Positions 1 through 64,000 of a stretch of DNA of 64,000 nucleotides are shown one piece after another. The DNA comes from Octopus sinensis (taxonomy: Eukaryota), in the NCBI RefSeq assembly GCF_006345805.1, contig NC_043003.1, forward strand, positions 84,940,001 to 85,004,000, in the 5' to 3' direction. The notes under the pieces were generated by a model. The model saw nothing but the letters and a program-made list of their open reading frames with translations. It had not been told where the DNA came from and did not search any database. Both the position numbers and the translations under genes were made by a program. Position 1 is the stretch's first letter. Every line of letters begins with the position of its first letter.

Positions 1-242
1 AGAGCTAGAACTGAAAATTGTGGAAGAAGTAAAACATTTCAGGTGAATGTTTGATTGAATTTACGGTCATATGAATGGCCTGAATATAGAATTTTCTAGA
101 AAAATTGTAAGTGAAGAAATCTTATACAGTTCGTGAAACTTATATTTCATCAAGTACTCTTATTGTAATCATCAATGAAATCATTTTCAAGAATGGAGAA
201 CATAATGAAAATTTCAAAATTACAAAATATAAATTTAAGTAG

Positions 243-260
243 TCACAAAATTACACGCAC
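243..260 (+). CDS. Candidate 18-nt phase-1 micro-exon A1 (xTKLHAx)
   Basis: AAG-TAG tandem acceptor ending at 242, GTAAGT donor at 261. Homologous copy at 1918-1935. With the alternative 21-nt AAG acceptor, only the phase-1 frame is open in both copies. Weak pyrimidine tract. Confidence 0.4.
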
Positions 261-644
261 GTAAGTGTAGATTCTGCACATTGTCGCAAATTGTAAAACT
301 GTTTTGAAATTAAGTGTTTATAGATTGCTTTTTGTAAAGCTCGTTTTATTATATTGCTTTATAACTGAAAACAAATAGTTATAGTTATGCATGGTTTTGG
401 AGAATATGTAGCAGTTGAACGAATCATACCATCATCTGACAACATTAAAGCTATGCACTACAGCTATATAGCTGTCCATGACATTGATATTACATGAATT
501 AGTATTAAATGAAACGATGACATGCGATTGAATATATTATTAAGCATAAAAATGATACACTGTATATTCATAACATCTATTATGGAAAATGACCTTGTAA
601 TTTGATTTTCTTTGTATACTAATACGTATTTTATGTATTTCTAG

Positions 645-674
645 TCCCAGTCACTACTACTAACACTCCAAAAG
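645..674 (+). CDS. 30-nt phase-1 micro-exon B1 (xPVTTTNTPKx)
   Basis: tatttctAG acceptor, GTAATT donor at 675, length divisible by 3, Thr/Pro-rich. Flanking introns conserved with copies at 1361 and 2575. Confidence 0.7.
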
Positions 675-1360
675 GTAATTGATGCTTATATATAATTATG
701 TAATTACTCAAAAAATGTTATAATTATAATATTCAATAATTTATTCATAATTTCTTGATGTAACCGCAAGGGAGAATCTTTAACAGGTATAACAAATTCT
801 TAAGCAGCTCGTCATCTGTCTCCTTTCGGTATGTCTTGAAATGCCGCCTACATTATCATTGCATTACCTCCTGTTGTAGGCGGTAAAATAAATTTGCACT
901 GAACTATTTGGTTTCATGTAAACTATTGAACAGATCCCCAAGAAAATTACTGGACCTCTGCCCATGTTTGCAGCACATAATTTAAAATATGTAATTAACA
1001 AAACGAATAATATTTATTTGATATTAAATACGGATATTATATGCCGTGTTCCTTTTTTCGATGTTGAAGGTGAGGTAAATATACTTATCATAGTTATGTC
1101 ATTGCATTTCAATTACTGTTGGTAGTGCTAATGCATTAAACGATTTTCATTGGAAAGCACATTTATTTTCATCTTAATATATAGTCGTCCATATAAATTA
1201 TATTATATAAAATAGTATGGAAACAAATTATAGCATGCGATTGCAGAAATTATTTGAGTAATCATAAAAAGTTATATAATATATTTCAAATATTTATTAC
1301 AGAATATGAATTTGCAATGAGATTTGTTTGTATAATAATATGTATTTTAAATATTTTCAG

Positions 1361-1390
1361 ACAATAGATCAGCAGGTGGAGGTGTACCAA
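1361..1390 (+). CDS. 30-nt phase-1 micro-exon C (xNRSAGGGVPx)
   Basis: atattttcAG acceptor, GTAAGT donor at 1391. GC-richer than its flanks, and the intron context is homologous to B1/B2. Confidence 0.75.
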
Positions 1391-1917
1391 GTAAGTGATG
1401 CTCATATATAAATAAGTTAATTTTCAAAGAATTTTATAATTAAAATATTCATCGCCTTATTGTTAGATTCTTGAAGTAAGCAACTGACAGAATATTCAAC
1501 GTGTCGCCAAAATTTTGTGTTGATCATCTCTTTCTTTTCGGTTTACGTTGAAAACTAAGTGGAACAGAAGATTACGTGCTTCACGGACATTGTCTCTAAG
1601 AAATATTTATTACTGATTTGGATAGAAAGCCAAGAATGATAATAGATTTACGATAATTGATCAAAACTTGAAATGAAATTGTGTAAGAAAGAAAAAGTTT
1701 CAGGTGAACGATTGATTGAAATTTTGATGATAAAGTATTTACATTCATATGAATGGCGTAAAATATAGAATGTTCCGGAAAAACTTTGAAGAAATCTGAT
1801 CCAGTTTATGAACGATATATTGAATCAAAACTCTTACCGTAATCACCAATAAAATATTTTTCAAGAGAGGAGATTATTATGAAAATTGTAATGTTTCAAT
1901 GCATGAATTTTAAGCAG

Positions 1918-1935
1918 TTAGAAAATTACACGCAT
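1918..1935 (+). CDS. Candidate 18-nt phase-1 micro-exon A2 (xRKLHAx)
   Basis: AAG-CAG tandem acceptor, GTAAGT donor at 1936; paralog of 243-260. Confidence 0.4.
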
Positions 1936-2574
1936 GTAAGTTTAGATATTGTTATGAATTTAAAAATAGTATTGAAACTTACGTGTTTTTAAAATTACAT
2001 TTAGAAAACCTAGTTTTACTATATTGCTTTATAATTTAAAGGATATAGTTAGTTATACATCAGTTTGGGAACTATGAAATAGTTGAACAAATCATAACCT
2101 TCTGTGACAACATCAAAACTGTGCATACCAATAGCATGCTTTATATCTCAGTGCTATAATCTTCATTTATTAAGACATCTTTTGTATGATGAATAGCAAA
2201 CAATTTGGCAATGAATCCCGATATATATCTGATAAAGTCATGCAATGAGTATCCTGCATAACGTAAACCGTCAGTTAGTGGTACTGGTATATCCTTATAC
2301 CGATCTACCTTGTAGTATAAGGTAAATAACTTTGATAAATTCACGCTAAAACTGGATGTCGTCTCTTTCATATAATCCGAAATAGGTAATAAACAAAAGT
2401 AGCAATATTTATTGTATATTAAATGCTAATAATATATTCCGTGTGCATGCTATTGAAATTATTATTAGAGGAAACATAAAAAAGGTATGTTGTATATCTA
2501 TAGTATCTATTATTGAAAATGACTTTGTAATCAGATTTTCGTTGTATAATAATATGTATTTTATATATTTCTAG

Positions 2575-2604
2575 ACATAACCAATCCTACTACACATAAA
2601 AAAG
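2575..2604 (+). CDS. 30-nt phase-1 micro-exon B2 (xITNPTTHKKx)
   Basis: tatttctAG acceptor, GTAACG donor at 2605; paralog of B1. Confidence 0.7.
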
Positions 2605-2705
2605 GTAACGGATGCTTATATATAATTACGTTAATACTCCAAAAATTTTGTAATTATTATATTCGTGTTTTTATTCATAATTTCCTGAGGCAGAATCTTT
2701 AAAAT

Positions 2706-2790
2706 GTATAAGATTCCTAAGAGGTATAAGATTCCTCAGTGGTATAAGATTCCTCGTATAAGATTCCTAAGAGGTATAAGATTCCTCGTC
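2706..2790 (+). repeat. Local minisatellite, 5 copies of GTATAAGATTCCT with short spacers
   Basis: Directly visible; the homologous site in unit 1 (about 786) has a single diverged copy. Confidence 0.85.
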
Positions 2791-3535
2791 ATTTGGTTCC
2801 CTTCGGTATGCGTTGAAATGCTGCTGAGATTATCATTGCATTACCTCCTATCGCAGGCGGTAAAATAAAGTCGTACTCAACTATTTGGTTACATGTAAAT
2901 GATTGAACAGGTATCCCACAAAATTGCTGTGTCTGTGCCCATATTTGAAGCAATTCATAGTTTCAATACGAACTATTATAAAAATACGAAGCTATTTATG
3001 TTTAAAAATGTAAATATGAAATGCTGTCAACCAATATGTTTTGATGTATATTGCTATATATTGATACATGTCTGAAAGTTACTTTAAAGAATGTTACATG
3101 TTACATTGGTCAGAACATTGATGTATAATTTATCGTAAACCAGTGATTGAAATTTGAGAATACTTCGAGGTATAGAAAATGACATGCATCACAAACATTG
3201 CCTCAAATAAATATTTATTATTGACATGGATATGCTCTCTCAGGTTTGGAAGTAGATAGTATAACGAATGGAATAGAAAGCCAATTATGATAATAGATTT
3301 GCGATAATTAAGCTGAGCTAGAATTGAAATTCTGTAAGAAATGAAAAGGATTTAGGTGAATGATTGATTGAATCATTTACGGACATATGAATGGGTTGGA
3401 TTATAGACATTTCGAGAATGATTGTAAGTGAAGAAATCTCACCCAGTTGTGAAAGTTATATTTCTTGAAGAACTCTTACCGTAATCGTTAATGAAATCAT
3501 TTTCAAGAAAGGAGATAATGAAAGTAATTACAAGG

Positions 3536-3915
3536 TTTGTATCCGCTAATTTTTCCTCCCTTCTCCCTTTAGTCGTCATATTGCTTGGTGTGGTGGTGGG
3601 TGTTATTGTTTCATTCGTTTCTTTCTGTTGTGGCTCGGTGTGTCTATTGCTATGTGTGTTGCCTTCGTGATCTGAGTGTCGTGTCAGTTCTATGTGTTGA
3701 TAATACCTTAACCTCTATGTTATTAACCGAACCTCTATGGTCTGCTTGAGCATTTTGATAGAGCACTGATGAGCTTTTCTCTTCTTTGAGCTCCCGCTCA
3801 TCTATACTACATGCTGTCTCTTCAATGTAAGTAGTTGTCTTGTTTCTGCACCGTCCTTCAGTATATCGTAAGCCATATACTATATTCCTAAACTTGCAGT
3901 TAACTTGTGGTCTCA
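3536..3915 (-). mobile_element. Probable retroelement/repeat fragment interrupting tandem unit 3
   Basis: Abrupt end of unit homology at about 3535, higher GC, 88-codon ORF. Family not recognised. Confidence 0.35.
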
Positions 3916-4314
3916 TCCAATATTCTATACAACTATTTTCCGTACATGGGGACCTATTGAATGGATAAGTTCTACAGATCAGGGATTTTGTGGGGCTCCA
4001 GACCTTTCTACTACTTTAAACCACAAAATCCCTGATCTATATATCTTATCATTTGAACTCTATAAAGTAAGTGATTTCCGGCCTTGTAACTATATTAGAA
4101 AGGATTTAGTTGGTGGAATGAATTTTTTAACAGCTGAACATAAGGTCTTTAATATTAATATAGATGTCTAAAAATGTAGTATATATTTACTTGATTGTGA
4201 AAAAATCTATTTCAAACTATAAAACATCTAATATCAATTATGCTATTTATTATAAAGCAGATTATGGTAATGATGTTTTTATATAGATATAAATATTATT
4301 ATTAAGCGAATTTT

Positions 4315-4515
4315 AAGCGGCGGCTGGCAGAATCGTTAGAACGCCAGGGAAAATATTTAGCGGTGTTTCTTACGTCCTGAGCTCTAATTCCGCCAAGGTC
4401 GACATTACATTTCATCCCTTTCGGGATCGATGAAATAAGTACCAGTTACGCACTGGGGCCGATGTAATCGATTAGCCCCCAACCCCGAAAATTCAGACAT
4501 TGTGCATATAGTAGG
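4315..4515 (+). mobile_element. Octopus tRNA-derived SINE, family A (ggcggcgagctggcagaa...tttcatcctttcggggtcgataaa...)
   Basis: A-box-like TGGCAGAATCG, central ttcatccctttcgggatcgatgaaataagtacc motif; many copies in the window. Confidence 0.85.
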
Positions 4516-5405
4516 AAGAATTATCAAACGGATTTTACAATCATATTTAGAAGAATAGTTTTGGTTGCGTTTCTCGAAACGTTTCCGTTGAAACTACAAA
4601 AATACAATTTAAGATTGAGAATTAGTTAGGTATACCTCCAAAATCACTTATGAAGATGGATGCATCAGCCGTTAGTGACAGTTTTTTGCTGATGTCTGGA
4701 CTTGGTGAAATGTGTTTATGAATGAACAGTGTGAAGTGTCATTCTTACAATCCAGTCATACAAAATATTATGATAGGAACATTATACGCACAGTCTTCAG
4801 CTGTGTTAAGTTACATGCTTTCTATCGATGAATTGAATTTATACTACAAGTTAAATATATTTTGTGTATCGAATGGACGTCTTAATATTCATCATATGTT
4901 ATGCAGATCGATTGCGAGATATCAGAAATTTCTATCGTTCTCATGCTGTCTCCTCCTTGAATAGGATTGTCATATATTTTGAGGAATTATTCATCATATG
5001 ATAATGGCATGAGTTGACACGGTAGTTACGTTTACGGTGAACCAGTGTGTAATTTCTTTCGTATAGTTTAAGGTCGAAAAATTATGAAATGAGCAATACT
5101 TTCTCAATTTTCATGTCTGTTTTAACTCTATGTGTTTCGCCTAGATATATGATAAACTAAATATCATCCGTATTGTACATGGCCTCATGGTAACATATTG
5201 CATTTTAGAAATATTGACTGGACATTTACGGGGTTTTTGTTCATGGTTCTTATTTGAGTATATTTGCCACATATTATAATTAATTATTTTACCGTATGAT
5301 ATATAATCTGAAACATTATGAGACAAAACAGAAATATATATTTGTAATATGTCTTATTAAATAGCGTTTCATAGTTTGAACATAACATGTATCTGCATTT
5401 TCCAG

Positions 5406-5441
5406 GGACTAGTGCTGCTGCAAGCTTTGAAAACCCAAAAT
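5406..5441 (+). CDS. 36-nt phase-1 exon D (xTSAAASFENPKx), putative GPI omega-site region
   Basis: gcattttccAG acceptor, GTAAGT donor followed by aatgcttata (same motif as gtaagtgatgctcata and gtaattgatgcttata after C/B1). Contains a small-residue cluster S-A-A. Confidence 0.7.
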
Positions 5442-5628
5442 GTAAGTAATGCTTATAAATGCATGTACTATTATCCTTTATATCTTACAGTCGTGTTGTT
5501 CATAATTTCGTTAATGGATTCATTAATATCTTTAATAATAATACTAAAATATATCAGATGTTATTTATATATCAGATGTTATTAAATATAACTGCTACAA
5601 AAAAAATCTATTGCTATTTATTTATATA

Positions 5629-6013
5629 GTGGAAGCACTCCGTCGGTTACAACGATGAGGGTTTCGGTTGATCCGACCAACGGAACAGCCTGCTCGTGAA
5701 ATTAACGTGTAAGTGGCTGAGCACTCCACAGACACGTGTACCCTTAACGTAGTTCTCGGGGATATTCAGCGTGACACAGAGAGTGACAAGGCCGGCCCTT
5801 TGAAATACAGGTACAACAGAAACAGGAAGAAAGAGTGAGAGAAAGTTGTGGTGAAAGAGTACAGCAGGGATCACCACCATCCCCTGTCGGAGCCTCGTGG
5901 AGCTTTAGGTGTTTTCGCTCAATAAACACTCACAACGCCCGGTCTGGGAATCGAAACCGCGATCATACGACCGCGAGTCCGCTGCCCTAACCACTGGGCC
6001 ATTGCGCCTCCAC
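5629..6013 (-). mobile_element. Full-length tRNA-derived SINE, family B, with 10-bp TSD
   Basis: Minus-strand head has A box TGGCCCAGTGG and B box GGTTTCGATTCCC. Flanking direct repeat TATTTATATA at 5619-5628 and 6014-6023. Confidence 0.9.
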
Positions 6014-6643
6014 TATTTATATATACATGTGGTTGAAACTTGCTTTGATGAAAATATTATGTAGAATTTTGAGAATAATTTCTTGACATGATAGTGAATT
6101 ATTGATTGAAGCAATATATCAATATGAAATAGTGGAAGTTGCACATTACTCTCATTGAATCTAATAGATATTAACTTCGGACATCTACATCGTGTTAAAA
6201 TTTAGTAAACCTATAGTATAGTCTACAGAATAGATAGAAATCTATAGCTTTTAATTAATTCATATGCACTAAAATTTAAAGTGTGGTCTATGAGTGAGTA
6301 GATCAAATGAATTTTTTAACTTCTGAACAATAAGCATATAGTCGTAATGTGGATATGATTTTTGTTCTCAAAATATCTTTCAAACTATAAGACATTTAAT
6401 ATATTTGATTTACGTTTACTATAAATGCCAATGAAATCATTTACTCCATAATAGATTAAAAGGAAATTTTAAGAATTATAAAAATTCTAACTGGGCCCCA
6501 CCTGCACGACATATGTACACGACATATGGTTGTAATGCATGCGCCTCATGTACCCTTATCAGACGGGGATTTATGATGGGTATATTGGACTTCGTATATT
6601 CTACCACATTGTTACTTTGTTGGCATGCACTGCTCTCTAATTC

Positions 6644-6702
<59 letters not shown>

Positions 6703-6712
6703 CAACAACAAT
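6644..6712. repeat. (AAT)n/(AAC)n microsatellite
   Basis: Direct. Confidence 0.95.
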
Positions 6713-6713
6713 A

Positions 6714-6812
6714 AAGGCCTGAAATTGGGGGAAGGGGGATAGTCGACTACATCGACATCTGTATTCAACTGGTACTTAATTTATCGACCCCGAAAGGATG
6801 AAAGTCAACATC
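6714..6812 (-). mobile_element. SINE family A fragment
   Basis: ttatcgaccccgaaaggatgaaa core. Confidence 0.8.
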
Positions 6813-6821
6813 TTCTTCCTC

Positions 6822-6891
<70 letters not shown>

Positions 6892-6914
6892 CATTATTAT
6901 TATTATTATTATTA

Positions 6915-6966
<52 letters not shown>
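6822..6966. repeat. (TTA)n microsatellite
   Basis: Direct. Confidence 0.95.
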
Positions 6967-8130
6967 GACATAGTCTTAGAGAAAAATATCAGGAAATGTA
7001 TCATGATATGTTTCCATATATTACTCACAGTGTCGCATAAATTTTATAGGGGTAGATAACACACTATATTCCAATATATTAATGTTTAATAGTTCAGTTT
7101 ATATAATACATGTGTGTGTGTGTGTATTAGGCATGTAAGTATCAATAAATAGTCCAAAAAATTATTACGCTTTATTATTTCTTTAATGAAATTGCTTTAG
7201 GATAATCTATGCAATCTAATACCCCTAATTCTAATACTGATTTACTGAAAAAAAGTGTGTATTGTAAATAAGGATATACAGTAAATTCAATTACAATATG
7301 CAGGAGAGTGTCATTGGACCTACTATCGCAACACCTAGGACACTTATTTCTGACATTGTAAAAATTTTACACAGTAAGGAATTTGCAGTAAGGTGAATGA
7401 ATTGGTCAGCAGTCGACGATAAGCTTGAATTTAACATTTAAATCAGTCTCCTTCATTGAGGATATGTTAAAGTGAATGAAAATGGACTAGGATATTAATA
7501 TGTCAGTACTAAGAGGCCAAAGGAAATATCACATCCAGAAATAACAAGAAGTGCAGATCCTGGCTTATGAAATATAAGTGTATTATCAGTTTACTAAAAT
7601 GATGAATTGTTTATTACTATTTAATTGATATAATAATTTGTATGTGTGTATATTTAGATCGACTCCTTTCATTCGTATAGTAATTTCTTGAAAATAAAAA
7701 TAAAATTACGCATAATAATATTATTAATCAGTGCAAATTGCAGTCATAATATGCAAAATTGAATAGATAGACAAATTAACATCATTCATAGAAGATATGA
7801 AATTGCATTGTTTAAGGACATGCCATATTTATATCGCCGTAGAAACGTAAATAGCTCAACAATACATACGATATTAAAGCGATCTAATCTTGCCTAACCA
7901 GCATAGTTTCCATCAGGAAACAGTCGTAAACGCACATATACACGTCTCCAGCATCTGTTTATTAATAATCAAAGTGAATTCACTCTTCAGAGTGAATACT
8001 CTAAACATCAGGTATACCATCTAACAAGCACTTATCTAAGGAAAATATAATGAGCTCAACGTTATCAGCTTCAAGAGGCATTACAATCAAGCCTCTATTC
8101 CTTTATGTGTAGAAACAGAAAAACATTCTA

Positions 8131-8384
8131 TTGGGTTGGTGCATAATTATTGCGGGGTTTTTTTTCCAACAAACTTTATTCAACAAAAAAATGACAATAT
8201 TTAACAAAAACATCTTTAAATGACGGTCTGACCGTCTGCCAAGCAAACGGGAAGCAGTAATTGAAGTAGATGGTGAATATGCTCCGGAATAATCATTTAA
8301 AGATGTTTTTGTTAAATGTTGTTATTGTTTTTGTTGAATAAAATTTGTTGAAAAAAACCCTGCAATAATTACGAACCAACCCAA
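8131..8384 (+). mobile_element. Internally deleted mariner element (MITE-like)
   Basis: TA at both ends, TIR TTGGGTTGGTGCATAATTATTGCGG (similar to Hsmar1/MADE1), about 95-bp imperfect inverted arms, residual transposase C-terminus DRLPSKREAVIEVDGEYAPE*. Confidence 0.9.
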
Positions 8385-8685
8385 TACTTATTATGGTTCA
8401 TCTGAAAGCTCAGGTACCAATTTATACCATAGCTTGGAATATTGTTGATACAACTACAACTTATTTCAACAAAGATTTGTCTATCTTGAAAGTTCTAGAT
8501 ACTGAAACAGTCTATAATATCCCGCAGTAGTAATTATAAGGATTTTTCAATATGTTGATTGATGCTGTTTATCCTAAACAAGGTAACAGAGAGTCGAGAA
8601 AATTATGATTAGGAACTACGTAGAGTAAACTCTTTTGCTTATTTATACACATAATGCATACCTATATATCATTCAGTCATTCATT

Positions 8686-8885
8686 CTACCTACCTACCTA
8701 CCTACCTACCTACCTACCTACCTACCTACCTACCTACCTACCGACCTACCTACCTACCTACCTACATACATACATACATACATACATACATACATACATA
8801 CATACATACGTACATACATATATACATGCATATATACATACATACATGCATGCATACATACATACATACATACATACATTCATAC
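8686..8885. repeat. (ACCT)n followed by (ACAT)n microsatellite
   Basis: Direct. Confidence 0.95.
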
Positions 8886-9367
8886 ATTATGGAAGTCGAC
8901 TCGTGACATGATAAAACTGCTTTCTAAACCCATTTGAGTCTAAGAAATATCTTAAGTTTTGTCTCTCCATCGCTAATGACGTATCATATGACTCCTAAGG
9001 CCTGCAAGAGACCTACAAGTCATTCCTCACCGATCACAAGTCAGCCATTTAGCAATAGCCCGACCAATGGGTGTTGGGATCTACAATGCCAATAGAGTCC
9101 ATTGGCTGACCCACATATTCTACTAAAGACGGTGCACAAGAGAACATAATGGATTTGTAGACGGGCCACCTTCATAATCCCACTTGTTATTGAGTAGGCC
9201 TGCCTTTGAGAAGCTGACACGACTGCGCTGGTCACGCAAAAATATTTGTTTCGTACCCTTCTCAGAAAGAGAGTTCACATGCTTCATATATTTACCAGCC
9301 CGTTTCGATTGAATGTATGCAAACCATCCATTCATCCATCCATCCATCCAGTCAGCCAGCAAGCCAG

Positions 9368-9469
9368 CCATACATACATACATACATACATACATACATA
9401 CATACATACATACATACATACATACATACATACATACATACATACATACATGCATGCATACATACATAC
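9368..9469. repeat. (ACAT)n microsatellite
   Basis: Direct. Confidence 0.95.
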
Positions 9470-9915
9470 AGGGTGGATGTAAAGTCGTATGATCATCATC
9501 GACAATTAATCTTGTTCCTAGACTTTAAGCACAATGGATGTCAGCAATTTCTGTGTTGAAATTAAATTCAATAACAACTTGCACAACACCGCAAAGACTC
9601 ACCTACAAAGCCAAGTACTCTAGAAACAGGCAAGAGCAAGGTCTCTGGCTTTGTAATAAGGAAAGTGTAATTTGGGAGTAGTCTTTTGTCCAGTCAACAT
9701 CCCAGATATTCCTCATTTCTTGCTCTGAGTTGTTTGAAATGAATAAATGAAGCACTGTTTCTGAATAATACAATGCTTACTCATTAAACCTCACTCTATC
9801 TTATAAATTATCGTCGGATCCTTTTTATGCTTTGACTGAATTACATGTAAAGCGAATGAATATATCTTCTGTTTTATTTAATTATTGTATCAAATTTTAT
9901 TTTATTTCATTTTAG

Positions 9916-9980
9916 ATGTGCAAATTCCTTTGACAAGTCTTCTGGCTTTGTTGACCTCGGCGATTTTGGTTTTTAATTGA
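9916..9980 (+). CDS. Terminal exon E (YVQIPLTSLLALLTSAILVFN*), GPI-signal-like hydrophobic tail
   Basis: Strong acceptor tttatttcattttAG. Phase-1 reading gives 20 mostly hydrophobic residues then TGA, in frame with exon D. Confidence 0.65.
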
Positions 9981-10250
9981 AGAACACTTACAGAATACCA
10001 AGCACATTAAGAATACATTTGTTTAAATTTTATCCTTAATTTTCTATCAGTTATGATTTTCAAAAATTAATATATGCTACTTCTAATATTGATTTTATTT
10101 GGCTAGACATGAATTGAAGTGACGAGGGAGTCAGTAAAAGTAACTCCAGTGTATTATTGATAGTTTTTTTTTACAGACTCACTGAAGGATAAATGAAATT
10201 TATTGCAGCAGAGTTTTCAACTAAAAGAAATGAGATACCGAACTATATAG

Positions 10251-10256
10251 AATAAA
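10251..10256 (+). promoter_or_regulatory. Candidate polyadenylation signal of the micro-exon gene
   Basis: AATAAA about 270 nt after the exon E stop codon. Confidence 0.3.
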
Positions 10257-10561
10257 ACATCCAGTTCGGTGTTTACTGTGACCTACTCTCAAACATGTTC
10301 CTTTTACTACAAATTTTGGAGCCAGCGGCGAAAGGGGAACTCTATGTGGTCACTTGATTTGCTGGAAATAGCAACCAAGTTTTTTCATGTTCCACTGTCT
10401 TACAAAACCCATTATATAATGAGGTCCTATACTAAATGGTCAAGATTGGAACATCTTTCATCATATGGCTGCTCAGTCATTTCTAAACTGGAGGGAAGCA
10501 ACAAGCTAATATTGATCACTAGACACACTTACAAACACACTATCTAAATTAATTTCAAATT

Positions 10562-10745
10562 TAGGTACAAGGCCAGCAATTTCGAGAGAAGTAGGTTAGT
10601 CGATTACGTCAGTACATGACATATTCTTTATTTTATCTACTTTAGAGGAATGAAAAGACAAGTTTGCCTTGGTTACAGACATAAAAAATCGGAACAAATC
10701 CTTTGCAGGAATTGTTTCGACGCATTGACGATTCTGTCAATCCAT
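10562..10745 (-). mobile_element. Degenerate SINE family A
   Basis: aggccagcaatttc...tagtcgattac...atgaaaagacaa similarity to the other copies. Confidence 0.55.
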
Positions 10746-11655
10746 GGCCCTTCTTTTTCTACTAATAATGGATAAGTATTGTTCTCACACACGCAGGCGC
10801 ATCAAGTTTAAAAATCATCCATCCACACTTAATACATATTAAAAGTTCGAACTCTACTCTTTCCCTCTCAATGTGTAACCTTGTAGTAAATCAGTTGTAA
10901 ATAGGTTTTGACTGAACGGAACCGGTTGAATCTATTTTACTTCCCTCACACTATTAATATTTCTGGGATAAGCTGGGAAAAGACATATGGTCAAATGTGT
11001 TCCAAAGATTACCACTCAACTTTTTGAATACCGGTGAATCATGATAGCGGTTCTTTGGCATCTCCTTGGTAATGCTGACAAAAACAAACAAAGGAAGTAA
11101 AGAATGTTGTTCAATGTAGCCTTCCTTTTTTCTAAAGACATTACAAAGTGGTCTGAGTTTGATTTGGTCTGCTATTTCTAGCAGTCCCGTAGAGTTTCCC
11201 TCATTTATTTTATTTCTTCACAGTAAAAACCAAATACGTTTCTGCGATTTAGTTTGAATCATCTGCTGTGGTTATTTCATTTTCCTCGCGTCACTATCCT
11301 TTGAATGAATGTCACGGCTTCCCACTACACTTCTTCAAATGAAGCTATTAATAAAAAAAGCAATACCTACAAATTATTAAGTATATTCAATTCTTTTGAT
11401 TTTGATATATTTTTTTTCAACGATCGGAAAATTTTATTTGACTAAATTATAAAATGTCAAATAATTCTAAATTTCTAAATGAACTAAAAATTAATGATTG
11501 TTGTAATAATTATTAAAATAAACATTTTATTTCACTTCACGAGTGTATTCTTTCTTTTTTGTTGCTGTAATTTTTACCCTTCAAACTTTGCTTTGTCCTG
11601 ATTTACACTTCATAATAGTTAAGTTCTATTTTGTGGTAGAAGCCACAGTCATATT

Positions 11656-11880
11656 ATGCGGAGAAAATCCCTGGAGAAGGACATCATGCTCGGAATGGTC
11701 AGTGGCAAGAGAGGAAGAGGCCGACCAAGAACCCGCTGGCTTGACATCATCAATAGTGATATCGGAAAGGACATAGCCAATCTGAAAGAAGCGGCCCAGG
11801 ATAGAACTGACTGCAGGACACTGATCCATCGAGTAACCGAGAGTCGACTTCGACTGAACGGATAGATAGATAGATAGATG
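11656..11880 (+). mobile_element. 5'-truncated RTE (BovB-like) LINE 3' end
   Basis: ORF ...LGMVSGKRGRGRPRTRWLD...AAQDRTDCR...SRLRLNG* is the typical RTE C-terminus; followed by a (GATA)n tail. Confidence 0.9.
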
Positions 11881-12421
11881 ACTGATTGAAGTAATTGTGA
11901 AAATGGGTGACAAAGAGTGAAAAGACTAGATGTGTAGCAGTTATTGATTGGATTTTGATGTTGTGGTGATAGTTGTTAAAGACGGTGGAGATGCATGGTA
12001 TTGAGAGAAAGGACTGTAGAGATGTGGAAGTCATTAAAGGGGCTGTAGAAATTGAGCAGGCTATTGGGATATGCGACTGTAATTGATAAAGCTGTGGAAA
12101 TGAACAAGATCGCATTAAACCCAGTTAAATAGTTTTCTATCACCTTGAGAATTTCGCGTTAATAGAAAATCATTTAAATAATCGATACGTCAGCTTTTTC
12201 CAGTGCTCTCTCAATAGCATAATAGGTACAGGAATGGTCTTGTGGTTAGGAAATCTCCTTCACACTGTCCGATCTTCCTATATATTACATTGTATATGTA
12301 TACTCTACCAACGGAGCAATCAAAGCCTGTGTTGAAATTCTCTGTAGAAGTGTGTTGGCGAAGTAATTCCCGGAAAATAAGAAAAAATCGTCCACTGCTG
12401 AATCTGAAATTATCTTTGTTA

Positions 12422-12463
<42 letters not shown>

Positions 12464-12775
12464 ATCAAAATAAGCAACAAGGATATCCAGAGGTAATGCA
12501 GTACGATATCTTTGATATCCTTGTTGCTTATTTTGATTTAAATCACCTTACTTTGAAATTGTATGGATAATACCGGGTGTCTCAACTTAAGTACCATATT
12601 CATTTGAATATATATATATAATAGAATTTTGACAGTGAACAGGTTGCGGTCTCAAGGCAACGAAAATATTTTGGCAAATTAAATTTAAATGTTGAAAGGA
12701 ATCTAAGGGTTTTGTGTGTTTTAAATGGCTTATAAACACCTTCCGCGTTGCAATTGTTTTCATTCAGGTCCTCCG

Positions 12776-12825
<50 letters not shown>

Positions 12826-12989
12826 AAAAGACAGAACCTACGAGAACTTTTTTTAATCACTACAAATGATTCGACCCCTCAAAACAACCGTAAGAAGGCA
12901 TTCCAAATTTTGGGATTCACTACTGGCCAATTTGTGCATTCAACATTAGCCAATAAACCTTTAAATATTTGTCTTCATCTTCCACGTTC

Positions 12990-13620
12990 ATTAAATCTTC
13001 TCTTCCTCCTTTCTCGTCATTCCTCCTCCACCCTACTCCCTCTTCATCCTCTTCCTCCTCTACCTCCTCCCCTCCCTTTCCGCCTTCTCCTCCTCCCCTC
13101 CTCAACTTCCCTCTCCTCGCTTCCTCCCCCACCTACTTCCCTTCTTCCTCCTATCCCTTCTTCTTCTTCTTCCTCCTCCTCCCCTTCTCCCTTCTTCATC
13201 TTCTCCCTTCCTCCTTCCATTTTCTTCTGCCCCTCCTTCAATTCTTCCATCTTCTCTCTCTTCTTCCCCTCTTCCTCCCGTTCTTCTTCATCCTTCTACT
13301 CCTCTTCCAGCCCTACTTCTTCCTTCTCTGTCGTCTCCTCTTCTTCTTTCTCCTCCTCCTCCTTCCCTTCACCTTCTTTCTCTTCTTCCTCCACCAATTC
13401 TTGTTTTTCGTTTTCTTCCTTCTCTTCCTCCCCTTCTTCTTCTTCATCTTTCTTCTCTTCCTATTTCTTCTCTTCCTCCTCCTCCCCTTCATTTTCCTTC
13501 TTCTCATCTCCTACTATTTCTCCTGCTGCTGCTGCTACTGCCCCCCCCCTCCTCCTTCTCCACCTTCTACTTTCCCCCTCCCCCTCCTCATTCCCCTCTT
13601 CCTCATCCCAACTCTTTTTC
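12990..13620. repeat. About 630-bp homopyrimidine (TCC/TTC) low-complexity tract
   Basis: Direct; source of the S/P/F-rich and E/G/R/K-rich spurious ORFs. Confidence 0.95.
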
Positions 13621-14653
13621 AGCACGTAATTTTTCTCGAACGTAATTCCCGAACGTAATTTTTGTGATTCGAAAGAGTGACTAGTGTTATATTTGGTTTT
13701 CTTAATGCAATGGTGAACCAAAATTAATCTACTTGAATGGTATATGCTTCATTCTGCTAGAGAACTTCACAGAAATAAATCTTGGATGGAGTTCAATGTC
13801 TACAAAGGAAAAAGTAGTATAACACTATACAATGTTTAACCAAGATCTCTATAATTTCTATTTACTCATCGTCAAACCCTTAGTTAATAATAATCCTTAA
13901 CGCAGAGTCGTTTGGTTTAGCACAATCGTTCCAAATTTTGCCAAAGTGCCTTACAGTATTTAGTTAAATTCCTCTGTACGTACTGATTTTGTATTCCAAC
14001 AATGTTAATTTTGCCTTACATTTTCCTGGAGTCAATAAAATAAATGCCAGACGGGAATTGCTGAAATTAATCCACTGCACATGTGGCTCTGTATCTATGT
14101 GAATAACTGACGTATTTATCAATACGGTAACAACGGAATTAATAGTAGAGGACTGAATTATTATTTATATTTATATTTTATACACAGCTCTGTGGATTGA
14201 CATTTTTCGATGGTTTCCTGGTGATTTTTTTCGTCCTTTAAACAGATTACTAAACTTAAGTTTGAACACGTACACGCATACCTCCTATGTATGCATGTAT
14301 GAATGTGTGTTTGTATGTGTGTATGTGTATGCATGTATGCATGTGTACATGTATGCACGGATGTGTGCATGTATACATATACACACAACACCACCAGATG
14401 ATTGGCAAATACACATGCATGTGAAGAGCAGAAATACAGAAACATTCCTATAGAGTTAGTAGAACTCAAACTTTTCTACTGTTTGTTAATATTTCAGTTT
14501 AAAACCAGTTTTGGGAAAGAACAATGAATCAAAGAATAAGACAGAATTGTTAATCTATTGTCTTTCAATATTTATAGTTTCGTCCCTTGTGTGCAATTTT
14601 CGCGGGAGTGGAAACTTTCTTTCGCTCTTCAGATACTTTCTTTCATTTCACAC

Positions 14654-14951
14654 ACCAGTAATACATTATTTACATTAGATCGACATGTGTCCTCATCCTG
14701 TCTGTTGTTACCACAACGTTGCGGCTGATTTACTCTGCAGCCTTCATCAGGTGTCCTAGTAGGATTTTGAACCCAATCCTGCGTTCAAAATCCTACCACG
14801 ACACCTGATGAAGGCTAGAGAGTAAATCAGCCGAAACGTTGTGGTAACAATAAACAAGATAAGGACACGTTTCCGTCTAATGTAAATAATGTAAATAATG
14901 TACAGAATTTCTCATCTCAAAAATACAGAACTGTATTACCAGTAATACATT
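14654..14951. mobile_element. Tail-to-tail inverted Penelope-like terminal repeat, about 230-bp palindrome, with 14-bp flanking direct repeat
   Basis: Arms about 14662-14770 and 14785-14892 are reverse complements. ACCAGTAATACATT at 14654-14667 and 14938-14951. Confidence 0.75.
14798..14845 (+). ncRNA. Minimal type-I hammerhead ribozyme motif
   Basis: cac-CTGATGA-a-ggct(12-nt loop)agcc-GAAA-CG-TT-gtg: intact core boxes, 4-bp helix II, palindromic ACGT in place of helix III, helix I cac/gtg. Confidence 0.6.
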
Positions 14952-15399
14952 TAATTAACTCATTTGCGTTTTACCCTTCTCTCTCAAAAATTGTATTTTG
15001 TCTATTCGGAACAACACCAAAAATATTTTCGTCAGAAAATTTCAGTTAATCAGCTTTGTACACATATATATAATCCTTTATTTTTGTTTTGTATTGTATT
15101 GTGAAAATTATAGATCTGTACATGTAATTACTTATGCTGCTGTTTGCTTTCTTCTTGTTTATTTTTTAAATGATATTTTGTGTTTTGAATATCACTCTTC
15201 AATATTATCGTTGTCGAATTTGTGGTAGTGTTTTCGAGAGGTCCTCCAAGTGTGTAATCTGTTTATCTTGTTGTGTCGACAACACTGCCAATACCAGTTA
15301 AATACATAAATAATACATATGATCACAGCCACAATGAGAATGATGCAAATGATTGGAGTTCGATCCAGAGACTGCTGAGGTATTTTAGTACCTACAATG

Positions 15400-15466
<67 letters not shown>

Positions 15467-15489
15467 AAGAAGAAGAAGAAGGAGAAGAA

Positions 15490-16790
15490 AAAAATTGTTG
15501 ACAAATTGTTGACAGAATGCACCGCCCAAAAGCAGATATAGAACGACTTTACATGCCGAGAAAAAAGCTTGGTTGTGGATTTTACAACTGGAATTAACGA
15601 TGATTGACACAATTGACCTAAACATCTACCTGAAAAACGCTGATGACTAGATGTTAAAACTTGTTTTAAAGCAGGAAAACAAGAAAATATCATACTCAGT
15701 AACAAAACAGGCAAAGAAATATCTAAATGAATTCCAAATACAACAAATCCCAGAATTAGACGTACTGGAAACAAGTAGAGAAAAGGCTAAGCTTATGAAA
15801 ACTCATGCTAAAACTGCTGCCTTAGATATTCTTACTGATAGATAGCATGAAAAATCTCTCAATAGCAAATACCCAAAGAGAGTTAATAATACCGATGTTG
15901 ACAGAGCGAGCCCTTACCCGTCAATGGTTAGTGTTCTCTGGCTTAAAAATCAAAGACAGAAGGGTTTATCATAGCAGCCCAAGATCAATACCTATTGATA
16001 ATGACCTACCATGTCAACATATTAAAGAACGGCAGTAACCCAACATGTTGTGTATGTAAACAACAAAATGAAACCATTGATCATGTTGCCACCATTTGCA
16101 GTCTTCTTGTGCCTACAAAGTATCTCAACAGGCATGATTGAGCAGCACAGTATATTACTGTGTAATTTGCAAAAACTTGGACCTGCCCCATGATAAAAAC
16201 TGATGGGAACGCAAGCCACTTCCAGTGCTTAAAAATGACCACATCTCAATCCTCTGGAACTTCACCGTTCAAACTGACAGAAAGATAGCTGTGAATAGGC
16301 TAGACATTATATTGAAGGACTTCAGACAAAGATCATGCCTCCTCACCAATATGACTGTTCCAATCGATATAAATGTATCTGTCAAAATCTACCAAAAACT
16401 GAGCAAATATAAAGATCTTGAAATAGAAATTGGCAAAATGTGGTATCTCAAGACTAAAACAATACCTGTTGTCATAGGTGCCTTAGGAATGATAGCAAAA
16501 GGAGCTGATTGCTACCTAGCACAGATATCACGAAATCCCCAAATGGTTGAAATTCAAAAAATAGTGCTCATGGGAATTGCCCATATGCTACGTAAAATAC
16601 TGTCTATGGAAACTCAAATTTTCAAACAAACTTATAATTTTCTTATGTTTTCTTAAACATTCTCTAGAACAATACTTTGTGCAAAACCAAATATATGCAC
16701 CCTAGTCATAACACCAACTTTAACTTCTAACTTGTTGTCTATTGAGGTCTCTGGGTGATAGTTGGAGTTAACTTGTATAAATAGAAAGCA
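15490..16790 (+). mobile_element. Decayed R4/Dong-like non-LTR retrotransposon 3' part
   Basis: Post-RT region, CCHC knuckle (CCVCKQQNETIDHVATIC) and restriction-like endonuclease (ILWNFTVQTDRKIAVNRLDII...KYKDL...IPVVIGALG), with stops and frameshifts. Confidence 0.9.
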
Positions 16791-16855
16791 AAAATCAAAC
16801 ATATAATAATAACAATAATAATGATGATGATGATGATAATAATAATAATAATTAG

Positions 16856-16978
16856 TCCCCTAAAGGATGAAAGGCAAAGCCGACCTCGGTGGAATATGAA
16901 CTCCGAACGTAGCGGCGGGCGAAATGCTGTTAAGCATTTCGTCCAGCGTGCTAACGTTTCTGTCAGTTCGCCACCTGC
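16856..16978 (-). mobile_element. SINE family A 5' half
   Basis: aaggatgaaaggcaaagccgacctcggtggaat...gctaacgtttctgtcagttcgcc. Confidence 0.85.
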
Positions 16979-18873
16979 CATAATAATAATAATAATGATG
17001 ATGATAAAGCATTTTTAAAAAATTAATGCAAAATAGTTGAATTTTAAATTTATAGGCTGTACTAGATCAACAGTATTTAAGCCATGATCAAACATGTTCC
17101 AGCTGTAACTGTCAGCTTATGTTTGTTATATTTTCAGACAAAGGTTATCAAGGACCGAATTACCCAATCTAACCTGATTTTAAAAGCTTTCGTAGATTTG
17201 GAAATGCTTTTACCAACAAATATAGACCTCATCGCGGATATACTTCTTGTTAATTGAATTGGATTACGATTATATCTAGATTGGAAAGTGTAGTAGCAGA
17301 GCATGCAATATTTTAAGATCACAACGCAAAGGATTCTGGATTGCAAATTGAAAAAAACAAAAAAAAACAAAAAAAAAACAGAAGACAGACTTTGCACAAG
17401 AGATTCCATTAAGACAGATTTTGCACAGCATATTCCAATAAGACTAGCAATATGATGGCGTTATATAAGATTCAAATAGGATCTAGGAATATAAGATCGA
17501 AATAAGAACTTGAATGTAGAAGCAAGATAACTTTCATTCACTATTTTGCTCTAAATGTCGAACATGAAATGACTACAGGAATCAGAAGTAAGTTCAGTAA
17601 TTCAGCTACAACAGAATTTAGTAGAACTTTTAAAGCGTGAGTGGAGACCTGTCAGTGGTCAACAAAACAATTTAGTTGAGGATAGCCTCCACCATGTAAA
17701 ATGCATTCTAGGCTTCTTTAGGAAACTGTGATGACTTTGTAACAACTGTTTCATGCAAAAGGTGAACTTTATACCATGCCAGAGCGACTTCATCAGAATG
17801 CAGTCACGGACCCAATAATTTCTTTGACAAGTGAATTAATTAAAATGATTTTTATCAACCAATCAACGATTCATATTCTGTGTACTTTTACGCGTTTTCC
17901 TAATCAGTACCAAAATATTTGACACATTGATGCCCAAAGAATAACTTAATCTTCATACATTACTGTCCGAAGAACAGAGGATTCTACATATTTTGATTAC
18001 TGGGTAACAGAATATTGTAGTAACTATTTCGCTAGTCGTTGTATATAAGATGCAACATTACATATGTGAACATTTCCATTCTAGGAACAGTCCTATGCTG
18101 TTACGAATACAGAGCATGTGATATGCATACACGTATACATTTGCATAGGAGTTTATATGCGTTCGTGTATGCATACTTGAACATACATTTGTCCGTACTC
18201 ATACACATTTCTCAACGTTGGAATAGATCTTACTTGTGACAACATTTTGTACGTCTCACATTGAGTTTAGTCAACTTAATAATTTCAAGTAGAAATATAT
18301 CTGCAATACATATTTTCTATGATATCGCCAAGGGTTAGAAAAATTTAGGAACAGTTTTTTTTTTTTACAGATATTTCATAATGTGCATCATCTCCATTCT
18401 ATATGTCACAGAGAACGGGGGGGGGGAGTGCCTATTACATGTCATATTTTATGGAATGTAATATTTCAAATCTTGAAAGCACAATTCTTAAAGTGTTAAT
18501 ATTATCTCAGCAAAGAACCGCTACATTATTTACCACTTAGTTTAAGGGAAATACACAGAAAATACTCTGTATACAGATTTGAAAAACAAACAAACAAACA
18601 AAATACTATATATTATTTACCTTTTTGTTTTGAGTAATACACCGCCATAAAACCCCGACTGTGCGCTGACCAGTTCGCCGAGTACCAAATCAGCATTCTG
18701 TTAGTAGAAGAAACTATACTAACAGTTTTCGGTCCACAAAATTGACCAATCATATTATCTGTTTCAATATCTGCCGATGAGAAAACAACGATGATGCAAA
18801 GAATAAGAATAAAGTGTAATGTAGAGAATGTTAGAGCATTAATACAACCATACGAGTATTATTAATGCAAACA

Positions 18874-19420
18874 TACGAGGGGGTACCCAAAAGAAACCGG
18901 AATTTTGCAATATTATTTTATTCACTTAGTTTTACGTTTACACTTTTATCGCTTCCAAAGTATTCTCCATTTGAAGCAATGCGTTGGTCCAGGCGCGTTT
19001 TCTACTCCTCGAAGTAGTGCTGGACCTATTCCGAAGGGATGTCGTTTAACGCCTCTGTCGTTTTTTACTTCGCCTCTTCCACATCTGCAAATTATGTAGC
19101 ACCAGCTTTCGTCATCACATTCAGTCGTGACTACTTTTGATCTTCCGTGAGCAAGCGAGGCACAAATTTTGCTGCAACTCTTTTCATTCGCAATTTTTCG
19201 TTCAAAATTCGTTGGCAGGCGCTCCAGGACGCCCCAGTTGTGTCAACAAGTTTGTCAATTGTTCAGTGACGGTCCTACAAGATTAGTTCATGAGTTTTCA
19301 TAATGTTTTCATTCGTTCGGGAGGTCGACGTCCGTCCTGGACGAAGCTGGTCTTCAAGAAAAAAGTGACCATTCTCAAAGCGTAGAAAATTCCTGTTATG
19401 GAATACATTCATAAACACCA
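18874..19420 (-). mobile_element. Internally deleted mariner transposon remnant
   Basis: TA-CGAGGGGGTACCCAAAA terminus; minus-strand ILNEKLRMKRVAAKFVPRLLTEDQK transposase motif. Confidence 0.8.
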
Positions 19421-19499
19421 ACTCAAAGAATACTAGTGGAATATTCCCGTCAAAACTTCTGTCAAATGTAAACATACATTCATACATATATATATGCAT

Positions 19500-20550
19500 A
19501 AAACTTAGATAAAACTTAGATATGTTTCGACCAGAGATTGGTCCAGGCCATGTCTAACTTAATAGCACCACCTGATAGGATTATTCGAATCCTGTTTAAG
19601 TCAAGTTTTGTTCAAGTAGTGAGTTCTTGTTGGGTGAGTTGTATCCAATTATGGGTGGCTTATCTGGTATTCTTTGAAGGAATCTATCCAGACTCTGTTT
19701 GAAGTTGATGGGATCCTTTTCCTCTTTGATCTCCCTCGGGACAATGTTAAATAGGGCAGGGCCTGTTGAGGAAAAGAAATTATGTTGCAGTGTACATGTA
19801 TGTTGTGATCTTGAATTTGGCAGGGGACGTATAGCCCGTGGTCCAAGTCTTGGATGAACCTTGAAGCTAATGTTTAGGTCCTTTGGGCAAAGTTGGCGGT
19901 ATATTTTCCACATCGTACAAATGATGTACCGCTCACGGCGACGCTGGAGGGAGTAAAGTTTCAAGGCTTTAAGGCGATCCCAATAATCGAGAGCAGCCAT
20001 GCCTTCAATTTGTTTAGTGAGAGCCCTCTGGGGTGACTCAATTCTGGAGATGTTTTGTCTTGTGTGAGGAGACCACAGTGGGCAGCAGTATTCAAGGTGT
20101 GGCCGTACAAAGGAGGAAAAAAGTGGTATGATGACACCTTGTTCTCTGGACCGGAAAGTTCTTAAGATCCAGGAACTCATCCTACGAGCTATATCGACCT
20201 TCTTGTTGATGTGTGCACTCCAACTGAGATCGTCATCAACAATTACACCCAGGTCTCTGATATTGTTAGAGGCTGTGAGCGGTTCCTCTGAAGGAAGAGA
20301 GTATGGTTGTTTTAGTGAGGAATTTCTTCCAAAATGCATCAGCTCAAATTTTTCCTCATTCAGTTGCATTTTGTTTCTGTCTACCCATTGACTCACAGCA
20401 TATTGATCACACTGGAGTTGAGTTCGGTCTGCTTCTTCATTGACGATTTGCTGGAGCTTAGTGTCATCAGCGAATATTTTCACTTTGCAGTGATGTACGA
20501 CACTGGAAAGGTCGTTTACGTAAATTATGAAGAGTAGCGGACCCAAAACA
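19500..20550 (-). mobile_element. 5'-truncated CR1-clade LINE (RT C-terminal part, 316-aa open frame 19596-20546)
   Basis: [32 protein letters not shown] and YSLQRRRERY motifs. Confidence 0.92.
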
Positions 20551-20559
20551 GTTCCCTTT

Positions 20560-21870
<1,311 letters not shown>

Positions 21871-22329
21871 AATTAGGGCTTAGTAAAATAAATTACTTTG
21901 CCACATACTGAACTTAGTAGAAATAGCAGCCCAAAAAAATTTTTTAGCCACTTCTACTACTTAAAGAAAATTTCTCTCAGATAATGTTTACTCCAGACAG
22001 CTCACGAAGGTTTGGAGGTAAATACAGAAAAATATCACAAGTACATAGATCTATGTACTTGTGTACTTGTGATATTTTTCTGTATTTACCTCCAAACCTT
22101 CGTGAGCTGTCTGGAGTAAACATTATCTGAGAGAAATTTTCTTTTATAGTAGAAATGGCTACAAAAATTTTTTTGGCTGCTATTTCTACTAAGTTCAGTA
22201 TGTGGCAAAGTAATTTATTTTACTAAGCCCTAATTATATAATGTAATATTTTGAATTCGCCTTAAATGGTCCTTTACATACTGAACACTTGGTGAAATTG
22301 ATTAATTAATTAATTTTACCCTCAATTGT

Positions 22330-22332
<3 letters not shown>
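21871..22332. mobile_element. Foldback element: about 365-bp near-perfect palindrome (21871-22235) plus about 95-bp one-sided tail
   Basis: Arms aattagggcttagtaaaataaattactttgcc... / ...ggcaaagtaatttattttactaagccctaatt. Same family at 28035-28730. Confidence 0.85.
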
Positions 22333-22369
<37 letters not shown>

Positions 22370-22647
22370 ACACAGGAAATTAGCTATATATAGATGAAGC
22401 AGTAACTATACTGAGAAGTAACGTTCATCACGTCTTAAACATGACAGTTCCGTGGGAACCGACGTTACTGCTATTTTTTAACCTCTGAAGGACGCCTCCT
22501 CCAGCGGGTTATTCCATGCAATCTGAAAACAGCCATGCTTAAGTGGCAATAAACATTGCTTCTCAGTGTATTTACTGCTTTTATCTCTTAAGGAGATTTT
22601 ATCATCTCGATAATTTGCTTGTTGCAAAATCAGTGACTGTCTCTCGC

Positions 22648-22952
22648 TTATTTTCTGTATAACGCGAGCTGGAGTGAACTATTGCTATCTCTAGTAGACG
22701 AGTATCCACCACCGAGGATGACCACAAAAATGTCGAGAACGTGCAGTTTGGTGGTATGGTGTCTGGAATATGGTAGGGGTTCACTCTCCTGCTTGCAATA
22801 TATATCGGATGCAGATTGCAGCGAATTACAAGCTGGAGGATCAAACCAGCTGGAGGAGCAAATTAACAGCAAATTCTCTTTTTCAGAATGTAGTGGTTCT
22901 AAATCTGCAGAAACACGAAGTCTGCTTCGGACGACGCGGAGTAAAGTGGATA
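22648..22952 (-). CDS. Candidate terminal exon of the CUB-domain gene (xSTLLRVVRSRLRVSADLEPLHSEKENLLL...LYRK*)
   Basis: tatatcttAG acceptor 146 nt after the previous donor; phase-1 frame open for 100 codons; elevated GC. Similarity to a CUB C-terminal half is weak, and the expected Cys is missing. Confidence 0.4.
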
Positions 22953-23098
22953 CTAAGATATAAATTCTAATGGCGCAAGTTATCTAAATTCAACATTACG
23001 ATTCATTTCATCAAATATATGAGCATCTCTTTTACTATTAATTCTCCTTACAGCTCCGTCTCTAAGTATTTTAAGTGCATGAATAGCTGGATATTTAC

Positions 23099-23232
23099 CT
23101 GATACATTATCATAGACCCGAAGGGCTGCTTCTCTGCAATTGTAAGACTGGGGCATTCCAGACTAAGCAAGCTCAAGAACGATAACGTCATTCATTTCCT
23201 TTGCCATAACAATCCATTGAATATTCATTGGA
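23099..23232 (-). pseudogene. CUB-domain exon (SPMNIQWIVMAKEMNDVIVLELA*SGMPQSYNCREAALRVYDNVS) with in-frame TAG
   Basis: Strong acceptor ttttgcttttttgtttAG, GTAAAT donor, phase 2 to 1 matching its neighbours. CUB pattern W.I...VI.LE...C...L.VYD. TAG at 23163-23165. Confidence 0.75.
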
Positions 23233-23344
23233 CTAAACAAAAAAGCAAAACATGACTATGTAAAACATGGCTATGTAAAATATGACTATATAAAATGAAG
23301 ACACATACAATAGAAGTACAAAATGGCTGACGGTTAGTAAGGAG

Positions 23345-23540
23345 AGACACAAATAAGAAAGAAGAAAACGAGGCCAGTAATTGGGAAGGTAGGTCGTTAG
23401 TCGATACTATCGCGCCTAGCACTTGACCGGCACTTTACTTTGTCCTAAGGCGGGATGAAAAGCAGAGTGACTTCAGACGGATTTGATCTAAAACGTAAAG
23501 AGTTAGAGGAAATGCTAGATACAATTCTGCCAACTTGCAC
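23345..23540 (-). mobile_element. Degenerate SINE family A
   Basis: aggccagtaattggg...tagtcgatact...gggatgaaaagcagagt...gatttgatct. Confidence 0.55.
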
Positions 23541-23589
23541 TAATAATAATAATAATATTTTAAAAGGATTGACGTAACTCTTCACAAAG

Positions 23590-24690
23590 GTAAATGAAGG
23601 TTTTCCGTACGCGTGCTACACGAACTCATACCTCTTTGTTTACAAGACCAAGTGTGCTAGCGATGACACTAGTGAACCTACCTGAATTCTTTTGTCAGAT
23701 TTAAGAACTCTAATTAGTTCGTAGTTGTTTTTGTAAATAAACTTTCGTGTGATTTTACTGCGCATGGTTTTTTTAAGCAGTGTCGATTTTTTACAATTCT
23801 GTAAATAATAATAATAGTATTTTATAAGCTTCACACTTATAGCGATCACTGCATAATGACTAAAGAACATAGTCACGGTTAGGGAAAACCTACTCTTTTC
23901 TGTCGGGGGCTTATATGCTCCATTATTAGACTATTTTCTTCGGTCATTGCGCGGTGATCGTTATAAGCTTTAAGCTTATAAAATAGTATTATTATTATTA
24001 TTTACAGAATTGTAAATATCGACACTGCTTAAAAAGCCATTCGCAGCAAAAAACACGAAAGTTTGTTTACAAAAACAACTTTGAACTAATTATAATTCTT
24101 AAATATGATAAAAAAAAAAATGCAAGTTGGTACGCTAGCACACTTGGCCGCGTAAACAAAGAGGTCTGGGTTCGAGTACCTCGCGTACGGAAAACCTACT
24201 TTCTTTCTGTTGAGGGGCTGGAGTTTATATGCCCAATTCTTAGACTATTTTCTTTAGTCATTGCACGGTGATTGCTTTAAGATTATAAAATACAATTATT
24301 ATTAATTATAGAATATATATATATATATATATACATGTATGTATGTATAAACATATATCCAAATTGAGGGAGCAGGGCAGGTAAAATCCAGACTACATAT
24401 GTTTCCTAGCAAGCAGATCCTTTTCTCGAAGCTTACACATTTCCTACCCTTAGATCTTTGGATCTTATTATCACACACACACACACACACATGTATCCCC
24501 AGCTGCATCCTTGTTATACGAGAAAAGCCATTGTCAAGAAGACTTACTGAAATGATTCATGATTGTTGCCATGTGATGCTCTTATATGACTTTTAAGCCC
24601 GGCCATGCTTTTAGACATTTTATTACATACTAGACAAAAAATGCAAGTTAGTTCGCTAGTGTAATCGGTAGCACACTTGGCCGCGTAAAC
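23590..24690. repeat. About 310-bp unit with a tRNA-like segment, arranged inverted plus tandem
   Basis: 23600-23880 is the reverse complement of about 23925-24200. ggaaaacctact...ttagactattttct recurs at about 23882 and 24190. B-box-like GGTTCGAGTACC at about 24170. Partial copy at 24635-24690. Confidence 0.7.
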
Positions 24691-24714
24691 ATATAAATAT
24701 AAATATGTGTGCGT

Positions 24715-24910
24715 GATTGATCACCATGATTGATCGCTAAACCTTTCTTATTTTCTCTCTCTGCTTTTTTCTGTGTTCCCTTCTGTTGAAGTGCGTAGGC
24801 TTGAAACGTAAAAGACTTTCTCACTTCCCGAGTGTTAAACTAATACATCTGTTTGTTGTTTACACACCCGCCTTCGTCTTTTGCTTTGTTCTTTTTGGTA
24901 AATTCCAACT
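24715..24910 (+). mobile_element. Penelope-type terminal-repeat fragment (ttctgttgaag...gaaacgtaaaagactttctc)
   Basis: Related copy at about 60010-60100; decayed hammerhead-like arrangement CTGTTGA-a-gtgc gtag gctt-GAAA-CGTA. Confidence 0.45.
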
Positions 24911-25064
24911 ATATATACATATATATATATATATATTTTCTAGTTTCAGCTCAGAGCTGCGGCCATGCTGATGCAATATATATATATACATACATATACA
25001 CAGAGAGAGAGAGAGAGTTAGGGAGTGGGAGAGAGACAAGTATAGCTATAAACAGATAGATATG

Positions 25065-25215
25065 AATACACGACAGGCTTCCACACAGTTTTTGGCTACC
25101 AACTTCACTCATTAGGTATTGGTCGACCCGGTACAATGGAAGACACTTGCCGAAGGTATCGTACATGGGACTTTACACGAAACTCCTCAGTTGCAAAACA
25201 AACTTTTTAACCTTA
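25065..25215 (-). mobile_element. Fragment of a third SINE family (gaagacacttgcc...)
   Basis: Recalled similarity to a common octopus SINE; decayed. Confidence 0.45.
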
Positions 25216-25843
25216 AACCCCCCGCTTAACTTTTAATAATTGATGTGGTTAATAATATTTTTTGATACATTGTATTTGTTTGTGTAACATTTCTGTATTG
25301 TCATGCTGGAGAGCCGTAAATTTGATTTATACTTACATGTCAGTTTGGTTGAAAAAATCTGGTGATGTAAAATACTGTTTCTCATCATCAGCCACCATAT
25401 ATGAATCATTATATAACTCAAGAGTCGCTAGCAAAACAAAAAGTTATTAAGGAGTGATTATATGTGAGAAAAATTCAACATCTGCATGTAAACTGTGTAA
25501 TACATTCAGCAATGACATATATAAACATATGGTAACGGTCTTCTTGCAAATTTAACAATATCAATATTTATATGACCTAACGTTCGAACTATAATGCGCG
25601 AGTCACTGTGTCCACACGCACATACAAGCATAAGAAACACACTACGGAAACCTAAAGACAATAAACACAAACATAGGCGAGCGCACATACATACATATAT
25701 ACATACACATGCAGACGCGCGCGCGCACACACACACACACACACAATCCAAATAAGAAGACGAAGAAACAGTTCATCACAGCTTTAATGACCACTCACAA
25801 TTGTTTACGGGGCAAATCTGTTTCCAACCATATGGTTACGAAA

Positions 25844-25927
<84 letters not shown>

Positions 25928-26227
25928 TTGCTTATATGTATAGTTATATTACATAGGGTATTATATTTGAACAGTAATTTTATATTTGAAAAGGAAAAGT
26001 TTAACGGTGACTTCGAACTTCCAACAGTTGTGGCTCCCTCAAACTCTCTGTTTTCTGATGTATATTGGCAGCCATTATGCTAACGCAAGTCCAGATATAA
26101 CAACTAAGCATTACTGATGAGGAGGGACAAGATTTACAGTAGAATCATGCTTATAAAATTCCTTTTCACTGGCACTTATAAAGTTTTGTTTGACTTTTAA
26201 AATTGTCAAGCGAAAATTAGTCGCTGT

Positions 26228-26316
26228 CAGCGTTTGTGTGTGTGTGCATATGTGTGTGCGTATGTGTGTGTGTGTGTGTATGTGTGTGTGTGTGTATGTG
26301 TGTGTGTGTGTGTTTG

Positions 26317-26375
<59 letters not shown>

Positions 26376-26385
26376 CGAGAGAGAT
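26228..26385. repeat. (GT)n microsatellite
   Basis: Direct. Confidence 0.95.
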
Positions 26386-26478
26386 TCTATTAGTGTGTGC
26401 ATATGTGGTGCTGAATGAATTTAAAAGTCGTTTATGCATGCATCTTTTGTGTTGTTCATGTAAACATTGAGCTCACAC

Positions 26479-26516
<38 letters not shown>

Positions 26517-26689
26517 CAGCAAAACAACCCGCATAAGGACTTACGTGAGAGAAGTTCGTACTTTGCTACGAATGATACATCCACTATAGGGTGCGCGGAG
26601 TAGAACATCACATGGAATGATTTCGTTTCAGTTTGGAATATCGGATTTTCATCATTGCAAAACTTTTTCAGAAGTGTTCTTGAGTTTGG

Positions 26690-27110
26690 CGAACCTGAAA
26701 AAAACATATATTTATGCATTTTATGTAATGGTGCTCATGAAAACTAAACCTCTCCCACCACAACCCTTGTTTATACAGAGCGCCGCTGAAGCAGCACTGG
26801 AGGTGGCGGAGAGTTATCTCCCTGCTAGCGATATAACTATTGCATTGGCATCCTTTCTGTCTCGGGAGACAATGGAGTTGCGCATGAAGTAGTCTAGTCC
26901 GGCTTTTATATTTCATGTCCTGATACATTTCCTGCTGTGGCTGTGTAGTCCTATCCTGGACAAACACTCCCTCTGGCAGGTACCGCAAATGTAGCGAAGA
27001 CTTTTCCTGGCTGGTTGTAGTGCCATAGTCTCTTGTTTACGTCTCTTCCTTTCTTTCCATTTTTCCTCTCTCTCTCTGTCACTCTTTTGTATTCCCTCTT
27101 TTACTGTACG
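26690..27110 (-). mobile_element. Probable RTE-clade LINE 3' fragment
   Basis: GC-rich island; the minus-strand reading MRNSIVSRDRKDANAIVISLAGR* is like an RTE C-terminus. Confidence 0.4.
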
Positions 27111-27561
27111 TCGCGATATAACTAAGTGTACATTTTTACATATAACTAAGTGTACATTTTTACACCAAAAACCAATATGAGAGTTTCTCTCGTGGTATCT
27201 ACCACAGTATAGTTTCTTCTAACAGAACACCCACGTTTAAGTGGAGATTATATTACTCTACTTAAGACATAGTATTCGTTCATGACGAAAAAACGCAAGA
27301 GTATATTCTGAGATACACTGGAATTGAATCATTTGCACTTTGCAAACTTATAATGGAATCTAAATCCCGGCATGCAAGCGAAGAAATCACTTGTTAGTTA
27401 TATAGTGTTGTCACCATTTCCAGTACTGTATTGGCACTTATATACAGTACAACTAGCTGGGTTGTGGTGATATGAATTAAACATCTCGTCATAGATGTGA
27501 CCTAACATCAATTGACTTAGCAACTATAACTTTCACATGTATATCGTTAATGATACAGACA

Positions 27562-27626
<65 letters not shown>

Positions 27627-27657
27627 GCGCATGCACGCACACATACACCCATATATA

Positions 27658-27860
27658 TATATGTTGAAAAGTTCCTGGTTTTGGGTAAAAAATAATACAG
27701 GAGGATCAGTTAATTATGATTTTTTTCAACATATTCCCCTCTCAAATCACACACTTATTGCAGCGGTCCTTAAGTTATTCTAAGCTCCGTAAAAGAACTC
27801 GGAAGTTTGGACCTCCAGCCAGGTCTTTCACGATACCCTTAAAGCCAAGAACTTTTCGGC
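27658..27860 (-). mobile_element. Mariner 3' end fragment
   Basis: Minus strand reads ...LKDRCNKCV..RGEYVEK (transposase C-terminus); TIR-like gttgaaaagttcctgg. Confidence 0.7.
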
Positions 27861-27904
27861 ACACGTTCGTATATACATACACACATTTACATATATATAT
27901 ATAT

Positions 27905-28020
27905 ATCTCGATCACGAGACCGACCAGACCATCAGGTGTTATTACACACCGATGGTCAAAATGCGTTCGCATTGTTTTAGCCTTCAAAGACGCCACCCCG
28001 CTGGCTAAGCGAGCAGGCCA
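27905..28020 (-). mobile_element. Short SINE-like fragment (tggcctgctcgcttagccagcggggtggcg...)
   Basis: GC-rich island between TA tracts; recalled octopus interspersed repeat. Confidence 0.45.
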
Positions 28021-28034
28021 ATATATATATATAT

Positions 28035-28730
28035 ATATATAAAATAAATTACTTTGCCACATACTGAACTCATTAGAAATAGTAGCTAAAAAAACTTTTT
28101 TAAAACTATTTCTAATACTTAAAGAAAATCTCTCTCATATAGTGTTTGCTCAATTCAACTCACGAAAGTATGGGGGTAAAGACATTAAAAAATCAGATGC
28201 AAAGGTTATTTGAGAACGTACGTTTCAAGATTAGTCAACTCGACATTTCTATCATCAGCTCAGAACTCCTTGGTTTGGATTTGAAAACACTGAAAGTGGG
28301 AGCATACCCTTTCGGCTTCTTATCGCTTCTGAAGATCTGCTCGAAACTAACAGTGCCAGCACACCCAAAATATGCAAGCGAAGAATTTCTGCTCTCCCCT
28401 TTCCACCAGCCTGGGTTAAAATCAGTAAACACTATGCTTTTTTCGGTAAATCCGAAACATTAAATAGAGAGAGATGAATTATAATTTCAACAATTGAGGG
28501 TAAAATTAATTAATTAATTATTAATCAATTTCACCAATCAATTTCACCAATCAATTTTTTTAGCTACTATTTCTAATGAGTTCAGTATGTGGCAAAGTAA
28601 TTTATTTTACTAAGCCCTTTTATATAATGTAATAATTTGAATTCGCCTTAAATGGTCCCTTTACATACTGAACACTTGGTGAAATTGATTAATAATTAAT
28701 TAATTAATTTTACGCTCAATTGTTGAAATA
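28035..28730. mobile_element. Second, longer copy of the foldback element with about 330-bp internal sequence
   Basis: Same termini and tail as 21871-22332; extra inverted copy of the tail at about 28490-28550. Confidence 0.85.
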
Positions 28731-29149
28731 TATATATATATATATATATCCATACACACACTTACCCCCTCTCTCTCACTCTCTCACTCACTATGTGTGT
28801 GTGTGTATTGCATGTGTGTTGTGTGTGTATGTGCGTGTGTAAGACTTTGTTCAAGATGTTTTACTCTAATGATTAATTTTATTTTCATTTTATATATATG
28901 GTTTTGGTTAAATTTTGTTTAAGTTATATCTTTGTGTATTTAAACATAACTGTTACCTTCATATACAGCGATATACTTTGATTGGCAGTCTTCATTTTCT
29001 TCTCCCATATCCGTAAAAAGAAACTACAGCAGAATGGTGTCGTTTCCTCCCCCGTTTGAAATAAACCATTTGCAATAGATGTGACAAAGGTAGAATAAAA
29101 CAAAACCAAATAAGAAAAAAAATAAAACAAAATGGCTCACAATTTTATC

Positions 29150-30240
29150 TTTTGTTATTTAGTGCAAGTTTATCAACATGCCAGACTAAATGCTTTATGG
29201 CATTTCATCTGTCTTTCCGTTCTGTATTCAAACTCCACCGAGCTTGACTTTACTAGTCATCCTTTCGGAGTTGAGATAAGTGTCAGTTGAGCACTGGGGT
29301 CGATGTAATAGACTACAAATCCAACCCCACCAAAATTTCAGGCCTTCTGTCTACAATAGAAGAACTGATAATGCGCTGATCAAGCTGAACTCTTAGCACA
29401 CCAGACAAAATCTTGCCGAATCCTTAGCACACCAGATCAAATCTCGCCGAAGTCGATTTTGCTTTCCAAGTGGCACAACCGTTACTGGATCAGGAAAATT
29501 GTATAGCGGCATTTCTTTCGACTCTTTACATTCTGGATTCAAATCATTCCGAAGTCAACTTTACTTTTCATTCTTTCGAGGTCGATTAAATAAAGCATTG
29601 GTCAAGAACTGTGGTCATTGTAATCGATTAAACTCTTCCCTCAAAATTGAAAGCCTTTTGCCCAAGTTTGAAACAATTATTTAGTGCAATTAAGGTTATT
29701 GACTTGGCAATATTTTTAGATCATCTGATGTAGTCATGCGATAGTTTTACCGGCTCTTTACGTTCTGAGTTCACATGTCAAGGTCAACTTTGCCTTTAAT
29801 TCTGTCAGGATCGATAAAATATTGCACCAATCAAGTACTGAGAACAATGATATTAACTAAACCATTCCTTCAAAACTTGACATCGGGCCGTGAGTTGGCA
29901 GAAGCGCAAGAGCCTCATGCAAAATGCTTTGCGATACTTGTTCCGGCTCTTTACGAGATCAAGTCCCACCTTTCAACTCTCAGAGATCGTTAAATTAAAA
30001 AATACCAGTCAAATACAGGGTTCGATATAATCAGTTGAATCCTCATGAATTTCAGGCTTTTTATCTACATTAGAAACAATTTAGTCCAAGTTAGTTGAAA
30101 CCGAGGAGTGTTAGTTTGAATAACTTGAGGTATTTAATTATATCTTATTTAAGTTCTCAGTTGAAATACCTCTGATGCTGACTTGACCCTTTATGCCGTT
30201 GGGAATCGATAGAATATGTAACAATCAAGTAATGCCATTG
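29150..30240 (+). mobile_element. Cluster of degenerate SINE family A copies
   Basis: Repeated gtcaactttgcctt...atcctttcgg...gataa...gtacc motifs at about 29250, 29450, 29790, 29970 and 30180. Confidence 0.7.
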
Positions 30241-31262
30241 TTAGCCATTTAAGGGGCAGTTAGTACAAAAACAAAATATTGTGAACGACAAATCTGCTTT
30301 TTCCTATTCAGTCTCATTTCTTTACATTATATTCATCCGGCATCGATGCGATATATAGCAGTAATATTCTAGAGTGGATCAACTGAATTGATCATGAACA
30401 TGCCCTATTAAACATGTAGCTTTCGTTAATGTTAAAACCCAATGAAAGACGCACAACGTTGTCCATTAGCCAAATTATCATCTAAAAATCCACCGATGGA
30501 AGGATGAACTGTGGATTGCCTCCCAAAATCATAATCAAGACCTTAATGGCGTACAATGGTAGAGTGATTGATGAGAGAACGGAATATTTAACGATTTCAT
30601 GATCATACCCAAAGCAAGTGTACTTTGTAGTTGATAGCTGCTACTGCTAATGATGATATCAGTGGTGATGATAACAATGTTGGTGATGATAATAGCATTA
30701 TTGATGACGATGGAGGTGATGATGATGATGATAATGATATCGGTGGTGACGAAGATGGTAACGATGATGGTAACGATTATGTAAATGAGAAGTAACGAAT
30801 TCTGTATATTTCTTACGAGCTTTAACGGCATATGTCAAATGAGTTTTTCTCATGTAATTGTAAGCAATATGCTGAATGTTGTCGTTTTCCATATGATAAC
30901 ATAAGCTGGACAATAAGCAAGCAATAATATGACATCGCCTAAGCAAAAGAATTACTTTCGTGTGTGAATATATATCTAATTTTTATGAAGAAAATAAATT
31001 GAAGGCACAACCTTAGATTAAAGAGAAAGTGTAATCTCCATGTCGATTGTGGTTGGATTATTTAACCAGTTTTTTTTTTATCACCTTGCCGAAACCAGCA
31101 GAAAAAATACTCTTGGTTTTAAGCAAAAGATACGAAGAAAACTGTTAACAATATATATAAAAACATTACGAAGAGTGCATGTGCCGAACTTATTGCTATT
31201 TTACGATATCCAATATTATGTAAAGTTATAGTAGGTACTATATAATCCAGATCATTGCTTAC

Positions 31263-31353
31263 CTGCCATCATCCGGAAAACTGAATGGTGTTACATTGAA
31301 GAATTGGGTTGTCCTTTTGGCATGAAAAAGCTTCAGAGCAGGGCAGTTATTTT
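31263..31353 (-). CDS. CUB-domain gene exon (ENNCPALKLFHAKRTTQFFNVTPFSFPDDGS), start of the second visible CUB domain
   Basis: gactatttgtAG acceptor, GTAAGC donor, 91 nt, phase 1 to 2. Joins both neighbours in frame. Confidence 0.75.
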
Positions 31354-32345
31354 CTACAAATAGTCGAAATATTAAACATTACATTTGAGTTTGGAAAAAT
31401 GTTTGAAGTACCAATATATCATAATACTGAAAATGTTTCTATAACACAGTATAATGCGGTATTGCATGTAGTTAGAGATAAGTAAACGAATTATTGTGTA
31501 ATCTATTCTGATGTGCCATAAACTGTACACAACGGGCGTGCACTGTGGGCATATACGGTATTCCCAAAATACTGATAATAATTATGAAAATAACTATATA
31601 ACTATAAAGATAGTAATGACGAATATATCTATGATTCGACTTCGCTGTACAATGAATTGTTTGGATAAGATCTGGGTTAATCATTGCCTTGTGACTGGAA
31701 ATTTTAGACTGAAACATATATTTATACTATATACATACACATATTTATACACACGCACACACACAGATATATATGTACGCACAAACACACACATATATAT
31801 ACATAGATATATATGCACGTACCCACACACGCGCACACACACGCACAAACACACACAATATTTTGCTGATTTCTAATGTTCCATCTTCAAGTGTCCAGTC
31901 AGTCATATCGGTCCCAGTGACTACTCCTGTCTAGTACTTATTTTATCGAACTTGTGGAATCGTTCAGTTACAAAATATCTTCATCCAATTTTGAAGGTCT
32001 TCCACTGCGACTGTCATCTTCCAAGCTAAACTCTCCTGCTTTAAATTTTGCAAACCACCTTCGAACAGCTGATTCACCTACAGCAACATCACCATAAACT
32101 TCACAAACGTTTTTGTAAGTCTTTGCAGCATTCTCTCCTTTTTTTTTTAAATAAAGAACAGCATTACAACGCGAATATAAATTTATTTGTTATCTATTTC
32201 ACAAGTCAATTAAAGGTAACCGGAATCAAGCAACGCCAAAGTTTTAACTGTTATATTTCAGGTGTGTTCAATAAGGCGTTAAAAGATTTAGCTTAAAATC
32301 TTTCAGAGCTTTCGAGACAACCTAATACACACACACACACACACA

Positions 32346-32402
<57 letters not shown>

Positions 32403-32899
32403 GCACACACACACACACACACATTTGTATACATATATATATATAGATATCTTGTAGAGTATTAGTAATAATGGTGCACCACTCCCACGTGACGAATGAA
32501 ATAACATGCGATAAGTAAAAAGAAGGACATGAAGTACCAGAGTACGTAGTAGTCGGTCAGAGATAGTCGTGTCTTTACTGATCTTACTAAGTATACTGTA
32601 TACTTAAGTGGATATAAGAGTGGCAACGAGGATTTAAACAACGCATGACAAATTAATAAACGCGAAAAGAATTTAGACAACTCACGAGGAATGAATAAAC
32701 TTTACGGGGATAAACCAATTTATGTGGAGCTAATAGAAACTCGAAGAGGAGTTAATAAACTCACAAAGTGGATGTACGAATTTTACGAATATTTGTAAAA
32801 GTATGGAAAATACTGGTGTTGATGTAACGACTATCCCCCCCCTCCCTCATATTTCAAGCATCGTGCTTATGATAGAAAGGATTATTATTAATATTACTA

Positions 32900-33375
32900 A
32901 GGCAGCGAGTTGGTAGAATCGTTAGCATGCTGGACGAAATGCTTATCGTCGCTACCTTCCAAGTTCAAAGTCCGTCGAGATCGACTTTACCTTTAATCCC
33001 TTCAGGGTCGGTGAAATAAGTACCAGTTGAGTACTGGTGTCGATGCAGTCGTCTAGCCCCATCCCACTAAATTTCAGACCTTGTGCTTTTAGAAGAAAGG
33101 ATTAAACGATTATTGTTGTTGTTATTGTTGTTATCATCATTATCATTATTATTATTTTTATTAAGTCGGGGAGCTGACAGAATCGTTACCGCGCTCGACG
33201 AAATGCTTAACGGTATTTTGCCCGCCGCTACTGTCTGAGTTCAAATTCCGCCGAGGTCGACTTTGCCTTTCATCCTTTCGGGGTCGAATACATAAGAACC
33301 TGTAACGCACTGGGGTCGATGTAATCGACTTAATTCCTTCCCCCAAATTTGAGATCTTGTATTTCCAGTAGAAAG
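32900..33375 (+). mobile_element. Two tandem SINE family A copies (32900-33100, 33160-33375)
   Basis: Both carry the head and the ttcatcctttcggggtcg core. Confidence 0.88.
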
Positions 33376-33376
33376 A

Positions 33377-33412
<36 letters not shown>

Positions 33413-33419
33413 TTAGTTT

Positions 33420-33826
33420 TTTTATTTTTATAGCGCGCTTTCACTTCACTACTGAGCGCAGCTCTGTGTGCCTTGGGTATGTGCTGTGATTTGTTGTGAT
33501 ACTCTGATGGTTACTGTATGGAAAGTGTTCTGCGTAGGATGTGTGCAATGCCTAGTAGTGCAATTTTCTGTATGTTATATGTGTTTGTAAGTCCTGGTGT
33601 TTTTGTTATGTATTTGTCCGAATATTTTTTTATCATGCCTAATGCACCTACTATGATAGGAATTGTTTGTTTTTACATTCCACATTCTAGTTACCTCTAT
33701 TTCCAGGTCTTTGTATTTTGAAAGTTTCTCCATTTCTTTTAGACACACGTTGTCATCTGCTATATCTGGTCTGTTGTACTTAATTTCTCTATCTGTGTGT
33801 ATTGGCATATCCCAGAGTATGTTTGC

Positions 33827-33890
<64 letters not shown>

Positions 33891-35235
33891 CTTTTATCAC
33901 GTGCTTTCACTGCACTACCAGGCGCAGCTCTATGAGCCTTGGGTATGTACTGTCGTTGTGATGCTCTCATTTTTACTGTACTGAAAGTGTTTTACGTAGG
34001 ATGTGTGTGGTACAAGTTGTGCTATTTTTTTTGTTATATATACTTGTCAATCCTGGTGTTTTTGTTATGTATTTGTCAAAATATCTTTTTAATCATATCT
34101 AATGTGCCTACTATGATAGGAATTGTTTCTTATTTTGGACTCCACATTCGAGTTACCTCTATTTCCAGGTCTTTGTATTTTGAAAGTTTCTCATTTTATT
34201 TTAGAGAAACATTGTCATCTGTTGGTATTGATACATCAATAAAACATTTTTTTCTTGATCTCTATTGGCCTTAATTTCTCTGTCTGAGTGTATTGGCATA
34301 TCTCAGAGTACGGTTGCTTTCTCATTTTCTGTGACCTTTTAGGTGCTATGGCTTCTTTTTTGTATTTGTCAGCTTCTTTAAAGACTGAAAACGTTATTTT
34401 GTTTTGTTCGTGTTTTGTGGTTATTTGTATTAGTTTTCCTTGCTTCTGATGTAGGTCTTTGGTGGTTATTTTGTAATAGTTTTCTAGCTGTATAAGGCAT
34501 CTACCACCTTCCATACGTTGTATATATAACCTTTCTATGTCAGAGTTTGGGTGGTGCATCCTAAGTCCTGTCATTATATTTCTTGTTTTCCTGTCTATTT
34601 TGATTAATTCATTTAGAGACCAGTTAAGAATATTGTAGCTGTAACTTATAACTGGGACGGCTAGAGTGTTGATACCTATTATCTTGTTTTTCGCATTGAG
34701 CTCTGTTTTCTGTATTAATCTAATTCGTCTATAGTATTCTTTTATCTTCTCTTTCATTTGTATGTGTTGCATCGTATCTAGTTCATTGATTCCGAAGTAT
34801 TTGTATGTCTGGCTTTGATCTAATTCTCTTATTTAATTTGCATTGCCTAGTGTAATGTTGCGACTCTTAACTAGTTTTCCACTCTTCAAAGTTGCTTTGG
34901 TACATTTCTCTAAGCCAAATTTCATGTTTATTTCTTTGGTAAATATATGTACTGTCTGTAGTAATGTTTCCAGCTGTTTATCATTTGTAGCGTACAGTTT
35001 TAGATCATCCATATATACGGTGTGGCTGATTGCTTTACCGTAACAGTTGCATGCACATCCAGTTCTATTTAGCTGGTCAGATAAAGGTGTCAGTGCCAAG
35101 CAGGAAAGGAGTGGAGAGGGTGTATCTTCCTAGAATATTCTTCTTCTAATGGGGATGGCTTTGGCTTTTATGTGTCACTCTTTTGTCTGGAGCTGGAGCA
35201 CTGTCTACTATTTATTTATTGAATATGTTATATAT
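33420..35235 (-). mobile_element. Two tandem 3' fragments of an R4/Dong-like LINE separated by (TTA)n
   Basis: Shared 3' UTR (cgcgctttcacttcactac / gtgctttcactgcactac), KYKDLEIEVTRMW and YNRPDI endonuclease motifs, YMDDLKLY RT motif near 35000. Confidence 0.88.
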
Positions 35236-38200
35236 TTTATGATTATTGGTGCTACCTTGTTCATGGCTAATTTTTCTAAGATTCGTGTGTGGGAAATACT
35301 ATCAAAAGCCTTTTGGTAATCGATCCAGGGCATACTTAGACCATTCTTCTTTCTGCGACTGTCTTCAGTTATGGCTTTATAGATCAGTAGCTGATCCGTA
35401 TGAGCCCTTGCAGCATCCCTTCTGCACTTCTGGAAACATATTGTTTTCTTCCAGATGCTTGCTCATGATCAATGGTTTCATTTTGTTGTCGACATACATG
35501 ATATGTTGGGCTACTGCCGTTCTTTAATATGTTGGCCTGGTAGTTTCTTGTTGGTAGGCATTGATCTTGAGCTGCTATGATAAACCCTTCTGTTTCAGAT
35601 TTTAAGCAAGAGGCCATTAGCCATTGATAGGCCAGGGCTTTGTCAATATCTGCATTATTCGCTCTCTTTGGGTATTTGCCATAGAGAGGTTTTTCTTGCC
35701 ATTCATTATTCAGAATATCTAAGGCCGCAGTTTTGGCACGGGTTTTCAAGCGCTTAGCTTTTTGTGTGCTTGTTTCTTGTATGACTATCTCTAATTCTGA
35801 AATTTGTTGTATTCGGAATTCACTTAGATATTCCTTTGCCTGTTTTGTTACTGAGTATGATGCTTTCTTGTTTTCATGTTTTGAGACAAGTTTTAACATT
35901 CAGTCCTCAGACTTTTTCAGGTAGGTGTCTAGGCCAATTGTAGCAATCTTCATTGTTATTGCCAGTTGTAAAAGACCACGGCCTCCCACTTTTCTTAGCA
36001 GATAAAGTCGTTCTGTATCTGCCTTAGGGTGGTGCATTCTATGCATTGTCAACAGTTGTCGTATTTTTCTGTCAAGCTGACATATTTCAGTAATTGACCA
36101 GTTAACGATATTGAAACTGTAAGCCACGACTGGTATGGCTAATGCATTGATCGCTTCGATCCTGTTTCTTGCATTCAGCTCTGTCTTGAGTATTGCTCTC
36201 CCTCTTCGATAACATTCTCTCCTGATCCTTTCCTTCATCTCTGAATGCCTTATTCCATCCCCTTCAATTACCCCTAGGTACTTGTAGCTCTCCGCTGGGT
36301 CTAGTTCTTTTATGACATTCTGCTGGTCAATGTTAACGTTAGATGTTTCTGTCATTTTTCCTTTGATAAAGGTAGCTTTTGCACATTTATCGAGGCCAAA
36401 TTGCATTCTGATGTCGTCACTGAATTGTTTGACTATCGCTAGTAAGCCCTTGAGTTGTTGGTCATTTTCTGCAAAAAGCTTTAAATCATCCATGTAAATG
36501 AGATGATTTATATTTTTATCAAACATTTTATACCCGTACTGCGCGTCATTGAGCAGTTTTGAGAGAGGTATTAAGGCTAAACAAAAGAGGAGTGGTGACA
36601 GTGAGTTACCCTGGAAAATGGCACATGAAACTTTTACATCACCAGCATTTAGGGATTCATTGTCACTGTTCAAAGTTAGTGTGGTTCTCCATGATCTCAT
36701 ACTTGCAGTCAAAAAGTTTCGCAGAGTAGGTGCTCTCTTATACATTTCCAGGCATTTCTTAATCCAGCTATGTGGTAGGCTATCAAAAGCCTTTTTATAG
36801 TCTATCCAGGCTATTGACAAGTTTTTGTGTCGTTTGTGACAATCTTCTAAGATCATCTTATTGATGAGTAGTTGGTCTTTACAACCGTAACGTCCACGTT
36901 TACATCCTTTCTGTTCATTAGGGAATATGCTGCTGTCTGTTAAAAAACTATAAGTATATTCCGTCAGGACAGATGTTAGCGTTTTATACATAGTTGTTAA
37001 GCAGGTTATGGGTCTATAGTCTTTTGGTTCATTTGTTTCTTCACTTTTTGGAAGCAGGAATGTTAACCCATTAACTAGCCAAGGAAGCATCCTACTAGGG
37101 TGTTGCAAAACATCATTGTACAGTTCTGTCAGCAGTTCATGGCTCTCTGGGAAGGCATTCAGCCAGAAGTTAGGAATGTTATCCTTTCCTGGAGACTTCC
37201 ATTTGCTTGACCTCCTGAGAGCAGATCTTATATCTTCTACCTTGACACCCTCCTACTTTTGCTCTTCTAAGGAGTCCAGTTCTGTAGATATTGTCAATCC
37301 AGGGGGCCTTTTCGTTATGTGTTTTTTCTTCTGCCCAAATTTTATTCCAAAATCCCTGCACTTCTTCTTTTGATGGTACAGACCTTACAGTAACTGCTGT
37401 TTTTCCTATCTTCCTGTAAAAATTTTTGGGGTTATTTTTGAACATGTTGTCCTTGAAAAATCTAACACGCTTTTCATACCTCGCTATGCGGGCAGCTTTG
37501 GCAGATACTTTTTGTTTGGTGGTTGGTTTCTATGGTGGCATCAATATCAAGTATAGTTCTCATATTATATTTTTTCATTAATTTTTGGGTTTTTGCAGGT
37601 TTGGTAGTCTTGTGAACCTTAAGGTTTTTCAAGTATTCAATGTCAGATCTAAATAGTTTAATTTGTTGTTGCAAACGCTCTTGCCAAGAAGGCTTTTTGT
37701 GGGAATGTTGCCGTTTTCTAATCTTCACACTACATAGGATCGTTGAGATTTTCGCGGATGCATAGTATAGGTGGTTGAGATTTGTGATATCAACATCATT
37801 AGCTGAAATTATATCCTTAAGTGCAAGCCGGATTTTACCAATTATTTTCATGTTTTGGTTAGAGTTGCGGATTTTAGGGAGTGCATCGCGTTCATCCGTG
37901 CTGGTTTCTTTAATTTTCAGCTATTCAATCATGATTTGATTTTTTAGCTCATGTAGTTCTGTTGGGTCAATATTTGTGTGACTTTCTTTATCTATTTGAT
38001 GTTCATCTGTCGTAGTGTTTATGATTGGTTCAGGGAGTATTTCACTTTGCCTATCACTTATACTAACTCTTTCAATCCTTACTTCGTTTATATCAGCCCT
38101 GGGCTGGTCTATAATCATTTCCTCTGTATTATCTTCTCTAGCTGAAGTTTCGTTCATTTTATCCGTTACTGCTTGTCTAACTTGATCAATCTCTACTTCA

Positions 38201-38640
38201 GTCAGTAATTTTTTTTTTATAATGTTTGTTACTGTCTATGTAGGGTCTTGCTTCAGAGTGTTTCTGTCTCCAGTTTAAGTATGTTTGTTCAGTGTTAGAT
38301 TTATCTGCGGGGGAATATATGGGCTGGTAGAAGGCCGCAAGAACTTCTTTATTATCTTCCCTAGACCATTTTTCCTTCTTTTTCTTTTGATTATTTGGTG
38401 ACGAGCGTGGATGGCCATCTGTTGGAATATTCCGGTTGTGGGGTACGTCCAGCTCCTGTGTGTTGGGAAGATTTGATCCATTAGCTGATTTTTCAATCAG
38501 AATTTGGTTCAATTTTCGGGTACGTGGTCTTTTGTAATCCGCGCGATGACCATTGCGGTTTGTAGTTTGTTTTGTTGACATTGAAGCATGACGAGCTTCC
38601 ACTCTTACATTAGGAGATGGATTTGTCAGTTTAGGGTTCT
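35236..38640 (-). mobile_element. Near full-length, decayed R4/Dong-like non-LTR retrotransposon (RT ORF 35900-37108)
   Basis: DYRPITCL, DYKKAFDS, QGNSLSPLLF and YMDDLKLF RT motifs; N-terminal KWSREDNKEV...FY region. Same family as 15490-16790. Confidence 0.93.
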
Positions 38641-39703
38641 CTACACGTAAGCATTGCTCGTAGCGCAGCTTCTTAAGGCTAGCAGATCTGTATTCGTCTG
38701 TATTTTTTTGATAGTTTTATCTCCGAACATTTTTTCCCTTTTCTTTTCCTTCTCTTCTTTTTTCCTCTCTCTTTTTTCTTTCTCCTTCTTCCCCTTTTTC
38801 CTTCCTTCTTTTCCCTTCCTTCTTTTCCCTTCCTCTTTTAAACTTATAAAAGGCTCACTCTGCTTGTATTTGTTCGAAAAAAATGAGAGTAAAATACGAA
38901 AAAAAAAGGATCTGTCAGTTATTGTTATTATTATTATTATTACCATTACCATCATCATCATCATCAATGATATTGTTTTATGTGTAGTCACAGCAGTATC
39001 TTATTATTGTTATTTTTGTTTTTGTCATTATCACCATCACCACCACTACTGCCATTGTGTGGGGGAGCAGTTGGTTGAAGAGGTCATGCTCTATGGGTCT
39101 ATAAATAGATTTAGCAGATGGTGGAGAGATAGCCCAAGAGACAAAGGACATTAATGGTCAGGAAAGGTCAAACCTGTTTACATTTATTTTTTTTTTCCTT
39201 TCTCTTTTCTTCCTTTCCACATACATATGTATATGTATACTCACACACACATATTATCTGATGTTCACGTCGATGATTTTTTAAATTTATGAATTCAATG
39301 TTATGTATATATTTTTTTTAATTTATGAATTCAATTGTATGTATATATTAGCAGGTGCTTACTTCCATAATTTTTTATCGTACATTTAATTGTGTTGTTA
39401 CAATAAAGGCAGTTTTACACATTCTTATAGTCATGGAAGAAGGGACGACAAAATGTTCACACAAAATTGGAGATATTTATTTTTCTAATTTTTTTTTGTT
39501 AGGTTTTCGTTTGTATGTCCTAAGATGTAGATATGTAAGTTCCTTAACTTACTTCGAGGGAATTTCAAATTACTCACAGAAAACAGTAGATCTTCCAGTT
39601 TTTTACAGTTGTGTTTTTCAGTTGTCCTGCTGGGTTAGCTACTGCCAGTTCAGAGCATCGAAAAAATACGTCCAGCCTCTGTCACGTCCAGCCGCCTTCC
39701 CTC

Positions 39704-39767
<64 letters not shown>

Positions 39768-40139
39768 CATTATTATTATTATTCTTTATATGAAGCAGAT
39801 AAGGACCAAATTTAATTCTCACTAAGATGCCAGCCACCGTGAACTACAAGTTGACAAACAACTCGTCAATGTATCTTATGGAGCTGTATTTTACAGTGGG
39901 GAATTATATAATCTTGTGATATTTACTTACAGATATAAGGGTCATAAGAGTTAATAATCTTGTCTATGGATTTATGACGGTAGTGGATGATAAGATATAA
40001 GCTACTGACTTTACAAAGACAAATAGAAATGTAAATAAGTATCTAGAAAACATGATGCAGTGAGTTTTAAAATAATCTATTTTAATTCTCTTTATTTCTG
40101 CACCACTGATTAATTAGAATTCCATAAAAATCCACTTAC

Positions 40140-40289
40140 CTTTCGGTTCAGAATAATGAACGGCAGTGAAGCGAGTTGCATGTTTAATGTGACCAGTGAC
40201 TCGAACGAAAAGATGGCTGCCAGTAGATTTCAAGGAAGGAGTTTCTCTACCACAGAATTTCTTCAGTAACAATCCGTGATCGTTTGGTC
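40140..40289 (-). CDS. CUB-domain exon (GPNDHGLLLKKFCGRETPSLKSTGSHLFVRVTGHIKHATRFTAVHYSEPK)
   Basis: 150-nt symmetric phase-1 exon, T-rich acceptor ...cattAG, GTAAGT donor. Classic CUB C-half pattern LL.KFCG...P...STG..L.V....RF.A.Y. Confidence 0.85.
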
Positions 40290-40992
40290 CTAATGTTTTA
40301 ATAAGAATAATAAATAAAGATTTATATCAAAGGCACTCGTCTAGAAGATTTTGTGGGAAGGGACCAAATACACATAACTCAGTATATACGTAATTGATCA
40401 TAATTATCGACGTCTGAATGATAATATACAGGATTTGAACTCAGAAGTAAAGCGTACAAGCAGTTTGTCTAACGCCATACTCTATCTGTCACCCATTGGT
40501 TAAAGGCAATATTTTGGTTTTAACGTTAAGGGAAATAACCTTGAATGAGTTATTGTGATTGTGTTGGTGTTTCACCAACGTTATTTCTTATTTAATTATA
40601 TGTTTGAAAGCTGAGTCAACGGAGAGGAGTTACAACTAAATGAATTCTCCGGGCTGTTTAAATGCAAAAGCCTCGGATATCCAAGTAGCTAAAAAGTGTA
40701 CGCAGAAGGGTACCCAGGAATCATGACTTGGATGTAGCCCGGCCCTCTTAGAATGTGTAGCGTATAGTTATCAAATTTCAAAGCTAGGATTCGAAAGCAA
40801 ATCCACATTTTCCCACAAATTCTTGGACAATCGTCTTCGCCTGTTGCACCAAGAAATTTATGAGAAAAACCTAACCTCTTGATCTGTCCTGTGAATCATA
40901 CATGAGTCAGAAATGATGCAAAGGAGAAATTCTTTGTACAGACATACATACATACATACATACATACATACATACATACATACATACATACA

Positions 40993-41024
<32 letters not shown>

Positions 41025-42029
41025 AGTATGTGTGTGTGTGCGCGCATGTGTATACGCGCATACGCGTGTAAGATTGTGCCGGCGTGTTTAAACATGCGAA
41101 ACTCCTGGAAAACATTGAAAAGCTCCAACTACATCGAATTAGACTGAAAGCTGGGTGGTCTCCAGTTTAAATATTATTATACATCACTACTCACATATAT
41201 TCAAAGAATATTTTAACTTGATCAATGTCTACGTAGTTCTAAGGAATTTTCCAACGTCAAAAAAATCAAGATCTTCTCATCATATGGCTGAGTAAACATT
41301 ACTTGAAAAACAACATTGACTGCGTTGATTGTACACTTCTCTGAGTAACAGTGGTTGTAAGATTTCATCTTGTGTGAGCCAATGTAATTTCGTAGATTGT
41401 TCAATTACCAAATACAAGAATTTCTGGAAATTAAGGCTTGTTTACGTTTCGATTACGTATCACGTACGTAAAGATCACCGAAACTATGTGAGTTGTTCAA
41501 GAATGGAGAATTTCACTTTATTTTGTTTTAACCTGGCCAGTTTTAAGGTAAGACAAACAAAGGTTTTTAATTATTATTATTCTCTCTTTTCCTGATAATT
41601 TTATTGTTATTGTCACGTATCTGGTGTTAGATTGATATTTATCGCTGGCACTGAGCTGTGTCTCGATCTATATATTTGCATTATATGGATCTAACTTTAT
41701 CTCTCTGCCTTCCTCTCTCTCTCTCTCTCCCTATATGTGCATGCTTGTGTATGACTCTCTCTCTCTCTCTCTCATTCTCTCTAGGTATATACAGCAAAGA
41801 TATCTCTCTCTCTCTCTCCATCTCGAGGTATATACTGGAAAGATGTGGCAAAATTGGAAAATCAAAGTACTGCAATTACTTCTGCGAGCATGCAATTATT
41901 TCTCGGCAGCACTAAAGCGTATTGGTTTCACCAGAACTACAGCCCGCACACAGCGGAAGAAACTCGAATTACCCCGTTCATATGACCTGATTAGATCACA
42001 CATCAACATCCTGGGTGCCATTTAGAGAG

Positions 42030-43570
42030 AGAGTGTGGAAAGGAAAAGAAAAGTCTCTCGGACCCAGCGGATCCATTAAAGAATAAAACAGAAGTCACGA
42101 CTCAGAGACCTGCTAACGAAGAAAACACTAAACAATGATAAAACAAAAACTCCCAGAAACAATGAAGAGCAAGAAGAAAAGAAAAAGAAAGGAAGAAGAA
42201 AAATTTGGAGCAAAACAGATCTCCAACAATGAAGGCAATAGAAATAGGAGGTACAAAAGCAAAAGTAGAAACATATGCAGATTTTACCTGCAAGGAAACT
42301 GCTGGCATGATGGCGATGGTATAGACTTCTGTTTTGCATATCTGTAGTCCTGCCTAAACTGCATGGACCTACAACAGAACTCATTTCCAGGAGGAGAACA
42401 AACAAAAAAAAAACGCACACTGTCTGCTCCTAAAATACAATAAGCAGACGTAATGCATGCTACTCCAAAAACTCAGCCTTCTTCAGATCTGAAAAGAGCA
42501 GCTGCTGAACAAAAATCTTTTCTGGCTACGTCAAGCACATACTGGAAACCACACTCATCCCCACACGAGGCCACCACATATAACAAGGTAGAAGATAGCC
42601 ATCACTGTTACCAATAAATGCGTTGCTCCAATATTTCTATTAAGCATCGGAAGTCTGTTGCACTACAAGTACAAAACAAAAATCTCTTCCTGAAAGACTT
42701 TGCTGCATGCAATCAGGCTCTATGCATAGCACTTGTGGACACGTATCTTAGGCCTGATATAAGGGATGCAGAAGTACACATACCAAAATATGTTGTAATA
42801 CGAACTGGCAGAAGTGAAAGGAGACACGATGGAGCTGCAGTATACATCTGTGAGTAACTCACATTCCAGATCCTGTTGTCATATTCAAATTCAGTACGTG
42901 ACAGCAATATTGAACACATGAGACGAATTAATATTATGTGTACTATATATCACCCTCCAGATAATCCAAATCATACAGGCGAGTTTGAAGATTGCCTCGC
43001 AAAGATAGATGTTATCACCAAATTGGAGCTACACATGAGTGTATTCCTTTTGAGTGACTTCAACTTCCTCAATGTAGGCTGGCCTGAGGACCTCATGCCC
43101 TCAGGAATGACACACTACCAACAAGTACGGGTGGAGTCGCTGATTAACCTTACTAATGCTTCATTCATGGAGCAAATTGTATTGTAACAAATCCGGGCAA
43201 ATAATATACTGGTTTTCTGCTTAAACAAACAATATGCATATAATCCTTAATGTCCAAGTGGCACCGACACTAGTCTCACATCATGATATAATAGAGCTGC
43301 CTATGTATGAACCAAAATATCCCGCAGAAATAGAGTCTATACGAAACATCAGAAATCTCTTCAGTCTGAGATTTCATAAAGCAAAATGGAAATCGATTGA
43401 GAAAAAGATCCTCAAACGGGATTGGCTTAAATGTCTCTCTACACTAAACATTGACATGAAACTCGAACATTTTATATCCGTAATGGAAGTCAAATCTGTC
43501 TCAGAGAACAAAGCCAACACACGCAAGAACGAGATCTCTTGGTAGAGGAAAATTCTTATGAGATGATGAA
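42030..43570 (+). mobile_element. Decayed CR1/Jockey-group LINE 5' half (CCCH-finger ORF1 piece plus APE endonuclease)
   Basis: ICRFYLQGNCWH motif; IALVDTYL, YHPP, LLSDFNF and SFMEQIV endonuclease motifs; many stops. Confidence 0.8.
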
Positions 43571-44184
43571 CAAAGATTCATTAAAATAAATGAGGAAACG
43601 ATATAGTGCATTTTTTCCGTGTTGTATTGTGGTATGTTATTAATGAGGATAAGGTTAAAACCGCGGGGTAATCTCACTCGACGCGAGGTTTTACTATCAA
43701 ACGAGGAAGTCTCTACGAAGCTAAATCCTCTAAACTCACACTGTCATCTTAAAAAAACAAAAGAAGAGAAAGTGGGGAACACCAGATGATGAAGTCCTAC
43801 GTAACACTAATTAGGACGTAAGGGACACATGAGAATACCTCTGATCACAAGTTTGCTCTGTTAGGGCTGACTGGGATTAAACTATTGCTACTACTAGTCA
43901 AAACTCAGAGAAATCAATAATACGGCAGTTTCCTTAGCAGCGTCGAATGTGTATCGAAGTAACATTGTACTAGTCAGCTTCCCTCCCTCTCTTCAATAAC
44001 AATACAACCGTGATAGAATGTTTATGTGACAACGTATACAATTACAAAGAGTTTTTATTTTTATTTTCAAAAAAATACATTTCCCCCTTCACTTAAATAT
44101 GCAATAGCCCATTATTTATAGGTTGAGAACTCAATAAAACAAACAGTCTTCTCGAACCCAACATAACGAAGATAAATCGTATTT

Positions 44185-44370
44185 CTTGCAGAGGCACAAA
44201 GACAAAAATTTGAGAATAGGTCGTCGAATAAGTGGACTTAAGATCTTGACTAGTACGTATTTTATCGATCCCAGGAAGACGAAAGGCAAAGTCGACTTCG
44301 GCAGAGTTTGAACTCTAAAGATAATGTTGATTATCCGTCGTAAGTAACTGGCATATGAGACGAAGAAGCC
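44185..44370 (-). mobile_element. SINE family A
   Basis: tttatcgatcccaggaagacgaaaggcaaagtcgacttcggcagagtttgaactc. Confidence 0.75.
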
Positions 44371-44608
44371 GGCATTCTCTTCGCGGCATATCACTAAATT
44401 ATATTTGTTTTCTAAATTACAGAGCCTAATCACTGCAAATGCAAGCGATCACTTTGATTGTGCAAGGATAGAAGGAAAAAGAACGAAAATTTTAAAAGGA
44501 AGGTTGGTTATTTTATCAAATAGTGGTCGTTTGTATTCAGTTTTGAATCAACGTTAATTACATTAAAATTAGAAAAAGGCAAATAAATAAACAATAAGAA
44601 TAACTTAC

Positions 44609-44702
44609 TTTTTTGTAAAGTTGAAATCACACTTCGCACTATATCCGTCCGTCCAGATTCAACGGCCTTTCGTAAACCTTCAGTGATTTCGTTAAGAGAC
44701 AT
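44609..44702 (-). CDS. First coding exon of an ankyrin-like protein (MSLNEITEGLRKAVESGRTDIVRSVISTLQK)
   Basis: ATG at 44702, 31 codons plus 1 nt, GTAAGT donor. L..AV..G..DIV..L pattern of an ankyrin-repeat helix pair; promoter-like region just upstream. Confidence 0.65.
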
Positions 44703-44879
44703 AGCGAGTCATATAGAAATAAAAATTGTTTGTTTTTTAACATGAAGAACCAGAACACTAGGATCTGGAATTATGAATAAAAGGTGAATAAGAATTGAAA
44801 GGAAGCAAAAAGCTGAACTGAAAGGACAGGTGGTAGAAAGAAGAGGCCGAAAAAAAAATAAATAAAAGTAAGTTACTGT

Positions 44880-45060
44880 TACGTTGTCAACAGCCGCCTC
44901 TTTCATATAACACCGCCCATGACGAGGCCAGAATGTAAATAAATCAACTTCCGCTTTCGCTATTTGCTTCCGTTCTCACTATTCGCGACTATGTTTCGGT
45001 TGTTGGATCTAACCGCTACGTTTTTGTTCGGCATACTAGAAATAGTGGCTAAAAACCCTT
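44880..45060. promoter_or_regulatory. Putative (bidirectional) housekeeping-type promoter
   Basis: CpG-enriched; ETS-like ACTTCCG 44947-44953 and GCTTCCG 44966-44972; GC box CCGCCC 44913-44918; TGACG half-CRE. Confidence 0.45.
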
Positions 45061-45544
45061 CATTTACATCCAGAAAACTTTAGTATTTTGAACATATAAT
45101 ATGGCGCACAAAGTGACACAAACTGAATGGAAGACAATGTCAGCGTGTGTGTGTGTACCTATATTCGGTGTGTATGTAACCGTGTGTACGTGAGTGTGTG
45201 CTTTTGCAATGCTTTACTTTTACTGTCAATACATTCGTTTTAATAATTAGAAAAAAATGGCAGCCTTTCGGTATTAGTAGATCATGTCATTCTGTGTCTT
45301 TTTGAGCCCAGCCTCTTTTTGTTTCATAAGGGAAAATGTTGTGTGAGTGTATGACGATGTGTACTAATATCGAATGATTGTCCAAAAATGTTTAGATTAA
45401 TCAGTCACATTCTATGATTATTTGCTCAACCTTCATTCGGGGTAGTTTTGTCACTTTCTTCACCATAATATATGTACAAAGTTCGAAAGATTGCCTTTGC
45501 ATCCTACTGTCACGAAATGTGACAGTAGGATAATGCGGTCGTAG

Positions 45545-45665
45545 ATGGAATGGTTACGGTTGGAGTCTTTGATATTAGATTTACACAGTAACGGTTGCAT
45601 GACACTGGAAAGATTTTTGATAAGGGCTAAAACATCGAAGAAGCATCTACACATTCGCACAACTA
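45545..45665 (+). CDS. Candidate first coding exon of a divergent + strand gene (MEWLRLESLILDLHSNGCMTLERFLIRAKTSKKHLHIRTT)
   Basis: ATG preceded by an in-frame stop, GTGAGA donor at phase 1. No recognised homology. Confidence 0.25.
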
Positions 45666-45829
45666 GTGAGAAATAGCATTCAAATTTCCCTCATATTACA
45701 CTTTCATTTTGTGGTAAGAATTTGCCGTCAGATCTAAACATTTAGAGAGCTAATGAGAATTTTAGAAATTATTGACTTTATTTCATAATGAAGTTAATAA
45801 ATCGTTTTTAAAGAAGTATAATATTTTAC

Positions 45830-47240
45830 TGCGTCTGGATCAGCTATGCCTTTATCCTCGGAGGTCGAGAAAATAAAATACTGGGATAGATGATATCCGC
45901 TTATCCCTTACCCGGCTGAATCATTAACGTCCGGACAAAAATGTTTTGTATTTCTTCTCTCACCTGGGTCAAAATAACGTTTCATTATTTCGGAGTCGAT
46001 ATAATAAGTACCTGTTGGACACTGGGAGCCATGTAATAGGCTAGCTCCCCGTCCAAAACTTTTAATCCCTGTGCCTATAGAACAAAAGATTATTATTATT
46101 ATGGTGACCCAACATAATCATTAGCACGTAGGACGAAATACTCGACGGCATTTCTTTCTGCTCCTTGCGTGCTCAGCTGAAATCATTTTGAAGTCAAGTT
46201 TGCTCTTCATCCTTTCGATAAAACAAAGTACTAGTTGATACCTCTCTCAAATGTTCAGGCATCGTGCCTGTATTAAGAAAGAATTACAATTAAGGCAGTG
46301 AACTGCCCTCTTGCCAAAATTTGAATCAAAGGCGGTGAGCTAGCAGAAACGATAGTATGCCGGATAAAATAATTCGCGGTATTTCGTTCGTCTTTACATT
46401 CTGAGTTCAAATTCCGCCGAGATTGAATTTCATTCTTTCGGGGCCAATAAGATAAGTATCAGTTAAGCTCCCGGGGTCAGTGTTATCGACAATCCCTTTC
46501 CCACAAAATTTCAGGTCTTGTCATAAGTCACAATTTTTGAACTACAAAAATATTTTGAAAACTTTTTTTTCCTGCATTTCCAGTCTATATCATTCATTGA
46601 CATTTTATACACATTCACATTTGATATTATAGTTTAAAAAAAAAACGCAAATGTTTATTATTGCAATTGAACAGAAAAGAATAAATATGCTTTTTTTCAG
46701 CGATACCCATTTGAGACTTTTCAAAAAATTTATCATAAATTCCAAAATAATTCACATATCAAGAAAATTTAAATACTATATATTATTTTAACTCCCAAGA
46801 CACTTGGCAAAGCCAAATATATGAATAACAAAAATGTGGCTATTAATGAGTTAATAATAGCACTAATAATAGTAATTGTTTCCGATGTAGGCATAAGGTC
46901 AGCAATTTTAAACTGAGAATGTTAGCTCAAATCCCGCTGAGTTCCATTTCATCCCACCAGGGTCAACAAGAAAATATAGTACCTGCCAAGTACATGGGTG
47001 ATGATATCGACTAATCCCAAGAATGGCTGTTCTTGACAAAAACATAACAAAACAAAAGAATGAAATAATTGTTATTAATCTTGGTGGTTCAGCAGAATTG
47101 TTAGGCAATCGGACAAAATTTGTTCTGTCCCTTTACGTTGTGTTCAAATTCTGCTGAGGTCAGCTTTGATTTTTCATCCTTTCGAGGTCGGTAAAATAAA
47201 TTACTTGTGAAATACTTGTTGAGGGCATCGACTAACCCAC
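45830..47240. mobile_element. Cluster of degenerate SINE family A copies
   Basis: Several tcatcctttcg...gtc..taaaata..tac cores (45850, 45990, 46200, 46430, 47170), plus a minus-strand copy near 46880-47000. Confidence 0.7.
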
Positions 47241-47758
47241 TCCATTCATGTAAACTTTATGGTTACACCAGAAAACTTTATTATCGTAAATTATATTAGT
47301 TTTCAAATTTTCAGACAATTGTTCAGAATTACCTCCCTTGCAAATCGTGCAGCTTCTCCAAGACACTTTAAATACACATTTCATATTTATAGCATCACGT
47401 TTTAAAATTACTATAAGGTTGTCAGATAAATTCCCTGCTTTTTTTTTTCTTTTTTGGTACTCCATCGTGATATATCAGAAAAGTAATAATATTTATTCAT
47501 ATTTAGAAAATGATAAAAGTTGTAGGAAAATAGCGCTACCAAAAAAAAAAGAACAAACAAACCCATAAAACACAACAATAAAAATATTTTTCGTGTTAAT
47601 TAAAATAACATAGAATTAGATTATAGAATAAAATTGATTGACATCCTCACACACGACAGCGACAGCTGAAATCTACAGTTTCTGACGCATAATTTCATTT
47701 CCTGAGAACCGATTATGTCCCTTGCACTCTATTCACCTTCAATACCGCTTTTACACAG

Positions 47759-47854
47759 ATGATGCTACTCTTACTCTTTATAAAGTAAAGAGCTTGCATC
47801 AAACCTATTCTGACTCTACGTACAAAGTTCTCAAAACATTCTCCAGTGAACAGG
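47759..47854 (+). CDS. Candidate 96-nt symmetric phase-1 exon (xDATLTLYKVKSLHQTYSDSTYKVLKTFSSEQG)
   Basis: cttttacacAG acceptor, CAGG|GTGAGT donor, open frame. Product not recognised. Confidence 0.4.
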
Positions 47855-48419
47855 GTGAGTGGGTAAGCCGATTACACCAGTGCTCAGCTGATACTTATTG
47901 ACCCCGAAAGAAAGTCAAATTTTGCCAGCAATTTTATGAGAGGGAGTAAGTCAATTACATTGACTTGCTCCTTGCCTCAAACTTGCTGTCAAAATTTGTA
48001 ACTAATATTTATCACGGCTCTTTCTAACCTAAGTTCTAATCCTGTCCAAGTCAACTTCTTAATTTCATAATTCTCGGGTCAATAAAATAAGCACCAATCA
48101 AGTATTTCGGTCGGTTTAGTCTAGTGCTTCCCAAATCAAGATTTTCTGGCTTTGTGCTGAATTTAGAAATAATTATTATTATAGGAGAGGGACTAGAATA
48201 TAGATTTTTGGTATTCCTTGTTATAGAAAATTGTTAGTGGACTTTAATGTGTGTGTCGGAAAAGAAAGATAAATGCTGTATCTATCAACAAGATTTCATA
48301 CAAGGCTTTTATAGAAAATAATTCCAAAGGTGCAGAAATTACGACGTTATGAAACGAACTTTTCTTAATAATAAAGCTATGCTTCAGGAGATTCAGAGTA
48401 GGGTGACCCTGTAATTATT

Positions 48420-50366
48420 ATATTTGGTTGTCTGATGAATTCGTTCGTTTTAGTGAGTGTGTAAAACTTCAGGTATTTTCTAGTATTTTCCTTGCCTTCT
48501 TTGGGTTCTTTCCATTCGGCTTCTGCCGATCCACTGTTTTGATTTACAGTTACACATCAAGTATTTATTTTTCTGGACGAGTGAGTCATAACCTTCATCG
48601 ATTTCTTTAAACTGACTCCAAGTCTTCTTTCTGAGAGCATCCTGTAATTGCGTCACGTCGAAGATCTTGATTCATTGGTTCTTCATAGAGATGTGCAATG
48701 CCACTTTCTCTGACTTCCCATCGATGATGAATGTTGTCTGTAGCAAATAGTGCTTGATGCTGTTGAATGGCGCTACGACTGAGACGTCTTGCAGTATGCT
48801 GAATTTGTCAACCAGGATATAGTTGATCCCGTTTCGGAGCCGAGCTTTTGGGGTCCGCCAATTTCATCCCTTTCCAGAACTTTTCATGTACAGCCTATTT
48901 CTAATGTAATTTTTCCTTGCCCCTGCCATAGCGACTAAACGCTCTCCTTTTTAAATTTCTCTCGCCTATTCAAACTCTCTCGCTCATTCCAATGTTTCTT
49001 GCACTGTTAACTTTCATTATAAGCAAAGAATGGACATCGAAAATCGCCTGCAATTTTTCTTCATCATGCATCATGGCCTGCTTGATGAGATCCGAGTCAT
49101 TGATGTGAAAACCTGAAAAATACTAACAAGCACACATAAATTCTACTTAAACAGTGTTGTAGACCACTTCTACCTAAAGCGAAAACAAGGCGGTAGAGGT
49201 TTAACATCGATCCAAAATGCCTTTGAATGTCATATCATATTCCCTCGACAACATCATTTAACCACCAAGTGTCGAAGTTTGCATACATGAGGCTGATAAC
49301 ATCATAAAACTTGGAAGGCAGCTCTTTGAGCAACATTCTTTGTCTGATAACCTAGAATACAAGCCCAAAGAAGTCGCACGACTCTACCGCAACATATCAT
49401 CAGATGAAAGGACGAGCCTATATGAGCAAACTACGCATGGATATGTTAGTAGAAAGCTCCGGGATGATACTAACATCGATCATGAATGCAGTTGATTATG
49501 GACGAATAGCCGGATTACTACCTCCCACTTTGAAGGGTATGCGTTTGCAATCCAGGAACAGGAAATATCAACCAAGTACCTGATGCACAAAAGGGATAGA
49601 GACGCAGGAAAAGTTGTAAAATGTGACAGCCGATGCAGACTTTGTGGAGTTAACATCGAAGATATCACCCACATCATAAGAAGTTGTCCGAAAATGTCAT
49701 TATGGTATAATCTACCGATGAGACATGATGCTGTAGCTAGGACATTCTATAAGGAAATCCTTGGGGAAGATTAACGCCAAGGACAAAGAAATAAAACCCA
49801 CTATATGGTAGAAGCCAAAGCCACTCATAATGAAAAGGTGTACTATGTAAGCACAACAGACCTGATATAATGATTTGGGATAGAGAAGAGAAACTATGCA
49901 CTGTTGTGGAAATTTGCTGACCAGCGGATGTTAACATAAAGCCGGAGGTCAGTGAAAAAGAGAACACCTATACTGAACTATTGAGAAATCAAGTTCAAAC
50001 TTACACCTGTAATTATTGGGGTTGTGGGATATGTAACACACTGCCTAAATATCAATCTTGAGAAATTAGGCTTCTCAAAACCAGAAATGAGTAAGCTAAT
50101 TCGAAGACTACATATCCAATCCATCACTGGAACTGTAAAAATCTGTAAAACTTTCCAGGAGTTTATAATTTAAATATACATGAACATGTCTATATATACA
50201 TGAGAATATATATATACATACATACATATATATGAGCAAACATACATATATATGAACATACATACACATATGTGAGCATGTCTTTATATGCATGAGAATA
50301 CATACATACGTACATACATACAAATCTGCACATATACATACATGCATGCATACATACATACATACA

Positions 50367-50397
<31 letters not shown>

Positions 50398-51200
50398 GAA
50401 CAAACAAAAATACCCTGTTGCTGATGTTGAAATTCCAATGAAGGAGCCTTGAATCAAGGTTAGAAACCGGCTCTTTTTCTATTGGCAAGAAACCTTGAAA
50501 TAAAACTGAACATACAACTTTCAAGGTGATATCTTCTTAGTTTTGCTCTCTATCTTCTCATTAAGCCCACTATCATATTTTCTCAGAAAATATAGTGGCC
50601 ATAGAAATGGATCCAGTAGTACGTCCTATCTTTTCTTTGTTGACAACTCGAAACTGAATAAGCCAAATATCAACGACATAAAAAAATAACCTCGTTACCT
50701 AATTTTCTACAGATATTGGATTGAAATTTGACGAGTCCAAACATGGACAATATGTCAAATTTGATGGAAAAGATGTGCCTCCTCTGAAACTTAAAAACGA
50801 ACGGCCGGAAAATACAACCTATACAGTCAGGTGATAATCATAAGTATCTTGGACGAAATGGGAATGTCAGATATGACGTACCCATAAATAAGGACCAGGA
50901 ATGAATACTGCAGGAAAATAAATACGGTCATTAGAATCCACAGCTTGCAACAGGCATATTGCCCACACACTTTTGTAGGTCCTGTCTTTACACCTATGTT
51001 TGGCTTTCTGAACTGGTCATCACAAGAACTCAGTGAAATAGATGTTTAAGCTTGCCATCTGCTCAGTGTTAGAGGAAACATCAACATCAGTGGAGTTGTA
51101 GATAGGATTTACTTCCCACGCAATAATGGTAGCCATGGTCTCAGATCTGTATTGATGTCACATGAAGCACGTATTGTAATACCAAAAAACATCTGCAACA
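48420..51200. mobile_element. Fragmented R4/Dong-like LINE pieces (main + strand 3' part 49120-50180; further pieces 48420-49110 and 50740-51200)
   Basis: FYLKRKQGGRGL, CRLCGVNIEDITHIIRSC knuckle, RHDAVAR and (N)RPDIMIWD motifs, heavily frameshifted. Confidence 0.8.
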
Positions 51201-51305
51201 GAAGAGAGAGACGAGTAATAAATTTGAGGAGTGATATGAAATAAGAGCTGATACAGATCCCCCCCCCCCACCTGTGGAGCACTGGTAAAATCTATTTATC
51301 AGAAG

Positions 51306-51379
<74 letters not shown>

Positions 51380-51541
51380 GCTTCAGAGGGGTGATGCTCA
51401 TCCTACGCGCGGATAATTTTTTCGCAAATTAGAGTGTGGTTTACAATTAATTGCTTACCCTTGCTTTTTAAATAAACCGAATTCATTTTTTTTAAGTATC
51501 AAAATAATAGATATGAAACCCTCGAATCCATCACTGTACAT

Positions 51542-51582
<41 letters not shown>

Positions 51583-52035
51583 CGTATATGTATGTATGGT
51601 ATGTATGTATGTATTATATATGTACGTATGTACCCACACGTGTCTATGCGACGAGGGTCAAAACAGAAAGTGAACAAAATAATATGACCACTTGTTTATC
51701 GGGAAATTTATAAGTTCGATTTAAGAAATTTTTATTTATTAAAAAAAAAATTTTTTTTAAGATAATCAAATCTATCGTTCATCATTTCGAGCCGCTCAGC
51801 CAGTGAGTATTTCTGCCAAATTTGGTGAAAATCCATTCAGCCGTTTTCCTGTAATTATGCAAACACACAAACAGACAAAGTGAGTGATTACAATGCCCTG
51901 CTTTCGCTTACGCGCGCAGGAGAATAAACTGGAATTGAACCCTAAGCATAAGAGATATTAAAACTCTGAGCGCAGTTCAATTCTCAAAAGATGACAAGTA
52001 AAGGGAGACTAATTCTTAAATTAGTAGAAACCATC

Positions 52036-52203
52036 TACTCGCAATACCAGAGGGCGCACACTCACCTACCTTGATGTAATCTCCAGGGATACAGGCATCC
52101 AGCAACAGGACCTCCGTAATGCCATGATGGACCGTGAAGTCTGGCGTAGCATGGTAAATTCCATTGTCTCGACCACGGTCGAACAATGATGATGATGATG
52201 ATG
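52036..52203 (+). mobile_element. RTE-clade LINE 3' end
   Basis: RNTRGRTLTYLDVISRDTGIQQQDLRNAMMDREVWRSMVNSIVSTTVEQ* plus (TGA)n tail. Confidence 0.85.
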
Positions 52204-52204
52204 T

Positions 52205-54540
52205 ATTAGGTGTTACTCGGTACACCCTTAGAAATTGTTGAAATACAAAATCGCCCATCAATTTATTGTTCGCCTTTTTTCAACGCCCTCTTGAATGTGT
52301 CAACAAACTGCTCCGCTTGTCTATTTGACCTAGGAATTTTCGAACTCGTCTGAACTCGTTTGACGTAAACCGAGTTCCCTTATCAGACACAATGATATCA
52401 GGAAGACAATACCTGGCGAACAATTCGTGTAAAATATTATTGTAACCACAGATGTCGGCTTTTTACATTTATGCATTTCCGTCCACTTTGAAAAACCCTC
52501 TATCACAAGATAATATGAACCCTTAGGAGAACCTGCGTAATTAACATGCAGCCTGGCCCTTGAAACGTATGATTTTAACCACTGTTGCCACTTAGTGGTA
52601 GGTGCTTTCGCAACTAAGGCACACCCTTTTCATGCTTCCACTAATTCTTCAATGTCATGGTCCATCGTCGGCCAATATACATAACTTCTCATTAACGATT
52701 TCATTCTCGAAATCTCTGGGTGACCAATATGAAATTCCTTTAATAAGTGCAATATTGCTTTTGTAGTGTGGCTCGTACTACAACTCTTTGTGCGTACATT
52801 GTCACACATTCAGAAATGGTTCACGTTTGTGTTGCGCATATCTTTATCTCTTTTAACCTTCAGTATTTCTCTCTTTTAAAAATGAATTTATCGGTTTTCG
52901 ATTTTAATTTCATGTCTTGGCAGTTCACATATGACGTTACACAAAACATTTTTTATTTCATTTTCCGCTCTCAAAGCAGCAAACACTATCTCTTCAAATG
53001 GTTCAGCACTTTTTGAAATCAGTCTTGATAAACAATCAGCGTGATCTGATTTCTTGGATGGTATATACTCTATCTTGAAAATATAGTTCAAAATATATCG
53101 TACCCCAGCGTTGCAACCTGTTAGCAGTATGGGTAGGGATTCCTTTCTTTTACCCAAATACATATAATAACGCACGATGATCAGTCTGTAGACGAAAATT
53201 TCTGAGAAATTTTTCCACAGCAAATATAATCGCTAGAGTTTCTTTTTCGATTTGGCTTTAATTTTTCTCTGCTGATACCAAAGAATATGGAGCATGAACC
53301 ATAGCCTTCATGCTACCATCTTTATATTTATGTAGCATTACTACTCCTACACCGTACTCAGAAGTGTCTGAAGCTACAACAATCTCCGCCGCAGGATAGA
53401 AGTGTGCTAAAGACAAATCGGTTATTATTAATATTTTGTTTTATTTCGTCAAATGACTTTTGACAATTTTCAGACCAATCCCACTTCTTATCTTTTTTCA
53501 GCTGGTTATTCAGTGGAACCCTCACCTTATGCGTATTTGGAATATAATTTGGGTAATAATTTTCCAGTCTTAAACATGCTTGTAAGATAGCTATATTTGT
53601 CGGAGTGGGCATATTTTTAATTACATCTACCCTCGACGGATCTGGTAAGAAAATTTCAGACTTTTCTTCACTCAAAGTAAAGACATAATCTCTAACTTTT
53701 TCGAATACATATTTTACGTGCTCTACGTGTTGATCCCTGGATTCGCTTTTAATGAGTATATCATCCAGATATGGAATTCCGAATTCACAGTCCGCTAACA
53801 TATATATTAATTATATATATTATCCATAATCTGTTGAAAAATTGGAGGTGCGACTTTTAAGCCAAATGTTAACCTGTTGCATTTATACAGTTCTTTATAT
53901 GTGCTAATTGTTAGGTGTTTAGAGCATCAATCGTCTACTCTAATTTGTAGGTACGTATCAGAGTGATCTAATTTAGAAGATATCCTGCCACCGTTTAATT
54001 TCGCAAAAATATCTTCCGGAGTAGGTAGTGGATAGTGCACGTTTTAAGTCATATGTTTAAACCAGCGGAAAAATCAGCACACACTCTGATTTTATCGTTC
54101 TTATTTATAATGTACACAGTTGGTGATGCCCGTTGACTATATTCCACTTTCAGGATAACTCCAATTTTTTCTAGTCTCTCTAAGGGTACCGTTCGTTCTT
54201 GTTTAAATGCCGGTATGGCGTTTTATTTTATCTGAAACCGTTGTTTTGGTGCACAGACTTAATTTATCAGACAGAACCTCAGGAAAAATATTTTTAAAAT
54301 TTTCGATTCGTCTGACGACTTTTTTGTACCAGACGAAGAACCATTCACATTTTTACAGAAGATTTATGAGGAGGTCCCATAAGTTAAATAATTCCATCCA
54401 GTCAGTTCCTAATGAATTTGTTGTATCATTCAGCACAAAAAAATTTGACTTTTAAGGTTTCTTCACGAAATATAATGTCACTTATCAATTCGCCTTTAAC
54501 TATAATTTTTTACTGAAACACCACCACAGGTAATTTTCGA
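52205..54540 (-). mobile_element. Decayed Ty3/Gypsy LTR-retrotransposon pol (RT, RNase H, integrase)
   Basis: PYLDDILI RT motif, IEKETLAIIFAV RNase H motif, HIGHPEISRMKSLMRSYVYWP integrase Zn region, NGQAEQFVDTFKRAL integrase core. Confidence 0.88.
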
Positions 54541-55071
54541 AGTGTGTGTTTTTATATCGAGCTTAAGAGAAGGGTTTCCCAACCATTTTTTTATATATGG
54601 AACTCTTTGATTATTATTTCATTCTGCTGGACTCCCTTAGCCATTCGACGATTGAAGCTTCTTTCAAAATTTATTTTTTCACACAATAACTTTTGTAGGT
54701 TGAACTATGTAAAATGTTAGAGAAAGAAACCTAGATGTCTCTTGCAATATATACCAATACATATACCTGAACCAAAATTTTTTCAGGCGCCTCAGTTTAC
54801 TGTTTCCTTGCGTGTATCAACAGACATCATATATGGGCCCTCAGAGGCCATACGGACTCCATTTGAGAAGTATTGAACCAAAGAATTACTCAGTTCTTTT
54901 TGTAGAGTACGTAGTAATTATACGCTTACTAGAAGAGTGGTGAAAGCGTCTTCGAAGTTTCATCCTCCATTGTATAGTCCAAAGAAGGTTTAGTAGCTCG
55001 GTATATGTATGTTATATATGTATGTTCTCTTTCTCCTTTTAGTTTAGAGTAAATTTTGACTGGTCACCTAC

Positions 55072-55256
55072 TTGGTAGCAATCTTGCGAAATAAAAGATC
55101 TTGTTTGGTTCATGATCTTTTAAATATTAAGAAGGTCTTGCAGATTTTTATAGACCCGAAGATTTGCGTGCTTTCCTCAAGAACTCAAATTCAGCTATAC
55201 TTTGATCCATATGGGCTGATATGTATCTTGTAACTCCAGTAATAGTTGGTATGAAG
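55072..55256 (-). pseudogene. Decayed CUB-type exon paralogous to 23099-23232
   Basis: cactttcAG acceptor, GTAGGT donor; shares CTTCGGGTCTAT (LRVY) with the 23.1-kb exon. All three frames contain stops. Confidence 0.4.
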
Positions 55257-55291
55257 CTGAAAGTGTATATGCTTTGTGTATGTTATATATA

Positions 55292-55520
55292 AGGCGGCGA
55301 GCTGGCAGAAACGTTAGCACACCGGGCGAAATGCGTAGTCGTATTTCGTCTGCCGCTACGTTCTGAGTTCAAATTCCGCCGAGGTTGACTTTGCCGTTCA
55401 TCCTTTCGGGGTCGATAAATTAAGTACCAGTTACGCACTGGGGTCGATGTAATCGACTTAATACCTATGTCTGTCCTTGTTTGTCCCCTCTATGTTTAGC
55501 CCCTTGTGGGTAGTAAAGAA
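55292..55520 (+). mobile_element. Young full-length SINE family A
   Basis: ggcggcgagctggcagaaacgttagc...gttcaaattccgccgagg...ccccttgtgggtagtaaagaaat. Confidence 0.93.
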
Positions 55521-55557
<37 letters not shown>

Positions 55558-55913
55558 ATATATATATATGTGTATATCTGTGTATATTCCACTGATGAGA
55601 CAAAGCATTTCTTACGCAAAGCCGGAAATCCGGGATCTGGAATTATCCAGTAATTTTTTGCTAGTTTATTTTGTCCTTTGTCCTCTCTCCTGGCGCTGTA
55701 TGAACATTTAATTTGGTTTTACATTCAAGTTTTGTCTGCTATTTCCAGCGTGGAGGTATCTCTTAGATAACCTTAATTATGATTTTAATAATAATTATTA
55801 CCTTTGAAGGTTTTTATTCCCATGCTGGCCACTTGATAAGATCGATATTTGAATTAACGATCTTATCCTTATATATATATATATATATACATATACATAC
55901 ATACATACATACA

Positions 55914-55983
<70 letters not shown>

Positions 55984-55986
55984 ATG

Positions 55987-56028
<42 letters not shown>

Positions 56029-56487
56029 CATGTGTGTGTGTATGTATATATACGCACACATAAGATGTCTCCACAAAGTACATACCCATGTTCACACTTG
56101 ATAACTAAATTTTAATTTTTTTTGGTATAACCCTTTATAAACACCTAAGGGAACCAGGTGTTTATAAATTCACATATTCGACTTACCATCATTGGAATTA
56201 GAGGTAAGTTTGGAGCGGATGGAACTGTTTAGAATGTGTGCAACAAACGTTCCGGAACGCATCGGACACCGATGAACCTCTCAAAACAAGAAATTATACT
56301 AGAAACCTCTTGTTAGAGTTAAGGAAAATTTGCGTGGCAATAGAGACCTGACATGGGAAATTCAAAATCAAGTCCAACAAACTTTGCCCATCACACTTTC
56401 CAAGGAGTGGAGCTAAGAGATATAACACCAAGTACAATTAAATCACTAGTATTAACTGCTTGTTATAAAGCTACGGATTTCTATTAA

Positions 56488-56607
<120 letters not shown>

Positions 56608-56811
56608 ATTTCCCACTGAAAATGTCTCAATGAGCCAGAAATGCTTCTAGGGATGTAAGCGAGGGCGTAGCTGAGATGATAATGGTATATTTACTCTTTT
56701 ACCAAAAATAAGAATATTTTCTACACAGTAAACGTCAGTGAAATTTAGATGATAAATATGTCACAAGCATATTTGAGCTGTTTTTATTCCACATCATTGC
56801 TTCGCGCTATT

Positions 56812-56887
<76 letters not shown>

Positions 56888-57199
56888 GGTGCATAAGCAC
56901 ATACACAAACATATGAGTCAGTGGACAAACGAAAGAAAGTCGCATTCAACATCCCAAAAAGAACAAACGCAAAACAAAAACAACAACGCAAGGACGTGGT
57001 ACATGTAAAGTATTGGCAGATGCTCAGGGAAGGAAAGGAAGATAGTTTAATGTTTCGAGCAACGCGCAACTTCAGAAACAGAGGGAAGTCCGATAGAAAG
57101 GAAGACGGAGGAAGAAAATCGCCAACGATTCACATGTGGTTACATTTTGAAATGTATAATATATAATATATATATATATATATATATACATACACACAC

Positions 57200-57671
57200 A
57201 CACACATATATATTAATTCCAAGAAAGTTAGAGGTTGTGAATCCAACCAACTAAGGGATAATATCTATCCAATATACTGTTGGTAGAATACCTAATTATT
57301 AATACACAAGTGTTTTTTATTGCATTAACCTTATGTACTTTCTAAAATCTCCGACGAAGGCTAGAGAAACACCCAAGTACCTCAATTTCATCTACTAATT
57401 ACTTCAGTCTACTGCAGGAATAAAGGTAGAATGAGGTATTTTTACCTCTTGGCTGAAACAGCTGTAAGATATTTTCCCAATTTATATTCCTGCATGTTAT
57501 ATTTTAATAATTACTGGTATCTTTATATATATATTTTATATGTAAAGCATATCTTATTCATGTATGTATATTCTTGTAATTGTCATTTTAGTAAATAAAT
57601 AAATAAATTGACATAATATTATGTCTAAAAGTTGATGAACCACCTATTGATCCCCTCCATTTTCTTATTGC

Positions 57672-57706
<35 letters not shown>

Positions 57707-60100
57707 CCACAACACACAGACACACACTTATATATACATATATACATATATATAATCACGCAAATCCACGCCATATAACTACCACACCGCATCAAAAAAG
57801 AATTTGTGGATAGAAGGGTTTAAATTCATCCTGGAAAATAACTTCTTCGCCTTCAATGACAACTTCTAACGACAAAAATCGGACTGGATGGGTTACACGA
57901 ATGGCCCCCTCCTTTGCCAACCTAGTCATAGGATACCTAGAATCAGTCTGTATCGTAAGGTTATCTAGAAAATATATGGCAACCCTTTCTCTCCATCTAT
58001 AGAAACAACTGGAAGAGATATCTAGATGACTGTGTCATCCGTTGGCATAAAATATATGAAAACTCATAGAATTCCATAAAATATTAAACGGACTGGCGTA
58101 AACATCAATTCACTGATGGATATATCCACATCAACTCCCTTCCTCGATATCCTCATTAAGAAAGCTAATATAGAAATAGAACAGACATATGCTATAGCCT
58201 ACAGACTCTAAAGCAATATCTTCCATTCAATTCATGCCACCCCAGACCCACCAGAGTATAATCTCCCCTCAATCTAGCAAAAAGGATATGCATCTATAGT
58301 CTCTAACGCAAACACCAGAGACACAAAACTACAAGAACTCAAGAACTACCCTAATCAACCAGGACTAGCCACCTTCACTTATTGACAAATGCATTCAACG
58401 TGCCCTTCACTTAACATCAAGGGAACTGACATATCCCAATCAAAGAAACTTACAGCCACTACCAAATGCGCTTAGACCATACATCTCCACACACAAACCT
58501 CTCAATAACGAAGCCTTCGACACCATCCTTCCGCACAACATACCCCCTCCTAAAAAAAGACCACAGAATGAACACCAATCCTCCAACACACATCGATCAT
58601 AAAAGCAAAAGACAAGCCTAGATCCATGAAAAGTCTCCTTACCAAGCCCGAATTCACTCTTCAACACAGAAGCCGACGTAAAAAAATGTTAAGACCCAAT
58701 TGCGGATATTTCGCGACTATCTAATCGAGGGTTTTGAGTTTTCCTTCCAACAGGGACAACGTTTTACAGTGAAAAGCAACTTCACCTGTGCTTCGGAGAA
58801 CCTAATATACTCCCTTACCTGCTTCCGGGTGTCAAGAGCAGTACATAGGCGAACAAAAATGGTTTGCCGTAAACGAATGGCCCTGCACAGAGATCCCAGA
58901 TAAAAAATCCCCAAAACAGAAAGAATAGCTTTTAGCCAACCATAGAGACTTGCGCGGCGCCAACAAAAAAACACCAAACTTCAGAATTTTTCCTCCCCTT
59001 CTAACCAATTTAGGGAACGATACAACCAAGTCGATACAACGAATAAGTAAAGAAATCTCTTTATTACAAATACAAGCCACTTCTTGAAACGGGTCCTACG
59101 ACCAAACAATTAATATACCTCAAACTTTAGAGAAAAGAAAAATATATATATATATACACAACACAAATACTACACTCCAATATAACCATTACCAATCACC
59201 CCTTCATAGCTATATTTACACCCATATTACTATTCTCCCTTCTTCTGTTTTTTCTTCTTCTTCTTCTTCCTCTTCTTCTTCTTCCTCTTCTTCTTCTTTT
59301 CAATCGTTATCATCATCATCGGCATCATCATCATCGCCACCATCATCATCACCACCATCTTCTCCTTCTCCTCCTCCTTCTTCTTCTCTTCTTCATCATC
59401 ATCGTTATCATCAATCGCCGTCATATCATCCCACAACATCACCCATCATCGTCAATCTTCTCCTTCTCCTTCTCCTATCTTCTTCTTCTCGCTCCACCCC
59501 CCTACCCCTTAATTTTGTCACTAATGTTTTTTAGTATAACACCTCGCTAATTCTATAAAACAAGCCTTCAATATAAATATTATCCGGAATTGAACTGAGA
59601 CTGCCGCCCCGCCCACTGACCATTCAAAATACGACCCTCATAGCACTCCCCTGATTCTCCCACCCACCCCCTTTCCTCACCAGCCTTCTCTCTACTACCC
59701 TACCAAGAAACTCACAACTACCATCGAACACACAGTGCAAACACTAGTCAGAGAAAGGCAGAATGCCCACTTAATCTAACACTACTATAGAAATATTTTT
59801 TTAAAACTTTCTCTAATTTTTCTAAATTTAATTATTTATCGTTACAGTTGGAAAAGGTCTCAAAATTGACCGAAACCGGTACTGAAATGTTTCACTATAA
59901 CATTATTTTAGCCATTTTCTACTTTTTACTATACTACTTGGTTTTTTTCATATATATCTATACAGATATATACTCCAAAAGATTTTTATTTCTGTTTATT
60001 ATCTCGTTTTGTTCCTTTCTGTTGAAGAAATAGCGAGTCTGAACGAAAAGGGCTTTCTCATTGCTTGCTCGTCTTTTGTTGTTTTCATAATTTCACTATA
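57200..60100 (+). mobile_element. Decayed Penelope-like element (RT plus GIY-YIG, coding remnant about 57790-59130) with flanking terminal-repeat-like regions
   Basis: FILENNFFAFN, MAPSFANLVIGYL, WKRYLDDC and PFLDILI RT motifs; FTCASENLIYSLTC...YIG..K.R...H GIY-YIG; hammerhead-like motifs at 57345-57472 and 59844-59885. Confidence 0.85.
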
Positions 60101-60107
60101 TATATAT

Positions 60108-60164
<57 letters not shown>

Positions 60165-60199
60165 ATTATATCTATATTATCTATCTATCTATCATCTAA

Positions 60200-61693
60200 G
60201 TCGGGCAGAGGTGGCGGAAACGTACATCGCGTCGTCACTACTACCGCCTGAACCGTCGTGCCTTGTCCCGAACCTACCTCACCAAACTACAACGCATTCT
60301 CTTCGCTTCTTGTGGAAAGGATGCGTCCCGATGGTCAGGCGATCCATTTGTGTCAATATCCGTTAAAAGAAGGACTGAGCATGCCGTTTTTGATGATGCG
60401 CAGACATGCGCGGAGACTGCGACATCTCAGGTTCTTCGTAGACGACGGTGAATAGGTGTGGTCGCCGTTTTGTGAGGCACGCTTTCCCGCAGCTCGTCTC
60501 CATTGACGAACTGCAATCGTGGATCACAAGAGGCCGATGAAGGGCGAATGGCACCGCGAGTGTCGCGTTGCTCTCAAGCAACCCGCAGTCTGGGTCAACC
60601 TTGAGTGACTCCATCACAACCAAAGCATTCTATAGGGGATTAGTGGAGGGGAGATTCGACGACGAGCTCAGGCAACCGGACGTCGACGAGGAATACTTGA
60701 CCCGCCTGTTCGGGACGGACTTTCGGGCCAGGGCCCCATGGACAACTTCCAGAGTCCTGGCCTGGCAGTGCCTACCGAGAAGCGCTACCCGTTCGGGATA
60801 AGCTCTACAGACACGGCTCGAGAAACCGGGGCCGACCTGCCCGAGATGCGGTCAGAGCGACGAAAAACCATTCTGCACGCCACTCGTGCAGGTCCAACAA
60901 TTTCCGACCGTGGGTTTATGTCGAACAATGCTGTCACGTGTGGGACGAGTCGGTTATCAGCTGAGTCTATCGTCATATTGTCACGCCTCCTTCCTTCAAA
61001 CGGGAAGGAAGAGCTATTTCATCATACTTGTGGCTATGGCGAAAGAATGATCTGGTGGACGCCGTCTGAAGGATTGGAGACAAACACTTTCCTCTCTGGT
61101 CAAATCTCTCATCAACTTTTCAAGTACCACTTGAAAAGGAAAGTGAGAGTAGAGAGGCAAGTTTTGTCTAGCGAATGTTTAAAAAAGATGGGTGAATGTA
61201 GCAGGATGGCACGTTGAATGACGAAGCCACTTGAGCATAATCCTATGAACCCAGAATTGAATGAAAAAGAGGGTTACCCACTGCAAACAAATGTAGTAAC
61301 ATATAACAATATACCAGGTTACCAAGTATTGACCAAGGTTACCGTGGTCGTTTTAGTAGGATTTTCTTCCCCCGGATAAACTTACTTGCTTTCCCCTTTA
61401 CACCATACATCATGACACTGTGATACACCGATCCCTATTTGATCGTTTTGTTTTCCTCTTCCCCTTTTTTCCTTCTTTTTTCTTCTTTTTTTCATTTTTT
61501 CTTTTCTTTTTTCTCTTTTCCTTTTTTTCCTTTTTTTTGTTCTTTTTTGTTCTTTTTTCCCTTTTGATCGAAAACCTACGCCACCTTTTTTTTCTCCCCC
61601 AAAAGAAAAGCTCTACATTGTAACTTGTCCCATCTGTGTGCAGTCCTGTTTGGCCAATAAATAAACTTATCTATCTATCTATCTATCTATCTC

Positions 61694-61752
<59 letters not shown>
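60200..61752 (+). mobile_element. Tx1/L1-superfamily LINE 3' end with AATAAA and (ATCT)n tail
   Basis: Frameshifted LFRFLWKG...RRSIC..PLKEGLSMP, TKAFY and LAWQC..EALPVRDKL...CPRC motifs; GC-rich. Confidence 0.8.
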
Positions 61753-61959
61753 GGACAGACATACGCAAGTCAAATGGGCTCCACGTAAGTTGGTAAATTT
61801 GTACGTTCAAAAGTGTATATTGACAAATATTTTGTGTTTAAAAGTTGTGCAACAACATCCACTGTAAACCTTGATAAATATCTACACAAAATTTTGCCCC
61901 TTGTGGGCAAAATGTAAAAAAAAATTCTCATAGCCTTCGTGGTTCATTTAGCCATTTTA

Positions 61960-64000
61960 TTTTCAAAATGGCCACTGGTCACCACGAGGCTGAGTGCAAG
62001 TCAGCGTGACGCAGAACAAAAAAACAGGATGCCCTGTTAGCATACGCTGAACGACAACAACACCACCACACCACCATCAGCATCGACAACAGCAACAACT
62101 ATAAAACAAGGTCGTAAGGCCAAGCACCGTCACCACCATCAACACCGACACCACCACCATAGCAGCTTCTGCTACGACAACTGCTTCCTCTACCAACAAC
62201 AACAAAACCAAGGTCACCGACACCCTCCTTGACAACGCTTACGACGTTGAGTTCCCAACACTGCCTCTACCACAATCTCATAAAGCAGGGGAAATGGGGG
62301 AAAACAACACGAACGCAAATGTGAGCATGAACGCTAACATCGCGACCTCCACTCACGAACTGGTAAACAACCTGACTTCACAGTTTACTACTACGACGAA
62401 CGACTCTGCCACAAACATCACCACCACCACCACCACCTCCACAAAAAAAATTTCGCGGAAGCCATACGACCGAAAAGAAGGATCTTAAAATTTACTCACC
62501 AACAAATACAAGACACAAAGTCCTTGCTCACCAAAGAAGGCGACACAATACATTTAAATATTCCACGGAACATCATAGAAGAAACACAAAAGAAGACCAT
62601 CATTTACAGAATACTCAACACCAAAACAAAAAGACCGGAAAGCCTACCTAAAGAAAAAATTGAAAAGTGCCTCTCTTCCGTGTGGAAATTCCGAAATTAT
62701 GTGAATTGGGGAAGTAAATTTGCTACCGTGCAAGTTCACTTCCATACGGAAGAACTAGCAAAAAGCTTTTCAACCCTTACTCTGCGCACAGACCAGGTAA
62801 CAATGGTACCTAGCTACCTTGGGCACATAATTACGAAAGTCGCAATAAATAATGTGCCGCCAATGGTGAATACCCAGTGGCTGGTATCGGCCATCTGCTT
62901 CGATATAGAAGAAGCAGATATTTTAGAAACAGCTGACATTCCAGAGGAAAGCTGGACGGGTAAAAAACTCGAAATATTGCTTCAAATCTCCCAAGAAGTA
63001 ATAAACAATTTACCAGCCTTTGTTCAACTGGCAAACGACCAAAAATTGTATGTAGTGGTGGAGGGCAGGAGACCAAGATGCTATTTATGCAACAGTGAGG
63101 CACACCTTAGATACGAGTGCCCAACTGCTGTCAGAAATAGGCAACAGCAACCACTCTCAAACATGGAAGGAAACCCCTGCTACCACCCTCCTTCAACCCA
63201 AAAGACAGGAAAAACAGCGGACGATACAAAAACTGTTTCCCCCCCACCTCACAACCACATCACCAAGAAGAAATTACCTCCGACATCGCAACCAACAAAA
63301 GAAGCAACATCACCACCATCAAAAGACAAACCAACACCAGCACCAAGAACAACAACCAAAAAACAAATATCAATGACGAAAAGACAAATTCTGCCCCTAA
63401 CACCCACAACACACAAACACCACACAAAACACAACACCTTCTCTACAAACACACATATAGATCCAAACGCTTTGCCTTTACCCTCTTTTGATATTCGGAA
63501 CGTCATCCAACGACGAAAGTTCGACGGAATGGCAAATAGCCACAGGGGGTAAAAGGAAAAGACCCAAAAAAAACAAAACGCAACCAAAGCAGGGAGATAC
63601 CTTAACCCTGAAAGCTCTATACACAACCAAACAAGCACCAACACCACAAAAACACACACAATGCTATCAGCGATAAACACAAAAGACTCCAAACTAATGG
63701 AGTACATCACAGGCTACACAAACATCTGTGAAGATGACTTCAAAACTAACAACCATTCACGCACTACACCACCCAAACACATCAAAATACTACACATCAC
63801 ACAAACACAACACCACAAACTCAAAGCCCTCTTCCCAAATGCTGTTGGGGGTTTCCAAAAATATCTGTCCCAAAAACTTTATAAAAACCTCCTCGAAGAC
63901 ACATCAAAGAACGAGGAAGCCAAAACTTTCGACACAAGTAAGTAACTCTCTGTACTTTCCTTTTTGTGTTTTAAAGCACACACCCCTATAGAATCATGGT
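61960..64000 (+). mobile_element. 5' region of a non-LTR retrotransposon (Tx1/L1-like ORF1, 62524-63552, 342 aa, CCHC knuckle)
   Basis: TKVAINNVPP segment and RPRCYLCNSEAHLRYEC zinc knuckle followed by a P/T/K-rich linker, as in gag-like ORF1 proteins. Confidence 0.75.

Follow-up and report, generated by a model that had tools for sequence, protein, structure and literature searches.

The first 9,980 nt of the window (the whole 64,000-nt stretch of DNA analyzed here) carry what is, judging from sequence comparison, the last (3′) third of a gene orthologous to Octopus sinensis LOC115213828 and to its nearly identical neighbour XP_036360301; the species is a sister of O. sinensis, ~1–2% diverged. 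This is a real MEG (micro-exon gene)/SmPoMuc-like architecture in a cephalopod: a ~100-aa Thr/Pro-rich protein made almost wholly from 21–36-nt in-frame cassettes, a design so far known mainly in schistosome flatworms. We consider it likely that the whole explanation holds, namely a gene array orthologous to LOC115213828/XP_036360301 that encodes a mini-mucin and varies at three levels; the gene may function in diversification. With the O. sinensis copies as reference for the layout, the gene would open with a 46-nt signal-peptide exon, located upstream of the window in the window's species, followed by a roughly 10-kb intron and then by about 1.75-kb tandem units, each bearing a single 21- or 30-nt micro-exon in phase 1-1 that would add a 7–10-aa Thr/Pro-rich cassette. 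A 36-nt exon (..SAAASFENPK) and a 65-nt terminal exon, whose hydrophobic tail closes the protein, would form the 3′ end. The product would pass through the secretory pathway as a heavily O-glycosylated, GPI-anchored mini-mucin whose mature part measures about 60–120 aa. The preliminary description had placed the 5′ part of the gene upstream of the window, and a signal-peptide exon and further cassettes were indeed found in the O. sinensis orthologue.

All seven segments described earlier (18, 30, 30, 18, 30, 36, and 65 nt; A to G in Table 1) were found at or beside the positions first given for them. AG precedes and GT follows every internal segment (donors GTAAGT in four cases, GTAATT, and GTAACG), and joining the seven in phase 1 gave one open frame and reproduced the described peptide exactly, TKLHALPVTTTNTPKDNRSAGGGVPIRKLHAYITNPTTHKKGTSAAASFENPKYVQIPLTSLLALLTSAILVFN followed by a stop. 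Segments of 18–36 nt between AG and GT, divisible by three and with an open phase-1 frame, number 119 on + and 115 on − within positions 1–10000 of the window; thus splice dinucleotides, length, and phase alone do not exceed chance. Five of the seven segments nevertheless rise above it because of orthology, a cassette family with conserved flanks, acceptor pyrimidine tracts (0.65–0.80 vs. a background of 0.49), and an excess of GTAAGT on one strand (10 on + vs. 2 on −). The two 18-nt segments stay at the chance level.

Table 1. Features assigned to the 5′ part of the window.
Feature	Position	Strand	Basis or status
3′ end of tandem array; ~1.65–1.75-kb intronic units bearing cassette micro-exons	1–3530	+	self-BLAST
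Array units	unit 1, 1–~1675; unit 2, ~1676–3313; partial unit 3, 3314–3530	+	
A-type 18-nt segment A (TKLHA), originally exon 1	243–260	+	probably no exon
Micro-exon B, 30 nt, phase 1-1, PVTTTNTPK	645–674	+	probable; cassette-family flanks
Micro-exon C, 30 nt, phase 1-1, NRSAGGGVP	1361–1390	+	possible; cassette-unit flanks
A-type 18-nt segment D (RKLHA), originally exon 4	1918–1935	+	probably no exon
Micro-exon E, 30 nt, phase 1-1, ITNPTTHKK	2575–2604	+	confirmed by orthology
Micro-exon F, 36 nt, phase 1-1, TSAAASFENPK, predicted GPI omega-site region	5406–5441	+	orthology
Terminal coding exon G, 65 nt, VQIPLTSLLALLTSAILVFN + TGA, hydrophobic C-terminal tail	9916–9980	+	orthology
Candidate poly(A) signal, first AATAAA 3′ of stop	10251–10256	+	pattern scan, putative

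A search with the spliced peptide matched only isoforms X1–X4 of O. sinensis LOC115213828, and sequence searches returned no homologue outside O. sinensis. Positions 1619–18570 of the window are collinear with positions 34295–53133 of one O. sinensis locus (L001) at 95–97% identity, with a mismatch-only divergence of 1.0–2.3%. LOC115213828 has a 333-nt CDS in 11 exons over 33 kb; nine exons are 21–36 nt long and in phase 1-1, all internal exons measure 21, 30, or 36 nt, and micro-exons account for 222 of the 333 CDS nt (67%). The 11-exon map rebuilt here equals isoform X1 exactly, and isoforms X2, X3, and X4 (RefSeq model proteins) each lack one or two entire 21-nt cassettes of X1 and otherwise equal it. 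The proposed symmetry of the internal exons therefore extends to every internal coding exon of the O. sinensis models, and the proposed skipping without frameshift has its counterpart in isoforms that differ solely by whole cassettes; since every cassette is a multiple of 3 nt and in phase 1-1, skipping never shifts the frame. The gene had been called unannotated, which is true of the window's genome but not of the related O. sinensis loci, which carry RefSeq models under uninformative names ('mucin-2-like', 'integumentary mucin C.1-like', 'autotransporter adhesin BpaC-like'). The model at the second locus (L002) includes one cassette with a non-canonical AC acceptor, hinting at imperfect assembly or models, and an intact 30-nt cassette at L002 17884 is absent from the models. 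In their unique flanks the two loci are just 0.65% apart, and they may be uncollapsed haplotypes instead of two genes, in which case 'paralogue' would become 'allele'. We found no paper on this gene in the literature searched.

Comparison with the annotated exons confirmed E, F, and G as bona fide exons spliced in the predicted phase, and with them the claim of a real micro-exon gene, whose complete CDS could be rebuilt. E is orthologous to the exons at L001 35352–35381 and L002 38486–38515 (PTNPTTTEK), so that its phase, on which the original proposal hinged, is the one used in O. sinensis; it carries 6 substitutions in 30 nt, all six nonsynonymous, against a regional background of 3.1% (P=2.8e-4). 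F matches L002 40885–40920 without difference and L001 37748–37783 with two nonsynonymous changes, and G shows 0/65 differences from the terminal CDS at L001 43069–43133 and L002 46309–46373. B and C, also proposed as exons, have intact splice sites and homologous flanks, but neither has an orthologous annotated exon in the O. sinensis models. B is flanked by sequence (tttctag | gtaattgatgct) homologous to the flanks of verified cassettes, its acceptor pyrimidine fraction is 0.70, and it shares the Thr/Pro richness of the annotated cassettes; its best O. sinensis match is 80% identical, with no orthologue at 95%, and it is therefore unconfirmed by an annotated exon. The flanks of C (974–1553) are 86–88% identical to O. 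sinensis units bearing annotated 21-nt cassettes, and its splice sites (ttttcag and gtaagtgatgct) are intact, with a pyrimidine fraction of 0.65 and a length divisible by three; the exon itself is not related by sequence to the 21-nt cassettes, nor is it rich in Thr. From these features B and C are probably exons, as intact paralogous cassettes, although for C taken singly exon status is only possible.

Self-BLAST of the window aligned 59–461 with 1737–2128 (75%), 521–758 with 2446–2688 (79%), 808–975 with 2785–2952 (81%), and 2–210 with 3315–3523 (82%). The same unit family builds arrays with a 1756-bp period in L001 and L002, and was absent elsewhere in about 150 kb of sequence examined. Positions 1–1619 have no match of ≥95% in L001 or L002, and the array in the window departs from both O. 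sinensis copies independently. Cassettes of L001 read HTTSTT, PTTSTT, PTTKTT, PTKKTT, PDTKST, and PDTNST, and those of L002, in nine copies, PGTNTT, PVTNTT, and TTAKTT; two cassettes with broken splice sites, L001 33292 (donor CT) and L001 21659 (donor AT, 29 nt), are left out of the L001 models. Conserved intron flanks surround hypervariable exon bodies: diversity among 15 units was 0.228 in the exon vs. 0.049 in the ±400-nt flanks (about fivefold), and only intervals that touched the exon or the edge of the alignment reached the exon level. This much faster change of cassette exons than of introns, as in schistosome MEGs, bears out the likeness first drawn to them. Among cassettes pN was 0.27 and pS 0.17, from 21-nt exons in non-independent pairs, and the orthologous exons E and F together hold eight nonsynonymous and no synonymous changes. 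At the first level of variation, unequal recombination adds, removes, and rearranges units in the germline, as shown by the differing arrays of the window, L001, and L002. The second, likewise shown, is fast, mainly amino-acid-changing substitution limited to the cassette exons, with the flanking introns alike. A third would be the skipping of whole cassettes in mRNA, as modelled in the four RefSeq isoforms.

The alternative of no gene at all, with open AG..GT stretches arising by chance in AT-rich DNA within introns or between genes, draws on the abundance of such segments in the same 10 kb. Orthology to annotated exons and the exact rebuilding of the complete CDS refute it for E, F, and G, a family of variable exons within conserved flanks argues against it, and as a general account it is extremely improbable. 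For A and D, chance is the best reading, and both are probably intronic. Their acceptor pyrimidine fractions (0.40 and 0.50) are at background, and neither segment occurs in any of the five RefSeq models. The best O. sinensis copies of A (L001 20741–58, L002 15752–69) and the identical copies of D, which lie between annotated exons (L001 34697–34714, L002 35828–35845), do keep AG/GT. Among 22 O. sinensis A-type paralogues, however, 18 have lost both splice sites (AA..AT) with the five-codon frame still open, and the open frame of these segments is therefore uninformative. That the seven-exon transcript is exact, with TKLHA and RKLHA as genuine constitutive or frequent exons, we consider unlikely. 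It would accord with AG, a consensus GTAAGT donor, a length divisible by three, a phase-1 open frame, and the ease with which aligners overlook 18-nt exons (the intact cassette at L002 17884 was likewise missed), but A and D are not Thr/Pro-rich and lack the exon-specific divergence pattern. The exact 74-aa product first proposed is thus probably wrong in part.

A somewhat less improbable, though still doubtful, alternative is an ordinary small mucin-like gene with constitutive cassettes, in which the isoforms would be short-read mapping artefacts, the array differences neutral repeat instability or assembly error, and no diversification system would exist. Near-identical cassettes (only 2 nt separate PTTSTT from PTTKTT) invite mis-mapping, and the closeness of L001 to L002 and the modelled AC acceptor fit such an account. 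Hyperdiversity confined to exons and the exclusively nonsynonymous changes in E and F are unexpected from neutral instability, and the window's array is independently unlike both O. sinensis copies. As far as is known, NCBI's pipeline releases alternative isoforms only where transcripts support them. As to the protein, the predicted composition agrees with the Thr/Pro-rich product first described: the orthologue has a putative hydrophobic signal peptide, and Thr, Ser, and Pro make up 37 of 61 mature residues (about 60%). The described GPI-type tail was recognized in exon G; anchoring itself, like O-glycosylation and surface location, would follow from the predicted sequence features. GPI signals typically consist of small residues, a polar spacer, and a terminal hydrophobic run, and the hydropathy profile shows the hydrophobic stretch LTSLLALLTSAILVF at the extreme C terminus, preceded by a polar spacer and, before that, S-A-A-A-S about 11–15 residues upstream of the run (last Ser about 10), a roughly GPI-like arrangement. 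A run of 15–16 residues could just span a membrane, but the protein ends one residue beyond it and has no cytoplasmic or basic stop-transfer residues; a transmembrane anchor or retained peptide is accordingly improbable. The Pfam family Mucin (PF01456) gave only a faint match (E=1.9, far under the gathering score), and the protein is not a member.

The Schistosoma mansoni polymorphic mucins (SmPoMuc) contain 0–20 copies of a 27-bp exon (PMC4015677). Both systems derive a Thr/Ser/Pro-rich, mucin-like region from a tandemly repeated micro-exon (in the octopus a 21-nt exon in 6 to 9 or more copies with a 1756-bp period), and both vary through array differences and alternative splicing. The octopus protein shows no sequence similarity to SmPoMuc, ends in a GPI-type signal instead of a non-repetitive C-terminal domain, and has individually diverged cassettes, not identical repeats; its host is a free-living cephalopod and no parasite, and trans-splicing is not indicated. 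In MEGs (e.g., MEG-4, the 10-3 antigen), small symmetrical exons hold most of the CDS between a 5′ signal-peptide exon and a 3′ terminal exon, exon skipping yields protein variants that are nearly identical, and the genes evolve at an accelerated rate (PMC4350168, PMC10526429, PMC4015677); they "appear to be restricted to platyhelminths" (PMC4350168). The octopus gene, with 9 of 11 coding exons of 21–36 nt in phase 1-1 and 67% of its CDS in them, resembles MEGs in structure, and no MEG family is homologous to it. MEGs mostly encode secreted, often hydrophobic peptides and not GPI-anchored, mucin-like ones. In the octopus, the micro-exons are carried by long, conserved intronic units that follow one another in a regular tandem array. 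In its very small mature peptide and its plan of signal peptide, core, and GPI-type signal, the predicted protein also resembles mammalian CD24 and CD52 and Trypanosoma cruzi TcMUC (PF01456). In these, a signal peptide is followed by a short O-glycosylation core rich in Thr, Ser, and Pro and by a C-terminal GPI signal, but their mucin core is encoded in one or two ordinary exons, unlike the micro-exon cassettes of the octopus core. In vertebrates, CD44 variant exons and NCAM MSD1 micro-exons are alternatively spliced in-frame cassettes that add Ser/Thr/Pro-rich, O-glycosylated stalk segments to a surface protein. The octopus gene shares the joining of in-frame cassettes by alternative splicing; those of CD44 and NCAM are inserts in large multidomain proteins, whereas the octopus cassettes, members of a tandem array that was amplified recently, account for essentially all of the mature protein.

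The preliminary description had read seven segments of the window, A to G, as exons of a single gene. All internal segments were bounded by AG and GT, and joining them in phase 1 gave exactly the claimed peptide. By themselves, these properties did not discriminate: in the first 10 kb of the window, 119 segments that were bounded by AG and GT, 18-36 nt long, a multiple of three and open in phase 1 were counted on the + strand versus 115 on the - strand. We therefore rejected this combination as proof of an exon and decided the reality of the exons on other grounds.

Coordinates of the proposed exons, the tandem array and the reverse-transcriptase ORFs in the window
Feature	Position	Strand	Description
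Segment A	243-260	+	18 nt
Segment B	645-674	+	30 nt
Segment C	1361-1390	+	30 nt
Segment D	1918-1935	+	18 nt
Segment E	2575-2604	+	30 nt
Segment F	5406-5441	+	36 nt
Segment G	9916-9980	+	65 nt with TGA
Tandem array, ~1.65-kb units	1-3530	+	unit 1, 1-~1675; unit 2, to 3313; partial unit 3, 3314-3530
Reverse-transcriptase ORF	19596-20546	-	Pfam RVT_1, E=1e-6
Reverse-transcriptase ORF	35900-37108	-	Pfam RVT_1, E=1e-26
Reverse-transcriptase ORF	53358-53801	-	Pfam RVT_1, E=7e-8

A word-indexed search of 5.8 billion clusters with the spliced window peptide returned matches from O. sinensis only, namely four proteins of 96-110 aa, isoforms X1-X4 of LOC115213828. The gene had been called unannotated, which holds for the window (no annotation) and fails for O. 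sinensis, where models exist under the uninformative RefSeq names 'mucin-2-like', 'integumentary mucin C.1-like' and 'uncharacterized'. This locus (L001; CM016865.1, 84.86-84.91 Mb; positions within it are locus-relative) has a gene span of 33 kb, and window 1619-18570 aligns collinearly to L001 34295-53133 (95-97% identity). Counting mismatches only, the window diverged from the O. sinensis loci by 1.0-3.1%. The possibility that it is an exact copy of L001 or of a second locus, L002, was rejected, the window being an outgroup to both.

Exon mapping rebuilt X1 exactly from 11 exons, which are, from 5' to 3', a 46-nt signal-peptide exon, a 30-nt exon, six 21-nt exons, a 30-nt exon, a 36-nt exon and a 65-nt terminal exon. 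All introns are in phase 1 and all internal exons are symmetric. Nine of the 11 coding exons of this orthologue are phase 1-1 micro-exons of 21, 30 or 36 nt (hereafter, cassettes), and micro-exons account for 222 of its 333 coding nt (67%). The last three exons of X1 are orthologous to segments E, F and G. The orthologue of E is spliced in phase 1, so the earlier model passes a check in which another phase would have refuted it. The signal-peptide exon (L001 10001-10046) encodes MKTIYLLIVVVAIVS, with a hydropathy peak at residues 5-16, and it sits 5' in the O. sinensis loci, in agreement with the earlier placement of the 5' part of the gene upstream of the window. The pyrimidine fraction of the acceptor was 0.65-0.80 in all annotated exons and in B, C, E, F and G, against a background of 0.49 for all AGs. 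By orthology, E and F are confirmed as micro-exons, and B and C are candidate cassettes of the same design.

Segments A and D fared differently. They form a second paralogous pair, of which 24 copies were found (two in the window, eight in L001 and 14 in L002), and their conservation equals that of their surroundings, being neither higher nor lower. Only six of the 24 keep AG and GT (window 243 and 1918; L001 20741 and 34697; L002 15752 and 35828), and the remaining 18 have AA and AT and still read RKLHA. The five RefSeq models include none of the copies with AG and GT, and the acceptor pyrimidine fraction is 0.40-0.50 versus the background of 0.49. A and D are probably intronic, and it is unlikely that they see even some splicing usage, which would be marked in transcripts by TTAGAAAATTACACGCAT and TCACAAAATTACACGCAC. 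Since skipping them keeps the frame, the rest of the earlier gene model is unaffected. Overall, the earlier observation is confirmed and its interpretation is supported in part: the architecture, phase logic, protein type and idea of cassette skipping stand, two of the seven exons probably do not, and two more, B and C, are candidates.

The annotated isoforms, known from RefSeq model proteins, differ purely by skips of whole cassettes. Relative to X1, X2 lacks cassette 24401-24421, X3 lacks 24401-24421 and 27913-27933, and X4 lacks 24401-24421 and 29669-29689. As a rule, alternative RefSeq models are issued by NCBI only with transcript support. When transcript evidence was sought in public read assemblies by exact-protein look-up, only the NCBI genome record was returned. 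The whole-cassette differences among the X1-X4 models are of the kind that the cassette skipping proposed earlier would give, and such skipping may serve diversification.

Alignment showed B, C and E to be paralogous cassettes, as is F, more weakly. Upstream of the cassettes, ~130 nt of intron are conserved (..tatgtattttaWatatttcYag), and downstream at least 100 nt (gtaaNNgatgctYatatataa..), such that the conserved flank reads ..TATGTATTTTAAATATTTCCAG / GTAAGTGATGCT.. around 30-36 nt between AG and GT that are almost unalignable among B, C, E and F. We rejected the idea that the tandem unit, the intronic repeat that carries one cassette, derives from a dispersed transposon whose fragments were exonised. 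Every copy found in the window, L001 and L002 lies within the array; the unit is specific to its locus and is no dispersed repeat. Approximately 400 bp (window 3295-3698) are missing at the orthologous point of L001 and L002. This stretch includes the partial third unit, which is 82% identical to window 2-210 and ends just short of the expected 18-nt A-type segment.

Variation is concentrated in the cassettes themselves. In a set of 15 units that carry 21-nt cassettes, diversity at the nucleotide level was 0.228 in the exon versus 0.049 in the flanks (±400 nt), and exon-level diversity was reached only by windows overlapping the exon or the ragged edge of the alignment. In pairwise comparisons of paralogues, exons diverged 3-10 times faster than flanks, and nine distinct cassettes gave a pN of 0.27 and a pS of 0.17, these divergence and pN/pS figures being based on small numbers and non-independent pairs. 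Between the window and O. sinensis, E differed at 6 of 30 positions versus a background of 3.1% (P=2.8e-4), F differed from L001 at 2 of 36 and the GPI-tail exon G at 0 of 65; all eight orthologous changes in E and F are nonsynonymous. Cassettes with intact splice sites were without exception a multiple of three in length, and two with broken donors, at L001 33292 (CT) and L001 21659 (AT, 29 nt), lie outside the L001 models. Taken as a whole, the pattern is coherent and points to accelerated evolution of the coding micro-exons.

An exhaustive phmmer search added a single true homologue to these, the O. sinensis protein XP_036360301.1 ('autotransporter adhesin BpaC-like'), encoded at L002 (CM016865.1, 85.01-85.07 Mb; positions again locus-relative), 155 kb from L001. 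An opposite-strand CUB-domain gene comes after the micro-exon gene at both loci. The RefSeq model begins with an unrelated sequence, MGQERNRRQQ.. (L002 10001-12150 examined), and 10 kb upstream of exon 2 there is a perfect signal-peptide exon (L002 4847-4892), which encodes MKTIYLLIVVMAIVS and is followed by the donor GTGAGT. The 5' end of this model and its name are probably wrong.

L001 and L002 are 0.65% apart in their unique 3' sequence, in which the window is 1.0-2.3% from either one. Either the two loci arose by segmental duplication very recently, or the assembly left two haplotypes uncollapsed. Despite the 0.65% divergence of their unique sequence, their arrays are strongly different. 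The six 21-nt cassettes of L001 encode HTTSTT, PTTSTT, PTTKTT, PTKKTT, PDTKST and PDTNST, and the nine of L002, which recur with a period of 1756 bp, encode PGTNTT (three copies), PVTNTT and TTAKTT (five copies). One 30-nt cassette (T/AINPSAS..) has one broken splice site per copy: the copy at L002 36483-36512 has an AC acceptor and a GT donor and is used by the L002 model, and that at L001 33292-33321 has an AG acceptor and a CT donor and is unused. An intact 30-nt cassette at L002 17884-17913 was left out of the L002 model. Window 1-1619 had no match of at least 95% in L001 or L002 (best, 80-88%), which indicates that the array has also been remodelled between the lineage of the window and the O. 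sinensis loci.

The features of the protein were read off O. sinensis X1 by hydropathy profile and composition, and the protein of the window would be expected to share them. The O. sinensis protein begins with an N-terminal signal peptide, MKTIYLLIVVVAIVSC|VTS, and Thr, Ser and Pro make up 61% of its mature region (24 T, 8 P and 5 S among the 61 residues 20-80 of X1); for B, C, E and F of the window, taken together, the figure is 39%. The C-terminus reads ..G(T/S)(S/R)AAAS-FENPKYVQIP-LTSLLALLTSAILVF-N*, in which nothing but N and the stop comes after the hydrophobic LTSLLALLTSAILVF, leaving no cytoplasmic tail; this hydrophobic end is identical in the terminal exon of the window. GPI signals have small residues at omega, omega+1 and omega+2 and a polar spacer of ~8-12 residues before a hydrophobic stretch. 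By inspection, the layout is of this type, with the small residues S-A-A-A-S, the polar spacer FENPKYVQIP and then the hydrophobic run. By these general rules, the C-terminus is predicted to direct GPI attachment, and the peptide to carry mucin-type O-glycans. For the GPI-anchored, Thr/Pro-rich protein described earlier, the composition and the GPI-type tail were borne out, a signal peptide is present in the O. sinensis orthologue, and the anchoring itself is predicted. Scanned against Pfam, neither the O. sinensis protein nor the peptide from the window gave a family above threshold; PF01456 (Trypanosoma-type mucin) fell below its gathering threshold (E=1.9; 8.9 bits versus a cut-off of 34.7).

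Several other elements were observed in the window. The introns hold SINE-like interspersed repeats at 4320-4500 (+) and 6719-6803 (-), 4410-4496 and 6803-6719 being inverted copies (77%), and, by its look, another GC-rich repeat at 5630-6010; ARAGORN called no tRNA in the window, these repeats included. A MITE-like near-palindrome of 258 bp (8129-8386), the arms of which pair at 78%, has the same intron position in L001 and L002. Long microsatellites occupy parts of the last two introns (6644-6714, 6818-6966, 8686-8887 and 9369-9470), as (AAT)n and (TTA)n on either side of a SINE fragment and as (TACC)n/(TACA)n blocks. The stretch 12000-14000 is pyrimidine-rich with strong strand skew (GC skew -0.37; AT skew -0.20); the long Ser/Pro/Phe-rich ORFs that it yields at 12748-13658 are spurious, and part of it is rearranged when compared with O. 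sinensis. The micro-exon gene is neighboured by a multi-CUB-domain gene on the - strand (~15200-18860 and beyond), one exon of which (18616-18858) matches Pfam CUB (E=2.8e-5) and the O. sinensis counterpart of which encodes a 1066-aa CUB-repeat protein. The three reverse-transcriptase ORFs belong to retroelements, and ORFs at 34236-35899 (-) are probably part of the same LINE-like element as the adjacent RVT_1 ORF. A 342-aa ORF (62524-63552, +) at the end of the window where GC is higher (0.43) has a CX2CX4HX4C-like motif (CYLCNSEAHLRYEC) and a tail rich in Pro, Thr and Lys; it had no Pfam match and may encode a retroelement Gag-like protein.

A tandem unit array, hypervariability confined to exons and isoforms that skip cassettes come together in the octopus gene. 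A tentative reading, to which we would give somewhat less than an even chance, is that octopuses have independently evolved a diversification locus of the type of the schistosome micro-exon genes (MEGs) and Schistosoma mansoni polymorphic mucins (SmPoMuc), i.e., a lineage-restricted array of exons plus introns that is reshuffled in the germline, with positive selection on cassettes of 7-10 aa and combinatorial skipping. If so, each animal or cell type would display its own set of GPI-anchored glyco-peptides, and should L001 and L002 be haplotypes, one and the same animal would carry a hyperpolymorphic locus. The biological role could lie in the glycocalyx or a mucosal barrier, in recognition of self or microbes, or at the gamete surface. 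With its 333-nt CDS, the gene would be a compact system in which to ask what defines a 21-nt exon and how one is chosen. Standard names such as 'autotransporter adhesin BpaC-like' and 'mucin-2-like' are misleading for such genes, and since annotation misses them wholly in other genomes, more may hide in mollusc assemblies.

CD24, CD52 and TcMUC are small GPI-anchored mucin-like glycopeptides, and the predicted product of the octopus gene resembles them in type. No similarity to described MEGs or SmPoMuc was detected by phmmer among 1.84 billion representatives, which returned the two O. sinensis loci and generic low-complexity Thr/Pro matches; on this absence of similarity, the gene is placed outside both families. 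In the literature library that we searched, no paper linked micro-exons with octopus or cephalopods, and none mentioned LOC115213828 or XP_036360301. Criteria for MEGs were taken from PMC4350168, PMC10526429 and PMC4015677. Their organisation has been described as restricted to platyhelminths (PMC4350168) or as a neodermatan gain (PMC4398949), and genes that assemble a secreted or surface protein almost entirely from symmetric cassettes have been regarded as peculiar to platyhelminths, for the most part parasites, and tied to immune evasion (PMC4350168; PMC4398949); genes with micro-exons are known outside platyhelminths, where these exons fill less of the CDS (PMC4015677). Schistosome MEGs, which the gene resembles in design, have symmetric micro-exons between signal-peptide and terminal exons, skipping and fast evolution (PMC4350168; PMC10526429; PMC4015677), and the reported pattern of fast exons is the same as that of the octopus cassettes (PMC4350168). 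In S. mansoni MEGs, micro-exons make up 'up to 75%' of the CDS (PMC4015677), compared with the slightly lower share in the octopus gene. The nearest design is that of SmPoMuc, in which the mucin repeats are 0-20 tandem 27-bp exons varied by splicing (PMC4015677). Such a design in a gene of unrelated sequence, from a free-living cephalopod, would mean that this architecture is convergent and is untied to parasitism. We conclude that the octopus gene is a convergent variant of an architecture already known for genes, and that it occurs in a lineage where this was unexpected.
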